Part shown: in pieces, positions 1 to 64,000 of the stretch
Position numbering within the stretch: position 1 is the first letter of the stretch
Layout of the letters: every line of letters starts with the position of its first letter
Notes under the pieces: generated by a model
Databases searched by the model: none
What the model saw: only the letters and a program-made list of their open reading frames with translations
Told to the model about the DNA's origin: nothing
NCBI GenBank assembly: GCA_963787125.1
Contig: CAWBBV010000007.1
Span: 320,001-384,000, forward strand
DNA: 64,000 nt
From: an uncultured delta proteobacterium
GTDB lineage: Bacteria > Desulfobacterota > Desulfuromonadia > Geobacterales > DSM-12255
Direction of reading: 5' to 3'
Position numbers and translations under genes: made by a program

Positions 1-35
1 AAGTTAACGTCGGTGAGTCAGGCTACATTTATGCG

Positions 36-1583
36 ATGACCGGTGATGGCACGTTAAAGGTTCATCTGGCACGTGAGGGGGAGAATGTTTATGACGAGCA
101 GGATGAAAAAGGGCGTTATTTTATCAGGGAGATGTGCAAAAAGGCGCGTCTTTCCAAGCCAGGCGAGGTTCTGTACATAGTTTACCCCTGGCGCAATGCT
201 GTTCTTGGGGACCAGAGAGCCAGAAATAAAGTAGTGGCTTACAGATATCTGCGCGAATGGGACTGGATAATCGCTGCTGGCGGCTACCTTGACGAAACTT
301 ACGACAATGAGGCGTTCGAGCGTAGCTCATTCGAGCTTCTAAGAGAGAAACTAAAGCAGAAAAAGGTTGGCACAACAGGATATATCTTCTGTATGGACCG
401 CAAAGGGACATTCAAGATCCATCCGACAGGTGAAGGGAAGAACTTCTATAACGCCAGGGGAAATGACGGTCAACAGTTTATTCGCGAGATGTGTGAGAAG
501 AAAAGTGGTTGGATAAGGTACTCCTGGAAAAACAGGGGGGAGTATGATTCCCGTGTTAAAATTGTCAGGTATGATTATTTTGCTCCCTGGGACTGGATAA
601 TTGCTGTCGGCTCTTATGAAGATGAATTTTATAGCGAGGCAAATAAGATAAAATGGCGAATTATTGCCTGGATGGGGCTGCTGACTTTAATTGTAGGCCT
701 GGGGGCAACTGCACTGGTGTTTATTGCTGCAAGAGTATTTATCGAACCGATAAACCGGATGCTGACGACAATCAGGCAGGTGAAACGTGGGCGGCTCGAC
801 GTCCGGGTAGAGATAACTTCTGCTGATGAACTAGGTGAGCTTGGCGCGGCTTTCAACCGGATGACAGAGATGATCCAGCGTAATCGCACCCTGGAAGCTA
901 CGCTTGCCCAGCAGGGCAAGATGGCGTCGCTCGGAGTGCTCTCTTCAGGAGTGGCTCACGAGATCAATAACCCCCTTGGTGTTATTCTCGGATATGCCGC
1001 TTATCTGGAAGGGAAGATGAGTGAGGATGATCCTGGCTATAAATATATCCACGAAATAAAGCGGGAGAGCAAGCGCTGCAAGAAGATCGTGCAGGAGCTT
1101 CTCAATTACGCCCGGACGCCGAAACCGATTCTGGCGGAGATCGATCTCAATACGCTCCTTGAACAGATAATCGATTTTGCCGCAAACCATACCGACATGC
1201 ACGATGTCAGGGTAGTAATGGAGCTGGAGAAGGGGCTGCCTGCAGTGATGCTGGATGGTGACCAGATGCGTCAGGTGGCTATCAATCTCATTCTTAATGC
1301 TGGCGCGGCAATGGGAGTAGGCGGGATACTTAAGGTTTCTACCTCCATAGAGGCTGAATATGCGGTTATCAGGTTTTGCGATAATGGCAGCGGTGTCCCC
1401 CGGGAAAATCTGGAAAAAATCTTCGAACCGTTCTTTACCACAAAAGATAAGGGCACCGGCTTGGGGCTTGCTATCACCAAGCAGATCATTGAGCAGCATC
1501 ACGGCAAAATTGCAATAGATAGTGTAGCCGGAATAGGGACGACAATCACGGTAAAGTTGCCGTTCATTCCGGAGGAGTTTTGA
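36..1583 (+). CDS. Cache-domain sensor histidine kinase (5' end probably outside the window)
   Basis: Tandem Cache-like repeats ([16 protein letters not shown]), TM segment, HAMP, H-box AHEINNPL, and N/G1/F/G2 boxes ([25 protein letters not shown]). Confidence 0.92.
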
Positions 1584-1697
1584 ATGGAGACAACTTAAGG
1601 TTGCTTGGCGACTATGGCTGCTCGGGTCAGTAAAGGCGGACCCGACGACTCTTGGAAAATGAATCCCGCAAATTTGGAATCAGTCCTCAGATAGTGA

Positions 1698-1727
1698 TTG
1701 ACTTATCCTAGAATATCGTTCTATAAA
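1698..1727 (+). promoter_or_regulatory. Putative sigma70 promoter of the riboswitch-led operon
   Basis: TTGACT-N18-TATAAA about 30 nt upstream of the aptamer. Confidence 0.5.
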
Positions 1728-1757
1728 AACAACACGTTAAAACAAACTAAAATATAT

Positions 1758-1845
1758 TGTCACCGAAACGGCAAAACACGGGTAACCGTGTGACGCAAAG
1801 CTACCTGTCCAATACCTGATTGGATAGAGGGGCAGTCGAAGGGCA
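1758..1845 (+). ncRNA. c-di-GMP-I (GEMM-I) riboswitch aptamer
   Basis: GGCAAA-ACACGG-GTAA-CCGTGT-GACGCAAAGC core (P2 with GNRA loop) followed by a second stem TCCAAT...ATTGGA; located in a 5' leader. Confidence 0.88.
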
Positions 1846-1854
1846 GATGGATAT

Positions 1855-1885
1855 AAGCCCACCATTCGTTGTGTGGGCTTTTTTA
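1855..1885 (+). terminator. Intrinsic terminator, likely riboswitch expression platform
   Basis: AAGCCCAC...GTGGGCTT stem followed by a T-tract, between the aptamer and the ATG at 1923. Confidence 0.8.
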
Positions 1886-1922
1886 TTTTGTATTCAATTT
1901 TCTGTATTTTTGGGAGGAACCG

Positions 1923-4844
1923 ATGTTTCGCAGACACTCCAGAATAATCGCCGCGGTTGTTTTATCTTTCTTCACCTGGACGTCAGGCGGTGTCTTCAGC
2001 ATTGCCCATGCGGCGCAGGATGCCGTCAAAAAGTCTAATGCCCAGCCTCAGGCGAAGAAGGGCGAAGGGGCGGAGGAGCGTTTTGCCAGGCTGACAGAGG
2101 AGCTGAGTGCCGATCTCTTTGACCCGAAAACCGGTCATGTACACAAGAGGCAGCGGCTGACGGCGCGTAAGGTTGAGCTGGACTCCCTCGACACTGACAT
2201 TCGCCAGCAGTTTGCCGAAACGGAAAAGAAGCTAAAAGACGCCAAGCTGCCCGCTGAGATCCTGGCGCGGCATGCCAAATTCGTCAAACACTATGACGAC
2301 AACCTGGCTGAGTTGAAAGGGAACATGGCGCTGGTAGAGAGCGCCACCGATGCAGCGGAGACCGAAGCTGCAATCGATAAAACCCGCCAGCACCTGGAGC
2401 GGGTCAAAGCCCCCTCCCGCCACAAGAAACTCGATCCCAACAATCTTCCCCACCGGCAGCCGAAGGCGCTGAAGCGGGAGCCTCGGCTGAAGAAAGAAGA
2501 TTTCGACAAGGATCTCAAAAAAGACAAACACGCCTGGAAAAGCGCCAAGAGAATCATGGTCGCCTCGACCGGCTCCGTTGCCGGGCTGCTCCCTGCCGAT
2601 GATCTGGCCGAAACCGTTGAGGTGCAGCTAACTCCGGAGATAAAAGCCAAGGCGCTGGAGCTGGGGAACAGTCCGGTGAAGATCTACGAGTGGGTGCGGA
2701 ACAACGTCAAGTTCGTCCCCACCTGGGGCTCCATCCAGGGGGCGCAGATGACGCTTCTGACCAGGCAGGGAAACTCATTCGACACAAGTTCCCTCCTCAT
2801 CGCCCTCCTGCGGGCAGCCGGGATCAATGCCCGCTATGTTACCGGCACAGTTGAACTTCCCATTGACAATATCATGAACTGGGCCGGAGGTTTCACCGAC
2901 CCAATGGCCGCTCTCGATTTCATGTCCAGTGGCGGCATTCCCACCAAGGGACTTGTTAGCGGCGGCAAGATTGTTGCTGCCCGCTTTGAGCACGTCTCGG
3001 TTGAAGCCTTCATCGACTACATCCCCTCCAGAGGGGCGAAGCACAAGCAGGGACAAGGTGACACCTGGATACCTCTTGATCCGAGCTATAAGCAGTACAC
3101 CTTCACTCAAGGCATCGACATCAAGTCCGCCGTCCCCTTCAACGCTCAGGGGTTCCTCGACCAGATCAAGGCAACCGCCGCCATCAACGAAACCGCAGGC
3201 TACGTCACCGGTATCGACTCCCTCCTTACCCAGCAGACCATGCAGGACTACCAGGCACGGGTCCAGAGCTACATCCAGCAGAACCACGCCAACGCCACCG
3301 TCGGCGATGTCCTCGGCAAGAAAGAGATCGTCAAAAAAGAGTACCGCCATCTCCTCGGCACCCTGCCGTATCGCACCGCAGTCAAGGGAAGTACGTTTAC
3401 CACCATCCCCGACAGCCTGCGGCACAAGCTCTCCTTCAGAGTAGAGAATGAAGCAACCAACACCTTCGTTGACCCCGAAGCACCGGCACCGGTGGATAAC
3501 TCCCTCACCATAAACAAAAGCCTGGCGGAACTGGCAGGCAAGAAGATAACCCTCAGCTACTCACCGGCAACCGTACAGGACGAAGCGGTCATTAACTCCT
3601 ACCTCCCCCGGCCCCATGCAGACGGCACCCCCATACAGCCAAGCGAACTGCCAACCCAGCTCCCGGCGTACCTCATCAATGTCAAACCGGAACTCAGAAT
3701 TGACGGGCAGGTGGTAGCCACCGGAGCGCCGGTAGGCCTGGGCGGCATCAACATCTCCACCATGACCTTCTCCGACCCTGCCTACGGCTCAAGCCAGGTC
3801 ACCAACTACATTGACGCCGGGGTCTATCAGGCAATAGGGCTCAACTTGGGGAGGATCAGCGCTGAGCAGTTAACCAGTCTAAAAGCAAAACTGGAAGCTA
3901 CCAAAGCAAAGCTGCAGAACAACGACTTTGCCACCATGACCAAGGATGATCTGATGGGTGATCTCCTCTACACCACCGCCATGTTTTATCATTCCGGGCT
4001 TGACAAGATGAACAACATCATCGCTCGAACCCTGAATGTCAGTGCTATCACCCTTCCATCGGAAACCATTTTCGCCACCAAGCTCAATGTCATGATGTTT
4101 TTCGGAATACCGAGATATGTCCGGGCAGGCGGCTTGAACATGGATGCGGACTACCTCGTACAGGTGGTAAAATCTAAAGACGGCAATGTTGACACTGCCA
4201 GGCACTACATGCTCAGTAGCGGCATGACGTCATCGGCTCTGGAACATGGCGTGCCGGAACAGCTCTTTTCGACGACAGATACCCCGTTAGAGGGTGTAAG
4301 CACAATAAAAGCGCTCAAAATCGCCTCAGACCAAGGCATTCCAATTTATACAGTAAACCAGAGTAATATTGCCACCACACTGCCGCAACTGCAAATCAGT
4401 CAGCAGATAAAAGACGACATCACTAACGCAGTTAACGCAGGTAAAGTTGTCACCGTTTCTAAAACCAACATTAATTTCAACGGCTGGAATGGTTGCGGGT
4501 ACATTATTGCTAATCCGGATACCGGTGCCGGGGCGTACATGATTAGTGGTGGAACAAGCGGTGGAGATATTATTCTAATCGGTGCATTTCTAAGAAACGA
4601 TATAATTAACGCGCTGGTCAAGTATGCTCCAGAAAAAGAAGCTTTTACTCGGGCAACATCAAAACTCTTAAACGAAGGTGAACTGCTTAATGTTCTAATA
4701 GAAGTAACACAAAAAGAAGCAGCAAATGCTGCTGCACTTAGGGTATTACTTGGCTCACTTCTTGGTGCTACCGTAATTGTTTTGACTCCGTCAACATTAC
4801 AAGATCCGTATTTAGGTGCTGATGGTAATTGGTATTGGCCATAG
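1923..4844 (+). CDS. Secreted transglutaminase-like (TGc) domain protein with variable C-terminal tail, copy 1
   Basis: GGAGG RBS before ATG 1923; Sec signal ending AHA; TGc motifs IYEWVRNN, GNSFDTSSLLIALLRAAGINARY, HVSVE, WIPLDPS. Confidence 0.85.
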   Translation: MFRRHSRIIAAVVLSFFTWTSGGVFSIAHAAQDAVKKSNAQPQAKKGEGAEERFARLTEELSADLFDPKTGHVHKRQRLTARKVELDSLDTDIRQQFAETEKKLKDAKLPAEILARHAKFVKHYDDNLAELKGNMALVESATDAAETEAAIDKTRQHLERVKAPSRHKKLDPNNLPHRQPKALKREPRLKKEDFDKDLKKDKHAWKSAKRIMVASTGSVAGLLPADDLAETVEVQLTPEIKAKALELGNSPVKIYEWVRNNVKFVPTWGSIQGAQMTLLTRQGNSFDTSSLLIALLRAAGINARYVTGTVELPIDNIMNWAGGFTDPMAALDFMSSGGIPTKGLVSGGKIVAARFEHVSVEAFIDYIPSRGAKHKQGQGDTWIPLDPSYKQYTFTQGIDIKSAVPFNAQGFLDQIKATAAINETAGYVTGIDSLLTQQTMQDYQARVQSYIQQNHANATVGDVLGKKEIVKKEYRHLLGTLPYRTAVKGSTFTTIPDSLRHKLSFRVENEATNTFVDPEAPAPVDNSLTINKSLAELAGKKITLSYSPATVQDEAVINSYLPRPHADGTPIQPSELPTQLPAYLINVKPELRIDGQVVATGAPVGLGGINISTMTFSDPAYGSSQVTNYIDAGVYQAIGLNLGRISAEQLTSLKAKLEATKAKLQNNDFATMTKDDLMGDLLYTTAMFYHSGLDKMNNIIARTLNVSAITLPSETIFATKLNVMMFFGIPRYVRAGGLNMDADYLVQVVKSKDGNVDTARHYMLSSGMTSSALEHGVPEQLFSTTDTPLEGVSTIKALKIASDQGIPIYTVNQSNIATTLPQLQISQQIKDDITNAVNAGKVVTVSKTNINFNGWNGCGYIIANPDTGAGAYMISGGTSGGDIILIGAFLRNDIINALVKYAPEKEAFTRATSKLLNEGELLNVLIEVTQKEAANAAALRVLLGSLLGATVIVLTPSTLQDPYLGADGNWYWP

Positions 4845-4908
4845 TTGTAAAGAAGTACCAATTCCACTTAGTTACTACAAAAAATATTCAGGGACAAGGA
4901 GTCGTTAA

Positions 4909-5388
4909 ATGTTTGATATAACCAGATTGTTTGGCAAATATGCAAAACCTCACACTAGAACTAAGTTTGAAATTACTACCATTATATGTATGTCAGTATT
5001 TATGCGTAATTTTGAAGAAATTACAAACAAGCGTTCACTACAAGACATTGCAAAATTAATGCAACAGTTTTATGGGCTTATTGCAAGTGCTACTACTGAT
5101 TTTAATGCCGACATTGACAGGTTTTGCCACAACCAAGTGCTAATATATTTTAAGCATGATATTAATCACGCTGAAGATCATGCTATAAAATGCGGACATA
5201 ATATTATTAGTAACTTTCACAATTATGATGAGTCGTTAGATATCGGCGTCGGAATATGTAAAGGTGAAATTATTTATGGCATATTTGGATCTGAAACAAG
5301 AGCTACGGTAACTGGTTTTGGTCCTGTTGTTAACACTTCAATTGAACTATCTAAAAACAAAAGTGGAGTAAATAGCGTTACCCTATAA
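4909..5388 (+). CDS. AT-rich degenerate class III nucleotide-cyclase-like protein (candidate immunity protein)
   Basis: AAGGAG RBS; IGVGICKGEIIYGIFGS...TGFGPVVN resembles the adenylate/guanylate cyclase core, but catalytic residues are altered. Confidence 0.6.
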   Translation: MFDITRLFGKYAKPHTRTKFEITTIICMSVFMRNFEEITNKRSLQDIAKLMQQFYGLIASATTDFNADIDRFCHNQVLIYFKHDINHAEDHAIKCGHNIISNFHNYDESLDIGVGICKGEIIYGIFGSETRATVTGFGPVVNTSIELSKNKSGVNSVTL

Positions 5389-5478
5389 ACCGGGTCTGTA
5401 CTCTGGGGAAACGTGAAGACGTTGGTAGGTTGTCTCCTTTTTTGAAAAAGAACAAAAGCCGTTAAGTTGGAGGAACCG

Positions 5479-8400
5479 ATGTTTCGCAGACACTCAAGGA
5501 TAATCGCCGCAGTGGTACTGTCTTTCTTCACCTGGACATCAGGCGGCCTGTTCAGCGTCGCTCATGCAGCAACAGCTGCCGTGAAGAAGGCCAAGACCGA
5601 GGCTCCGGCAAAGAAGAGCGATGCGGCCGAGGAGCGGTTTGCGAAGCTGACTGAGGAACTGACAACCGAACTTCTCGACTCGAAAACGAGTCATGAGCAC
5701 AAGAAACAGCGGCTGACGTTCCGCAAGGGTGAGCTGGACACCCTTGACGCCGCCATCCGCAGCGAATTCGCTGCCACCGAGACGAAACTGAAAAACGCCA
5801 AGCTGCCGCCAGAGATCCTGACCAGACATGCCAAGTTCGTCAAACACTACGACGACAACCTTTCCGAGCTGAAGGGGAACATGGCTTTTGTTGAGAGCAC
5901 CCAGGATGCGGCTGAGGCAGAAGCAGCGCTGGAAAAGACCCGCCAGCATTTGGCAAAGGTCAAGGCACCGTCGCGGCACCAGAAACTCGATCCCAACAAC
6001 CTCCCCCATCGGCAGCCGAAGGCGATCAAGCGGGAACCGCGGCTGAAGAAGGAGGATTTCGATAAGGATCTCAAAAAAGACAATCACGCCTGGAAAAGCG
6101 CCAAGAGAATCATGGTCGCCTCGACTGGCTCCGTTGCCGGATTGCTTCCTTCAGATGACCTGGCCGAAACGATAGAAGTCCAGTTAACCCCGGAGATCAG
6201 GGCCAAAGCGCTGGAGCTGGGGAACAGTCCGGTGAAGATCTACGAGTGGGTGCGGAACAACATCGAATTTGTCCCCACCTGGGGCTCCATCCAGGGAGCC
6301 CAGATGACGCTCTTGACCAGGCAGGGGAACTCATTCGACACAAGTTCTCTACTGATAGCGCTGCTGCGGGCCGCAGGGATCAATGCCCGCTATGTTATTG
6401 GTACGGTTGAACTCCCAATTGATAAGATCATGAACTGGGCGGGCGGCTTCACCGACCCCCTGGCTGCCCTAGATTTCATGTCCAGCGGTGGCATACCCAC
6501 CAAGGGTCTGGTTGCCGGGGGCAAGATCGTAGCTGCTCGCTTTGAGCATGTCTCGATCGAAGCCTTCATCAACTACATCCCGTCCCGTGGAGCAAAGCAT
6601 ATCAATGGCAAGGGTGATACCTGGATCAAGCTTGATCCGAGCTTCAAGCAGTACAACTTCACCCAAGGCATCGACATCAAAACCGCCGTCCCCTTCGATG
6701 CACAGGCATTCCTCACCCAGCTGAAATCATCCGCCACCATCAACGAAACCGCTGGATACGTCACCGGCATCAACTCCCTCCTCACCCAACAGACCATGCA
6801 GGACTACCAGACGAGGGTGCAGAGCTACATCCAGCAGAACCATCCCAACGCTACCGTCGGCGATGTGATTGGCAAGAAAGAGATCATCAAAAAGGAATAC
6901 CGCCATCTTCTCGGCACCCTGCCGTACCGCACCGCAGTCAAGGGGGCAACTTTTACCACCATCCCCGACAGCTTGCGGCACAAGCTCTCCTTCAGGGTAG
7001 AGAACGAAGCCGCAAACACCTTCGTTGATCCTGATGCACCGGCAGCGGTGGACAACTCCCTGAGCATCACCAAAAGCCTGGCAGAACTGGCAGGCAAGAA
7101 GATAACCCTCAGCTACTCCCCGGCAACCCCTCAGGACGAAGTTATCATCAACGCCTATCTGCCAAGCCCGCATGCCGACGGCACTCCCATACAGCCAAGC
7201 GAACTCCCCAGCCAGCTACCGGCGTATCTGATCAACGTCAAACCGGAACTCAGGATTGACGGTCAGGTAGTGGCCACCGGAGCGCCGGTAGGCCTTGGCG
7301 GCACCAACATCTCCACCATGACCTTCAGCGACCCGGCTTACGGCTCAAGCCAGATAACCAACTACATTGACGCCGGGGTGTACCAGGCAATCGGGCTCAA
7401 CCTGGGGCGAATCAGCGCCGAGCAGTTAACCGGGCTCAAAGCAAAACTGGAAGCTACCAAAGCAAAACTGCAGAACAACGACTTCGCCGGCATGACCAAA
7501 GATGATCTGATCGGTGATCTCCTCTACACCACCGCCATGGCCTATCATGCCGAACTCGGCACCATGAACTACATTGCCGCAAAAACCATGAACGTCAACG
7601 CCATCACCGTACCGTCAGAAACCATCTTCGCCACCAAGCTCAAAGTAATGTGTCTTTGGGGAATACCGCGCTATATCAGTTCCGGCGGACTCAATATGGA
7701 TGCTGATTATCTGATGCAGGTAGTAAAGGCAAAAGACGGCAACAGCGAGACCGCCAAGCAGTATATGCTCTCCAGCGGCATGACTTCCTCGGCGCTGGAG
7801 CACAATGTGCCGGAGAAGCTCTTCTCCACGCCGGACAGCCCTGCCCAAGGGATCAGCACGGTCAAGGCGCTGAAGATTGCCAATGACCAGGGAATCCCGG
7901 TCTACACGGTCAATCAGGCGAACATTGCGACAGTTATGCCGCAATTGCAGGTGGATCAGCAAGTGAAGGAAGACATCCAGAACGCCGTGAATGCAGGGAA
8001 GATGGTTACTGTCTCCAAGACCAACATCAACTTCAATGGATGGAATGGGTGTGGGTATATCATTACTAATCCGGAAACCGGGGCTGGTGGGTATATGATC
8101 AGTGGGGGGTCGAATGGCGCAGTAATTCAAGCCTTGTGGCTGGCTGGTTACATTATCTTGCATATCCTTGCATTCGCAGGTGTTGCGGCATTGGCTACTT
8201 TAGGTGTTTTATCTGGTGGGTTCGGATCTGCTGTAATATTTCCTGCATTTAGTGCATTTTTAGCTGAAATGATCGCTGTAGTCAGTGCAGGGTATTTAGA
8301 ATTATGCTTATTTGTAGCTAGTGCTCCTATCATTAGGGCATTATATTCCACGGTATCGCTTTGGGCGGATATGAGCCCCCCGCCTTTGCCTTTTCCGACT

Positions 8401-8550
8401 AGTCTCGGAGATTATCAATTTTGGGTGTTCTTCTTTATGGTTCGTATTCTTCACTATTTTGAATTGAAGTGGCTATTGTCTAGAGTCATACTAGAATATA
8501 ATTGGCATATTGTTAGAAGCTATGACATTCAAAATCACATTAGATGTTAA
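5479..8550 (+). CDS. Secreted transglutaminase-like domain protein with hydrophobic variable C-terminal tail, copy 2
   Basis: Same RBS/start context as copy 1 (GGAGGAACCGATGTTTCGCAGACACTC); close paralogue up to TGAGGYMISGG. Confidence 0.85.
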   Translation: MFRRHSRIIAAVVLSFFTWTSGGLFSVAHAATAAVKKAKTEAPAKKSDAAEERFAKLTEELTTELLDSKTSHEHKKQRLTFRKGELDTLDAAIRSEFAATETKLKNAKLPPEILTRHAKFVKHYDDNLSELKGNMAFVESTQDAAEAEAALEKTRQHLAKVKAPSRHQKLDPNNLPHRQPKAIKREPRLKKEDFDKDLKKDNHAWKSAKRIMVASTGSVAGLLPSDDLAETIEVQLTPEIRAKALELGNSPVKIYEWVRNNIEFVPTWGSIQGAQMTLLTRQGNSFDTSSLLIALLRAAGINARYVIGTVELPIDKIMNWAGGFTDPLAALDFMSSGGIPTKGLVAGGKIVAARFEHVSIEAFINYIPSRGAKHINGKGDTWIKLDPSFKQYNFTQGIDIKTAVPFDAQAFLTQLKSSATINETAGYVTGINSLLTQQTMQDYQTRVQSYIQQNHPNATVGDVIGKKEIIKKEYRHLLGTLPYRTAVKGATFTTIPDSLRHKLSFRVENEAANTFVDPDAPAAVDNSLSITKSLAELAGKKITLSYSPATPQDEVIINAYLPSPHADGTPIQPSELPSQLPAYLINVKPELRIDGQVVATGAPVGLGGTNISTMTFSDPAYGSSQITNYIDAGVYQAIGLNLGRISAEQLTGLKAKLEATKAKLQNNDFAGMTKDDLIGDLLYTTAMAYHAELGTMNYIAAKTMNVNAITVPSETIFATKLKVMCLWGIPRYISSGGLNMDADYLMQVVKAKDGNSETAKQYMLSSGMTSSALEHNVPEKLFSTPDSPAQGISTVKALKIANDQGIPVYTVNQANIATVMPQLQVDQQVKEDIQNAVNAGKMVTVSKTNINFNGWNGCGYIITNPETGAGGYMISGGSNGAVIQALWLAGYIILHILAFAGVAALATLGVLSGGFGSAVIFPAFSAFLAEMIAVVSAGYLELCLFVASAPIIRALYSTVSLWADMSPPPLPFPTSLGDYQFWVFFFMVRILHYFELKWLLSRVILEYNWHIVRSYDIQNHIRC

Positions 8551-8559
8551 GAGTAACAT

Positions 8560-9465
8560 ATGAAAACAAATCTCAAGTTAATTATTAACAAATACAATAA
8601 CTTCTTAATCGAAATTACAGGTTTTATTTCGGCAAGTCTAATTTTTTCATCTGGTATTGGCCGATATAGAGTATGTATTGCATATGCTGTATACAGTGTA
8701 ATTAAGGCAATTGGTACAATAAAATTTATTGGTAAAACCCCAGACATATTTTTATTGCCGGCTATCGCGATAGCAGTATATTTCGATTTAACAAAAGGTC
8801 CAGTACTCCCACTTTTTACCAATAACTATTTGTTGTTCGCGCTAGCAGTGTTGATCATAGTTGATTTGTTAACTAGGAAGCTAATGAAACGGATGATATC
8901 TACTATCAGCAATGGCGAATTATTTGTAGCGTGCCCTTCATGTAGTTTTGACAACAAAGAGTTAGTGGAAACCTGTAATAATTGCAATTATGACACAAGT
9001 AAAGGGTTTGGTAGATTTTATACCAATATATCATCACGTTTTATAGGCAATGAAATACCCTCAAAGCTATTTCGATTATTGAATATTGGTGAAAATGAAG
9101 AAGTTGTTTATCATAAAAAGCTTACTAGCAATCTGGTTTTTTTAAAAAACAATGAAAGAGAACTAAGAAAGCACCTGATAATAACAACAGAAAATGTGAT
9201 ATTCATTGATTATGAAGGTATTAGCTTTGGCATACCAAAAAGCTATCGTGCAAAAGATATTATTTCTTTAGATAAAATTGAATTTATAAAGTGTGAAATG
9301 AAAAACATTTTTATGGCAAATAGCCCGTTTCTCGAAATTGTAACCATTAACAAAGATTGTTATGGGATTACATTTTCATATTTTGGAAATTACAAGGAAG
9401 AAATGGGTGATATCGTCAAATTAATCACAAATTCGAATCCACAGGTTAAATCGACTCTCATCTGA
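8560..9465 (+). CDS. AT-rich membrane protein with zinc ribbon (candidate immunity protein)
   Basis: About four N-terminal hydrophobic segments, CPSC-x10-CNNC ribbon and a beta-rich C-terminal domain; starts 9 nt after the copy-2 stop. Confidence 0.65.
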   Translation: MKTNLKLIINKYNNFLIEITGFISASLIFSSGIGRYRVCIAYAVYSVIKAIGTIKFIGKTPDIFLLPAIAIAVYFDLTKGPVLPLFTNNYLLFALAVLIIVDLLTRKLMKRMISTISNGELFVACPSCSFDNKELVETCNNCNYDTSKGFGRFYTNISSRFIGNEIPSKLFRLLNIGENEEVVYHKKLTSNLVFLKNNERELRKHLIITTENVIFIDYEGISFGIPKSYRAKDIISLDKIEFIKCEMKNIFMANSPFLEIVTINKDCYGITFSYFGNYKEEMGDIVKLITNSNPQVKSTLI

Positions 9466-9551
9466 TTGATTGTTCAGAGATAGTAATCACCTGACAGCCG
9501 ACACGATAGCAGAAGTCAGACCATCATTTATTGAGCTCTTTTTATTGCAGC

Positions 9552-10697
9552 TAGTGTTTAATTGCATAAGTTAGCTATTGTATTTCTAAGCTGAGCGCCT
9601 CTGACTTCTCGTTTGCGCCAAACAAAAGGAGAAGCGGTTTCGTTGTAGCTGGCAATAAATGCTTCGATTGAATTCGTCAACTGTTCCGTGCTTGAGAAAC
9701 TGGCTCCAGATAAGGTTTTACGGCTAAGTATCCCAAACCATATTTCTACCTGATTGAGCCAACTGGCCGAGGTCGGCGTAAAGTGGAAGTGGACATTGGG
9801 ATGTAAGGCCAGCCAATCTTCATTTTTCTTGTGTGTACAGTAGTTGTCGAGAATTACATGAATATCTTCACCATCTGGAACCGTTGACACTATATCATCG
9901 AGAAACGCCTGAAAGTCCGGTCGTTTTTTAGTTACAGTTGTTTTCGACTGGATAGTTCCGGCGGCAACATCTAGTGCTGCAAATAGATTGATGACGCCAT
10001 GCCGCTTATAGGTGCTCTTCAGGCCGCGAACAATTTTACCGCTGCTTGTCTGCACATAACCGGTTGACCGCTCCAAGGCCTGTATAGATGGTTTCTCGTC
10101 AATACAGAGTACCAATGCTTTCTGTGGCGGTGCCAGGTATAAGCCGATTATGTCGGCTGACTTTACCGAGAATTCAGGATCAGTGCTGACACACCACGAA
10201 CGGTGTCGCCGCAACTGAATGCCGTTTTTACGCAGTATGCGCCAGACAACATCATCTGAGACCGCCAATGCTTTAGCCAGTGCACCGCCATCCCATGCCG
10301 CCAGACCTGCTGGCGGAGACTCTTCCAGCTTGGCGAGTATGCGCTGCCTTAACTCTAATGCTGGATATTTAGCTGGCTTGCCGGAACGGGGTTTGTCGTA
10401 TAAACCCGAAAGACCATGAGCCGCAAAGCGTTTACGCCAGATGCCCACAGTCAGCGCTTGCGTATCAAGCTCGGCTGCGACCTCATCATTGCGCTTACCG
10501 GACAGACAGTAAAGTATGATTTTAACTCGCTCCACAATGCGTATTTCTTCGGTCCGGCTTCTGCTTATGCGCTCTAGCTCTTGCACGACCTTGGGCTCAC
10601 AAGTTAGCGCTATTGCAACCCTGGGCATATGACACCTCCATCTCTAGTGGGATGGAGACAGTATAATACTTATATTAACTATTGCAACTAAACACTA
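9552..10697 (-). mobile_element. IS630-family insertion sequence
   Basis: Inverted ends CTAGTGTTTAATTGCA (9551) and TGCAACTAAACACTAG (ending 10698), with the TA/CTAG target typical of IS630. Confidence 0.92.
9558..10628 (-). CDS. IS630-family transposase
   Basis: N-terminal HTH (DKPRSGKP); DDE motifs CIDEK, ILDNY, SWLNQVEIWF. Confidence 0.95.
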   Translation of the reverse strand: MPRVAIALTCEPKVVQELERISRSRTEEIRIVERVKIILYCLSGKRNDEVAAELDTQALTVGIWRKRFAAHGLSGLYDKPRSGKPAKYPALELRQRILAKLEESPPAGLAAWDGGALAKALAVSDDVVWRILRKNGIQLRRHRSWCVSTDPEFSVKSADIIGLYLAPPQKALVLCIDEKPSIQALERSTGYVQTSSGKIVRGLKSTYKRHGVINLFAALDVAAGTIQSKTTVTKKRPDFQAFLDDIVSTVPDGEDIHVILDNYCTHKKNEDWLALHPNVHFHFTPTSASWLNQVEIWFGILSRKTLSGASFSSTEQLTNSIEAFIASYNETASPFVWRKREVRGAQLRNTIANLCN

Positions 10698-10706
10698 GGA
10701 GGAATT

Positions 10707-13334
10707 ATGCATAGCCGACAGCTTCTCATTCTAATAGTGATGTTTTGTTCATTGATATTCGCCATGGCGGCCCACGCCCAGCTCCCCCAGATATCCAGCG
10801 GACTCAGTTACCTTACCGCAGCCCAAAACCCTGACGGCACCTGGGAGACCAGTACTTCACCGGTCGAGACCACCGTTGTCACGGTCTCGGCCTTGGAAAC
10901 GCTCAAACTGCTGAACCAGACCGCCGGAACTGCCTATACCAGCGGCGCTGCCTGGCTACAAGGGCAAACGCCGCTTTCCGTTGATACCATTGCTGATCAG
11001 ATCCGCGTTCTTAGTCTTACCGGCAATAGCATCAATGCTCTTCTTCCTCTTATCGATCCAGCCAAAGGAGCCTGGGGCGGAGATGAAGGGTTTTTAGTCA
11101 ACATCCTCGACAGCTCCCTCGCCCTCCAGGCCCTCCACGCCGCCAACTACCCCGACCTCACCGTCATCAATAACGCCCTGGCCTACCTCACAGGAAGCCA
11201 GAACAGCGACGGTAGCTGGAGTTTCTCAACCGGCAGCGACAGCAACATTTACCTGACCGCCATCGTCTCCGCCACCCTCCAGCAGTTCCCCCAGATGACC
11301 AGCATCGCCGCCGCGGTAAACAAGGCCACGACGTATCTACTCGCCCATCAGAACAGCGACGGCGGGTTTGGCCCTTCGATAGGCTCAGGGCAATCACTTT
11401 CTACAGTCTACGAAACTGCCCTGGCCTACACCGCCCTGGCAGCTGTCGCCACCAACGAAGCGGTATTAACGAACGCTGCCAACTACCTCACTTCTACCCA
11501 AGCAACCAACGGCTCCTGGAACAACGACCCTTACTCTACGGCCCTGGCGCTGAAAGCCCTTTACCTCTCGGAAAACCGCCCATCACCACCGCCGCCGCCA
11601 CCGGCAGGGGGCAAGTTCACCGGCACGGTGGTTGACTCCATCACTCTGCAAAAGGTGGCAGGTGTAACCGTTGCCCTGGTGAGCAACAACCTGATCAATA
11701 CGGTCAGCGACAGTGGTGGGAACTTCACCCTGGCTGATGTCCCTCCCGGCGCTCAGAACGTCAACTTTTCCCTTGCCAGTTTTGCTTCGACAACCTCCGC
11801 AGCTACCGCCATTGCCGACGTTACCACGAATCTCGGCAATATTCCGATGACCTCCGCCTACACCACCGGCGCTATCAGCGGCAAGATCCTTGACCAGACA
11901 GGCAAGCCGCTGGACAATGTCGCCATCGCAGTCAGCGGCTCCTGGAGCGGCAGCGCCGTTACCGGGGCAGACGGCGCCTTTGCCTTTGCTTTTGTCACCC
12001 CCGGCGACGTCACCATCACCGCTGCTAAAACCGGTTACCAGAGCTTCAGCGGAGCGGGACGGGTCTACGCCCGCACCACCCTCTCTATCTCCCCCCGGCT
12101 GAACTCTGCCCAGTCCCAGTTAACCACCGGCAGCATTATCGGCAGAGTTATCAGCGACTTCTGGGGCTACCCGATAGACCATCTGTCGGAAGATCAAGGG
12201 GTGAGGGTCACGATTTCCGGGGGCGCATTCGTCGAGCCAGACCCGAATAACGGCGGCAAATTCGCCATCAATGGTCTTGCTCCCAACACATATCAGGTGA
12301 CAATCGGCATGAGCGGCTTTGTCAGCCAGACCTTCCGCCTGATCGTCGTCCCCGGCGTTACCTCCGATTTGGGGACGATCCGCCTGGTCGAGTCAGTAGC
12401 CACCATGACCCTTGTGGGTAAAGTCACGGATACGGCTACCGGACTGCCGATCCCCAGCGCGGAGATTGTCATCCCTGCCACCGGCCAGACCGCCCGCAGT
12501 GATTTTGCCGGGACGTATGCCATTGCTGATATCAAAACGTTCCAATTAGACCTTAAGGTTTCGGCTGTCGGCTATGTGGCGAAAACCGTTGACCTCTACC
12601 AGGTCGGCATCCATGGCTCAATATGGACCCAGACCGTGGATGTATCCCTGACAGCACAGACTACTATGGGTGATATTTCGGGCAGGGTCATTGCTGGCGA
12701 AACAGGCCAACCGTTGGCCGTAGCTACCATTACCCTGGCGGCTGCGGCAGACACAACAGTGACTACCGGTGCGGACGGCATCTTTACCATGAAAACTCTG
12801 CAGATGGGGGTGCAGCAGCTGCTGATAGCCAGCGACGGCTATGCCCCCCGGACAGTAGAGATGGTCATCTTCCCCGGCATGGTCACTACAAGCGGCGACA
12901 TTGCCCTGGCGGCGGTACCCGTCAATGGCGTTATCCGGGGGGTGGTCCGCAACGCTGAGACCGGCGCTACCCTGGCCGGAGTCCAGGTAACGGTCGACGG
13001 CAGCACGAGTTTGCAGACCGTGACGACAACCGACGGCAGCTATCTCTTCGACCCTGTTGCTCCCGGCCCCGTAACCGTCAACATGACGAAGGTCGGCTAT
13101 TACCCGGCCCGGATCAGCGCCACCCTGGCCGAAGGGGGAATGCTGGTCTTCAGTCCAGCGCTGGCCGCCGCCATGCCGGTGACAGTCTCCACGGCCCTGC
13201 AGACCGATAAGCCGGTCTATGCCAAGGGTGATACGGTCGGCTTCACCACAACCCTGATCAACCGCGAGTCCCGTGACCTGACGGCCACATTACGATCGCG
13301 CCGGACGGTTCAGTTGCCCACAAGGCTGCAGTAG
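10707..13334 (+). CDS. N-terminal part of giant secreted protein: prenyltransferase/squalene-cyclase-type QW repeats plus carboxypeptidase-regulatory-like beta-sandwich repeats
   Basis: Signal peptide ending AHA; QNPDGTW, QNSDGSW, QNSDGGF, QATNGSW; poly-Pro linker; repeated G.I.G.V.D...G.P..G motifs; reading frame shifts near 13294. Confidence 0.75.
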   Translation: MHSRQLLILIVMFCSLIFAMAAHAQLPQISSGLSYLTAAQNPDGTWETSTSPVETTVVTVSALETLKLLNQTAGTAYTSGAAWLQGQTPLSVDTIADQIRVLSLTGNSINALLPLIDPAKGAWGGDEGFLVNILDSSLALQALHAANYPDLTVINNALAYLTGSQNSDGSWSFSTGSDSNIYLTAIVSATLQQFPQMTSIAAAVNKATTYLLAHQNSDGGFGPSIGSGQSLSTVYETALAYTALAAVATNEAVLTNAANYLTSTQATNGSWNNDPYSTALALKALYLSENRPSPPPPPPAGGKFTGTVVDSITLQKVAGVTVALVSNNLINTVSDSGGNFTLADVPPGAQNVNFSLASFASTTSAATAIADVTTNLGNIPMTSAYTTGAISGKILDQTGKPLDNVAIAVSGSWSGSAVTGADGAFAFAFVTPGDVTITAAKTGYQSFSGAGRVYARTTLSISPRLNSAQSQLTTGSIIGRVISDFWGYPIDHLSEDQGVRVTISGGAFVEPDPNNGGKFAINGLAPNTYQVTIGMSGFVSQTFRLIVVPGVTSDLGTIRLVESVATMTLVGKVTDTATGLPIPSAEIVIPATGQTARSDFAGTYAIADIKTFQLDLKVSAVGYVAKTVDLYQVGIHGSIWTQTVDVSLTAQTTMGDISGRVIAGETGQPLAVATITLAAAADTTVTTGADGIFTMKTLQMGVQQLLIASDGYAPRTVEMVIFPGMVTTSGDIALAAVPVNGVIRGVVRNAETGATLAGVQVTVDGSTSLQTVTTTDGSYLFDPVAPGPVTVNMTKVGYYPARISATLAEGGMLVFSPALAAAMPVTVSTALQTDKPVYAKGDTVGFTTTLINRESRDLTATLRSRRTVQLPTRLQ

Positions 13335-16300
13335 TCACTACCCTTGCCTCCGACGGAGTGCGCTCACTGGAAAGCTCATACCCGCTCCCAGCCAGCCTGC
13401 AAGGGGGGATTTACACGGTCTCCGCGGAACTGTTCGACGTGGTCGGGGCCTGGATCGGCGCCGCCACGGGGAGTTTCGGCGTGGCGGTCAGCCGGATTTC
13501 CGTGACCCCCACTCTGCCGCAGATGTTCTCGACCGGCAATAACTCCCTCCTTTTCAATCTCAACAATGTTGGCGATCTGCCGGCAGCCTCCGGCAGATTC
13601 ACCCTTGCCCTCAAGGATGAGTCCGGGCTTGTAGTGGCCGCTATGGAGCAGCCCTTTACGCTTGCCCCGGGTACGGGAAAAACCGTGACCGTCAATCTTG
13701 CCCTGCCGACACTACCCTTCGGCGCCTACAGCCTGGTCTACAGTCAGAGCGATGAAACCCGCGACGGTGTGCCGGTAACTATTCCGCTCGTTAACGCTGT
13801 TACCATAACCGCTCTCTTCGACAACAATTCCCACCGGGTACGGGACACGGCAACCCTGAACGTAACGGTGGCAAATACCGGCCGGTTCGCCCTGGAGAGC
13901 GGCCTGCCCATCGCCGTCACTCTCCCCGCTGCCGGCTACACCGAGACCAGAAGTCTGGTTACTGTCCCGGTTAGCGGCAATACGCAGGTATTCAGCTTTA
14001 CAATCCCCGCGTCCCTCGGTTCCGGCGAGCACATTGCCAGCATCACCGCCGCCCTGCCGGGAGGTCCGGCCATCACCGCCAGCGCCAAACTGGTGATTTT
14101 CCCGGCGGCTCTCACCCTTGAGCCGTTGCCGACAAACGCCGCGGCAGGCGGCGCCGTCAGCGTACATATTGTCAATAGCGGCGGCATTGATACACAGGCC
14201 GCTTGCCGCTTGAGTCTCTACGATATGACGTCAAAGCTGATAGCGGAAAAGGTTGCCATGGAAACGGCCCTGGCCGGCGCCTCACTGCCCATAGCGCTGT
14301 CGATTCCGGCCGGCGCTGTTGACGGCAGCTACAGCCTGGTGGTGAATTACAGGAACAGCTCCACCGGGGCAGAAGAAACAGTATCCGGCCAGTTGCTCAT
14401 TACAGGTGTCAAAGGAAGTCTGCTGGTTACCACAGGAAAATCGAATTATCTGCCGACGGAGCCGATTGCCGGGCAGAGTAGCATCACAACCTCCGGCTTT
14501 CCTTTGCAGAACGGCAATCTCCACCTGCAGGTAACCAACGCCAGCGGGAGTCGGCAGCAAAGAATCTGGACAAGCCAGTTCGACTTTCAGCAGGGGGTGA
14601 GAAGCGGGCTCGATGCCTACAGCGTCCCTGGAGCAGTGTCGCTACTGTCGCTATCTGATAATTTCGATGATGGCATCCTTAATACGGACAGGTGGACGAA
14701 AATAACCGGTAACGCCGGCATGCCCCCGGCAGAGGAATCAGGATTCCTGAAAACAGAACTGCCGGGCGCTGCTACTGCCGGCAACGTGTCAGCTTTGCGC
14801 GCTGCCTATCTCTTTTCCGGAGATTTTGATATTTCTGTCGACTACTCCATCACGAAATGGAGTTCTCAATCGCATATGGGCATCATTACGTACATTGATG
14901 GCAACGAACTCCGCTGGGGTGTGTTTGCAAATAAGTCGTTTGAAACGATGTGGGCATATTACGATTGGCGTGCAGGGTTTACTGCGCCAGATAACGGCAA
15001 GTTGCGATTGAAGCGCAGCGGAAATATGTACTACTGCTATTTTTGGAATGAATCTGCCTGGACTTTGTTCACCGTATACAGGCTGCCTGCGCCGGCGGTA
15101 ACAGTTCAGTTTTGGGCAAACTCTGACACTCAAGGAAATCCCATGGAAATCCATTGGGACAACTTCACTTCAGATACGAATTTCATCTCAGCCGGAACAA
15201 TGAATTTGAAATACGATAGCGGACAATCGGATTATTGGGACAAGTTTGCGTTCGATGGCGATATCCCTACCGGCACCGGTATCAAGTTCCGGACACGCAC
15301 TGCCGAAACTGAAGCCGGTCTGGCCAGTGGTATGTGGAGCGATTACATCACCACTAGCGGTTCGCCGATCACCAACCCGAAAGGGCGCTGGATCGAAGTC
15401 GAGACTACCATGTCCACAACGGATACAACAAAAACGCCGGTTTTGCGTGATATTAGCGTAACCCAGGGGCATAACCCGGGCGAAATCTTCTGGCAGACCG
15501 ATATCCCGGTCAATCTCGATGCCGGTGCGACCACAGCGCCTGCCAGCAGCATCGACACGCTCGCTCAGCCTGGAAAATACTACCTGCAAGGCACTCTGAC
15601 AGCAGATACCGGCCAGACAACCGCCACGGCCGAGTATCCTTTTTATGTCGTTCAGGGGAATATGCTTCTAACGCTCAGCCCCGACAAGAAACTGTACAAA
15701 CCGGGCGAGACAGTTACCATAAACGGTACGATATCAAACATGGCGACAATCGAGGCGGCCAATCTTGTCTTTTCGGTAAAGGCCAAAGCCGGGACTGGTG
15801 CTGAACAAGCACTGATTGCCGACACCTTCAGCATTCCTGTCGGCAGCAGCCGTACGTTCAAAACAACTACAACCGCCGGAACTGATGGGGTTGTCGCCCT
15901 GATGGCAACGATTGCCCAGAATGGCACAACCTTGGCCGCGGTTGCCGATCAGTACGAAATCTCCAGCCCGAAAGTGGCTGCAACCCTGAGCGGGCCTGAC
16001 AACGCCGGTACTGAGCCGATCACCTTGACGCTCACCCTCGCCAACAGCGGCAAGACCGATGCCTTGATTACCGTCACCAAATCGTTCAACTCCCCGCCAG
16101 AGACGCTAACCATCTCTGCCGGGCAGACAAGGTTACTCCAATACCCCCAACAACTCACCGCCGATTCGAACTATGCCTTCACCCTGTCCGGCGATCTGGC
16201 GCTGCAACTGACGAAGACGGTTGTTTATCTCGCCCCCAAGCAGGCAGCCAAGGTGAGCGTAAAAGCAGTTACTGACAAAATCTCCTATAACGCCATCGAG

Positions 16301-18283
16301 AAAGTTGCCATTACCACCACAATAAACTGCCTTAACGCCGGAACAACAGGTGACACTCTTAAGGCAACAGTGATGATAGTCAACAGCGGTGGAGAAGAGC
16401 TCTTCACCGACCAATTCATACTGTCAGCTCCTGATACAGGGAGAATCTACACTGACAGCAGATACTGGAACAGTGCCGCCTATCCGCCGGGCGTCTATGT
16501 CGCCAGAGTGACGGTGGAAAGTGGCGGGGCGGTACTGGCTACCAGCGAAGCGACGTTTACAGTTCTCTCTTCATCCGTGAGCGGAGCAGGAGTTGCAGGG
16601 GCTGTCTCTCCCGCTATGAACGCTGTTTACCTCGGCATTGACGAATCTCTTGCCATTACTGTGAAGAGCAGCGGCAATGAGGATCTGGCTGCGGCTCTCC
16701 TAGCTGTAACAGTGATCAATCCCGATACTCAGGCAATCATGCAGTCCTACAGCAAGATGATTACCCTTCCCCGCCAAGGGACCTTTACCGACACCGTTAT
16801 TGTGCCGACAGCAGCCTTTGCGGCGCGGGATTATCTGGCCATCCTGCAGATAACACTCCCCGGCATGGCTCAGGCCAAGACCATTGCCGGTACTCCTTTT
16901 AGCGTGAAGATTGCGCCGCCGCCCACGCTGCTTATCTCCACCCTGTCAGACGGCGCCGTGACCAATAACCAGACATTGAACATTACCGGTTCCGCGACAG
17001 GGGTAGTCGCCATAAGGTCGCTCACGATCAACACAACCGACGTGCCGCTCAATAGTGACGGCAGTTTCAGTCATGCGCTGCTGCTGCAAACGGGAGACTA
17101 TGTCGTGTCAACCATAGTCACTGACATCCTGGGGCACACTGCCACCGACAGCCGCACCATCACCCTCGACCAGCTGGCTCCAACCCTGACCATAGATTCC
17201 CCGGCGGACAACAGCACAACTGCCGTTTCTCCCATTGAAGTCAAGGGGAGAGTGGACGAGACCTCCACGGTAACTGTCACGGTAAAGGAGAGCGGCCAAA
17301 CTCTCATCATGAACGGCAAGGACTTTTCGGCCACGGTGTTGCCATTGCCAAGATGGAATACCATCGAAATAACCGCAACAGACTTGGCAGGCAATACTAG
17401 CAGCCAGAAGCGGAGCGTGCTGTTCGACGACCAGAAGCCGTCTCTGGCAATAACCGCACCGGATCAGGATATCCGCACCAATAAAAGCAGCCTGACGCTC
17501 AGCGGCAAAGCTTCCGATCCTTACACCGCCGTTGGCGTTACCGTTGCCATGGACGGCAGTGTGCTGGCTCCGGCGGTGATAGACGGTATTTTCTCCCAGA
17601 TTGTCAACTTTACAGACGAAAAACTCTACCCGATAACCGTTACCGCCAGCAATGAGGTGGGAACGCAGACCACTGTGCAGAGGAATGTCATCTTTGACAA
17701 AACCCCGCCGAACCTGACCATTGACCCGGTTGTTACGCCGACGAACGGCTCAGCCCAGACTATAAGCGGCACCAGGGAAAACGGGATAGCAGTAACCGTT
17801 AGCTGCGCTACCGCCACAGTCGGCGCAGTGGAGTATCCGGCCGGCACTACCTGGCGTGCCGCCATCAGCGGCCTTGCGCAGGGGGAGAACCGTTTGCTGG
17901 CTGAGGCATACGACCTGGCAGGCAACAAGACAACAGCCGTCGCCACGATTCTTTATGTGCCGAAAACGCCGGATGTGTTCATCAGCGCTTCCCGGCAGAC
18001 TCTCTGGCCGCCGAACAAAAAGCTGGTGCCGGTAGTCATTAGCGGAAATGTGGCGACCTTTGGCTCTGACATAAAAGATGTGACCATCTCCGTTGCCGAT
18101 GAATACGGGAAATACAATCTGCAGGGGCTCAAATTCGGCGATACGGTGCTGCTGGAGGCGTGGCGGGAAGGGAGCGACATGGACGGCAGGGTCTACACCA
18201 TTACTGCGGTGGTGACGGATCAGGCTGGAAACAGGGCAACGAAGTCAGCTACGGTTATTGTGCCGCACGATATGGGGAAATAG
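13295..18283 (+). CDS. C-terminal part of the same giant protein: MG/Ig-like repeats, lectin-like insert, bacterial Ig repeats and LWPPN...VPHD end domain
   Basis: Frame is open from at least 13295 (IAPDGSVAHK...) into the ORF-track 13358..18283 ORF; TDK..Y..GE motifs; D..PP.L.I and D.AGN Ig repeats. Confidence 0.7.
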   Translation: MAPDGSVAHKAAVVTTLASDGVRSLESSYPLPASLQGGIYTVSAELFDVVGAWIGAATGSFGVAVSRISVTPTLPQMFSTGNNSLLFNLNNVGDLPAASGRFTLALKDESGLVVAAMEQPFTLAPGTGKTVTVNLALPTLPFGAYSLVYSQSDETRDGVPVTIPLVNAVTITALFDNNSHRVRDTATLNVTVANTGRFALESGLPIAVTLPAAGYTETRSLVTVPVSGNTQVFSFTIPASLGSGEHIASITAALPGGPAITASAKLVIFPAALTLEPLPTNAAAGGAVSVHIVNSGGIDTQAACRLSLYDMTSKLIAEKVAMETALAGASLPIALSIPAGAVDGSYSLVVNYRNSSTGAEETVSGQLLITGVKGSLLVTTGKSNYLPTEPIAGQSSITTSGFPLQNGNLHLQVTNASGSRQQRIWTSQFDFQQGVRSGLDAYSVPGAVSLLSLSDNFDDGILNTDRWTKITGNAGMPPAEESGFLKTELPGAATAGNVSALRAAYLFSGDFDISVDYSITKWSSQSHMGIITYIDGNELRWGVFANKSFETMWAYYDWRAGFTAPDNGKLRLKRSGNMYYCYFWNESAWTLFTVYRLPAPAVTVQFWANSDTQGNPMEIHWDNFTSDTNFISAGTMNLKYDSGQSDYWDKFAFDGDIPTGTGIKFRTRTAETEAGLASGMWSDYITTSGSPITNPKGRWIEVETTMSTTDTTKTPVLRDISVTQGHNPGEIFWQTDIPVNLDAGATTAPASSIDTLAQPGKYYLQGTLTADTGQTTATAEYPFYVVQGNMLLTLSPDKKLYKPGETVTINGTISNMATIEAANLVFSVKAKAGTGAEQALIADTFSIPVGSSRTFKTTTTAGTDGVVALMATIAQNGTTLAAVADQYEISSPKVAATLSGPDNAGTEPITLTLTLANSGKTDALITVTKSFNSPPETLTISAGQTRLLQYPQQLTADSNYAFTLSGDLALQLTKTVVYLAPKQAAKVSVKAVTDKISYNAIEKVAITTTINCLNAGTTGDTLKATVMIVNSGGEELFTDQFILSAPDTGRIYTDSRYWNSAAYPPGVYVARVTVESGGAVLATSEATFTVLSSSVSGAGVAGAVSPAMNAVYLGIDESLAITVKSSGNEDLAAALLAVTVINPDTQAIMQSYSKMITLPRQGTFTDTVIVPTAAFAARDYLAILQITLPGMAQAKTIAGTPFSVKIAPPPTLLISTLSDGAVTNNQTLNITGSATGVVAIRSLTINTTDVPLNSDGSFSHALLLQTGDYVVSTIVTDILGHTATDSRTITLDQLAPTLTIDSPADNSTTAVSPIEVKGRVDETSTVTVTVKESGQTLIMNGKDFSATVLPLPRWNTIEITATDLAGNTSSQKRSVLFDDQKPSLAITAPDQDIRTNKSSLTLSGKASDPYTAVGVTVAMDGSVLAPAVIDGIFSQIVNFTDEKLYPITVTASNEVGTQTTVQRNVIFDKTPPNLTIDPVVTPTNGSAQTISGTRENGIAVTVSCATATVGAVEYPAGTTWRAAISGLAQGENRLLAEAYDLAGNKTTAVATILYVPKTPDVFISASRQTLWPPNKKLVPVVISGNVATFGSDIKDVTISVADEYGKYNLQGLKFGDTVLLEAWREGSDMDGRVYTITAVVTDQAGNRATKSATVIVPHDMGK

Positions 18284-18305
18284 AGTAACTCCGGAAGATC
18301 AGGGC

Positions 18306-18338
18306 AAAGGGCCGGGCAGAATATCCGGCCCTTTTTTT
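18306..18338 (+). terminator. Intrinsic terminator ending the accessory operon
   Basis: AAAGGGCCGG...CCGGCCCTTT followed by a T-tract. Confidence 0.8.
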
Positions 18339-18447
18339 GCCCCGGAATTGGTTCCTGGCTGTAGCAAGTTCTGTTTCCCTTTCAGGCAAAATAATGTAAG
18401 TTATCCGATCATTATCACGTTGTTGAAAAACTACTCGGGGCTGAATT

Positions 18448-19830
18448 GTGTCTGATAAAAAACGTATTCTGCTCATCGATAATGAAGAAGGCCTCTGTCG
18501 GATGATGGAGGCGGTTCTGCTTGATGCCGGCTACAAGGTTAAGTCCTATACCCGCTCATTTCAGGCTGTCGAGGATTTTGCTCCCGGCGAATGGGATCTG
18601 GTCATAACAGACATCAAAATGCCGGGAATGGATGGTCTTGAGGTGTTGCAGCGGATCAAGGCACTGCAGCCCCAGATTCCGGTCATAATGATAACTGCTT
18701 TTGCGACTGTGGAGATGTCGATTCAGGCTCTGCGCAAAGGTGCTTATGATATGCTGACCAAACCTTTTGAACCTGAAGAGCTTCTTTACCGGGTGAAAAA
18801 TGCGCTCACCCAGACTGAGCTGATTGAGGAGAATAAAGAACTTAAGGCGGAGCTTGCCGGCAAATTCCGTTTCGAGAACATAATCGGCGCTTCAACGGGC
18901 CTTAAAGCTGTGCTGGAGCGTGTTGAAAAGATTGCCATTCGTGACACTTCAATCCTGATAACCGGTGAGTCCGGTACCGGCAAGGAGTTGATCGCACAGG
19001 CTATCCACTATAATTCACCGCGAAAGGGGAAGCGTTTTGTCGCCATAAATTGTGGCGCACTGCCGGAATCTATCCTTGAAGGTGAGCTTTTCGGTTATAA
19101 AAAAGGGGCTTTTACCGGTGCAAAAGAGAACCGCGCCGGACTTCTGGAAACAGCTGACGGTGGGACACTCTTTCTTGACGAAGTGGGTAATCTGCCGATG
19201 AATGTCCAGAAAACCCTGCTCCGGTTTTTGCAGGAACAGGAGTTCAATCGCTTGGGAGATACCACTCCGACAAAGGTTGATGTCCGGATTCTCTCGGCAA
19301 CTAACTCGGACCTGAAGCAGGCAATCAAGAACGGCGCCTTTCGCGAAGACCTATACTACCGGCTTAATGTTGTCAATATCCATCTGCCACCCTTAAGAGA
19401 GCGCAGAGGAGATATCCCTCTTTTAGCGGCTCACTTCATTGTCCTCCAGAACAGCAAGTTCGGAACCGGGGTGAAAGGGCTTGATTCCGAAGCGATGGCT
19501 GCAGTAGCCCAGTATGACTGGCCGGGTAACATCCGCGAAATGAAAAACGTGATTGAGGCTTCCCTTGCGATGGAGAACGAAGAGCATCTGACCTTTGCAA
19601 CTTTGGCCCAGTTTATCGAAATGCCGGAAGTTATTTTCTCATTACCGGTAGATGAGCAGGTAGATGGGGACTACAGCTCTGCCATGGCACGTTTTGAGGC
19701 GGAGTATCTCTCCGGGCTGCTTACCCGCTACGGCTGGAATGTCGATGCCGCTGCCAGAGACGCCGGCATGAATATGGCGACGATGTATCGCAAAATAAAA
19801 AAATATTCGCTCAAAAAGGATTCAGCTTAA
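18448..19830 (+). CDS. Sigma54-dependent (NtrC-family) response regulator
   Basis: REC domain (TDIKMP), GESGTGKE, GAFTGA, FLDEV, WPGNIRE and Fis-type HTH. Confidence 0.95.
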   Translation: MSDKKRILLIDNEEGLCRMMEAVLLDAGYKVKSYTRSFQAVEDFAPGEWDLVITDIKMPGMDGLEVLQRIKALQPQIPVIMITAFATVEMSIQALRKGAYDMLTKPFEPEELLYRVKNALTQTELIEENKELKAELAGKFRFENIIGASTGLKAVLERVEKIAIRDTSILITGESGTGKELIAQAIHYNSPRKGKRFVAINCGALPESILEGELFGYKKGAFTGAKENRAGLLETADGGTLFLDEVGNLPMNVQKTLLRFLQEQEFNRLGDTTPTKVDVRILSATNSDLKQAIKNGAFREDLYYRLNVVNIHLPPLRERRGDIPLLAAHFIVLQNSKFGTGVKGLDSEAMAAVAQYDWPGNIREMKNVIEASLAMENEEHLTFATLAQFIEMPEVIFSLPVDEQVDGDYSSAMARFEAEYLSGLLTRYGWNVDAAARDAGMNMATMYRKIKKYSLKKDSA

Positions 19831-20033
19831 CTGCTGAACGAGAAGTGTGGATTGAGGTCGAAGGGTGAGAAAAGCTTTTTTTTTTCTTACTTCGCTTAAA
19901 CTCAACCGGTTTTCCTTTGACCTGTTGCTCCCTTTTTTGTTTTAAGTTTGGCTGAATTTTGTTATAAGCAGTCGGTATGCCTGACCCTCTCGGCCAGAAT
20001 AAGTGAACCCCTATAAAAAGGAAGCTTTCGGAG

Positions 20034-21101
20034 ATGTCAGAAGCAAGGCTGTCCGCTGCATCGAAGGTTGTCGTGCCGCTGGGTGCGGATTCAATACTTG
20101 TTTTCGGGCGGGTGAATATCCGCTATCTGTCCGGTTTTGCCGGGAGTGATGGCGCGCTCCTCCTGATGGAAGCTGAACGGACACTTCTCTGCGATTCCAG
20201 ATATTCACTGCAAGCTCGCAGCGAAGCTCAGCTCTGTACGGTTTTTGAATATAAGGCCAAGCTTGAAGGGATAGCGACACTCCTTAAGGAAAAAGGCTGC
20301 CTGAAGGTTGCTTTTGATGCCGAGCAACTGCCGGTCTCGTTTTTCAACGCTTTGACTGCGGCTACTCCGGGGGTGGAATTCATCCCCCTTTCTGACCAGC
20401 TTGATCAACTCCGCTCGTTAAAGACTGCTGCCGAGATTGAGTTGATAGCCTGTTCTGCCGAGATCGCATCATCTGCTTTTGAAGAGCTGCTCCAGTTGAT
20501 AAAGCCGGGCGTATCCGAGCGGCGGCTAGCGCTTGAGCTGGAAATACTGATGAAAAATAAAGGGGCAGATGAAAAGTCCTTTGATTTTATCGTGGCCTCC
20601 GGAGAGCGCGGCGCTCTTCCCCATGGAAGACCGACGGAGAGGCTTTTAAGCGCCAACGAGATGGTCACAATAGACTTTGGCGCCAGTGTGGCCGGTTATA
20701 ACTCTGATGAAACAGTCACTGTCGCTGTCGGGAAGCCTGACAGTCGACTGTTAGAGATATATTCTGTTGTGAAAAAAGCCCATGATCTTGCGCTCTGTGC
20801 GGTCAAGCCTGGAATTGAGTGCAGGGCGCTTGACGCAATCGCCCGTGAATATATAAAATGCTCCGGCTTTGGAGAATTCTTCGGCCATGGTCTTGGTCAC
20901 GGAGTAGGTTTGGAGATTCATGAAAAACCGACGGTATCTTCCCGAAGTAATCAACTGGTTGAGGAAGGTATGGTTATAACGATTGAGCCGGGTGTGTATA
21001 TCCCTGGTCTCGGTGGTGTCAGAATAGAGGACCTTGTTTATGTTACAGCTGATGGTTGCACTGTTTTAAGTAAAGTTTGTAAAGAACTAATTGTTTGCTA
21101 G
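20034..21101 (+). CDS. Xaa-Pro aminopeptidase (M24B)
   Basis: IDFGA..YNSD, HGLGHGVGLEIHE, TIEPG, GVRIED. Confidence 0.93.
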   Translation: MSEARLSAASKVVVPLGADSILVFGRVNIRYLSGFAGSDGALLLMEAERTLLCDSRYSLQARSEAQLCTVFEYKAKLEGIATLLKEKGCLKVAFDAEQLPVSFFNALTAATPGVEFIPLSDQLDQLRSLKTAAEIELIACSAEIASSAFEELLQLIKPGVSERRLALELEILMKNKGADEKSFDFIVASGERGALPHGRPTERLLSANEMVTIDFGASVAGYNSDETVTVAVGKPDSRLLEIYSVVKKAHDLALCAVKPGIECRALDAIAREYIKCSGFGEFFGHGLGHGVGLEIHEKPTVSSRSNQLVEEGMVITIEPGVYIPGLGGVRIEDLVYVTADGCTVLSKVCKELIVC

Positions 21102-21135
21102 AATTTTATCCGTAATAAAAAAGGAGAAAAGAACG

Positions 21136-21600
21136 ATGGATATTAAAGACCTGAAAGTGCTGGTAAAGATGATCACCGAAACTGACATCACTGAGTTCGA
21201 AATGGAGAGCGGCGAAGAGAGGATATTCCTTAAGCGTGGCAGTGAGCCTCAAGTGGTTCAGTATCAGACTGCTCCTGCTCCTGTCTATGCACAGGCTCCC
21301 CATGGGTTTGCAGCCCCTGCTACAGTTGCATCAGCTCCGGCCGTTGCTGAAGATGAGAAGGGCGAGCGGATTCCATCGCCGATTGTCGGGACATTCTACC
21401 GGTCACCGGCTCCTGATGCGGCTCATTTTGTAGAAGTGGGACAGGTTGTGGAAAAAGGTCAGGTGCTTTGCATAGTCGAGGCGATGAAGCTGATGAACGA
21501 GATTGAAGCCGAATTTCGCTGCAAGATAATCAAGGTCTGCCGTGAGAATGCCGAACCGGTAGAGTACAATGATACGTTGTTCATCGTCGAAAAACTCTAG
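21136..21600 (+). CDS. accB: Acetyl-CoA carboxylase biotin carboxyl carrier protein
   Basis: EAMKLMNEIE biotinylation motif; AAGGAG RBS. Confidence 0.96.
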   Translation: MDIKDLKVLVKMITETDITEFEMESGEERIFLKRGSEPQVVQYQTAPAPVYAQAPHGFAAPATVASAPAVAEDEKGERIPSPIVGTFYRSPAPDAAHFVEVGQVVEKGQVLCIVEAMKLMNEIEAEFRCKIIKVCRENAEPVEYNDTLFIVEKL

Positions 21601-21624
21601 CAGAGAGCTTACAGGAGATACTTC

Positions 21625-22965
21625 ATGTTTCATAAAGTCCTAATCGCTAATCGCGGTGAAATTGCAATGCGTGTCATTCGCGCTTGCAAGGAGCTCGGTA
21701 TTAAAACCGTGGCTGTATACTCTACTGCTGACAGGGATTCGCTCCATGTAAAGCTTGCCGATGAGAGTGTCTGTATTGGCCCCCCTCCAAGTATACATAG
21801 CTATCTGAACATAAATGCCATCATCAGTGCCGCAGAATTGACTGATGCCGAGGCGATACATCCAGGGTACGGATTTCTTTCTGAAAATGCTGCCTTTGCC
21901 GAAATCTGCGAGAACTGCGGGATTAATTTTATCGGCCCAAACTCTTCCAGCATGAGGATTATGGGCGACAAGATAAGTGCCCGTCAGGCTGTTATCAAAG
22001 AGGGGGTACCGATCCTTCCGGGTACCAAGGAAGGGGTCAAGGATGTCAACGAAGCTGTCAAGATCGCCAAGGAGATTGGCCTGCCGGTAATCATCAAGGC
22101 GACGGCAGGCGGCGGTGGTCGCGGGATGAAGATTGTTCACTCTCCGGCAGCACTTCCTAACGCCTTTGCCACAGCTCGGGCAGAAGCACAGGCAGGTTTT
22201 GGCAACCCTGAAGTTTATATCGAGAAATACTGCGAGCAGCCGCGTCATGTGGAGATTCAGATACTCGGTGATAAGCATGGTAATGTCATCCATCTTGGCG
22301 AGCGCGATTGCTCGATCCAAAGGCGCCATCAGAAAATAATCGAAGAGGCTCCTTCAACTGTAAGCACTCCGGCACTCCGTCAGGCGATGGGAGATGCGGC
22401 AGTACGCGCTGCCAAGGCAGTCGGCTACTACAGCGCCGGGACGATAGAATTCCTGGTGGATAAGAACAACAACTTTTACTTCATGGAGATGAATACAAGG
22501 GTACAGGTAGAACATCCTGTCACTGAGATGGTTACCGGGATCGATATTGTCCGGGAGCAGATCCTGATTGCCTACGGCAACAAACTCCGCTACAAGCAGA
22601 GTGATGTGAAAATAAACGGTCATTCCATTGAGTGCAGGATAAATGCTGAAGATCCGGTGAAATTTACCCCTTCTCCAGGCAAGATAACCTCATACCATAC
22701 TCCCGGTGGGCTTGGAGTCCGGGTTGACTCATTTGTTTATGACGGCTATACTGTTGTTCCGCATTATGACTCTCTTATTGCCAAGCTGATAGTTCATGCA
22801 GAGACAAGAGACGACGCGATCAAGCGGATGGCTAGGGCTTTGGATGAGTATATCGTCGAAGGCATAAAAACCACGATACCGTTTCACCGACAGATAATGG
22901 CCAACAAGGACTTTATCCAGGGTAACATTGACACAAGCTTTCTTGAGCGAGTAGTTTTGGAGTAA
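21625..22965 (+). CDS. accC: Acetyl-CoA carboxylase biotin carboxylase
   Basis: [27 protein letters not shown]. Confidence 0.97.
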
Positions 22966-22968
22966 AGT

Positions 22969-23355
22969 ATGGATCTTCCTGAAGAACTTTTGTATAGCAA
23001 GGAGCATCTCTGGATCAGGGTAGAAGGGGGCAGGGCTGTTATTGGTATATCTGATTTTGCCCAGGAAGAGCTCGGGACTATCAGCGCCATCGAACTTCCT
23101 GACATTGGTGATGAGTTGGAGCAGGATGACTCCTTCGGCTCAGTTGAAGCGAGAAAGACAGTTGCCGAACTTTATGCACCTGTTGGCGGTGTGGTAGTAG
23201 AAGTGAACACTGAAGTAATAGATTCAGCAGAAATAGTTAATGACGATCCGTATGATGGCGGCTGGCTTCTGGCCATTGAGATGTCTGACCCTGAGGAGCT
23301 GAAGCTGCTTATGTCAGTGGATGATTATCTTGAACAGGTCTCAGACGAGACCTGA
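22969..23355 (+). CDS. gcvH: Glycine cleavage system H protein (lipoyl carrier)
   Basis: YSKEHLW, GISDFAQEELG, VEARK (lipoyl Lys), NDDPYDGGW. Confidence 0.9.
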   Translation: MDLPEELLYSKEHLWIRVEGGRAVIGISDFAQEELGTISAIELPDIGDELEQDDSFGSVEARKTVAELYAPVGGVVVEVNTEVIDSAEIVNDDPYDGGWLLAIEMSDPEELKLLMSVDDYLEQVSDET

Positions 23356-23379
23356 CAACTATTTTTAATTGTTACCTGA

Positions 23380-23408
23380 AGGGCGAGATTTTCTCGCCTT
23401 TTTTTTTG
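23380..23408 (+). terminator. Intrinsic terminator after gcvH
   Basis: GGCGAGA..TCTCGCC stem followed by a T-tract. Confidence 0.65.
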
Positions 23409-23421
23409 AGGAGATGCGAAA

Positions 23422-24267
23422 GTGCTTCGTATAGGTGAGATTAGCTATCTGAACTGCACCCCTCTATTTGAAACTCTGCGGGGTAACTTCCAGGATAGTG
23501 GTTATAGTTTTGTCAGCGGTCATCCGTCAGATCTGAATGCAAAGCTTCGCAGTGGCGGCATAGATATCTGCCCTTCCTCGTCAATCGAGTATGCCCGTAA
23601 TCCCGAACTTTACCTGATTCTCCCTGAACTCTCAATCAGCTCCATCGGCCCGGTCTGGAGTGTTCTGCTCTTCTCCAAGCTGCCGATTGAATCTTTAAAC
23701 GGCGCCTCAATAGCCCTTACCAGCGAGTCAGAAACATCGGTCGCGCTACTTAAAATCCTCCTCTCACAAAGGTACGGCTTTACAAATAACTATTATCGTG
23801 CTGAAGGCTCCGGAGTGAACCTGTTATTTGGTAAAGATGCTCTGCTCTTGATAGGCGATAAGGCTTTAAAGAGTGCTGTAGCTAACAGTGAAGGCCATGT
23901 GTATGATCTTGGCGAACTTTGGTATGAGTTTACCGGTCTCCCTTTTGTCTTTGCTCTCTGGTTGCTTCGGGAAGACGCTTTGCGGCGATCTCCTGAGGCG
24001 GTCAAGCTGATTCATGAAAGAGTTGTCGCCTCGAAACTTAAAGCTGTTGAAAGTTTTGCGGAGATTGCGACAACATTAAAACAAAATGAGTGGACAAACA
24101 GCGGCTTTCTCATTAATTATTGGAAAATCATCTCTTACGATCTTACCGATAGCCATGCCGAGGGGTTGAAACTCTTTTATAGTTATGCTGCAAAGACTGG
24201 TCTCATTGAGCGTGAGCCACCTCTGCGGATGCTGGAGCAGCGGGTTTGTAATGAACAGAAATTCTGA
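23422..24267 (+). CDS. mqnA: Chorismate dehydratase (futalosine menaquinone pathway)
   Basis: IGEISYLNCTP, LLIGDKAL, DLGELWYEFTGLPFVFALW. Confidence 0.88.
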   Translation: MLRIGEISYLNCTPLFETLRGNFQDSGYSFVSGHPSDLNAKLRSGGIDICPSSSIEYARNPELYLILPELSISSIGPVWSVLLFSKLPIESLNGASIALTSESETSVALLKILLSQRYGFTNNYYRAEGSGVNLLFGKDALLLIGDKALKSAVANSEGHVYDLGELWYEFTGLPFVFALWLLREDALRRSPEAVKLIHERVVASKLKAVESFAEIATTLKQNEWTNSGFLINYWKIISYDLTDSHAEGLKLFYSYAAKTGLIEREPPLRMLEQRVCNEQKF

Positions 24268-26623
24268 AGAAATGTCATGGACAGAAACATTAAGCCGCCG
24301 TTTTGCCGACCGCGGCAGTGTCTCTTTGTCTGTTGAAAGTAGTGACCTTCTAGGGTGTGCTGAAAGAATTCGCCTTGTAGCTCTTGTTCGCTGGGTTCTC
24401 CTTACGGTACTGGCCACATATGGGGTCTTTGCCGGCAGTACCTATCTGTTCAGCCGTTATGGATTTTTCATCTCGAAAGAGCAGATATTTCTCCTCATAA
24501 TCACCATCATTGTTGTTGTCCTCTATAATCTCATCAGCCATTTCAATAGCATCAAGCTGGCTAAATACCCTTTTTCCAGGAATGCACTGATACTGATGGA
24601 CCTGCTGACTGTAACAGTGCTTATCCACTGCAGTGGCGGTGCGACAAGCTGGTTCTGGCCGGTATACATGATCGTAACCCTTGAATCTGCCTATCTGCTT
24701 GACGTGCAGCGCAACGTCTGGATTATCGGTGGTGCGGGGTGGTTTAGCTACTGCTTGCTCCTTCTGGCCGAATACAGCAACATCGTCCCTTCGGTAAAGA
24801 TGCCTTTTGTTGATGCCGCCCTCAATCACGATACCCATTATCTCTTCCTTATGGCCCTGTGGGTTGTTATTACTAATGCTGTCACAGCAATTATAGCTAA
24901 CTCTCTTATGGCAGTTATCAGGCGCGAGACAATGCTTGCAAGAGAAAGTGAGGAAAGGCTTCTCGGCTTTATTGACAACGCCACGGATCTGATTCACTGC
25001 AATACGCCTGAGGGTGAAATCCTTTTCATGAATAGTGCGATGCGAAACGCAGTCGGTTATCAGGATGAAGAAGGGGATTTGCGAGAATTCACTGCTATTC
25101 TCAGTAAAGAGTCAAGAGAGAGTACTGCCAGGGAGCTGCGCAAAATCATCGCTGGCAAAAAGGTAGATTCTTTTGAGCTTTCTTTCAGGGGTGCGGATGG
25201 TCAGGATATCTCTGCAGAAGGGAATCTTACCTGTAATTTTCAGGATGGTAAACCGACTCTCCTTTGGGGTATCTGGCGGGATATTACGGAGAAAAAACGC
25301 GCTCAGGCACGTCTTTATAGTCTTGCCCACAATGACAGTCTGACCGGGCTCCCCAACCGGATTCTTTTCAGGGACAGGCTGAAGCAGGCGATCGCTTATG
25401 CAAACCGCCAGAAGCGCTCTGTTGCTTTACTATTTCTTGATCTTGACCGGTTCAAACTTGTAAACGACTCACTTGGTCACCCATTGGGAGACAGGCTTCT
25501 TCAGGCCGTTGCAAAGGCACTGCAGTTATCTGTGCGCGAGGTCGACACTGTTGCCAGATTCGGTGGCGACGAATTCACGGTCGTCCTGAGTAATCTTGAT
25601 CACCCTGATGACGCGCTTCTGGTGGCAAAGAAGATCCTGAAGGCTTTGCAAAAACCGTTTGTTATTGACGGTAATGAACTGTTTGCCATGGGGAGTATCG
25701 GCATCAGCATTTTCCCTGAGCATGGGGATGATATGGACAGTCTTATAAAAAAGGCTGACATTGCCATGTATGAGGCAAAATCCCAGGGTGGTGACCGCTG
25801 GGTGCTCTACGATCCGGTCATGGATCAGAACTCTCATAAGCGGCTCCTTTTGGAAAACAGCCTTAGAAAAGCGCTCTCAAGAAATGAGTTCCGGCTTGTT
25901 TATCAGCCAAAAGTTGACATTGTAACGGGGCAGATAACCGCCATGGAAGCTCTTTTGCGCTGGGATCACCCGGAGCTTGGGCTGGTCAAGCCGGATGAAT
26001 TTATCCCGCTTGCTGAAGAGACTGGATTGATACTGACAATCGGTGAATGGGTACTTGAACGTGCTTGCCGGCAGAATGTGGAGTGGTTTAATCAGGGGAT
26101 TCCACAAATGCGGGTTGCAGTGAACATCTCCGGCCACCAGCTGCAACAGGCCGATTTCTTAATCCGCCTGGAAGAGATAGTCTCTAAGACCGGGATGCCC
26201 TTTGATCAACTGGAGATAGAGATTACCGAGAGTGTCATCATGCAGAACCCTGATTTTACGATTCATATTCTTAATGAAGTACAAGCGAAAGGCATTCATA
26301 TCTCAGTAGACGACTTTGGAACCGGCTATTCTTCGCTGGCACACCTTAAGCGGTTTTCGGTCAACACCTTGAAGATCGATAAGTCCTTTGTAAGGGATGT
26401 TGAGTCAAACCAGACGGATGCGGCGATTACAACAGCTATCATTGCCATGGGGAGTAGCCTGAATTTGCGAGTGATTGCTGAAGGTGTGGAGACAGAAGGG
26501 CAGTATACGTTTCTTCAAAAGGCGATGTGTGACGAGATTCAGGGATATCTAATCAGCAGGCCGATCCCGCCTGAAAAAGTCGGTGAATTTATCAAGGCCA
26601 AAGGGTGGAAAAGGCGGCAATAA
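24251..26623 (+). CDS. Membrane PAS-GGDEF-EAL diguanylate cyclase/phosphodiesterase
   Basis: Multiple TM helices, PAS, intact RFGGDEF, EALLRW and DDFGTGYSS; start codon approximate. Confidence 0.93.
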   Translation: MNRNSEEMSWTETLSRRFADRGSVSLSVESSDLLGCAERIRLVALVRWVLLTVLATYGVFAGSTYLFSRYGFFISKEQIFLLIITIIVVVLYNLISHFNSIKLAKYPFSRNALILMDLLTVTVLIHCSGGATSWFWPVYMIVTLESAYLLDVQRNVWIIGGAGWFSYCLLLLAEYSNIVPSVKMPFVDAALNHDTHYLFLMALWVVITNAVTAIIANSLMAVIRRETMLARESEERLLGFIDNATDLIHCNTPEGEILFMNSAMRNAVGYQDEEGDLREFTAILSKESRESTARELRKIIAGKKVDSFELSFRGADGQDISAEGNLTCNFQDGKPTLLWGIWRDITEKKRAQARLYSLAHNDSLTGLPNRILFRDRLKQAIAYANRQKRSVALLFLDLDRFKLVNDSLGHPLGDRLLQAVAKALQLSVREVDTVARFGGDEFTVVLSNLDHPDDALLVAKKILKALQKPFVIDGNELFAMGSIGISIFPEHGDDMDSLIKKADIAMYEAKSQGGDRWVLYDPVMDQNSHKRLLLENSLRKALSRNEFRLVYQPKVDIVTGQITAMEALLRWDHPELGLVKPDEFIPLAEETGLILTIGEWVLERACRQNVEWFNQGIPQMRVAVNISGHQLQQADFLIRLEEIVSKTGMPFDQLEIEITESVIMQNPDFTIHILNEVQAKGIHISVDDFGTGYSSLAHLKRFSVNTLKIDKSFVRDVESNQTDAAITTAIIAMGSSLNLRVIAEGVETEGQYTFLQKAMCDEIQGYLISRPIPPEKVGEFIKAKGWKRRQ

Positions 26624-27076
26624 TCAGATTCTGCCTGACAGTTTTCGGTGATGATAATCTTTTATTATCCGGTCGTGATCAAAACAGAGATTTAACGGTA
26701 GTTCGTCAGGCTTAAACAGGCAGGCTGACTTTGCATCATCGCCAGCTACCGGCGAATCTGATCCTTTTGCTACGAACACTGTGGAGATGTTGTGCTGCCT
26801 TAAGTCTCTGGCAGGATCTGAGTAACAACCAAGAAGCCTTAAATCCGTTACGGCAATAGAGGTTTCCTCCAGTGCTTCACGGGTCGCAGCAGCTTCGAGG
26901 GTCTCTCCGTAATCTACAAATCCCCCAGGCAGTGCCCAGCCGTAAGGTTTATTCTGCCTTTCAATAAGAACAATTCTTGAATCGATTTCGATGATGATAT
27001 CCACCGTCGGAATCGGATTTCTGTAGGATTTTACGCCTGAGCCGCAGGCAGGGCAGGTAAGTATGTCGTAGGCCAT
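26624..27076 (-). CDS. NUDIX hydrolase
   Basis: Nudix box GGFVDYGETLEAAATREALEET. Confidence 0.93.
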   Translation of the reverse strand: MAYDILTCPACGSGVKSYRNPIPTVDIIIEIDSRIVLIERQNKPYGWALPGGFVDYGETLEAAATREALEETSIAVTDLRLLGCYSDPARDLRQHNISTVFVAKGSDSPVAGDDAKSACLFKPDELPLNLCFDHDRIIKDYHHRKLSGRI

Positions 27077-27087
27077 GTCATATCCAA

Positions 27088-27120
27088 TAAAAAAGGGGGG
27101 GACTGGTATCCCCCCCTTTT
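27088..27120. terminator. Intrinsic terminator (bidirectional-looking)
   Basis: A-tract, G7...C7 stem, T-tract. Confidence 0.7.
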
Positions 27121-27139
27121 AAGATATATATGCGGTTTT

Positions 27140-27430
27140 CTACTTCTTCTTGCCGCCGGCTGCTTTCTTCGATGCCTTGAGAGGGTTGACCTTGAGGTCG
27201 TCGACCTTTATCTCAATCTTAACGTGGGTGGCAAAGTTACAGATGCCGTTCAGCCACTTCTTCTCCGGCGCAGGGTAGGAGCCACAGACCTTGCCGATAC
27301 TCCCCTCTACTATTCGCTCACACCCTTCACAATTATCTACAATCACCTGACAAGAACCGTCAGAGAATACACATCCCTGTTTCCCCCAGAAAGTACACTC
27401 GCTGCCGGGAAGAACCGTTTGACACTGCAT
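27140..27430 (-). CDS. PxxKW-family cysteine-rich protein
   Basis: Cys-rich with PEKKW...CNFATH and a basic tail NPLKASKK. Confidence 0.85.
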   Translation of the reverse strand: MQCQTVLPGSECTFWGKQGCVFSDGSCQVIVDNCEGCERIVEGSIGKVCGSYPAPEKKWLNGICNFATHVKIEIKVDDLKVNPLKASKKAAGGKKK

Positions 27431-27560
27431 GAAGAAAGCCTCCTATAAAATTCCTTTATTTTTCGCGGATTTTCAGTTTAGCAATTTTGAAGAAAAAAAG
27501 TCAACAGGAAAATCTTTCTGCTACTGGACATCTGGATTCTTTCTGCCGACCAAGACAGAT

Positions 27561-29792
27561 TTATCTCCCCGCAGGGAGCTCAACTATGAACCTGGTCCCT
27601 TTGGGCTCGTTATCTCTGACCCTTATAAAGCCGTGATGATCAGTGATTATCGTGTTAACAATCGACAGACCCAGGCCTGTGCCGCTCTTCTTGGTCGAAA
27701 AATATGGCTCAAAGAGCCTCGACTTATCTTCTTTTGCTATCCCGTGGCCGGAGTCTGCTACCGAGAAGCTCGCCATTTTCAGTTCCGGATTGTAACTGCT
27801 ATCGACAAAAACATCACCGTTTGCGTCAACAGCAGCAACGGCATTCTCAAGAAGATTAATCAGCACCCTTTTGATTTGATCCCGGTCAAGTTGCAGGTCA
27901 GGAACAGCCAAGTCAGGAGAGTAGCTAAGGTTGACCTGCCTATGGGCTTCTGAGTAGAGCGTGACAGCTTCTGCCAAAATATCGTTAAGATTGCAGGGGG
28001 CAAGTTGTGCTGCAGGCATTCTGGCGAACTGCGAGAATTCATTTACCAGATTCTTCAGCTCTTCAACAGATTTTATGATTGTCTCGGTCGACTGATCGAA
28101 TACATGGTCATCTCCTGAAAAACTGGCCAGATAGCGCTTGCGCAGGCGCTGAGCCGAAAGCTGGATAGGGGTTAGCGGGTTTTTGATCTCGTGGGCGATT
28201 CTTCTGGCAACCTCTCTCCAGGCTGCCATTCGCTGAGCTTTGATAAGGTGGGTAAGATCGTCAAATACCACAACTGTCCCCAGAAAGTCGCCCTCATCGT
28301 CCTTCAGTATCGCCAGGTTAACTTGCAACGAAATTCTGCTTTCATCCGCCTGGAGCTCTATCTGCCTATTGAGGATGTCCTGTTTTTTAACAACAATTTC
28401 ACGCAACATATCCTTCAGGATGTCAAGATGTGCAGAACTGAGTACCTCTTTGAAGTGCTTGCCAATCGCTTCCGATCGTTTTAATTGGAGGAGTTTTTCC
28501 GCTGATTTATTAATGGTTGTTATTATTCCGTGATTATTTGTTGAGATAACGCCGGCCGTTATATGTCTGAGTACCGTTTCCATATAGCGGCGCCGACCCT
28601 CTATCTCCTGATTACTGCTTCGCAAGTCCTGATTCGCGTCTCTAAGTGCCAGCTGATTGGCTCTCAGGTCAGCCGTCATGCGGTTAAAGGAGTGGATTAG
28701 TTGGCCGATTTCGTCCTGGCTTTCGCCTTTAAGTTCAATCTCAAGATTACCGTCTGCAATCTGCCTCGTCGCATCAGCCAGTTCCTGGATCGGGTCTGTA
28801 AGGCTGCGCGCAAGATTTACTCCGAACCAGACGGAGAGAGTTATAATAACGATAGTGATAAGCAGCAGCGTCAGTATATAGGTGGTGGTAATAGGTTTTC
28901 TCAGGATCTTAAGCTGTCTGAACTCATGGTAGGAGTTGGTAATCTCCTTCATCTTGCTGACCAGCGAATAGGGGACGTAGTAGTTTACGACTACAACTCC
29001 AACAATATCGTTCTGATTCCAGTTGGAAAATACCGGGACTATCCCCCTGATCAGATCTGCTTTGCCAATGGAGTTGACCCGGGTGAACTCCTTGCCTTTA
29101 AGGCCCTTGTCAAGATCCTCTGAGGTGGGATTAGTGAATTCCGAAGCAGGCAGATTCGGATTTGCTGCTCTGACAAGTTCCTCTCTCTGGGAAGAGAATA
29201 CTTCGACCACCCCCAGGTTGTACTCCTTCTGTTTCTCCCTTATAAGGCTTTTTAATTCTGATAGATTCTCGTCGTTCAAGAGTTTGCGGCGTTTGATGTT
29301 CTGGCTTATCTGTTCGGCATAGAAGAGCGCATTTGCAGCAGAATTTTTATAATACGTCTGGGCCACTTCCATTGATTCATCAAGAGACGTTTCTATCTGC
29401 CGGTTAAACCAGTTCTGGATGCTGCTGGAGATGTAGCCGGCCGATACGAAAAAAAGCAGCAATGTCGGGAAGAGTGAAAGTGAGACAAACGCCAGCACCA
29501 GCTTGGTTCGCAGTCTTGCCCCCATCTTGTTCATCTGCCGGTCTTTGACGAGTTTGAATATATTGCGGGCAAGCAGATAGATGAACAGTATTATCAACAG
29601 AGTTATGACGTTGATAATGCCGAATATGGTTATATTAGTGCCCATGGGGACTTCAGAACTGATTTTTGTCAGGTGGATCTGGGTGGCAATGAGGACGCTT
29701 ATCAGGATGAGTGATATGCCGATTATAAAGGCTTCACGTTTTCTTTTGCGCCGCTCTTTTTGTGGATTAGCAAGGGGGTAGTTATCAGCCAT
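27561..29792 (-). CDS. NtrY-like HAMP/PAS sensor histidine kinase
   Basis: AQRMAAWREVARRIAHEIKNPLTPIQLSAQR signature. Confidence 0.92.
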   Translation of the reverse strand: MADNYPLANPQKERRKRKREAFIIGISLILISVLIATQIHLTKISSEVPMGTNITIFGIINVITLLIILFIYLLARNIFKLVKDRQMNKMGARLRTKLVLAFVSLSLFPTLLLFFVSAGYISSSIQNWFNRQIETSLDESMEVAQTYYKNSAANALFYAEQISQNIKRRKLLNDENLSELKSLIREKQKEYNLGVVEVFSSQREELVRAANPNLPASEFTNPTSEDLDKGLKGKEFTRVNSIGKADLIRGIVPVFSNWNQNDIVGVVVVNYYVPYSLVSKMKEITNSYHEFRQLKILRKPITTTYILTLLLITIVIITLSVWFGVNLARSLTDPIQELADATRQIADGNLEIELKGESQDEIGQLIHSFNRMTADLRANQLALRDANQDLRSSNQEIEGRRRYMETVLRHITAGVISTNNHGIITTINKSAEKLLQLKRSEAIGKHFKEVLSSAHLDILKDMLREIVVKKQDILNRQIELQADESRISLQVNLAILKDDEGDFLGTVVVFDDLTHLIKAQRMAAWREVARRIAHEIKNPLTPIQLSAQRLRKRYLASFSGDDHVFDQSTETIIKSVEELKNLVNEFSQFARMPAAQLAPCNLNDILAEAVTLYSEAHRQVNLSYSPDLAVPDLQLDRDQIKRVLINLLENAVAAVDANGDVFVDSSYNPELKMASFSVADSGHGIAKEDKSRLFEPYFSTKKSGTGLGLSIVNTIITDHHGFIRVRDNEPKGTRFIVELPAGR

Positions 29793-29849
29793 CTGCAGCT
29801 TCTCCGGATTTCAAGCGTGATTATTTATCTGTTCCGCCAGGACTCAAAA

Positions 29850-31532
29850 TTATAGTCTTCCCGAGCGGATGATAGCGATAAGCCATACAAGGCCTATCAG
29901 ACCGGCAATGCTGTAACCCATGAAGGCAAAGAGAGGAAAGCCGAGCAGTTGGGGTCCTTTTCCGGTCTGCATGACAATAGAAGAGCCGACGATAAGCGCT
30001 GCAATAATGAGGCTTGAGGAGAGCCGGTTGATAGACTTGTCCAGCTCTTTGATGAAATGGTCAAGGCCGCGATGCTCAAGGTCAATCTTGAATTTGTCCC
30101 GATTGATCCGGTTAAGAATCTCCTTTATATCTTTAGGGAGGGAGCGGAGCAGGTTCACATAGGAGTTGACGTTGCCAAAAAGCTCCTTGAAGGCGCTCTT
30201 CGGTGAAAGCCGGCCTCTAATCTCCTTTTCCATCAACGGTCGCAGGTGCTGCATCATGTCGAAACCAGGGTCAAGTTTTCTCCCCATACTTTCAATGGTC
30301 ATGAACGCTTTTGCGAGCAGGAGCAGGTCAGGATGAAATTTTATCCGGTATTCGGATATTATCTCGGTAAAGTCGATAAGAAGCTGCCCAACCTGAAAAT
30401 CCTGCAAGGAGAGATCATAGTATTTTTCGATAAACTCGGAAATATCCCTGCGGAGCGCCCTGATATTAACGCTGTCGGTGATGTCGCCCGAATAGATGAG
30501 AAGGGAGATCACCTCTTCTGCATCCCGATTGAGAACAGCCAGGAGAATATCGGTAAGGTGGTTTTTAAGGAACGGATCAATTCTGCCGGTCATCCCGAAG
30601 TCGAGCATGCAGATGATGTTGTCCGGGAGGATGAGGATATTGCCAGGGTGAGGGTCGCCATGGAAAAAACCGTGCTCCAGAACCATTTTTACAAAGGCAT
30701 CAGCACCTCTGCGGGCAATCAGCTTGACATCAAGACCCGCAGCGCAAAGACTGCTTAAGTCCGAAACCTTTATCCCCTCGATCAGCTCCATGGTCAGCAC
30801 GGCTTTAGAGGTGTGCTCCCAGTAGACTTTCGGGAAATAGACTGTGTCGTCACTGGCAAAATTGGCTGCAAACCGCTCGATGGTTCTCCCTTCCAGGGAA
30901 AGATCCATCTCTCTGCGAATGGTGCGCGCCAGCTCTCTTACCTGACCGACCGGGTCGTAGATTTCGCTGTTCGGAAGATGCTTCTCAGCCATCATTGCCA
31001 GCAGCGTCAGCGCCTCTATGTCGGTTTCAATAAGATCCTGAATTCCCGGGCGTCTGACCTTGATAACAACTTCTTCGCCACTCTTCAAGGTCGCCCGGTG
31101 AGCCTGGGCAATGGATGCTGCGCCGATAGCCTCATGCTCGAACGAAGCAAAGAGGTCGGAAATGTCGTTCCCAAACTCCTTGCGAATCTCGGTGGCCACT
31201 TCTGCAAAACTGAAAGGGGGGACACTGTCCTGAAGTTTTGCAAACTCCTCGATATAATGGGGTGGGAGGATGTCAGCGCGGGTCGAGAGAAACTGCCCGA
31301 GTTTGACAAAGGTGGGCCCGAGTTCCTCAAGGACAAGTCTCATCCGCTCCGGCTGGCTTAACTCGATAAAAACCGAAGTATCACGCCGAAAAAGCCTGCG
31401 CCATCTTGTGACAAATTCGGTCATATTAAGATACGCCAGCAGATTGTCGAATCCGTACTTGAAGAGGACACGGACAATCTGCCGGTAGCGCTTGATGCTG
31501 CGAATGTTGCGGTTAAACTGGAGAATATTCAA
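29850..31532 (-). CDS. ubiB: AarF/ABC1/UbiB kinase family protein
   Basis: LGPTFVKLGQ, AASIAQAH, FFHGDPHPGN, LDFGM. Confidence 0.9.
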   Translation of the reverse strand: MNILQFNRNIRSIKRYRQIVRVLFKYGFDNLLAYLNMTEFVTRWRRLFRRDTSVFIELSQPERMRLVLEELGPTFVKLGQFLSTRADILPPHYIEEFAKLQDSVPPFSFAEVATEIRKEFGNDISDLFASFEHEAIGAASIAQAHRATLKSGEEVVIKVRRPGIQDLIETDIEALTLLAMMAEKHLPNSEIYDPVGQVRELARTIRREMDLSLEGRTIERFAANFASDDTVYFPKVYWEHTSKAVLTMELIEGIKVSDLSSLCAAGLDVKLIARRGADAFVKMVLEHGFFHGDPHPGNILILPDNIICMLDFGMTGRIDPFLKNHLTDILLAVLNRDAEEVISLLIYSGDITDSVNIRALRRDISEFIEKYYDLSLQDFQVGQLLIDFTEIISEYRIKFHPDLLLLAKAFMTIESMGRKLDPGFDMMQHLRPLMEKEIRGRLSPKSAFKELFGNVNSYVNLLRSLPKDIKEILNRINRDKFKIDLEHRGLDHFIKELDKSINRLSSSLIIAALIVGSSIVMQTGKGPQLLGFPLFAFMGYSIAGLIGLVWLIAIIRSGRL

Positions 31533-31535
31533 GAA

Positions 31536-31838
31536 TTAGTCCTGGGCGCCCAGCTTCTTTTCCAGCTCTTCGACTCTCTGCTTCAGGAGGTCGTAGTCAT
31601 CTTTAGAAACAAGGCCGATACGCTCAACAGTCTTTTTGACCTCTGCTTCGGCTGCTTCGGCAATCTTCTCTCGGGTCTCTTTTGCTACACCCTGAATTTT
31701 ATCTAGAAAGGCTTTACCTTCTTCCTCGCTGACTTTGTACTTTTCTTTAAGTTCGGCGAGCAGTTCCTCGCCCTTTTTCTGCGTGAGTGAAAGAGCACCA
31801 ATTCCTGTCAGTGCTGCTTTTTCAAAGAGTTCAAACAT
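31536..31838 (-). CDS. Phasin-like / PHA granule-associated family protein
   Basis: ALTGIGAL N-terminus and coiled-coil C-terminus; typical position upstream of ubiB. Confidence 0.7.
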   Translation of the reverse strand: MFELFEKAALTGIGALSLTQKKGEELLAELKEKYKVSEEEGKAFLDKIQGVAKETREKIAEAAEAEVKKTVERIGLVSKDDYDLLKQRVEELEKKLGAQD

Positions 31839-31915
31839 TGTCTGCCTCCATAAAGCTGAATTTTGAATCGTGATGTTAGAACATTAACATTTTGGCAGGG
31901 AAACGCAAGTGTAAG

Positions 31916-32128
31916 CTATTTGCGTAGCAACCAGAGGATAAGGGAAATGACTGCGGAAAGAATTATGCAGGTGGTAAGGGGGAAAAAGAGAGTGAAGCTG
32001 TCTCGCTTTAAATAGAGGTCTCCCGGTAGTCTGCCGAGCCACGGCAACTTGCCAAAGAGCATGATTGCTCCGCCGATGGCGGCAATGACTGCACCGATTA
32101 TCAGTAACGATCTGCCAAGGTCAGGCAT
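31916..32128 (-). CDS. DUF2905 small membrane protein
   Basis: LGRLPGD...FFPLTTC. Confidence 0.88.
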   Translation of the reverse strand: MPDLGRSLLIIGAVIAAIGGAIMLFGKLPWLGRLPGDLYLKRDSFTLFFPLTTCIILSAVISLILWLLRK

Positions 32129-32663
32129 GCTCTGCCTTTGGCAGATAGCGTTCCTTTTCGCTGTAGATACAGCCGCAGTACTGCTGACGATAGAGCCCCA
32201 TCTCTTTTGAGAGTCTTATCCCTTCCTGCCAACCGGGACGAAAATCCTCGTAATGAAATTTTACTCCATGCCGTTCGCCTGCCTTCTCACCGGTAGTCCG
32301 GATCATTGCATGATCCTGATAACGGCTGTAAAGAAGAGATGAGGTAAACGCATCGAGCCCAAGCTCAGCGGCTTTTTTAGCCGCGGCGTCAAAGCGTGAG
32401 AAGTAGCAGTAAATGCATCTTTCTGCCGGATTTTGTGCAACTGCGGCGAGAAACTCTTCGAGATTATATTCATCTCGGTAGACCATCGGCAGCTCTCTGG
32501 CGGCGGCAAACTCCCGAACCGCTGTCAGGCGGCGCTGATACTCCTGGTACGGGTGAATGTTGTGGTTATAGAAGAAGCCGGTGACGTTATGCTCAGCCTT
32601 GATAAGCTGCTGAAGCGGGTAGATAGAGCAGGGGCCACAACATGTATGGAGGAGGATTTTCAT
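32121..32663 (-). CDS. queH: Epoxyqueuosine reductase QueH
   Basis: LLHTCCGPCS, NIHPYQEY, YRQQYCGCIYS. Confidence 0.9.
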   Translation of the reverse strand: MKILLHTCCGPCSIYPLQQLIKAEHNVTGFFYNHNIHPYQEYQRRLTAVREFAAARELPMVYRDEYNLEEFLAAVAQNPAERCIYCYFSRFDAAAKKAAELGLDAFTSSLLYSRYQDHAMIRTTGEKAGERHGVKFHYEDFRPGWQEGIRLSKEMGLYRQQYCGCIYSEKERYLPKAEHA

Positions 32664-32673
32664 GGTGAGATTA

Positions 32674-33405
32674 TTATCTGAAAGTGGCGTTCAGGTCAAG
32701 AGTCCGGGATTGGAACGCCTCTCTTGCCAGCTTCAGAGTGATTTTACGCTGAGTTGCAAACGACTGTTGCTTTAGCAGTTCAACTGCATTTGCCAGTGAG
32801 GGGATATCACGCGGGAGTCGGAGCAGAAGATAGTCGATCACATCATCAGGCAGGGCCAATTGATGGTCGTCCGCAAGTTTCTTCATAATCATTCGTCTTG
32901 ATTCATCATCGGAAATGTCCAGCTTGGCGACAAGTCCCCACATGAAACGTGACTTCAGGTGCTCATCAAGGGAATCAAGCTCTTTGGGGGGGAGGGTGGC
33001 AGAGGCTATTATCTTGCGACCGCTTTCGTAAAAATCGTTGAACAGTTGCCAGATAGCTGTGCGCAGGGACTTAAAATCCTGTAACTGATGAAGGTTGTCC
33101 AGAAGGAGTATCGGCTGCGGTGCTGACAGCCTGACAATCTCTGCACAATTAGCGGGAGTGATCAGCTCGATCGGGATGACTGGAGGCGGAGCAATTGCTG
33201 TTGTTTCCGCAAGTTTTCTGCTGACAGCGGAAAGCAGATGGGTTTTGCCTGAACCTGACTCGCCATAAAGGAAAAGAAGATTTTCGCCGGATCCGGAATC
33301 CATAACCTTGTTAACAAATCCCAAAGCAGTGTTGTTGCCATTGCAGGCGACGAAACTGTTGAAGCTGTAGTTCGGTTTAGCCGGGAAATTGAAAAAGAGC
33401 TGCAT
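32674..33405 (-). CDS. hda: DnaA/Hda-family regulatory ATPase
   Basis: MQL.F clamp-binding-like N-terminus, GESGSGKTHLL, LKSRFMWG. Confidence 0.8.
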   Translation of the reverse strand: MQLFFNFPAKPNYSFNSFVACNGNNTALGFVNKVMDSGSGENLLFLYGESGSGKTHLLSAVSRKLAETTAIAPPPVIPIELITPANCAEIVRLSAPQPILLLDNLHQLQDFKSLRTAIWQLFNDFYESGRKIIASATLPPKELDSLDEHLKSRFMWGLVAKLDISDDESRRMIMKKLADDHQLALPDDVIDYLLLRLPRDIPSLANAVELLKQQSFATQRKITLKLAREAFQSRTLDLNATFR

Positions 33406-33407
33406 CT

Positions 33408-34424
33408 TTAGAAAAGAGCTCCTTGAGGAGTTTCAGGGGCGATCCGCCCGAAATGGAGATAGGCTGCCCGGGTTGCCACTCTGCCGCGCGGAGTGCGATT
33501 CAGAAAGCCTTGCTGGATAAGGAACGGTTCGATGACATCTTCGATAGTGTCGCTCTCCTCGCAGATAGCTGCTGCCAGAGTTTCAAGGCCGACAGGTCCG
33601 CCACCGAACTTGTCGATGATGGTAAGGAGAACCGTGCGGTCCATGCTGTCAAAACCCATTTCATCGACTTCCAGTAGCAGCAGGGATTCTCTGACGATCT
33701 TTCCGGTTATCGTGCCGTCACCGAGTACCTGGGCAAAATCACGGACACGCCGAAGCAGCCGGTTGGCAATCCGCGGCGTACCGCGACTGCGGCGGGCAAG
33801 CTCCAGTGAAGCTTCTTCAGCGATCGCTACGTTAAGAATGCGGGCTGAGCGTCTGACAATGAAGGCGAGCTCGTCATCGGTATAAAACTCGAGCCTGGAA
33901 ATGACTCCAAAGCGGTCACGCAGGGGCGATGAGAGCAGGCCTGCTCTGGTAGTTGCGCCGACCAGAGTGAATTTGGGCAGATCCAGCTTTATGGTTCTGG
34001 CGCTTGGCCCCTGGCCGATGATGATATCGAGTTGAAAATCTTCCATGGCAGGGTAGAGAATCTCTTCAACCACATGGGATAACCGGTGGATTTCATCAAT
34101 GAAGAGAACGTCGTGCGCTTCGAGATTGGTAAGAATTGCAGCAAGGTCACCAGGCCGCTCGATTACCGGGCCCGAGGTTGATTTGATGTTAACGCCCATT
34201 TCACAGGCAATTATATTGGCAAGGGTGGTCTTGCCGAGTCCTGGCGGGCCGTAGAGAAGGACGTGATCCAGCGCTTCATCCCGTTTTCTGGCAGCATCAA
34301 TGAAAATCCGCAGATTCCCTTTTGCTTTTTCCTGCCCCACATACTCGTCCAGGGAGCGAGGGCGCAGAGTGCTTTCCATGTAGATCTCATCATCACTGGC
34401 AACTGCTTCGATCACTCGTGTCAT
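33408..34424 (-). CDS. ruvB: Holliday junction helicase RuvB
   Basis: [35 protein letters not shown]. Confidence 0.98.
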
Positions 34425-34426
34425 CG

Positions 34427-35029
34427 CTATTTCATCAGCCTTTTAAGTGCAAGCTTGAGAACTGTTTCCATGGGGGTATCAGCGTCGGTCTCAAACTCAG
34501 AGAGGGTTTTTGTGACGACTGCTTCTTTGTAGCCGAGGTTTATCAACGCTGAGGCGACGTCATCCCGGACCGATCGATCCTGAATCGAAAGTGTGGCGTT
34601 AATGCCGGCTTCTCCCATCATGCCGAGTTTTACAACTTTATCTTTCAGTTCAAGAACCAGCCTCTCAGAGGTTTTTTTACCGATGCCGGGAATAGCGGAG
34701 AGCCTGACAATGTCGCCACGACAGAGGGCAGAGCCGAGTTCATCCGGGTGAATGTTGGAGAGGATATCTTTTGCCAGCTTGGGGCCGACACCTGAGACGG
34801 TTATCAGCAGCTGAAAAAACTGTTTTTCTGCCGGCGTTAAAAAACCGTAAAGGTGAATTGCATCTTCTTTGACATTGGTATGAATGTTGAGGGTGAGGGT
34901 AGCACCTTCTTCCGGGAGGGCGAAAAAGGTTGAGAACGGTATCTGGACACGATAACCGACTCCGTTTACATCCAGAATGACTGAGTCCGGGTTTTTACTG
35001 GCTATTTTGCCTGTCAATAGTGCGATCAT
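34427..35029 (-). CDS. ruvA: Holliday junction binding protein RuvA
   Basis: DVNGVGY, VSGVGPK, PGIGKKT. Confidence 0.97.
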
Positions 35030-35547
35030 CTGTATGCCCTGGTTTTTCTGGCGGTGGGGGCGGCGGTGGTAAGGGCTTTCATTACGGCAGAGTTTGCGTG
35101 GCAGATTGCCACAGCCAGAGCATCGGAAGCGTCTGCCTGGGCAATCTCCGGCAGTCCCAGCAGCACCTTTACCATGTGTTGTACCTGCTCCTTGGCCGCC
35201 TTGCCATGACCAACGACAGACTGTTTTACCTGGAGCGCCGTGTATTCAAAGACCGGCAGAGCTGCATGGACAGCGGCAACTATTGCAGCTCCTCTTGCCT
35301 GTCCAAGCTTGAGAGCGCTTTGGGCGTTATTTGAAAAGAATAGATCTTCAACAGCAACAGCATCCGGGGTGTATCTGTTGATGACCTCGGTAAGTCCGTC
35401 GAAAATATGTTTCAGTCTGGTTGGAAAATCTGCGGCGCTGTCAGTAAAGACAGCGCCGTTATCGATATGAATGAGGCGATTCCCTTCTTTGCGGATGACG
35501 CCGTAACCGGTAATGCGTGAACCGGGATCAATCCCGAGAATAATCAT
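35026..35547 (-). CDS. ruvC: Crossover junction endodeoxyribonuclease RuvC
   Basis: [25 protein letters not shown]. Confidence 0.97.
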
Positions 35548-36291
35548 TTACATCAACTTTTCCATCTCTTCCATAGAGATGTCAAAGTTGGCATAAACGT
35601 TTTGGACATCATCATTATCTTCGAGCTTGTCCATCATCTTCAGCATGCTTTCCGCCTGTTTCCCTTCAAGCTTAACCACGGTCTGCGGGATCATGGTTAT
35701 TTCAGCAGAGTCGGCTTTGAAGCCTGCAGTTGCCAGGGCATCGCGCACCTCCATGAAGGAAGCAGGGTCAGTAGTTACCTCAAACAGCTCATCCTGTTCG
35801 GCGACATCATCAGCACCCGCTTCTATGGCGGCTTCAAAGAGTTTATCAAAATCAACACTCTTCGGGAAAATGATCAGCCCCTTCTTGTCAAATATCCAGG
35901 AAACGCAGCCTGTTTCACCCATGTTGCCGTTGCATTTGGTGAAGATGCTGCGCACATCGGAAACAGTCCGGTTGCGGTTATCAGTCATTACCTCTACCAG
36001 TACAGCAACTCCGCCAGGCCCGTAGCCTTCGTAGGTGGTTTCCTCGTAGTTGACCCCCTCCATGCCGCCGCTGCCTTTCTTGATGGCGCGTTCAATGTTG
36101 TCTTTGGGCATGTTCTCGCCCTTTGCCTTATCGATTGCCGTACGCAGCCTGGGGTTTGCCGCCGGATCGCCACCGCCGAGCTTGGCGGCCACGCAGATCT
36201 CCTTGATTATCTTGGTGAAAATTTTCCCACGCTTTGCATCAGCTGCACCCTTTTTATGCTTTATGGTGCTCCATTTATTATGACCTGACAT
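35548..36291 (-). CDS. yebC: YebC/PmpR family protein
   Basis: [39 protein letters not shown] before ATG 36291. Confidence 0.95.
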
Positions 36292-36632
36292 CGCAGCAAC
36301 TCCTCTTTGATTTGGCACTTCAAAACCGCAAAATACTATCACGCGGTAAAAATAGTGTAAAGCAAGAAAAGCTGGGCGTAATCTTGCCGTTACGTAAGAG
36401 TATTCATTAGGAGTTAAACCTTTGTTTGAAATAAGTAAGATTCTTAAAACGGCAATCTTTAATCGGATGATAAATGTATGCAACTATCTAAAATTGATGC
36501 ACTACAAGTCATTTGTATACAGGAAATAAAATTTACTATTGACATGAATAAAACGTCGTGCTAAAAAACTGAAAACAAAAGCCGCTATTATATAAAACGA
36601 ACGTTCAAATTTAACGTATACAGGGTTGATTA

Positions 36633-37403
36633 ATGTTCAGAAGCAAGAGCAGCTATTCAGTGCAGAGTGTTGAAAAAGCTCTGGATATTCTTGAGCTGCT
36701 TGCAGACGAGTCGATTGATGCAACCCTGCCGCACCTTGCTGAAAAAATCGGCATCAGTCGCAATAAGGCTTTCCGGCTATTAGCAACACTTGAGAGTAGA
36801 GGTTTGGTGCTCCGTGAAGAGCATAGCGGTGTCTATCGGATCGGGCTTAACACCGTCGGTCTTGCCCAGCGCTTCATCAAGAGTGCAAATCTCATCAAGC
36901 ATGCTCACCCTGTCATGGAAGAGCTTGCAAGGCGCCACGAAGAGGCCATCTATCTTACGGTACTGCTCGGTGAAGAGGTGTTGTTCCTTGATTTTGTTGA
37001 TGGTGCGCAGACTGTAAAAACAGCCCCGCTGGTCGGGAAAAAGTTCCCCTGTCTCACCAACGCCCCCGGCAAGGTGATAAAAGCATTAGAGTCAACCGAT
37101 CTGTTGGAGAAGTTCTTCAAGAAAGGGCGGCGGAAAATGGCACCTGAAGATATGGCAAGGCTGGAAAAAGAGCTGGGTGAGATCAGGTTAAAGAGAGTTG
37201 CCGTTGATTATGACGGTCTTGGTGAAGGGGTAATTGATATTGCAGTGGCAATAAAAGATTATGCCGGTAAGGTCGTCGGCGCTATTACTCTTCTCGGGCC
37301 GACTTTCCGGCTCTTTGCAGAGAGAATAGAAAATGAAATTGCTCCTTCGCTGCTTGAAGGGGCTGACATGCTTTCCCTGAAATTCGGTTATGCAAAGTAT
37401 TAG
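36633..37403 (+). CDS. IclR-family transcriptional regulator
   Basis: VQSVEKALDILE HTH and C-terminal effector domain. Confidence 0.92.
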   Translation: MFRSKSSYSVQSVEKALDILELLADESIDATLPHLAEKIGISRNKAFRLLATLESRGLVLREEHSGVYRIGLNTVGLAQRFIKSANLIKHAHPVMEELARRHEEAIYLTVLLGEEVLFLDFVDGAQTVKTAPLVGKKFPCLTNAPGKVIKALESTDLLEKFFKKGRRKMAPEDMARLEKELGEIRLKRVAVDYDGLGEGVIDIAVAIKDYAGKVVGAITLLGPTFRLFAERIENEIAPSLLEGADMLSLKFGYAKY

Positions 37404-37526
37404 CAACAGAGCTGTTTGCCACTTTAACGAACTAACAAAAGGAGGATTACAGAGAGTATCACCGTTACAGGTACGGGACGCCGCTACCTCAATGCTGTCA
37501 AAAATCCAAAGAAAGGAGTACTAACC

Positions 37527-37838
37527 ATGGCAGAAAAGCAGTATGACTGGAAGGCAATAGCCAACAATCCAAAGTTTAAAGAGTTACATCACAAGAAGAG
37601 CGCGTTTCTCTTCGGCTGGTGGATCTTCTCCACAGCCTATTACTTCCTCCTCCCTATCGGTGCAGCTTATGCTCCGGGCCTTTTCAAAATCAAGGTTATC
37701 AGCGTAATCAATTTCGGCTACGTATTCGCTCTTTCCCAGTTTTTTGTATCCTGGGGCCTGGCACATTACTATGCACACGTCGCTAACAAGGATTTTGACA
37801 GAATGACCAAGTCCCTGATTGACGAACTACATCTTTAG
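37527..37838 (+). CDS. DUF485 (YjcH-like) membrane protein
   Basis: Two TM segments, ANKDFD motif, directly upstream of actP. Confidence 0.88.
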   Translation: MAEKQYDWKAIANNPKFKELHHKKSAFLFGWWIFSTAYYFLLPIGAAYAPGLFKIKVISVINFGYVFALSQFFVSWGLAHYYAHVANKDFDRMTKSLIDELHL

Positions 37839-37856
37839 GAAAGGAGGATAAGAGAC

Positions 37857-39869
37857 ATGACATTCAAGCAGATAATTATCGCCGCATCCCTGACACTCAC
37901 TTTTGCCTCAGCCGCCTTTGCTGAAGAGCCCAAGAAAGCACCAGCTGCGCCCGGCGCAGCTCCTGCTGTTACAGCACCTGCTGCTGCTCCCGCTGCCGGG
38001 GCACCTGCCGCAGTGGTCGCTCCAGGCGCAGTTCCAGGCGCACCTGTCGCTGCCGCTCCAGCTCCACCAGCACCTGAAAAACCTAAAAGAGAGCTGAAAG
38101 CTAACAAAGCCATCACCCTCTCCATGTTTGCCGTCATCATCAGCATCACTCTTGGTGTTGTTATCTGGGCTGCCAAGCAGACCAAGACAACCGCCGACTT
38201 CTACGCTGCCGGTGGTGGTATTACCGGTACTCAGAATGGTTGGGCGATTGCCGGTGACTATATGTCAGCTGCATCCTTCCTCGGTATTTCCGGGATGATT
38301 TCGCTCTACGGGTATGACGGGTTCATGTACTCCGTCGGCTGGCTGGTTGCCTACATCACGGTTCTCCTCATTGTTGCCGAGCCGTGCCGTAACGCCGGTA
38401 AGTACACCATGGGCGACATCCTTTCCTTCCGTACCGAGCCAAAACCGGTTCGTGCCGTTGCCGCGCTTGCCACTGTTGCCGTATCGACTTTTTACCTCAC
38501 TGCCCAGATGGTCGGCGCCGGTAAACTGATGGCCCTTCTGGTCGGTGTTCCTTACAAAACAGCCATCATCGGCGTCGGTATCCTGATGGTCGGCTACGTT
38601 GTTTTCGGTGGCATGACCGCTACTACCTGGGTTCAGATCATCAAGGCCGGCCTGCTCGTCAGCGGTGCTTTACTGCTGGCTTTCCTGGTTATGGCCAAAG
38701 CCAGTTTCAACCCGATTACCTTCTTCGAGCAGATCGTTAACAGCCCTGACATTCAGAAGCACGTTGAACTGCTCATGCTGAAAGACGGCATTACCATGAC
38801 CGGTGTTGATGCCGGCCAGCGCTTCCTTGAGCCGGCCCTCTTCATGAAGGCGCCGCTTGACCAGATCTCCCTCGGTATGGCTCTGGTTCTCGGTACCGCC
38901 GGTATGCCGCACATTTTGATGCGTTTCTTCACCGTCCCGACTGCCCAGGCAGCCCGTAAGTCAGTTATTATCGCCATGTGGATTATCGGCGGCTTTTACG
39001 TTATCACTACCCTGCTCGGTTTCGGTGCAGCTATCCACGTCACTCCGCAAGGGATTCAGCAGGTTGACCCGGGCGGCAACATGGCTACTCTGCTTCTCGC
39101 CCAGCAGCTTGGCGCTGATATCGCTCCGGTCATCGGCGATCTCTTCCTTGCCTTTCTCTGTTCGGTGGCTTTTGCCACCATTCTGGCCGTTGTTTCCGGT
39201 CTGGTTCTGGCAGCTTCCGCAGCTATCGCCCATGATATCTATGTTAACGTTATCAAGGACGGCCATGCTGACCAGCATGAGCAGGTTATGGCAGCCCGTA
39301 TTACTTCAATGGTTGTTGGTATTGTCGGTATCGTTATCGGTATCATCGCCGAGAAAGCCAACGTTGCCCACCTGGTGGCGCTTGCCTTCGCAGTCGCCTC
39401 TTCCGGTAACCTGCCGGTTGTTGTGCTTTCGCTTTTCTGGCGCAAGATGAACACTGCCGGTGTTATTGCCGGTCTTGTTGTCGGTACAATAGCATCCATC
39501 GGCCTGGTTATGGTTTCGCCGAACATGACCTATCCTAAGCTTGTTGCCAAAGGTGCTGAGAAGGTTATTGTCGCCATGGAGAAGAAGCAGGCAGCTCTCG
39601 CTCCTGGCGCTGTACTGTCTGAGAAAGACGCCAAGGCTCTGGCCAAGGCTCAGAAAGACGTCTTGGGTAAAGACGAAAAGTCGATCATGGGCCTCAGTGA
39701 GCCGATCCTCAAGCTGAAAAACCCTGGTATCTTCTCGATTCCTCTTGGTTTTGCTGCTGCAATATTCGGTGCACTGCTCTTCCCGAGCAAGCGTTCCGAA
39801 GATATGTTCGACGAAGTCTATGTCCGTCAGAACACCGGTCTTGGTATGGCTAAAGCTATCGATCATTGA
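37857..39869 (+). CDS. actP: Cation/acetate symporter (SSS family)
   Basis: AIAGDYMSAASFLG, GTAGMPHILMRFFTVP, AFATILAVVSGL; Ala/Pro-rich N-terminal extension. Confidence 0.92.
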   Translation: MTFKQIIIAASLTLTFASAAFAEEPKKAPAAPGAAPAVTAPAAAPAAGAPAAVVAPGAVPGAPVAAAPAPPAPEKPKRELKANKAITLSMFAVIISITLGVVIWAAKQTKTTADFYAAGGGITGTQNGWAIAGDYMSAASFLGISGMISLYGYDGFMYSVGWLVAYITVLLIVAEPCRNAGKYTMGDILSFRTEPKPVRAVAALATVAVSTFYLTAQMVGAGKLMALLVGVPYKTAIIGVGILMVGYVVFGGMTATTWVQIIKAGLLVSGALLLAFLVMAKASFNPITFFEQIVNSPDIQKHVELLMLKDGITMTGVDAGQRFLEPALFMKAPLDQISLGMALVLGTAGMPHILMRFFTVPTAQAARKSVIIAMWIIGGFYVITTLLGFGAAIHVTPQGIQQVDPGGNMATLLLAQQLGADIAPVIGDLFLAFLCSVAFATILAVVSGLVLAASAAIAHDIYVNVIKDGHADQHEQVMAARITSMVVGIVGIVIGIIAEKANVAHLVALAFAVASSGNLPVVVLSLFWRKMNTAGVIAGLVVGTIASIGLVMVSPNMTYPKLVAKGAEKVIVAMEKKQAALAPGAVLSEKDAKALAKAQKDVLGKDEKSIMGLSEPILKLKNPGIFSIPLGFAAAIFGALLFPSKRSEDMFDEVYVRQNTGLGMAKAIDH

Positions 39870-39894
39870 TAGCGGCAGTTTAGTTGTTTGCAGT

Positions 39895-39923
39895 GGGGGA
39901 AGGGAAACCTTCCCCCTTTTTTT
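39895..39923 (+). terminator. Intrinsic terminator after actP
   Basis: GGGGGAAGG-GAAA-CCTTCCCCC followed by a T-tract. Confidence 0.85.
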
Positions 39924-39986
39924 ATTCAAAATCCTCATATTCCTGCGCATTGTGATATATTCTAAGCAAATTGAGCGAGGACAGAC

Positions 39987-41216
39987 ATGCCTGACCGCAA
40001 TCATCCTGATAAAATCACCGATCAAGAGTTTATTGCCGGAATCATGGGGCAGGTGCGGGAGTTTCTCCCTTACCTTGATGCTCAAGAGACGGACGTTTTC
40101 CTTAATGAACTGAAAAATGCTGTTGATAGCAGTCTTACCTGGATAGAGGAGCTGAATTCTTCGCAGAACAGGCTGCTTTTGCAGATAGCAGCAACTCATG
40201 ATTGCCCGAAACTTGGTGTTATTCACGATGAGCTGAACCGGATCGAGATGGAGCGATTTCTCCGCCTACCGTCAGTACCGGCGCTGCACAGTAACTGCAC
40301 AGAATATCGGGACGTCCTCGCAGAGCGGGCAATGGAGCTTGTAGCCGCTGAAATGGTGTCCAACGGCAGCCCACCTCCGGAACTGCCATATGCGCTCATC
40401 AGTATGGGGAGTGACGGTCGTGAAGAGCAGACTCTTATTACCGATCAGGACTACCTCATAGTCTACGGCGATGGTGGCGGTGAAGACGCTGACGACTGGT
40501 TCAGACGCTTCTCCGAACTTCTGGTCGAGCGGTTGGTTGAAGTTGGTTTCAAAAAGTGCACCGGCGACATAATGCCGAGTAATCCTACCTGGCGTGGTTC
40601 GATGCATCAGTGGAACCGGAAGCTGTTGGCAATAGTGCGTTACGAGTATGAAGATTATGGCAAAAACCTGATGGATCTTATTGTTCTTTCTGATGCCCGC
40701 TTTGTTGCCGGAGACAAAGTGCTGGCTCATGAACTGGTAGAGCTGATCAGGAGGCTTGAGAAGGACTACTTTCATGTGCTCTGGGGGATGGCAAAGGCTG
40801 CAACCGAGATGCGCCTTGCGCTTGGTTTTCTGAAACGGATCTGGACAGAGGGGTCAGGAGAGCATAAGGGGGAGTTTAATCTCAAACTGCTGGCGTGGGC
40901 GCCACTGGTGATGAATATCAGGATTATCTCCATAAATCAGGGGATACCGGCGACATCAACTCTGGAGAGGATTCAACTTCTGCATAAAGAGGGGAGCTTT
41001 TCAGCCAGTATGGCGGCCGGCTTGACGGCTGCTTATCATATACTGACCCGCTACCGGGCACTCCAGCAGATCAAAGTTATCAAGGGAATTCAAAATAATT
41101 CATACTACATAAACCCCTACCAACTGCCGAATGAAGAGCGTGAAAAGATCCGTCAGGCACTCCTCAAAATTGAAGATTTGCAGAAGGTTATTCATGCTAA
41201 TTTCCATATAGTGTAA
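39987..41216 (+). CDS. DUF294 nucleotidyltransferase-like protein
   Basis: MGSDGREEQTLITDQD, CTGDIMPSNPTW. Confidence 0.88.
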   Translation: MPDRNHPDKITDQEFIAGIMGQVREFLPYLDAQETDVFLNELKNAVDSSLTWIEELNSSQNRLLLQIAATHDCPKLGVIHDELNRIEMERFLRLPSVPALHSNCTEYRDVLAERAMELVAAEMVSNGSPPPELPYALISMGSDGREEQTLITDQDYLIVYGDGGGEDADDWFRRFSELLVERLVEVGFKKCTGDIMPSNPTWRGSMHQWNRKLLAIVRYEYEDYGKNLMDLIVLSDARFVAGDKVLAHELVELIRRLEKDYFHVLWGMAKAATEMRLALGFLKRIWTEGSGEHKGEFNLKLLAWAPLVMNIRIISINQGIPATSTLERIQLLHKEGSFSASMAAGLTAAYHILTRYRALQQIKVIKGIQNNSYYINPYQLPNEEREKIRQALLKIEDLQKVIHANFHIV

Positions 41217-41382
41217 CCACCCTTTTCTGCTTCTCTTTCATTCTTGTATATCTCAATGAAAACAGCCATCTACGTTAATAACTAATCATTGCATCTTGTG
41301 TATTGTTGCTTGAGTGGGTTACCTAGACTGAAAAAACTGGTTTTAGGTCGGGGCGCGGGTTTTTATTGAGATAATAAAGCGC

Positions 41383-41410
41383 TTGATAGTAATGTTACAT
41401 GTGATACTAT
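41383..41410 (+). promoter_or_regulatory. Putative hicAB promoter with overlapping inverted repeat
   Basis: TTGATA-N16-TACTAT with extended -10 TG; ATAGTA/TACTAT inverted repeat. Confidence 0.55.
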
Positions 41411-41416
41411 TGAAGC

Positions 41417-41662
41417 ATGACAACAGCAGACAAGACACTTGACAGGATGCGGAATAACCCGCGTGACTGGCGGATTGATGACCTGTTGACCCTGGCCGAG
41501 CGTTACGGGGTTGAGGTTCGCAACAACGGTGGAAGTCACCATGTTTTTACCGTTCGCGGAATTGCCGATAGTCTCTGTGTCCCGGCACATCGGCCAATCA
41601 AGCCGGTCTATGTCAAGCGGTTCATAGTATTGATCGACACGATCAAGGAGAAAACGTCATGA
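41417..41662 (+). CDS. hicA: HicA-family toxin
   Basis: GGSHHVF, VPAHRPIKPVYVK. Confidence 0.88.
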   Translation: MTTADKTLDRMRNNPRDWRIDDLLTLAERYGVEVRNNGGSHHVFTVRGIADSLCVPAHRPIKPVYVKRFIVLIDTIKEKTS

Positions 41663-42084
41663 GTGTAAAGAAAATCAGACCAGTAACGCCGCCGTATCCT
41701 TTCGAGGCCTACGGCCACATGATAACGCCGCTGTCTGTAGATGACGGTGGTGGATACATGATTACCTTTCCGGATCTTCCCGGCTGCATGTCGGATGGCG
41801 AAACGATGGAAGAGGTTCTTGTTAATGGCCGAGACGCCTTTAACAGCTGGATAGCGGCACAGGTGGACATGAAAAGGCATATTCCGGAACCGACGCACTA
41901 CGATGAAGAGGGAAAGCCGGTCAAGTTTGTACAGAGACTTCCCCGCTCACTTCATGCTTCACTACAGGCAAGGGCGAGAGCTGAAGGGGTAAGCCTCAAT
42001 ACTCTTGTGCTTACTTTGATTGCTGAAGGTCTTGGCAGGCATGAGAGAGTGACACAGAACGAACCGGCAAGGCATGCTGCTTAA
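41659..42084 (+). CDS. hicB: HicB-family antitoxin (RHH-type C-terminus)
   Basis: FPDLPGCMSDGET, QRLPRSLH...EGVSLN; 4-nt overlap with hicA. Confidence 0.9.
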   Translation: MSVKKIRPVTPPYPFEAYGHMITPLSVDDGGGYMITFPDLPGCMSDGETMEEVLVNGRDAFNSWIAAQVDMKRHIPEPTHYDEEGKPVKFVQRLPRSLHASLQARARAEGVSLNTLVLTLIAEGLGRHERVTQNEPARHAA

Positions 42085-42217
42085 GCATCAGCAGATTGGA
42101 CCCTTACAGTTTTTAAGCGTTACCTATTTGTTACCTGAAAACTAAAGTCTAAAAATAAACTCCACAAATGCAAGTGATTGCTGTGTCAAGTTCCCAATTT
42201 TCATAGGAGAATGAAGT

Positions 42218-42844
42218 ATGAAGAGACTGGATCTAATTATTTGTCTGCTTGCGGCAGCATTCCTTATGATCAACGCCTTGCCTGCCGGTGCTGCGGAGAT
42301 AAAGCAGGGCAAGCTGGAAAAGGCCGCTTTTGCCGGTGGCTGCTTCTGGTGCATGGAGGCACCATTTGATCAGCTTCCAGGTGTAATCTCTGTAACTTCA
42401 GGCTATACGGGCGGTAAAAAGAAGCAACCAAGCTACAAGGAGGTTTCTGCAGGCGGGACAGGTCACGCTGAAGCGGTTCAGATCGTCTATGATCCGACTA
42501 AAATCAGCTATGATAAGCTTCTGACTATCTTCTGGCACAATATCGATCCAACTGTAAAAGATCGTCAGTTCTGCGATACAGGCGACCAATATCGCAGTGC
42601 CATTTTCTATAATTCAGAAGCGCAGCGCAGCCTTGCCATGCTTTCAAAAGCTTCTCTGGAGAAAAATAAACCGTTCAAAGAACCTGTTGTGACAGAGATC
42701 AGCCAGGCCGGTGAATTTTATCCGGCCGAGGAATATCACCAGCACTATTACAAGAAGAACCCGCTCAGGTACAAGTACTACCGTAACGGTTGTGGTCGCG
42801 ACCAGCGACTCAAGGAGTTGTGGGGCAATTCAGCCGGACATTAG
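42218..42844 (+). CDS. msrA: Exported peptide-methionine (S)-S-oxide reductase
   Basis: Signal peptide, [24 protein letters not shown]. Confidence 0.95.
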
Positions 42845-42866
42845 TTTACTTAAGACGGAGGTTCGT

Positions 42867-43418
42867 ATGAAAATTCTTGCAGGCATGTTGGTGCTGATGT
42901 TGTTCGCGGCGGTTGTCGCCTGTAGCGGTGGCGCAACACAGTCTCCGTCAGCAGCCAGGTCCGGTTCCTCAGACAGTGGCAAAGTGAAGCTTTATTCCGT
43001 TACCGCGAAAGGCTATATTATGAGTGATAAAGTCGTAAAAACACCTGAAGAGTGGCGCAAACAGCTGACTCCGGAGCAGTACCACGTCACCAGGGAGCAG
43101 GGGACGGAACAGGCTTTCACCGGTGCCACCTGGAACAATCATGACAACGGCATTTACCAATGCATCTGCTGCGGTAATGATCTGTATCGTTCGGAGCATA
43201 AGTATGAATCCGGCACCGGTTGGCCAAGTTTCTGGCAACCGATCGCCGCCGAAAATATAACTACCCGCGCCGACAACAGTCTCTTCTCAAAACGGACAGA
43301 AGTTATCTGCCGCCGCTGTGATGCCCACTTGGGGCATGTTTTCGAAGATGGTCCCAAGCCGACCGGATTGCGCTATTGCATGAATTCGGCAGCCATGAAA
43401 TTTGTAAAAACACCGTGA
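42867..43418 (+). CDS. msrB: Peptide-methionine (R)-S-oxide reductase, predicted lipoprotein
   Basis: Lipobox-like [27 protein letters not shown]. Confidence 0.93.
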
Positions 43419-44938
43419 CCCCTTTGGTCGGAATATTATCCGATACTCCCGAGAACCGAACGCTGGTTGCCAATGTTCACCCGCCTGATTGGATCAATCC
43501 TGAGCCAGCAGAGTGCTACAACCTGGTGGTGATCGGTGGCGGTACGGCGGGGCTCATAGCAGCTGCCGGCGCTGCCGGCCTGGGGGCAAAGGTTGCCATC
43601 ATCGAGCGGCATCTGCTGGGCGGCGACTGTCTCAATGTTGGCTGCGTCCCCTCCAAGGGGGTCATCCGGGCATCCCGTGCGCTCCATGATGCGCGTAACT
43701 CTGCTGAATTCGGAATTAAGGGCAGTCTAACTCTCGATTTTGACTTTGGCTCGGCGATGGAGCGGATGTGCCGCCTGCGTGCTGATATCAGCACGCATGA
43801 CTCTGCCCGCCGTTTCCGTGACGAATTGGGTGTCGATGTATTCATTGGTCAGGGGAGCTTCAGCGGTCCAAAGACGGTTGAAGTAGCGGGAAAGTCGCTC
43901 TGTTTCAAAAAAGCCGCCGTCTGCACCGGTGCCCGTGCCGCCGTCCCGCCCATACCGGGGCTGGAAGAAGCAGGCTATCATACCAACGAAACCATTTTCT
44001 CTCTCACAGAACTTCCACCCCGTATGGCGGTCATCGGTGCCGGTCCCATCGGCTGCGAGCTGGCGCAGGCGTTTGCCCGTTTCGGCAGCAGTATAACCCT
44101 GATTGAGTCGGGACCTCATATTCTCGGTCGCGAAGATAATGATGCCGCTGGGATTCTGCACACTGCCTTTATTCGCGAAGGCGTAAACTTGCAGTTGGGA
44201 GTTAAAATACTCAGCGTAGAAAAGCGAGGCAGCGACAAGGTGCTGAGTCTGGAGCGGTCTGGCCAGACCATAGAGGTCGTTGCCGATCAAATCCTTGTTG
44301 GCATCGGTCGAGCACCCAATATTGAAGGACTCGGCCTGGAGAGGGCCGGGATCAAGTTTGACCGGTCAGGGGTCACTGTCAGCGATACCCTGCAGACCTC
44401 AAATCCCAATGTTTATGCCGCCGGCGATATCTGCTTTCCCTTCAAGTTCACCCACACTGCCGATGCCCTGGCCCGCATCCTGATCGCCAATGCGCTCTTT
44501 ATGGGGAGGCAGAAGGCGTCAGCCCTCACCATCCCCTGGTGCACCTACACCGATCCGGAGATAGCCCATGTCGGGATGTATGAAATCGAGGCAAGTGAAA
44601 AGGGGCTTGAGGTGACCACGCTCACCGTGCACTTGGCTGATATCGATCGGGCGCTGCTTGACGGCGAAGCTGACGGCTTTGCCCGGGTCCACCTGCTCAA
44701 GGGGACAGACAGAATACTCGGTGCCACCATCGTCGCCCGTCACGCCGGGGAGATGATCAACGAGTTCTCGCTGGCCATTACCAATGGTCTCGGAATCTCT
44801 GCCATCGGCAAGACCATTCACCCCTATCCGACCCAGGCTGAAGTCATCAAACGGTTGGCTGATGCCTACAACCGGACGCGACTTACCCCTTTTGTGAAGA
44901 ACCTGCTTTCCGGGTGGCTGAAATGGCAGAGAAGGTAA
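43415..44938 (+). CDS. Class I pyridine nucleotide-disulfide oxidoreductase (MerA/Lpd-like)
   Basis: [32 protein letters not shown]; no C-terminal Cys pair. Confidence 0.88.
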
Positions 44939-44993
44939 GTAAAAGAATAGAACGCGGAAGAAGCGGATTGAGCGGATAAAGGCGGATTTAGCA

Positions 44994-45671
44994 ATGAAAC
45001 CACAAAAAATCATCATAACTGTCGCAGGGATAGTCGTGGTGCTACTCTTCTTTTACTTTGATCTGCAGCGGTTTCTGACTTTATCTGCTCTCAAAGCCAA
45101 CCGCCAGACGCTGCTGGATTATTATGCCGCCCACAAGCTGATTATGGTGGCCGGCTTCATGGGGCTTTATATAATCCAGACCACCCTGTCGCTGCCGGGT
45201 GCTGCCATTCTCTCTCTGGCGGCAGGCGCAATCTTCGGCTCGATAATGGGTACGGTCTACGCCAACATCGCCGCCACGCTCGGCGCTACCCTTGCCTTTC
45301 TGGTGACCCGTTACCTGCTGCGTGATGTCGTCATGAACAGATTCGGCAGCAAACTGGAGGGGATGAACCGGGAGCTGGAGGAACGCGGCTTCAGTTATCT
45401 TCTGTTTTTGCGCCTGGTGCCGCTGTTTCCGTTTTTCCTTATCAACCTGGCTGCCGGACTGACCCGGCTTCCCTTGCGGACATTCTTTTTGGGGACGATG
45501 CTCGGGATTATTCCGGGTGGGTTTGTTTATGTCAATGCCGGGGCGAGCCTGGCAACCATTGATTCGCTTTCCGGCGTCGTCTCGCCGCGCGTACTCGGCT
45601 CGTTTGCGTTACTTGGGCTGTTTGCGCTGGTTCCGGTTTTGTACAATAAATACGCACAAAAAAAGGAGTAA
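44994..45671 (+). CDS. TVP38/TMEM64 (DedA/VTT) membrane protein
   Basis: SLPGA, GAIFG, LRLVPLFPFFLIN. Confidence 0.9.
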   Translation: MKPQKIIITVAGIVVVLLFFYFDLQRFLTLSALKANRQTLLDYYAAHKLIMVAGFMGLYIIQTTLSLPGAAILSLAAGAIFGSIMGTVYANIAATLGATLAFLVTRYLLRDVVMNRFGSKLEGMNRELEERGFSYLLFLRLVPLFPFFLINLAAGLTRLPLRTFFLGTMLGIIPGGFVYVNAGASLATIDSLSGVVSPRVLGSFALLGLFALVPVLYNKYAQKKE

Positions 45672-45681
45672 ATGTCTGACT

Positions 45682-46644
45682 ATGGTAGCGCCCTTTCAAC
45701 AACGCCTGCATGCGGTGAATCCTGAATATGAAACATTTGAAAACCTGCAGACCCTGCAGGTAAACCTGGGTAACCTCTGCAACCTGCATTGCACCCATTG
45801 TCATGTCAACGCCTCCAGTCGTGGTACGGAAGTTATGGGGACGAAGGTCATGGCGCAGATAGTTCGATTTCTGGCGCGCCACCCCGGTATTACCCTTGAT
45901 ATAACCGGTGGCTGCCCGGAGATGAACCCGGATTTCCGTTATTTTCTGGAGCAGACAAAGGGGGTGGCGCAACAAAGGTTGTTGCGCAGTAATCTGGCGA
46001 TTATGGCAGAACCGGGCTGGGCCTGGCTGCCGGAGTTTTGCCGCAGCCATGAACTGACCATTATCGGTTCGCTCCCCTGTTACCTGGAAGATAACGTCGA
46101 CCGTCAGAGAGGTCATGGCGTCTATAATAAATGCATTCAGGTGTTGAAACAGCTGAATACACTCGGTTATGGAGCAGAGCTGGAGCTTGATCTTGTCTAC
46201 AACCCGGGAGGGGATTTTGTCCCCGGCAGTCAACAGGGACTGGAAGCCGCTTACAAGGCAGAACTGTCTGCCACCCATGGGATTGTCTTCAATAACCTGT
46301 TTACTATCACCAACGCCCCGATTGGCCGTTTCAGGGATCATCTTGAAGCTGAAGGTGGCTATGCTGAATATCTTCGCCTGCTTGCCGGGCGATTTAATCC
46401 TGAGGCGGCGGGAAGCATCATGTGCCGGACTCTGATTAGTGTCGATTGGCAGGGGAAAATCTACAATTGCGATTTCAATCAGGCGCTTGGAATGCCGATT
46501 ACGGCGGATGACGGTTCTGAAATAACGATTTTTGAGCTGGACGATGCTCGTATGGACGGCAAGCGAATCAACCTTGCCCAGCACTGTTACTGCTGCACGG
46601 CGGGCGAAGGTTCCAGTTGCACCGGGGCACTGGTAGCATCATAA
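45682..46644 (+). CDS. ArsS-like radical SAM protein with Cys-rich C-terminus
   Basis: CNLHCTHC, DITGGCPE, MCR..ISVDWQG..YNCDFNQ, HCYCCTAGEGSSC. Confidence 0.85.
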   Translation: MVAPFQQRLHAVNPEYETFENLQTLQVNLGNLCNLHCTHCHVNASSRGTEVMGTKVMAQIVRFLARHPGITLDITGGCPEMNPDFRYFLEQTKGVAQQRLLRSNLAIMAEPGWAWLPEFCRSHELTIIGSLPCYLEDNVDRQRGHGVYNKCIQVLKQLNTLGYGAELELDLVYNPGGDFVPGSQQGLEAAYKAELSATHGIVFNNLFTITNAPIGRFRDHLEAEGGYAEYLRLLAGRFNPEAAGSIMCRTLISVDWQGKIYNCDFNQALGMPITADDGSEITIFELDDARMDGKRINLAQHCYCCTAGEGSSCTGALVAS

Positions 46645-46694
46645 CGGAAACAGCAGCGTATCACCCGGAAACTGTTTATAACGGCAGTGATAAA

Positions 46695-47564
46695 TCAGAT
46701 CATTGCCAGCCTGTTGCGCAGATACTTTTCAAACTCCCCATTGAACTCCTCACGCTTCAGAGCAAGATCAACTGTTGCTTTTAGAAAGCCGAGCTTGTCG
46801 CCACAATCATGACGAACTCCTTCAAATCTGCAGCCATAGATAGCCTGGCTCTTTGAAAGTTTGAGGATCGCGTCAGTGAGCTGGATCTCGCCGCCCTTGC
46901 CAGGTTCCTGGTTCTCAAGAACAGTAAAGATCTCAGGGGTAAGAATATAGCGGCCGATGATTGCCAGGTCAGACGGAGCCTCTTCCGGTTTCGGTTTTTC
47001 TATCATGTCAGTGACTTCAAAAACTCTGTCTGAGATATGGGTTGCCTTGACACAGCCATAAGACGAGATGTTTTCCTGTGGAACCTGCTCTAGCGCCAGC
47101 ACGGAGCCACGATATTTGCTGTGAACTTCGAGAAGCTGTGACAGGCAGGGTTTCTCTGAGTCGATAATGTCATCTCCCAGCAGGACAGCAAAAGGCTCGT
47201 TGCCGATAAAATCCTTGGCACAGAGGATCGCATGGCCAAGGCCCAGCGCCTGTTTCTGGCGGACGTAAAAGATATCAACCATTTCGGCAATTTCTCTCAC
47301 CTGAGTTAGTTCCGCTTCCTTCCCTTTGTCGTAGAGCAGGGCTTCAAGCTCAAAGGCGATGTCGAAATGATCCTCAAGGGCTCTTTTCCCACGGCCTGTT
47401 ACAAAAAGGATCTGTTCAATGCCGGATGCTACCGCCTCTTCGACAACATACTGCACCAGGGGCTTGTCTATAAGAGCAAGCATCTCTTTCGGCGATGCTT
47501 TTGTGGCAGGAAGAAAACGGGTACCAAGACCGGCAACCGGGAAAACGGCTTTTTTTACACGCAA
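46695..47564 (-). CDS. galU: UTP-glucose-1-phosphate uridylyltransferase
   Basis: KAVFPVAGLGTRFLPATK, GGEIQLTDAI. Confidence 0.97.
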   Translation of the reverse strand: MRVKKAVFPVAGLGTRFLPATKASPKEMLALIDKPLVQYVVEEAVASGIEQILFVTGRGKRALEDHFDIAFELEALLYDKGKEAELTQVREIAEMVDIFYVRQKQALGLGHAILCAKDFIGNEPFAVLLGDDIIDSEKPCLSQLLEVHSKYRGSVLALEQVPQENISSYGCVKATHISDRVFEVTDMIEKPKPEEAPSDLAIIGRYILTPEIFTVLENQEPGKGGEIQLTDAILKLSKSQAIYGCRFEGVRHDCGDKLGFLKATVDLALKREEFNGEFEKYLRNRLAMI

Positions 47565-47644
47565 AATGAACCTCCATGGGAATAAAGACAGTATGCAGAA
47601 TCAGAATTCAGCTGAAAAGCTTTAATCCTGTTGCCTGTATCTGA

Positions 47645-48526
47645 CTAAAGGATACTATTTCTAATAATTTCTGGAATAATCTCTTCTCTTCCCATCGCCA
47701 TAATATGGAGACCGTCAGAGTATGGTCTTACTGCTCTTGCCAGGCGGCAGGCAATGTCAATACCCGTTTGAGTCTGGTTAGCCGAGGATTCGAGCTCGAT
47801 TATGATTTCATCAGGGACGCGCAGTCCGGGGATGTTCTTATTGATGAAGCGAGCCATTGCTGCCGATTTCAAGAGGAGAATGCCGCTGATAACTTTAACT
47901 CCCAAAGGCTTCACTGCAACTGAGAACCGTGCAAGTTTTTCCGGCTGAAAGATAGCCTGCGTTTGAAAAAACTTTGCTCCGGCATCCGCCTTTTTGCGAA
48001 GTTTGTGGAGCGTTAATTCAAATGGTTCCGCTTCAGGAGCCGCTGCCGCCCCGGAGAAGAAGCGAGGAACGCCTTCCAGGGTTTTTCCGGAAAGATCGCT
48101 GCCGTTTTCGAGGCATCTGATTGTTCCCAGGAGTTGCACCGAATCGAGATCAAAAACCGCCTTGCTGTTTTTGTGGTCGCCAAAAGAGATGTGGTCACCG
48201 GTCAGGGCAAGAATATTTGTTATCCCGAGAGCTGCCGCACCAAGAAGGTCACTTTGGAGTGCCAGCCGGTTTCTGTCCCTGCAGGTGAGTTGCAACAGTG
48301 GTTCAATCCCTTCGCGCAGGAGCAGGCAGGCAGCGGCAAGCGGCGAGATGCGCATGTTGGCGCCCTGATTGTCGGTTACATTGATTGCATCTACAAATCC
48401 GGAAAGTGCCTGTGACTGCTGAATGAAGAGCGCAGGATCGCACCCTTTCGGCGGACAGACTTCTGCCGTTATGACAAAATCCCCTCTGGAGAGCTTCTGC
48501 TGAAGGCTTGACAGGTTAGCAGTCAT
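47645..48526 (-). CDS. metF: Methylenetetrahydrofolate reductase
   Basis: INVTDN, LTCRDRNRLALQSDLLGA, GAKFFQTQ. Confidence 0.9.
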   Translation of the reverse strand: MTANLSSLQQKLSRGDFVITAEVCPPKGCDPALFIQQSQALSGFVDAINVTDNQGANMRISPLAAACLLLREGIEPLLQLTCRDRNRLALQSDLLGAAALGITNILALTGDHISFGDHKNSKAVFDLDSVQLLGTIRCLENGSDLSGKTLEGVPRFFSGAAAAPEAEPFELTLHKLRKKADAGAKFFQTQAIFQPEKLARFSVAVKPLGVKVISGILLLKSAAMARFINKNIPGLRVPDEIIIELESSANQTQTGIDIACRLARAVRPYSDGLHIMAMGREEIIPEIIRNSIL

Positions 48527-49170
48527 TTGGAGAGCTTTAGTTTTCCGGGTTTCGGAATCTTGGCATAGTTTTTAGGGGGGACGGTTACAGTCAGAGCCAG
48601 GTTGCTGCCGTTTTCATTGCTGCGGGAAAAAATCTGGGCCCAGGCGCATTCAGCTTCGGCATCGGTTTCACAGCGGCCTTCATCCATGCCGCCGCACGGT
48701 CCGTTCAAAATGCCCTTGGGACAGGTTGTCACCGGGCAGATGCCGGCAGTCTCGGTAAGGACACATTCACCGCAGAGAGAGCACTTCTGTTCAAACTGAC
48801 CGAAGCGCTTGATGTTACCAAGAAACATGCTGTCAAGCGCGGCAACAGTTTTTTTCGGAATTGCCGCTGAGACCGACTGTATGCCGGCTCCGCACGCCAT
48901 GACCAGGAGAGCGTCAGCATCATCAACCAGCTGCTGTTTGCCGCGCAGATCCCGGCTGACGCGCAGCATGTGGCAGGCCTCATCGATAATGATCGAGCCG
49001 GTAACCGCTTTCCCTGCCGAGATCAGCGCTTCCTGCATCTGCCAGACTTCCTCCTCGCCGCCTGATTTACAGACAGTTGCGCACTTGGCGCAGCCGACAA
49101 TAAAGACGGAACGGCTATCAACAAGGGTCGTGAGCAGGGTTTCAAAAGGTTTTTGCTGGCTGATGATCAT
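48523..49170 (-). CDS. MTHFR-associated Cys-rich subunit (MetV-like)
   Basis: CAKCATVC, CSLCGEC, CPKGILNGPCGG; overlaps metF. Confidence 0.85.
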   Translation of the reverse strand: MIISQQKPFETLLTTLVDSRSVFIVGCAKCATVCKSGGEEEVWQMQEALISAGKAVTGSIIIDEACHMLRVSRDLRGKQQLVDDADALLVMACGAGIQSVSAAIPKKTVAALDSMFLGNIKRFGQFEQKCSLCGECVLTETAGICPVTTCPKGILNGPCGGMDEGRCETDAEAECAWAQIFSRSNENGSNLALTVTVPPKNYAKIPKPGKLKLSK

Positions 49171-49178
49171 GGGAAAAC

Positions 49179-49205
49179 CTGGTAACTGGTAACTGGTAAC
49201 TGTAA
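49179..49205. repeat. Heptamer tandem repeat (CTGGTAA)x3 plus CTGTAA
   Basis: Read directly from the sequence. Confidence 0.85.
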
Positions 49206-49251
49206 AACCATGGGCCTGACTTTAATCTGTTAACTGATCCCAGATCCCGAA

Positions 49252-50094
49252 TTACTGCTTTTTAGCTGATTCAACCGTGTTGTAAAGCAGCATCGTGATA
49301 GTCATTGGACCGACTCCGCCAGGAACCGGAGTAATGGCGCTTGCCCGTTCTGATGCCGCGGCATATTCCACATCGCCGACCAGCTTCTTTTCACCAACAC
49401 GGTTGACACCGACATCGATAACAACGGCGCCCTCTTTGATCCAGTCCCCTTTGATCATTTCAGGGACGCCGACAGCTGCTATGACGACATCAGCAGCGCG
49501 GACAACATCGGCAAGATTTTTGGTGCGGGAGTGGCAGACCGTCACTGTTGCGTGCTGTTGCAGACACATCATGGCCACAGGTTTGCCGACAATGTTTGAG
49601 CGGCCGACTACGACGACACTCTTGCCAGCCAGATCAAAGCCGATCTCTTTCAGCATGACCATCACTCCGTAAGGGGTGCAGGGCTGAAAAGTCGGTTTGC
49701 CAACCATGAGGCGACCGACATTGTAGGGGTGAAAACCGTCAACATCCTTGTCAGGTGAAATTGCCTCAAGTACCTTTTCAGTATTGATCTGCTTTGGCAG
49801 GGGGAGCTGAACAAGAATACCGTGAATTTTCTGATCGGCATTCAGCCTGGCAATCAGTTGGAGGAGTTCTTCTTCAGATGTTTCTACAGACAGTTTATGC
49901 TCATCGGAGAAGATGCCGACATCAGCGCAGGCTTTCTCTTTCATGCTTACGTAGACCTTGCTGGCTGGATCTTCACCAACGAGAACAACAGCAAGTCCCG
50001 GCACAACCCCTTTAGCTCCCAGTTCTGCTACTGACGCCTTGAGTTCAGCGCGAATCTTTGCAGCAATAGCCTTGCCGTCGATTATTGTAGCCAT
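49252..50094 (-). CDS. folD: Methylenetetrahydrofolate dehydrogenase/cyclohydrolase
   Basis: [28 protein letters not shown]. Confidence 0.97.
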
Positions 50095-50129
50095 CAATAG
50101 ACTCCTGTCATTTATAAGATTTCAGTTTT

Positions 50130-50393
50130 TTATGCCGCGGCAGAAGGGCAACCGGCACAACCACCACCAGATGCCGCAGCAGGGCAGGCGGCAGGCGCTT
50201 CGCTCGGTTTGGACCCTGAAGTGTAACTCTCATTGTACCAACCGCCACCCTTAAGGGCGAAAGCGGTAGCTGATATCATCTTGGTAACAGGTCCACCGCA
50301 AACGGGACACTCTGTTGCCGGCTCATCGGAAAATTTCTGGCGAAGCTCGAACTGGTTGTCGCAAGATCCACATTTGTATTCGTACATCGGCAT
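50130..50393 (-). CDS. FmdB-family zinc ribbon protein
   Basis: MPMYEYKC..C, CPVC, LKGGGWY. Confidence 0.9.
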   Translation of the reverse strand: MPMYEYKCGSCDNQFELRQKFSDEPATECPVCGGPVTKMISATAFALKGGGWYNESYTSGSKPSEAPAACPAAASGGGCAGCPSAAA

Positions 50394-50460
50394 TTCTAAA
50401 ACCTCACAAACTTGATTTCTGAAACAAGACTATTAATATAATGATTGCAGCATAGTTTTG

Positions 50461-50589
50461 TCAATGATTGATGGTTTGAAGGGGGCGGTACTCTCCATAC
50501 CTCTCCATACTCTCCCTGAATACCAGATCCCGCTCCCGCTCGATCTCGGCCCGCAACTCCTCTGCACTCGGCAGATAAAGCTGATACCG
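50461..50589 (-). pseudogene. C-terminal remnant of YhcG/DUF1016 (PDDEXK) gene
   Basis: Translates as RYQLYLPSAEELRAEIERERDL...stop, resembling the YhcG C-terminus; no start codon or upstream body. Confidence 0.65.
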
Positions 50590-50637
50590 ACCAGCTCAAT
50601 AAGTCAGAAGGCTTCTGACTTATTGGATAAGTTCACG

Positions 50638-51657
50638 CTATTTTTTCGAGCGAGACAAATTTGACAGCTCTCGCGCAGCCAGCTCAGAAACTTCGTCCAC
50701 CGGGCGGACATCTGAGTCAGTCAGTGTCTTGAACTTGCCGTATTCCAGCTCCGCCTTGGCCTGCGCCATTTCGTGGGAAATGCGCCCGGCGTGGGTGAGA
50801 ATGTCGCGGTCGTTGAGCGTAAGGAAGCCATCCAGCTTCTTGACCCAATCCGCCATGTGCATAGGCACACGCCGCATTGCCTGGCCTTCAGCGAAAACGA
50901 GGTACTGCTCCACAAGGTTGTTGAGCGCCGCCAGCTCCGGTTCATCAAGGTAATTTTTGGCAATGGCGACATCCTGCTTGCGAATCAGCGCGCCGCGCCA
51001 GTTCGTCAGCCCCAGGTTAGGTTTGTTGGCGTTCACCCGGTTGTGGACAATCTCTGCGGCGGTCTGTCCGGTAATAGCCCAGTGAACCTTGTTCTGAACC
51101 GTTCTGAAGAAGCCGATACTGATCTCCTGCGTGGGGTCGTAGTCGATGCTGGTGGCGTAGATATCCGTAATTTTCTGGTAGAACCGTCGCTCGGAAGTGC
51201 GGATATCCTGAATCCGGCGCGTCAGTTCCTCAAAATAGTCGAAGGGCTGGTCAGGGTTTTTCAGGCGCTCGTCATCAAGGACAAACCCTTTGACGATGTA
51301 TTCCCGCAGCTGCTGAGTAGCCCATATGCGGAACTGGGTGCCACGGAGCGATTTCACCCGATAGCCCACGGAGATAATGACATCCAGGTTGTAAAATTTG
51401 GTTGCGTAGTTTTTGCCGTCGGCGGCAGTTGTCAAGGATTCCTTGACAACTGAATCCTCCCGTAATTCTCCTTCTACAAAAATGTTCCGGATATGCAGAC
51501 TGACGTTTTGCTTGGTTGTCTGAAACAGCTCCGCCATTTGCTGCTGCGCAAGCCAGACGGTCTCGCCTTCAAAACGGACATCAATCTTCAGCTTCCCGTC
51601 CTCGGTTTGGTAAACGAGAAACTGACCTCCGGGCGGCATTGACGATTTGGCATCCAT
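50638..51657 (-). CDS. rhuM: RhuM-family protein
   Basis: YNLDVIISVGYRVKS, FRIWAT, RRIQDIRTSERRFYQK, QNKVHWAITGQTAAE. Confidence 0.9.
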   Translation of the reverse strand: MDAKSSMPPGGQFLVYQTEDGKLKIDVRFEGETVWLAQQQMAELFQTTKQNVSLHIRNIFVEGELREDSVVKESLTTAADGKNYATKFYNLDVIISVGYRVKSLRGTQFRIWATQQLREYIVKGFVLDDERLKNPDQPFDYFEELTRRIQDIRTSERRFYQKITDIYATSIDYDPTQEISIGFFRTVQNKVHWAITGQTAAEIVHNRVNANKPNLGLTNWRGALIRKQDVAIAKNYLDEPELAALNNLVEQYLVFAEGQAMRRVPMHMADWVKKLDGFLTLNDRDILTHAGRISHEMAQAKAELEYGKFKTLTDSDVRPVDEVSELAARELSNLSRSKK

Positions 51658-52042
51658 GCCATTACCTCCTATCCAGCTCACTTTAAACTTAAAGCCCGCT
51701 CAGACTACAATGCCCATAACCGGCTGTCAACGATCAAACCAGGCCGGAATTTCGAAGCCTCAGTAGGTTCTTGCTATATGGGACATGATTGAGAAAATTA
51801 TAGTCCCCGCTGGCTTCATGATTAAAATATGCGAAATTCCGGCATGCCGGAATCCGGTGTAACTTAGCGATATTATTGAAACTCACTAGCAAATTTTTCG
51901 GTAAAGCATGGCGGTTTTTCTCAAGAAGGCCACTAAATTCCTCATACCGTTAACAGTCCCATCTTATGGTAAGCCACGTCGCGCAACTTTACATATCAAA
52001 AATATCATCTCCATTCACTCCATTATATGAAAAATTAACGTC

Positions 52043-52072
52043 TTGACATGCACCTTATATGCTGTATAAACT
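52043..52072 (+). promoter_or_regulatory. Putative promoter of the second hicAB
   Basis: TTGACA followed by TATAAACT, immediately upstream of ATG 52079. Confidence 0.55.
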
Positions 52073-52078
52073 TTCTTC

Positions 52079-52264
52079 ATGACCGGCAAGCAACTTAAGA
52101 AAATTCTGGAAGAGAATGGCTGGTTGCTTGATCGCATCTCCGGCAGCCATCACATCATGATCCGCGAAGGTTGCCGCTCAATACCAGTCCCGATTCACGG
52201 TTCAACCGACCTGCCCAAGGGGCTTGTTCATGGCATCCTGAAACAGGCAGGGATCAAGGAGTAA
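52079..52264 (+). CDS. hicA: HicA-family toxin
   Basis: SGSHHIM, VPIHG..DLPKG...ILKQAG. Confidence 0.9.
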   Translation: MTGKQLKKILEENGWLLDRISGSHHIMIREGCRSIPVPIHGSTDLPKGLVHGILKQAGIKE

Positions 52265-52269
52265 TAATC

Positions 52270-52686
52270 ATGTTGGCATATGCGGCACAGATAGAAAAAC
52301 AGGATGACAGTTACCTGGTAACCTTTCCGGACCTTGAAAACGTCGTTACCTATGGTGGCACAATTGAAGAGGCTCTCCAGAATGCTGAAGAGGCTCTGAA
52401 CGGCTGTATAGAATCTGATTTTGAAAGAGGGTTTGCTATTTCGTCACCGTCAACCGTTTCGGGTAAGAATATATTCAACATCCCGGTTGCTCCTCATATC
52501 GCAGTAGCAATAATGCTGCGCTCACTGCGTGCCGACAGACCACAAACAGAAGTGGCGCGGCAACTTAACATCTCTTATCAAGTCTATCAAAGGCTTGAAA
52601 ATCCTCGTAAAGCCAACCCCACCATCAAAACCCTGGAGAAAATCGCCCGAGTGTTCGGAAAACGGATCGAATTTGGGTTCGTGTAG
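52270..52686 (+). CDS. hicB: HicB-family antitoxin (HTH-Xre C-terminus)
   Basis: VTFPDL...TYG.TIEEA..NAEEAL; QTEVARQL...YQRLE...NPTIKTL. Confidence 0.9.
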   Translation: MLAYAAQIEKQDDSYLVTFPDLENVVTYGGTIEEALQNAEEALNGCIESDFERGFAISSPSTVSGKNIFNIPVAPHIAVAIMLRSLRADRPQTEVARQLNISYQVYQRLENPRKANPTIKTLEKIARVFGKRIEFGFV

Positions 52687-52742
52687 ATGATTGTTTGCAG
52701 AGTCGTTGGAAGAGCTGCAATCCCGGAGCACAAACAGCTTTG

Positions 52743-53069
52743 TCAATGATTTGCAGGAACGGGCAGTGCCGAAATAAAATCATGGGCACTTTTCAGGGTT
52801 ATCCCGGAGAGATGCAATCTTTTGTGGCGTGATTTTTGGCCGGAAATGATGGTGACAGCAGATTTGGGGAGCTTGAACAGTTTGGCGAAGAATTCTGCGC
52901 AGAGCCGGTTGGCGGCATCGTCTACAGGGGGGGATGTGACGCGGACTTTCAGCTCATCACCTTGAAAGCCGCAGATCTCTGTTTTGGATGCTCTGGGCTG
53001 GAGATGAATCTTTATGACTACTCCGTCTGGAGCCGCACTGACTGCCCCTTCAGGGATTTCAAGACTCAT
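52743..53069 (-). CDS. DUF167 (YggU) family protein
   Basis: QPRASK, KVRVTSPPVDDAAN, SGQKSRHK. Confidence 0.9.
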   Translation of the reverse strand: MSLEIPEGAVSAAPDGVVIKIHLQPRASKTEICGFQGDELKVRVTSPPVDDAANRLCAEFFAKLFKLPKSAVTIISGQKSRHKRLHLSGITLKSAHDFISALPVPANH

Positions 53070-53512
53070 TCTTCAAGTGTCAGCATTTTCAGGTGACCTT
53101 CAAGCAACGATTTGAGGTTTACTTCAAATTGTAATTTCTGACGCCTTACTTCATGGATCTGATTGTTCAGCTGTACCAGTCGATTTTCAGCATCAGCAAC
53201 GATTTGTTCCCCTTTGAGCTCTGCTTCCGAGACCAGAAGATTTGCTTCTCGCTGGGCGTTTGCTTTCATCTCCTCGGTAATTTTCTGAGCTGCAAGAATT
53301 GTGTCCCGCAGAGTAACTTCACGCTGAGAATATTCCTCAATCTGCAAGGAATTCTTTCTGGCCTGATCTTTAAGCTCAGAGTTCTCCCGTATCAAGGATT
53401 CCATCTCAGAGGAAACCATCTGGAGAAAGGCGTCGACATCGCTGGGGTCAAGTCCCCCGAGCATTTTACCTTTGAACTGCTGCTGTTGAATGTCAAGAGG
53501 AGTTATGTTCAT
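53066..53512 (-). CDS. divIVA: DivIVA domain protein
   Basis: ITPLDIQQQQF...DVDAFL followed by coiled coil. Confidence 0.9.
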   Translation of the reverse strand: MNITPLDIQQQQFKGKMLGGLDPSDVDAFLQMVSSEMESLIRENSELKDQARKNSLQIEEYSQREVTLRDTILAAQKITEEMKANAQREANLLVSEAELKGEQIVADAENRLVQLNNQIHEVRRQKLQFEVNLKSLLEGHLKMLTLEE

Positions 53513-53820
53513 CAGATACCCCCGGTTTTGAGTCTATAACCTATCTCTACAACTGAAGTTACTACGAAACTTTTCAGAAAGTAAATTGCCAGTATTACTG
53601 CCATCGGGGAGAGGTCAATGCCCCCCATGTAGGGCATTTTGCTGCGGATCCGCTCCAAAACCGGGTCTGTAGCTTTATGGAGAAATCTGACTATCGGATT
53701 GTAAGGGTCAGGATTTACCCAGGAGATGATGGCACTGCCGATAATCATGTACATGTAAAGTGTCAGAAGCATGTCGCTGATTTTAGCGATTGAGATGAGC
53801 AGGTTGCCTATAATGAACAT
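53512..53820 (-). CDS. yggT: YggT family membrane protein
   Basis: SWVNPDPYNPIV, GGIDLSP. Confidence 0.92.
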   Translation of the reverse strand: MFIIGNLLISIAKISDMLLTLYMYMIIGSAIISWVNPDPYNPIVRFLHKATDPVLERIRSKMPYMGGIDLSPMAVILAIYFLKSFVVTSVVEIGYRLKTGGI

Positions 53821-53948
53821 CAAAAACCTCTTTTAAACTATTGATGATCCTATATACAGCAGCCGCATGCCGGAGTCAAGCAAGGTAGGGCGGTAAGCGA
53901 CAAGTCCCCCGAGGTTCGAATCTCCCAGGAGAGCCGTGACGGAAACTT

Positions 53949-54650
53949 TTACAGGCGAGTAAGGTAGCCTGCCATATTTGCAGCCATTGAATCTGCGCTG
54001 TTTCTGTCATTATTGAAAAGCAGATGGTAGTAATGGATGTCATTAACATCTTTGTCGAGAAAATCCCGAACGAATTTTTCCCGTGCCTTTTGGCGGGTTT
54101 CTATCATCAGCAGAGCTTCCGCAGGACTGACCTTTGCTCTCTGGGCAATCGAGCTCACCTTGAACTCCTGTGAACCGAAAATCCTGAAATGGTGGCAGTT
54201 TTTCATGGATTGGGTAACAATTGCTCCCCCTATGCCGACAATGATTGCATTGCCCCCGGAGGCGATAGCAACGATCTTCTGGGCAAGCAGCTGGAAATGA
54301 TCCCGCTCATTCTTCCATTTCGTCGATAGTGAGGAGAGCATGTCGTCCAGCCAGCGGGGCCGGCTGCCAAGATTATGGAGAATGTCTGCATCGAGATCAT
54401 GGCGACGGGCGATTTCGTCAATCAGGGTTCTGTCTACGAGTGCCCAGGGTTCGCCACTCTGCTCTTCGAGGATTTTTTTTAGCTTCTCGCCGGTTGGATA
54501 AGCTTCGCAGCCAAACTCTCTCGAGATGGTGACAGTTAATTTATCGATATTATTGCCGGCCATCTCCCCGGCTATTTTTGCCCGCCGGCTCACCTCTAAC
54601 AGTACGCCGAGTCTATTTTCTATTGACGGCACTAGAAATTTGTCTGTCAT
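53949..54650 (-). CDS. Cytidylate kinase-like family protein
   Basis: TVTISREFGC, GNAIIVG, YHLLFN. Confidence 0.8.
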   Translation of the reverse strand: MTDKFLVPSIENRLGVLLEVSRRAKIAGEMAGNNIDKLTVTISREFGCEAYPTGEKLKKILEEQSGEPWALVDRTLIDEIARRHDLDADILHNLGSRPRWLDDMLSSLSTKWKNERDHFQLLAQKIVAIASGGNAIIVGIGGAIVTQSMKNCHHFRIFGSQEFKVSSIAQRAKVSPAEALLMIETRQKAREKFVRDFLDKDVNDIHYYHLLFNNDRNSADSMAANMAGYLTRL

Positions 54651-54804
54651 TAAAGCCCCCTTCCAATCATTCATCCTGTAGTTGCAATTATGCCTGTCGA
54701 TTTGATCGAGTCAAGCGGTGGGCGAGCATTTTTAAATACCGTTATGATTGCCTTTGAGGCTTAAAAAGGTATAATTCCAAACATTAGTGCGAAGGGAGGC
54801 CTCA

Positions 54805-55185
54805 TTGATTCTCGGTACCGGTATTGATATCGCGGAGATAGCCCGTTTTGAACGTTTTGTGAAAGAGGATAATCAGCCGCTTTTCAGAAGGCTTTTTACT
54901 CAGTTAGAGCTTGATTACTGTTTTGCAAAGAGGTTTGCAGCCCATTCTCTGGCGCTGCGTTTTGCTGCCAAGGAGGCATTCCTGAAAGCCCTTGGCACCG
55001 GGCTACGTGACGGTATAAGCTGGCTCGACATTGAAGTCAGCAATGATGATCTCGGTAAACCTCACCTGGGTGTGTCGGGCAAGGCTGCTGAACAACTGGC
55101 AAAAACAGGCGCGGAAAAGAGCCATCTCTCTCTTTCGGATGATGGCGGTTTTGCCATAGCCATGGTGATATTGGAGGGGAGATGA
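54805..55185 (+). CDS. acpS: Holo-ACP synthase
   Basis: GTGIDIAEI, RFAAKEAFLKALGTG; TTG start after GGAGG. Confidence 0.95.
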   Translation: MILGTGIDIAEIARFERFVKEDNQPLFRRLFTQLELDYCFAKRFAAHSLALRFAAKEAFLKALGTGLRDGISWLDIEVSNDDLGKPHLGVSGKAAEQLAKTGAEKSHLSLSDDGGFAIAMVILEGR

Positions 55186-56753
55186 AAGCGGTTACTGCGA
55201 GAGTTATGCAGGCGCTTGATCGCCAGACAATCAATGACTACGGCATCTCCGGCTTTGAGCTGATGGCGCGGGCCGGCGCTAACGTCGCAGCGATCATCAT
55301 GGCTCGCTATTCATCTTCAGGAAGTCGTTCTGTGCTGATTCTTGCAGGCAAGGGCAACAATGGTGGCGACGGCTTTGTTGTCGCGCGGCGGTTGGCAGAA
55401 GCCGGCTGGCAGGTGACTCTGCTGCTGTTTGCCGAACCTGAATCTCTCTGCGGGGATGCAAAGGCCCATTACGATCTGATCCATTCTGCTGTAGACCAGC
55501 GGCACTTTCACAAGCTCACACATGCTGAAGTGAGCAGCTTGCTCCTGGACTCGGTTGTTGTCGTTGATGCTCTTTTTGGAACCGGCCTGAAGAGCGGACT
55601 CACAGGTAGCTATGCCGAAGCGGCAAGGCTTGTCAACGCCGGCGGCAGGCCGGTTGTCGCGGTTGATATAGCTTCCGGGGTTGATGCAACTTCCGGAGAA
55701 GTTCCTGGCGAAGCGCTGAGAGCAGAGATAACGGTAACTTTTGGCGCGGCAAAGATAGGGCATTTTCTTTACCCAGGGGCAGAGTCCCTCGGCGAGTTAA
55801 TTGTGACAGATATAGGTATCCCTTCTGACCTGTTGGCCAAAGTCCCGTTTGTCGAAATTATTGACGAAAAATATGCTGCAGGACTTGTAAAATTACGTAA
55901 TAGAACTGCTCACAAGGGGAGCTGTGGTCATTGCCTCATCGTTGCCGGTTCCCGAGGCAAGAGCGGCGCTGCCGCAATGACCGCAAACAGTGCCATGCGC
56001 AGCGGCGCAGGCCTGGTGACACTGGCAGCCCCTTGCGGAATACACTCTGTCCTGGAGATGAAAACGACTGAAGTGATGACGGTGCCGCTGTCTGAGAGCC
56101 CTGGCGGCACTCTGGCGTTTGATTCTCTGGCTGAGATAACAAGGCTCTTTGCGGGCAAGAATGCTGCTGCCATAGGTCCGGGGCTTGGTCTTGACGAAGA
56201 GACTGTGGCGGTTGTAAGGAATGTGCTCGCTTTTGTCAAAATTCCGCTTGTTCTTGATGCTGATGCGCTCAATGCTGTGGCAGAAGATATCTCTTGCCTG
56301 CAAGTTTCTTCATCACCTGCGCTCGTGTTGACTCCGCACCCCGGTGAGATGGCAAGGCTTGCTTCTGCGGATATTGCAGAGATTGAGTCGGACCGGCTTG
56401 AGGCTGCAAGGAGTTTTGCCACTGATAACGGTTGTTATCTTGTTCTGAAAGGGGCGAGGACAGCGATTGCTGCTCCGGACGGGAGGCTGGCGATCAATTT
56501 AAGCGGTAATCCCGGTATGGCATCAGGCGGAATGGGGGATGTCCTGTCAGGAGTTATTACAGCGCTCCTGGGACAAGGGTACGAGCCTTTTGCTGCCTGC
56601 TGTCTCGGTGTATTCTGTCACGGCCTTTCCGGGGATATGGTGGCGGCTGAAAAAGGTGAAGTCGGCCTGATTGCTACTGATGTTCAGGCGATGTTGCCGT
56701 ATGCGATTAAAAAACTGGCGGAAAATCAGACACGTTGCTTGGATTGCCGCTAA
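55182..56753 (+). CDS. nnr: NAD(P)HX epimerase/dehydratase (YjeF)
   Basis: GKGNNGGDG, AHKG, LDADAL, TPHPGEM, GGMGDVL. Confidence 0.93.
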   Translation: MKAVTARVMQALDRQTINDYGISGFELMARAGANVAAIIMARYSSSGSRSVLILAGKGNNGGDGFVVARRLAEAGWQVTLLLFAEPESLCGDAKAHYDLIHSAVDQRHFHKLTHAEVSSLLLDSVVVVDALFGTGLKSGLTGSYAEAARLVNAGGRPVVAVDIASGVDATSGEVPGEALRAEITVTFGAAKIGHFLYPGAESLGELIVTDIGIPSDLLAKVPFVEIIDEKYAAGLVKLRNRTAHKGSCGHCLIVAGSRGKSGAAAMTANSAMRSGAGLVTLAAPCGIHSVLEMKTTEVMTVPLSESPGGTLAFDSLAEITRLFAGKNAAAIGPGLGLDEETVAVVRNVLAFVKIPLVLDADALNAVAEDISCLQVSSSPALVLTPHPGEMARLASADIAEIESDRLEAARSFATDNGCYLVLKGARTAIAAPDGRLAINLSGNPGMASGGMGDVLSGVITALLGQGYEPFAACCLGVFCHGLSGDMVAAEKGEVGLIATDVQAMLPYAIKKLAENQTRCLDCR

Positions 56754-56799
56754 TCAGGACCCTCTCAAGCGCTCAACATGATTCACACATGGAGGTATT

Positions 56800-57249
56800 A
56801 TGCTTAAAGTTAAGGATATTATGACGAAGGATGTTGTTACCGTTACCAAAGAGACTACCGTGATGGAGCTGGCGAAAATCTTTGCAGAGCGGCACTTAAG
56901 CTCTCTGCCAGTGCTGGATCAGGGCGGCGAGTTGATCGGGATGGTTACCGAAACAGATCTGGTTGAGCAGGATAAAAATCTCCATATCCCGACAGTCATT
57001 TCTATTTTTGATTGGGTAATCTATCTGGAGAGCGACAAAAAGTTTGAGAAAGAGCTTAAAAAAATGACCGGCAGAAGTGTCGGCGATATCTACTCGGCTG
57101 ATATTGTGACTGTTTCCCCTGAAACGGCTATTTCTGATGTGGCTGATCTGCTTAGTAGCAGAAAAATTACAGCTCTGCCGGTTGTTGAAGGGACGAAGCT
57201 TGTCGGCATGATCTCAAGAATCGATCTTATCAGGTCGATGGCCGGATAA
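56800..57249 (+). CDS. CBS domain protein
   Basis: Two CBS repeats. Confidence 0.9.
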   Translation: MLKVKDIMTKDVVTVTKETTVMELAKIFAERHLSSLPVLDQGGELIGMVTETDLVEQDKNLHIPTVISIFDWVIYLESDKKFEKELKKMTGRSVGDIYSADIVTVSPETAISDVADLLSSRKITALPVVEGTKLVGMISRIDLIRSMAG

Positions 57250-57252
57250 ACG

Positions 57253-57714
57253 ATGCAGTTCCTTTCCGATTCACCCGAAATTACTGAGAGGTTTGCCGCC
57301 AGAGTCGGGGCGCTGCTTTTACCGGGTGACTTCATATCTCTTTGTGGTGAACTCGGTGCCGGCAAGACCAGATTCGCCAGCGGTATAGCATCCGGGCTTG
57401 GTGTCGACCCGAACACCCTTGTTACCAGCCCTACCTATACGTTGCTGAATATTTATCAAGGGCGGCTGCCCCTTTATCATTTCGATCTTTATCGGCTCGG
57501 GGGTGATGACGATGTTGCAGAACTCGGCTTTACTGAATATTTTTCCGCTAACGGAATCTGTCTCGTAGAGTGGTCAGAGCGGCTCAACAGGGAACTTCCC
57601 CGTGACAGGCTTGAGATTCATTTAACTTATGCAGGCGAGTTTAGCCGGAGTATAGAGTTGCTGGCCAATTCGCCAAGATACGAAAGTTTAATCAAACAGC
57701 TCTTCGTGAATTGA
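57253..57714 (+). CDS. tsaE: tRNA t6A biosynthesis ATPase TsaE
   Basis: GELGAGKT, TSPTYTL, HFDLYRL, VEWSE. Confidence 0.95.
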   Translation: MQFLSDSPEITERFAARVGALLLPGDFISLCGELGAGKTRFASGIASGLGVDPNTLVTSPTYTLLNIYQGRLPLYHFDLYRLGGDDDVAELGFTEYFSANGICLVEWSERLNRELPRDRLEIHLTYAGEFSRSIELLANSPRYESLIKQLFVN

Positions 57715-57850
57715 TAAAAAAGATTAAAATTGTAGAATTCTTTTGACCCGCTGCTTGTTTCTTGATAAAAATTCCACTTCCACATAAGCTGCCATCGACA
57801 CAGCTTTGGTGGCGATTTAAAGTAACTAACTTTCAGGGAGGGTCAGACTA

Positions 57851-59068
57851 ATGGCTCTGGTTGTTCAGAAGTATGGCGGCACCTCAATGGGGACCATTGA
57901 ACGGATCAAGAATGTTGCCCAAAGGGTTGCCAAGGGTTTTGACGAAGGGAACGAAATGATCGTTGTCGTTTCGGCTATGTCCGGCGAAACCAACAAGCTT
58001 GTTGCTCTTGGGAATGATACCTGTGAATTCCCGGATCTTCGCGAATATGATGTTCTTGTTGCCGCCGGCGAGCAGGTGTCTATTGCTTTATTGTCAATGA
58101 CACTTATCGGTATGGGCTACAAGGCCAAATCATATCACGGCTGGCAGGTTCCAATCATTACTGACAGCGTCAGCAGTAAGGCGAGAATCGAAGAGATTCC
58201 TGATACAAATGTCAGGGCCGATCTCAAGAACGGCATCATTGTTATTGTGGCCGGTTTCCAGGGGATAGACCGTCAGGGGAATGTAACCACCCTCGGTCGC
58301 GGTGGTTCCGATACCTCGGCAGTTGCCATGGCTGCTGCTCTCAAGGCGGATGTCTGCGAAATATATACAGATGTTGACGGTATTTACACAACCGATCCGA
58401 ATATCTGTGCTGATGCCCGCAAGGTCGAAAAAGTCTCCTATGATGAGATGCTGGAGCTTGCCAGTCTTGGCGCCAAGGTTCTGCAGATCCGTTCGGTGGA
58501 GTTTGCCAAGAAGTACAATGTGGATATTCATGTCCGCTCAAGTTTCAATGATAATCAAGGGACTATGGTCACCAAGGAGGATAAGGAGATGGAAGCTGTT
58601 CTCGTTTCAGGAATCGCTTATGATAAGAATGAGGCAAAAATTGCGGTCATGAATGTGCCCGATAAACCTGGAATTGCTGCAAAGCTGCTAACACCGCTGT
58701 CAGATGCTAATATATCCGTTGATATGATAGTTCAGAATGTCAGTATGGACGGTTTCACAGACTTCACCTTCACCGTTACCAAGGCAGATTTCAAGAAGGC
58801 TTTGCAGATAACCGGCGAGGCCGCAAAGGGAGTTGATGCAAAGGATGTAATTTCTGACGAGAATGTCAGCAAAATTTCGGTCGTTGGCGTTGGGATGCGT
58901 AGCCATGCCGGTGTTGCCACCAAGATGTTTCAGGCTCTGGCCGGCGAGGGGATTAATATCCAGATGATCTCAACTTCGGAAATCAAGGTTTCTGTTATTA
59001 TTGATTCTAAATACACAGAGCTTGCTGTTCGCGTTCTGCATGATTCCTTTGGAATGTCAGGTAAATAA
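57851..59068 (+). CDS. lysC: Aspartate kinase
   Basis: [20 protein letters not shown], two ACT domains. Confidence 0.96.
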
Positions 59069-59101
59069 TTTCATTTTCCTTATTGGATATTTTTGAAGTT
59101 C

Positions 59102-59137
59102 GAGGGCGTGGTTGAAACTGTCAATCACGCCCTTTTT
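59102..59137 (+). terminator. Intrinsic terminator after lysC
   Basis: AGGGCGTGGTTGA...TCAATCACGCCCT followed by a T-tract. Confidence 0.8.
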
Positions 59138-59328
59138 CCGTCTTACTTGAATCTTAAGTATCAGTAAGGTTATGCGGCTAATAATTTATCGCTGCTAAAT
59201 TTACATGTAATATTTGGAAGAAAAGCCATTCAGGCTAATTTCACTGTTGAAAAGTTTCGAAAATCGTTATAGAAATATCAGCTCTAACCGTTATCAGGGT
59301 TATATTCTTATCTGCAGGAAGGTGAACC

Positions 59329-60913
59329 ATGAGTCTAGTGAAGCTTTACGATACAACTCTACGTGACGGCACCCAGTCCGAAGACATTTCGTTTCTCCTT
59401 GAAGATAAGATCAGGATTACCCACCGCCTTGATGAGGCGGGTATTCACTATGTAGAAGGTGGCTGGCCTGGGAGTAACCCCAAGGATGTTGCCTTCTTTA
59501 AAGAGATCAAGAAGGAGAAGCTGCAGCAGACGAAGATTGCTGCCTTCGGTTCAACCCGCCGGGCAAAAGTCACCCCGGCCAAAGATCAAAATATCAAGTT
59601 ACTGGTTCAGGCTGAGCCTGATTGCATTACTATTTTCGGCAAGACCTGGGATTTTCATGTTCGCGAGGCGTCTACGGATCTCCCTGGAAGAGAATCTGGA
59701 GCTGATTCATGATTCCCTCGCCTATCTTAAGGCTCGGGCACCGGAGGTGATTTACGATGCGGAGCATTTTTTTGACGGCTATAGAGCTAATCCGGACTAT
59801 GCCATCAAGACCCTTTTGGCGGCAGAGGCAGCCGGTGTTGATTGCATAACCCTTTGCGATACCAATGGCGGTAATCTCCCCTATGCGATTGCCGACATCA
59901 TCGATCAGGTTAAAAAGAAGATCAAGACTCCGCTGGGTATTCATACCCATAATGACAGTGAATGCGCTGTGGCCAATACCATCATGGCTGTAGAACATGG
60001 GATAGTCCATGTGCAGGGGACTATCAACGGTTTTGGTGAAAGGTGTGGTAATGCCAACCTCTGTTCCATTATCCCGGCGCTGAAGTTGAAGATGAAGCGC
60101 GACTGCATCACCGATGAGCAGCTTCGCCGTTTGCGGGATCTGTCCCGCTATGTTTATGAGCTGGCGAACTTTGCTCCGCCCAAGCATCAGGCGTATGTAG
60201 GCAACGCTGCTTTTGCCCACAAGGGTGGAGTCCACGTTAGCGCCATTCAGCGTCACCCGGAGACTTACGAGCATATCAGGCCCGAGATTGTCGGGAACAC
60301 CACTCGCGTTCTTATTTCCGACCTTTCCGGCCGAGCCAACATTCTTGCCAAGGCAGCCGAGTTCAATATTAATCTTGATAGCAAAGATCCGGTGACTCTG
60401 GACATTCTTGACAATATCAAGGAGATGGAGAACCGTGGTTATCAGTTTGAAGGCGCGGATGCAACCTTCGAATTGATGATGAAACGTGCTCTTGGTACCC
60501 ACAAGAAATTCTTTTCGGTAACCGGATTCAGGGTTATCGACGAGAAGCGCCATGAAGACAAGCAGCCGGTTTCTGAAGCTACAGTAATGGTAAGGGTCGG
60601 GGGGAAGGTTGAACACACGGCAGCCGAAGGTAACGGCCCTGTAAATGCCCTCGATAATGCGCTTCGTAAAGCGCTTGAGAAGTTTTATCCCAAGCTTAAA
60701 GATGTCAAACTGCTTGACTATAAAGTGCGAGTCCTTCCTGCCGGCCAGGGGACAGCCTCTTCCATCCGTGTCTTGATTGAGTCGGGTGATAAGGAGAGTC
60801 GCTGGGGGACCGTCGGTGTTTCTGAAAACATCATTGAAGCCTCTTATCAAGCGTTGATTGATTCAATTGAATTCAAACTGCACAAGAGTGAAGACGAGGT
60901 CACAAAGAGTTGA
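59329..60913 (+). pseudogene. cimA: Citramalate synthase, frameshifted (+1 at about 59671; real lesion or sequence error)
   Basis: [10 protein letters not shown] in the first frame; [20 protein letters not shown] in the second; removing T59671 gives [14 protein letters not shown]. Confidence 0.85.
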
Positions 60914-61461
60914 GCAGCAGACGCTGGCGACTCAGCGTATATTTGCTTGTTGCACTGATTTCCGTGCCGTTGTTTAATAAAAGCCGGGCTCTTCCTGAAA
61001 AGTGGAGTCCGGCTTTTCTGCGTTTTACGACCGGATCTGTTCTGGTTAAAGTGAAAGGTGGTGAGGTGAATGGTGGGGTCTATCGGATTTTTGACGGTGA
61101 AACTGGCCCTGATGTCAAAAAAATGACACTAAGCGGTGTTGAGTATAATCTGAAGAGCAACACATCAGTCAATCGCCAACTTAAAGATGGGGCTGTGCTG
61201 GAGGTCTCAGGAGAGACTCTCAGGATTACAACCGAAAGGATGACTGCTGTTGAGTTGATTATGCTCGGGATTCCGCTTGATCCAAGCTCAATGTCAACTG
61301 CTGACTGGGGTTCACTGCCAGGGATAGGCCCGGTTCTGGCGAGTGAAATAATCGAGTATCGTCAAAAAAATGGCGCAATTTCTTCCCTGGAGGAGCTTGG
61401 AACCCTCTCCGGGCTAGGGCCAGGGAAGTTGAAAAGAATCAGGCCATTTTTTTACAAATGA
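60910..61461 (+). CDS. ComEA-like helix-hairpin-helix DNA-binding protein
   Basis: N-terminal [22 protein letters not shown]. Confidence 0.8.
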
Positions 61462-61605
61462 TAACATGCTGTAATGTGGCGTTTTTTTAGAATTGAATTG
61501 GCCGGGATTAATTGTAAGACTCTTTTTAGCAGCTGACGGCACACTTGATGTATTACAATTGCTCACTTAGTCGTACAGCAATTTAATCCAGCAGGGGGGG
61601 GCTAT

Positions 61606-61752
61606 ATGAAGTGTCCAAAGTGTAGAGGAAGAATGTATGCCGAGAAATATTACGATTTTGTCCGCTCTTTTGACGCTTGGAAATGTACCTGCTGCGGAGA
61701 GGTTCTTGATTCAACAATTATAGCCAACAGGATGAGAAATCTGTCCTCTTAA
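61606..61752 (+). CDS. 48-aa CxxC...CxxC small protein (below ORF-track cutoff)
   Basis: MKCPKCRGRMYAEKYYDFVRSFDAWKCTCCGEVLDSTIIANRMRNLSS; G-rich RBS; terminator at about 61785-61812. Confidence 0.8.
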   Translation: MKCPKCRGRMYAEKYYDFVRSFDAWKCTCCGEVLDSTIIANRMRNLSS

Positions 61753-61848
61753 AGAAACTGAATTTTTGACAGGTAAGTGAATCAGAGGGGGGCGGAAACG
61801 CTCCCTTTTTTTAATTACATCTCAGGATGAGTAAGGTGGCGTAGTTAC

Positions 61849-62209
61849 TCAGTAATGAGCAGGTTGAGCTTCCGTGCCAGCCAGCGGGTAGTGGTTGCCT
61901 GAATGATAATAGTCATCAGTATGGTAATGAAAGTAATAGAAGCGATGATCTCTGCGCCTGGCACTCTCATCCCCAGAAGGATGCCGGCAAGGGCTCCGGG
62001 GATTACCCCCGTTTCGCGGGTTCAACAGATAAAAGCATCTCTTTAATGCTCCATTTGGCGCGACGATCCGGAAGGGCACAACAGAAGACGGTCACAGGTC
62101 TGGCAATAAACATGAATACTAATACCAACGCTACACCTCCCCAAAGATATTTCCCCATCAAGCTAAAGTTTACCTGACTTCCCAGCAAAATGAAGATGAA
62201 CATCCTCAT
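61849..62209 (-). pseudogene. C-terminal remnant of CPA1 (NhaP-like) cation:proton antiporter
   Basis: FILLGSQ...IARPV...WSIKE, then a frameshift and TGA, then TRETGVIPGALAG...TIIIQATT. Confidence 0.75.
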
Positions 62210-62348
62210 AATCAGATTGCCGCTGATTCCATATGTCTACCGTCCTTTGAGGGAAGGCTAGCACCAACTACTTCCATTTGGAAGCAGTTGGCATTAAAAA
62301 AGGGCCTGTCAGTTGACAGACCCTCAGATTTTTTATGAATCTACTCTA

Positions 62349-62669
62349 TCAGGCAGTACTGGGTAGAAATTTCCCGCTCCTTCTGTAGAGGATTGCCGTG
62401 ATGGTTACCAACCAGGGTCCGGCGACCAGCAATACACCCATTGTTTGGGTAAAAATATGCTCAAGCTGCGACTGTTCCACAAGTCGTCCGTGGATAAATC
62501 CTGCCGCAACAAGCCCTCGCATGAACAGCGCTGCAGTAAGCGGCAGTAGGCCGGCTGCAGCCATAAAGAACACTCTATGCTTCCCCAGTTTCTTGAGGCT
62601 CCAGATGAGGATGAGCTGGCAAAGCGCATTCAGGGCAACAATGAAATAAATTAAGATGTGATCCTGCAT
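62349..62669 (-). CDS. Hypothetical membrane protein (three TM)
   Basis: Hydrophobic ORF with RBS, directly downstream of dctM. Confidence 0.65.
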   Translation of the reverse strand: MQDHILIYFIVALNALCQLILIWSLKKLGKHRVFFMAAAGLLPLTAALFMRGLVAAGFIHGRLVEQSQLEHIFTQTMGVLLVAGPWLVTITAILYRRSGKFLPSTA

Positions 62670-62691
62670 ACGGTGTCCCCCGTTTGTTTTA

Positions 62692-64000
62692 TTACATCAT
62701 TCCCATGATTTTCGGCAACCAGATGGAGAGCGACGGCCAATAGGTAACAATGACGAGAAACACCAACATAGTGCAAAGCCAAGGCATGACGGCCACGGTC
62801 AGTTCAGAAATGCTGAGTTTGGAGATGCCGCTGGCGACATACAGGTTCAGTCCGACCGGCGGGTGACAGAGGCCCACTTCCATGTTGGCGTCGATCAGGA
62901 TGCCGAAGTGCACCGGATCGATCCCCAGTTTCATCGCGGCAGGGAAGAGGATCGGGGCGAAGATCAGGATGATGGAGGATGGCTCCATGACGTTGCCCGC
63001 TAAGAGCAGTATCACGTTGACAACCATCAGGAAGGTGACGACACCCAGGTCTTTGCCGAGAATCCAGTCGGCCATGGCCTGGGGTATATTCTCGTGGGAC
63101 ATGAGGAACGAGAAGAGCACCGCGTTGGTGATGATATAAAGCAGCATGGCGCTCAGGTTGGCAGAGTTGAGCAGTACCCGCGGCACGTCCTTCATCCCCA
63201 TGTCCTTGTAGATGAAGATGGAGATGAAAAAGGCGTAGACCGCGCTCATGGCGGCTGCTTCGGTGGCTGTAAAGACGCCGGAATAGATGCCGCCGACGAT
63301 GATAACCACCAGCATCAAACCCCAGACGCTTTGGCGGAAGGTGCTGAAGCGCTCACTCCAGGAGGCTTTTGGCAAGCGAATGTAACCACGCTTCTTGGAG
63401 ATATACCAGGTAACGCAGCAGAGCATGATCGTCAGCAGTATTCCCGGTATCAGACCGGCAACGAAGAGGGCGCCGATGGAGGTGTTGGTGGCAATGGCGT
63501 AGACCACCTTGGGGATAGAGGGGAGCATAAGAATGCCGAGAGAACCGGCGCACACAATGATGCCGGCGCCAAAACGCATAGGATAGCCCTGTTTAACCAT
63601 GGCAGGCAGGATGATGGAGCCGATGGCGACCACAGTGGCGACGCTGGAGCCGCAGACCAGGGCAAACATGGAGCAGGCGAGGATGCCGGCAAGTCCCAGT
63701 CCGCCGTGAAAGTGGCCGATCATGCTGGTGGCAAAGGCGATCATCCGCTTGGCCACGCCGCCGTGTGTCAGGAAATTCCCGGCCAGGATAAAGAACGGGA
63801 TCGCCATGATCTCGAACTTCTCGATCCCGGTGAACAATTTAAGCGCCACCGCTTCGATCGGCACGTTGGTGAGGAGAAAGAGAAAGGTTAGAACGGTCAG
63901 GCCGAGGGCGATAGAGACAGGCACCCCGGTCAGCATCAGCGCCAAGAGGAGCGCGAAGACTATGCCGACATTGCCGTAGTAAAGGCTGACACCGATCAGG
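62692..64000 (-). CDS. dctM: TRAP transporter large permease (5' end outside the window; possibly a DctQM fusion)
   Basis: AIPFFILAG, GIYSGVFTATEAA, GIDPVHFG, PPVGLNL; frame is open to the window edge. Confidence 0.9.
   Translation of the reverse strand, partial: LIGVSLYYGNVGIVFALLLALMLTGVPVSIALGLTVLTFLFLLTNVPIEAVALKLFTGIEKFEIMAIPFFILAGNFLTHGGVAKRMIAFATSMIGHFHGGLGLAGILACSMFALVCGSSVATVVAIGSIILPAMVKQGYPMRFGAGIIVCAGSLGILMLPSIPKVVYAIATNTSIGALFVAGLIPGILLTIMLCCVTWYISKKRGYIRLPKASWSERFSTFRQSVWGLMLVVIIVGGIYSGVFTATEAAAMSAVYAFFISIFIYKDMGMKDVPRVLLNSANLSAMLLYIITNAVLFSFLMSHENIPQAMADWILGKDLGVVTFLMVVNVILLLAGNVMEPSSIILIFAPILFPAAMKLGIDPVHFGILIDANMEVGLCHPPVGLNLYVASGISKLSISELTVAVMPWLCTMLVFLVIVTYWPSLSIWLPKIMGMM

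Follow-up and report, generated by a model that had tools for sequence, protein, structure and literature searches.

Two tandem cassettes of a probable polymorphic toxin-immunity system built on an RHS-less relative of inactive-transglutaminase Rhs toxins in an uncultured delta proteobacterium

Polymorphic toxins are recognized by a conserved N-terminal region that is joined to unrelated C-terminal domains among paralogues (Zhang et al. 2012, PMC3482391), by downstream genes specific to the class of tail and by orphan cassettes in which part of the constant region is retained. The passages of PMC3482391 considered here name an "inactive transglutaminase" among the N-terminal modules of Sec-dependent polymorphic toxins and describe a signal peptide plus inactive transglutaminase as one of the modules found at the N-terminus of RHS polymorphic toxins (section 19). 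In the MafB/MafI systems of Neisseria, as presented in the passages of Jamet et al. (2015, PMC4287609) used for comparison, a signal peptide and a repeat-less conserved N-terminal domain with a short end motif (VSGDF) precede a C-terminal toxin that varies, with an immunity gene directly 3′ of it. Extra CT cassettes occur, and the associated conserved gene mafA is not known to act in secretion; no pathway across the outer membrane has been assigned. CdiA/CdiB and the T6SS Rhs/PAAR effectors are built along similar lines: a carrier that is constant up to a conserved pre-toxin junction precedes a variable CT with its cognate immunity gene, and CT-immunity modules also occur as orphans.

We analyzed a stretch of 64,000 nt from an uncultured delta proteobacterium (in the following called the window). 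It contains two tandem genes, A and B (Table 1), which are probably both cassettes of one polymorphic toxin-immunity system, with a carrier related to the inactive-transglutaminase Rhs toxins but devoid of RHS repeats. The pattern is that of bacterial toxin-and-antidote weapons, exported proteins with swappable tails and partner genes, here in a sediment bacterium.

Table 1 Features of the two cassettes and their neighbourhood within the window.
Feature	Position	Strand	Details
Gene A	1920..4844	+	974-aa exported carrier (protein P0005, 973 aa plus stop), variable tail A; ATG start
Gene B	5479..8550	+	1023 aa, paralogue of gene A, variable tail B; ATG start
RBS context (GGAGGAA)	gene A 1906..1919, gene B 5465-5478	+	DNA alignment
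Signal-peptide-like segment MFRRHSRIIAAVVLSFFTWTSGGVFSIAHA	1920..2009	+	sequence; cleavage inferred by eye
Four-helix bundle	2061..2408	+	residues 48-163; AF2 model
Conserved linker	2412..2519	+	no predicted secondary structure, motif LDPNNLPHR; alignment and AF2 model
Transglutaminase-like core	2628..3083	+	Pfam PF01841, E 1e-14
Conserved pre-tail domain	3372..4553	+	about 395 aa; predicted model pLDDT 92.7, pTM 0.89
Junction motif TGAGAYMISGGTSG, gene A	4521..4562	+	end of homology between paralogues
Tail A	4554..4841	+	96 aa, GC 0.40; one predicted membrane helix and amphipathic helices
Small gene after tail A	4909..5388	+	159 aa, GC 0.33; candidate partner/immunity gene
Junction motif TGAGGYMISGGSNG, gene B	8077..8118	+	
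Tail B	8110..8547	+	146 aa, GC 0.41; three predicted membrane helices
Gene after tail B	8560..9465	+	301 aa, GC 0.31
Insertion sequence	9544..10705	-	DDE_3 transposase 9558-10628, 30-nt terminal inverted repeats
Conserved giant neighbour gene	10707..18283	+	homologue in 58/96 locus sources

The two open reading frames and their junction motifs lie where the original prediction had placed them. Genes A and B are close paralogues (743 of 886 residues identical, 84%, in a gap-free BLASTP alignment) with a common RBS and start, TGGAGGAACCGATG, at the DNA level, and their upstream identity is gone about 14 nt 5′ of the ATG. The alignment ends at ...YMISGG(T/S)xG, beyond which nothing is alignable. 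The abrupt stop of similarity noticed at YMISGG was also seen in 60-nt windows, in which identity falls from 61–96% within the gene to 23–46% from about position 4546 onward. We found the junction motif in 106 of the 122 homologues examined. The tails are unrelated, as had been stated, and measure 96 and 146 aa when counted after the GG (previously about 92 and 143). The predicted switch from GC-rich to AT-rich DNA was reproduced, with GC contents of 0.552 and 0.556 in the constant parts of genes A and B, 0.398 and 0.408 in the tails and 0.327 and 0.310 in the small genes, against 0.508 for the genome.

The carrier consists of five parts: signal peptide, helical bundle plus linker, Cys-less transglutaminase fold, pre-tail domain and junction, the latter with the general form ...GCGYII.NPETGAGAYMISGG.xG. 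It would be exported by the Sec pathway, an assignment made in the original prediction that agrees with a hydrophobic N-terminal segment ending in AHA, the cleavage before the following A being placed by eye. The hydrophobic core of this segment is unusually conserved, with F17, W19 and G23 nearly invariant in the family. For the four-helix bundle, VIA gave matches to helical bundles at Z 8–10 that are not specific; in the linker, D171, P172 and L175 are invariant in 80/80 homologues. The transglutaminase-like core, besides which genes A and B have no Pfam match at E ≤ 0.1, was matched to 3isr (VIA, Z 11.3) with GVCRDF aligned against gnafDt. The position of the catalytic Cys is occupied by Ser in gene A and, among 80 homologues, by Ala (64), Asp (8), Ser (6), Val (1) or Thr (1), in none by Cys; the transglutaminase His is kept in 78 and the Asp in all 80. 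This Cys-less fold presumably serves binding rather than catalysis. The pre-tail domain of about 400 aa is, according to the predicted model, confidently folded and lacks a clear PDB match (Foldseek against solved structures, none at E ≤ 0.001; best VIA Z 5.9).

In two relatives (L092 and L093), this carrier continues into PKD-PASTA-DUF6531-RHS repeats, and in each of five additional genomes tested, the long open frame that contains the carrier match also encodes RHS repeats. Homology to the L092 and L093 long forms extends over the whole constant region (42–45% identity over residues 1–860/880). Because these distant relatives fuse the carrier to RHS, we consider the window carriers an RHS-less variant of the inactive-transglutaminase toxins. 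With the description of that class in the passages of PMC3482391, they share a signal peptide followed by a transglutaminase fold minus a catalytic residue, variable C-terminal domains and Sec dependence. The carrier had originally not been recognized as a characterized class; this has to be corrected for the inactive-transglutaminase RHS module, described in 2012, and stands for the RHS-less form in the window. The latter does not appear in the text passages of PMC3482391 with which it was compared. Genes A and B differ in having no RHS repeats, PKD, PASTA or DUF6531, and thus no shell to encase a toxin. Moreover, nothing separates the tail from the conserved junction, membrane-helix modules make up most of the tails, and a conserved giant gene is the neighbour. 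Since the RHS array is present in the homologous long forms and no RHS_repeat was detected in genes A and B at E ≤ 0.1, we classify them as relatives of the class and not as members.

The anatomical parallels to MafB/MafI, as far as drawn from PMC4287609, include YMISGG in the place of VSGDF and the giant gene in that of mafA. However, DUF1020 (PF06255) of MafB has no match here (Pfam, E ≤ 0.1), which speaks against a MafB identity; the carrier, at about 880 aa, differs from MafB in size and contains a transglutaminase fold, membrane modules predominate among the tails, and the family occurs in several phyla, not in one genus. Unlike CdiA and the T6SS effectors, the window proteins have no TPS domain, FHA repeats, VENN, PAAR or VgrG (Pfam) and carry a Sec signal instead. 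A T6SS effector identity was rejected on the basis of this N-terminal signal peptide and the lack of the sheath protein TssC (PF05943) in the genome, which is 99.96% complete. The statement that T6SS, CdiB and Rhs parts are missing from the window held for its first 31.5 kb in a Pfam scan. The PT-TG pre-toxin domain (PF14449) gave no match at E ≤ 0.1, and the TG of ...PETGAGAY... is a likeness in letters only.

We identified three further carrier copies in the genome. The five copies have constant parts that are 77–86% identical, five different tails and five different downstream ORFs, with GC contents of 0.54–0.56 in the constant parts, 0.355–0.41 in the tails and 0.24–0.33 in the partners. 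All five tails are predicted hydrophobic helical modules. The variable tail would be the toxic part, and the five tails of this genome may insert into and damage the cytoplasmic membrane; the gene directly 3′ would encode a cognate protector in the compartment where the tail acts. Profile searches matched none of these tails to a known toxin family, and tblastn revealed no orphan tail-plus-partner cassette in this genome. Relatives of tail B are borne by further members of the carrier family (P0014 at 58%, P0117, P0050, P0008 and others). The product of its partner gene has N-terminal membrane helices, an invariant CPxC...CxNC zinc ribbon and a C-terminal domain. This partner family (P0004) follows tail-B-like tails in L063 and L066 (E 1.5e-15 and 2.6e-16), and in L107 under looser clustering only.

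Insertion sequences occur in or beside the arrays, one (9544–10705) between the cassette and the giant gene, one within a carrier on contig C16 and one behind a further carrier copy. Their activity, together with the near uniqueness of tail A and the 4909 gene, might suggest that the tails are functionless, decayed or shuffled 3′ ends and the small genes unrelated AT-rich cargo. We disfavour this explanation and find it hardly credible: every tail is open to a stop at similar length, tail B and the three C16 tails as well as their classes recur on other carriers at 40–67% identity, the tail B partner family is conserved at 24–28% identity with an invariant zinc ribbon, and the covariation described below lies far beyond that of shuffled data.

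The pair of tail A and the 4909 gene is the weakest part of the case for toxins and antidotes. Tail A has one real relative among 1.84 billion representatives and belongs to no known family. The 4909 product, with a single relative (69% identical) and no membrane or signal segment, resembles a cyclase-homology domain (Guanylate_cyc, Pfam E 0.028, below cut-off; Atlas score 0.95, with the same family set in 29/30 matches). The proposed carrier-and-immunity arrangement is supported by polymorphism, covariation, orphan cassettes and RHS fusions, but the assignment of 4909 as an immunity gene is doubtful. For a tail that has a membrane helix, a soluble cyclase-homology-like product is an atypical partner.

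Searching for homologs of the carrier, we obtained 516 matches at E ≤ 0.001, spread over several phyla; among the 120 listed, most cover the query only as far as the junction. From 96 locus sources we extracted 90 distinct ORFs reaching the junction, whose tails formed 44 clusters with loose clustering (90 ORFs) and 54 with strict clustering (86 rows). The constant region and junction are thus kept while dozens of unrelated tails follow, as the original prediction had anticipated. It had also anticipated tail-specific downstream genes: 23 locus pairs shared both tail class and downstream class, whereas 1000 shuffles of the labels gave 0.56 such pairs on average and never more than 5. The rows include related, non-independent loci and one gene twice as a partial copy (L039, L058). 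Examples under loose clustering are T5 with D7 (3/3), T19 with D24 (3/3) and T25 with D32 or D34 (6/6). Another 37 same-tail locus pairs had downstream ORFs in different clusters, part of which may result from mechanical ORF choice or divergence.

The predicted location of the partner fits the tail, membrane tails going with multi-pass membrane partners and soluble tails with signal-peptide partners. Tails without membrane helices precede, in 17 of 20 cases, a protein that is hydrophobic in a single segment at its N-terminus, and those with at least two helices precede a protein with at least two helices in 40 of 53. Tails of some relatives match toxin-type domains from enzyme families that attack the envelope, a further expectation that was borne out, with NLPC_P60 above the cut-off of 23 (38.5 and 24.0 bits) and Phospholip_A2_3 just below that of 29.4 (27.8 and 28.3 bits). 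CHAP scored 25.3 and 22.9 bits (cut-off 26), SLT and Tox-ART-HYD1 matches were weak, and one tail class consists of helices followed by an ART-like domain. The toxic tails of relatives would include cell-wall hydrolases and a phospholipase A2-like domain, among others. A repertoire of this kind, directed at the envelope through amidase, lipase and membrane-disrupting functions, is similar to that of T6SS effectors.

The polymorphism and the cognate pairing, with several cassettes per genome and a patchy distribution (37 of 239 genomes of the order), would also suit self/non-self recognition or addiction modules, that is, kin identity markers or locus stabilizers instead of weapons against competitors, as would the lack of a dedicated export machine in searches for TssC, TpsB and secretins. 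Cell-wall hydrolase and phospholipase-like tails are, however, effector-type activities, and we regard such a role as very unlikely; mechanistically it is a sub-case of toxin-immunity, inseparable from it by sequence.

Orphan cassettes were found in relatives. Our screen flagged ten ORFs, of which three were pieces of split full-length genes and one lay at a contig start, leaving six true orphans (L072 (second), L080, L100, L106, L117 and L130). Each combines 75–220 aa from the end of the constant part with a new tail and a small gene of its own. New tails may be gained as low-GC tail-plus-partner cassettes through recombination in the conserved last ~100 residues. In a FastTree phylogeny built from the final 400 residues of the constant part (75 rows), the 38 tail classes require 42 changes, against a possible minimum of 37 and 60–65 after shuffling, so tail classes mostly follow carrier kinship. 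Swapping between distant carriers therefore appears to be rare, or to carry adjoining constant sequence along.

The TssC, TpsB and secretin searches of the genome gave no candidate for a route across the outer membrane: the CdiB/TpsB profile PF03865 had no match, but gave none in control genomes either, and the only three secretins have no system assigned. C-terminal membrane helices after a Sec signal are expected to act as stop-transfer anchors, and the carrier may therefore never leave the cell. This predicted inner-membrane anchoring would also suit a factor retained by the producer for periplasmic or surface assembly, in which the tail is a membrane anchor with a co-evolving partner and no toxin, serving the giant protein by folding, anchoring or cross-linking it. 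Consistent with such a service, the giant gene is a conserved neighbour, with a homologue in 58 of 96 locus sources and a copy beside both arrays of this genome, tail classes largely track carrier kinship, and the window's tails match no toxin family. Anchors need no diversification, yet five paralogues with 77–86% identity bear unrelated low-GC tails; in relatives, signal-peptide partners accompany soluble tails of enzyme type, among them NlpC/P60 and phospholipase-A2-like ones; and orphan tail-plus-partner cassettes speak for polymorphic toxins, as do the carriers fused to RHS repeats, which are a toxin hallmark. We therefore judge an assembly function distinctly unlikely.

If the carriers are toxins, the tail would be released at the junction and delivered to other cells, and the conserved giant repeat protein may have a role in delivery. 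It has a signal peptide, a prenyltransferase/terpenoid-cyclase-like alpha/alpha toroid, a Pro-rich linker and many CarboxypepD_reg/Ig-like repeats, and lacks a CGEQ-type thioester motif. A speculative and rather unlikely extension is that carriers and giant protein form a new two-gene contact-dependent delivery device of diderm anaerobes without T6SS and CDI. The toroid-plus-Ig-repeat protein would then be a surface fibre on which the Cys-less transglutaminase fold or the LDPNNLPHR linker docks, and the 400-aa pre-tail domain would present the tail, to be released at the Gly-Gly junction. Helical tails could self-insert into the neighbour's membrane, and the class with helices and an ART-like domain would carry cargo across it.

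The giant gene, which the original prediction had missed, is present in two copies in the genome, each adjoining a carrier array. The copy in the window is split into 10707–13334 and 13358–18283 because of a frame change near 13285–13360.

The two tandem carrier genes, here called genes A and B, encode products that are identical without a gap at 743 of 886 residues (84%). At the DNA level they have the ribosome-binding site and start in common (TGGAGGAACCGATG), and their upstream similarity ends about 14 nt 5′ of the ATG. Identity in 60-nt windows ranges from 61 to 96% and then drops to 23–46% from about position 4546, immediately 3′ of the junction motif ...TGAG(A/G)YMISGG. The tails following the GG, 96 aa in A and 146 aa in B, are dissimilar to each other. 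The genome averages 0.508 GC. The constant parts of A and B lie above this value (0.552 and 0.556), the tails (0.398 and 0.408) and the small genes behind them (0.327 and 0.310) below it. The original prediction had described this paralogue pair with its shared start context, the junction positions, the abrupt end of similarity after YMISGG and the switch from GC-rich to AT-rich DNA; it was right in every detail checked. Taking all lines of evidence together, we consider it fairly likely that the region encodes a polymorphic toxin-immunity system.

Features of the carrier locus and its surroundings (positions in the window)
Feature	Position	Orientation	Basis or remark
Cache/HAMP histidine kinase	36–1583		upstream of locus
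Gene A	1920–4844	co-oriented with gene B	ORF from ATG
Putative signal peptide, gene A	1920–2009		core FFTWTSGG
Linker, gene A residues 165–200	2412–2519		LDPNNLPHR...PR...E.F
Junction, gene A	4521–4562		sequence
Small gene behind tail A	4909–5388
Gene B	5479–8550	co-oriented with gene A	ORF from ATG
Junction, gene B	8077–8118		sequence
Small gene behind tail B	8560–9465
Insertion sequence	9544–10705	minus	30-nt terminal inverted repeats
DDE_3 transposase	9558–10628	minus	within insertion sequence
Giant gene	10707–18283		directly behind cassettes
Sigma-54 response regulator	18448–19830		downstream of giant gene

A genome search combined with a script identified three more carrier copies in the source genome, forming a tandem array on another contig (C16). 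In all five copies the same junction is followed by one of five unrelated tails of 96–146 aa, and behind each copy lies a different AT-rich ORF (GC 0.24–0.33). Apart from tail A, which has one predicted membrane helix, the tails are strongly hydrophobic and have 2–4. The second array spans positions 31000–45200 of C16. One of its copies is split by an insertion sequence (39129–40270), and another has a 461-aa ORF right behind its tail and a 146-aa membrane ORF beyond. On a third contig (C4, 125727–126110), a 127-aa remnant of the constant region (residues ~696–790), without junction and tail, lies amid mobile-element genes. When sampled words were sought in one sediment metagenome, a fraction of 0.17 was recovered, on short low-depth contigs, and no joints were found there; none of the sequencing runs listed as containing the sequence was an RNA run.

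The family is much larger. A word-indexed search yielded 516 homologues (E ≤ 0.001), from Geotalea, Citrifermentans, Desulfuromonas and metagenome-assembled genomes (MAGs) of Nitrospirae and Gammaproteobacteria; among the 120 listed, most cover the query to ~81–83% of its length, that is, up to the junction. The junction pattern is present in 106 of 122 proteins examined. Within the taxonomic order of the window, 37 of 239 genomes (32 of 171 high-quality genomes) contain a match, often in multiple copies. With each species represented by a single genome, 74 loci were recorded in Desulfuromonadota, Nitrospirota, Thermodesulfobacteriota/Syntrophia and a few proteobacterial MAGs. Cultivable organisms among the matches are Geotalea daltonii FRC-32, Geobacter argillaceus, Geothermobacter hydrogeniphilus and Agitococcus lubricus.

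For a survey of the tails we used 96 locus sources, some of them duplicates or truncated contigs, with 90 distinct ORFs reaching the junction (64 full-length, 16 5′-truncated and 10 short ones). Loose clustering of these 90 ORFs separated 44 tail classes and 60 classes of the first downstream ORF; strict clustering of the 86 rows with both a tail and a downstream ORF separated 54 and 63 classes, respectively. The many unrelated tails expected behind YMISGG were thus found among relatives. In a tree built from the final 400 residues of the constant part, the tail class changes 42 times for 38 classes, with a minimum of 37 and 60–65 changes after shuffling. Tail classes thus mostly follow carrier kinship, a point against the toxin reading.

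A downstream gene specific to each tail had also been predicted. We compared locus pairs, omitting pairs within one locus. Tail and neighbour class both agreed in 23 pairs and both differed in 3570; in 37 only the tail class was shared, and in 9 only the neighbour class. In 1000 shuffles of the neighbour labels, matching pairs numbered 0.56 on average and never more than 5. The rows of this set are kin and non-independent, and L039 and L058 represent one gene twice (a partial copy), which adds a few pairs. This result bears out the predicted pairing. The family of the gene behind tail B also follows tail-B-like tails in two relatives, L063 (E 1.5e-15) and L066 (E 2.6e-16), and at only 24–28% identity retains a GRYR membrane segment and an invariant CPxC...CxNC zinc ribbon; the Protein Atlas leads for its product, all below 0.8, point to zinc-ribbon and bPH families.

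The predicted topology of tails and neighbours is related as well. For 17 of 20 tails without a membrane helix, the sole hydrophobic segment of the next protein is N-terminal and signal-peptide-like, and for 40 of 53 tails with at least two helices the next protein also has at least two. In class T17, where a soluble domain comes after the helices of the tail, five of six neighbours have no hydrophobic segment. Soluble enzyme-type tails in relatives are accompanied by beta-propeller proteins with signal peptides. In L055 (6878–8014) and L056, the neighbour of the tails with an HG...C pattern matched serpin weakly (18.3 bits, below the cut-off of 27); this sub-threshold match would be compatible with an immunity protein of the protease-inhibitor type.

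Tail A and its small gene are nearly unique. Among 1.84 billion representatives, tail A had three matches, of which only an 81-aa fragment looks real, and 5.8 billion clusters contain only one relative of the 159-aa product of the small gene, which is odd for an immunity protein. The product looks similar to a class III nucleotidyl-cyclase homology domain standing alone (Atlas 0.95, 29 of 30 hits; Pfam Guanylate_cyc E 0.028, below cut-off). Because this resembles a small soluble domain, an immunity role appears doubtful for it. For tail B, a search in longer proteins returned a single match, a carrier of the same family.

Pfam had no match for any tail of the window, which speaks against the toxin reading, and on 24 homologues picked for odd tails it found nothing except PF01841. 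Among the tails of relatives, NLPC_P60 was matched with 38.5 and 24.0 bits (cut-off 23), so that some tails do match a known toxin-type domain, as had been anticipated. Phospholip_A2_3 (27.8 and 28.3 bits) stayed slightly below its cut-off of 29.4, CHAP (25.3 and 22.9 bits) below 26, and SLT (17 bits) and Tox-ART-HYD1 (18 and 15 bits) were weak. Judged from these profiles, nearly all matched activities would attack the cell envelope. A caspase-like assignment of tail class T25 was dropped; its HG...C pattern was seen by eye only and Pfam gave nothing. In the main rival explanation, the carrier would be a periplasmic factor that assists assembly of the conserved giant gene's product, with the variable tail anchoring it in the membrane; this leaves the enzyme tails unexplained.

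An anchoring function also leaves the orphan cassettes unexplained. Three of the 10 short ORFs (L066, the first in L072, and L120) are each one half of a full gene broken by a frameshift, and a fourth (L105) lies at a contig start. The other six (the second in L072, L080, L100, L106, L117 and L130) are orphan cassettes, each composed of the last 75–220 constant residues, a new tail and its own small gene, and all sit behind a complete gene and its neighbour. In the source genome no orphan cassettes were found.

Within the carrier, Pfam detected only Transglut_core (E 1e-14). When the profile is aligned to PDB 3isr, Ala or Ser stands opposite the catalytic Cys of GVCRDF. This column contains Ala in 64, Asp in 8, Ser in 6 and Val and Thr in one each of 80 aligned homologues, and Cys in none; the other catalytic columns retain His in 78 and Asp in 80. 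Lacking the catalytic Cys throughout, the transglutaminase fold is probably a binding module, not an enzyme. In 12 of the 80 homologues a Cys occupies the column of residue 283, two before the canonical catalytic position (C-N-A-F-D versus G-N-A-F-D), where it might conceivably restore a thiol close to the site.

The AF2 model of the whole carrier (pLDDT 73.7) displays a four-helix bundle (residues 48–163), a linker, the transglutaminase core, which resembles 3isr (Z 11.3), and a further region; Foldseek and VIA searches with this model returned only the core and unspecific helical bundles. The linker belongs to the best-conserved parts of the family, with D171, P172 and L175 invariant in 80 of 80 homologues and no predicted secondary structure, and looks like a putative docking motif for some partner. 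Folded alone (residues 485–880, 396 aa, 74 sequences), the pre-tail domain reached a pLDDT of 92.7 and a pTM of 0.89. Foldseek matched nothing to it at E ≤ 0.001, and the highest VIA Z was 5.9; as modeled, the domain represents an unrecognised fold, short of a proven new one.

The relatives fused to RHS repeats, which the membrane-anchor explanation again does not account for, connect the carrier to a known toxin class. In L092 and L093, a constant region 42–45% identical over residues 1–860/880, also lacking the Cys, runs in one ORF into PKD, PASTA, DUF6531 and 12–20 RHS repeats. In other genomes of the window's order, carrier matches lie inside open frames of 2255–3492 aa, with RHS repeats in the same frame in all five such genomes tested. 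The arrangement is exactly the one that Zhang et al. 2012 (PMC3482391) describe, in which RHS repeats are preceded by a transglutaminase domain with catalytic residues lost, and this in turn by a signal peptide or membrane helix. They class the domain under Sec-dependent polymorphic toxins and propose that it anchors the toxin through peptide binding. The RHS profile had no match in genes A and B; judged by sequence identity, they are thus homologues of this N-terminal module without the RHS part. The closest analogue in logic is MafB of Neisseria (PMC4287609), likewise with a signal peptide, a repeat-less conserved domain ending in a short motif, a variable C-terminus, an immunity gene (a candidate here) and C-terminal cassettes. 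Unlike MafB, genes A and B lack DUF1020.

Polymorphic toxins and the inactive-transglutaminase module are therefore already known. No paper on the RHS-less short form was found in the limited full-text literature covered, and the figures or supplements of Zhang et al. 2012 may list such proteins. Within that scope, we did not find in print the RHS-less form with its conserved junction, unrecognised pre-tail domain, dominant membrane-helix tails and giant neighbour. If the toxin reading holds, it would add a widespread interbacterial weapon family, missing from current toxin catalogues, in metal-reducing Desulfuromonadales, Nitrospirota and other sediment and groundwater anaerobes (74 loci, several phyla), with dozens of candidate toxin-immunity pairs. 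Its tail repertoire would be mainly small membrane-inserting modules, a type with few known mechanisms, behind a pre-toxin domain with a confident fold and no clear match among solved structures, and the Rhs shell would be dispensable while the N-terminal module is retained.

In the mechanism we propose, the carrier would be exported by Sec, the tail would be the toxic module, and the downstream product would shield the producing cell, in the same compartment in which the tail is active. Low-GC cassettes of tail and partner would be gained by recombination within the conserved last ~100 residues. Against this mechanism, membrane helices that follow a Sec signal would be expected to stop within the inner membrane of the producing cell itself. 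The genome has no TssC, the T6SS sheath gene, and three secretins; a TpsB search had no match in it, and likewise none in the control genomes. The hydrophobic core of the signal peptide is nearly invariant family-wide; plain Sec signals are not usually so constant, and a dedicated sorting step may be involved. Twin-arginine export was dropped because the paralogues carry RK instead of RR. With lengths of 90–240 aa and some soluble enzymes among them, the tails do not fully fit a GlyGly-CTERM-type signal (GG, then a helix) either, and this was not retained as a complete explanation.

For a Sec-exported toxin in a diderm, the giant conserved neighbour would be the sole clue to export. Its product comprises a signal peptide, a prenyltransferase/terpenoid-cyclase-like toroid, a proline linker and many CarboxypepD_reg/Ig-like repeats; an alpha-2-macroglobulin-like reading was dropped because the toroid has no thioester motif. 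A homologue occurs in 58 of the 96 locus sources, across phyla, with many of the remaining sources truncated, and lies downstream of the carriers among the rows listed. It adjoins both arrays of the genome, the C16 copy encoding 4447 aa (17696–31039, minus strand). In that paralogue and in relatives it is a single ORF; the window gene has a frame change near 13285–13360 and reads as 10707–13334 plus 13358–18283; either a mutation or an error in sequencing may have caused the shift. The insertion sequence is placed exactly between the partner gene of tail B and the giant-gene start. The flanking histidine kinase and sigma-54 response regulator are not conserved at the locus in most relatives.
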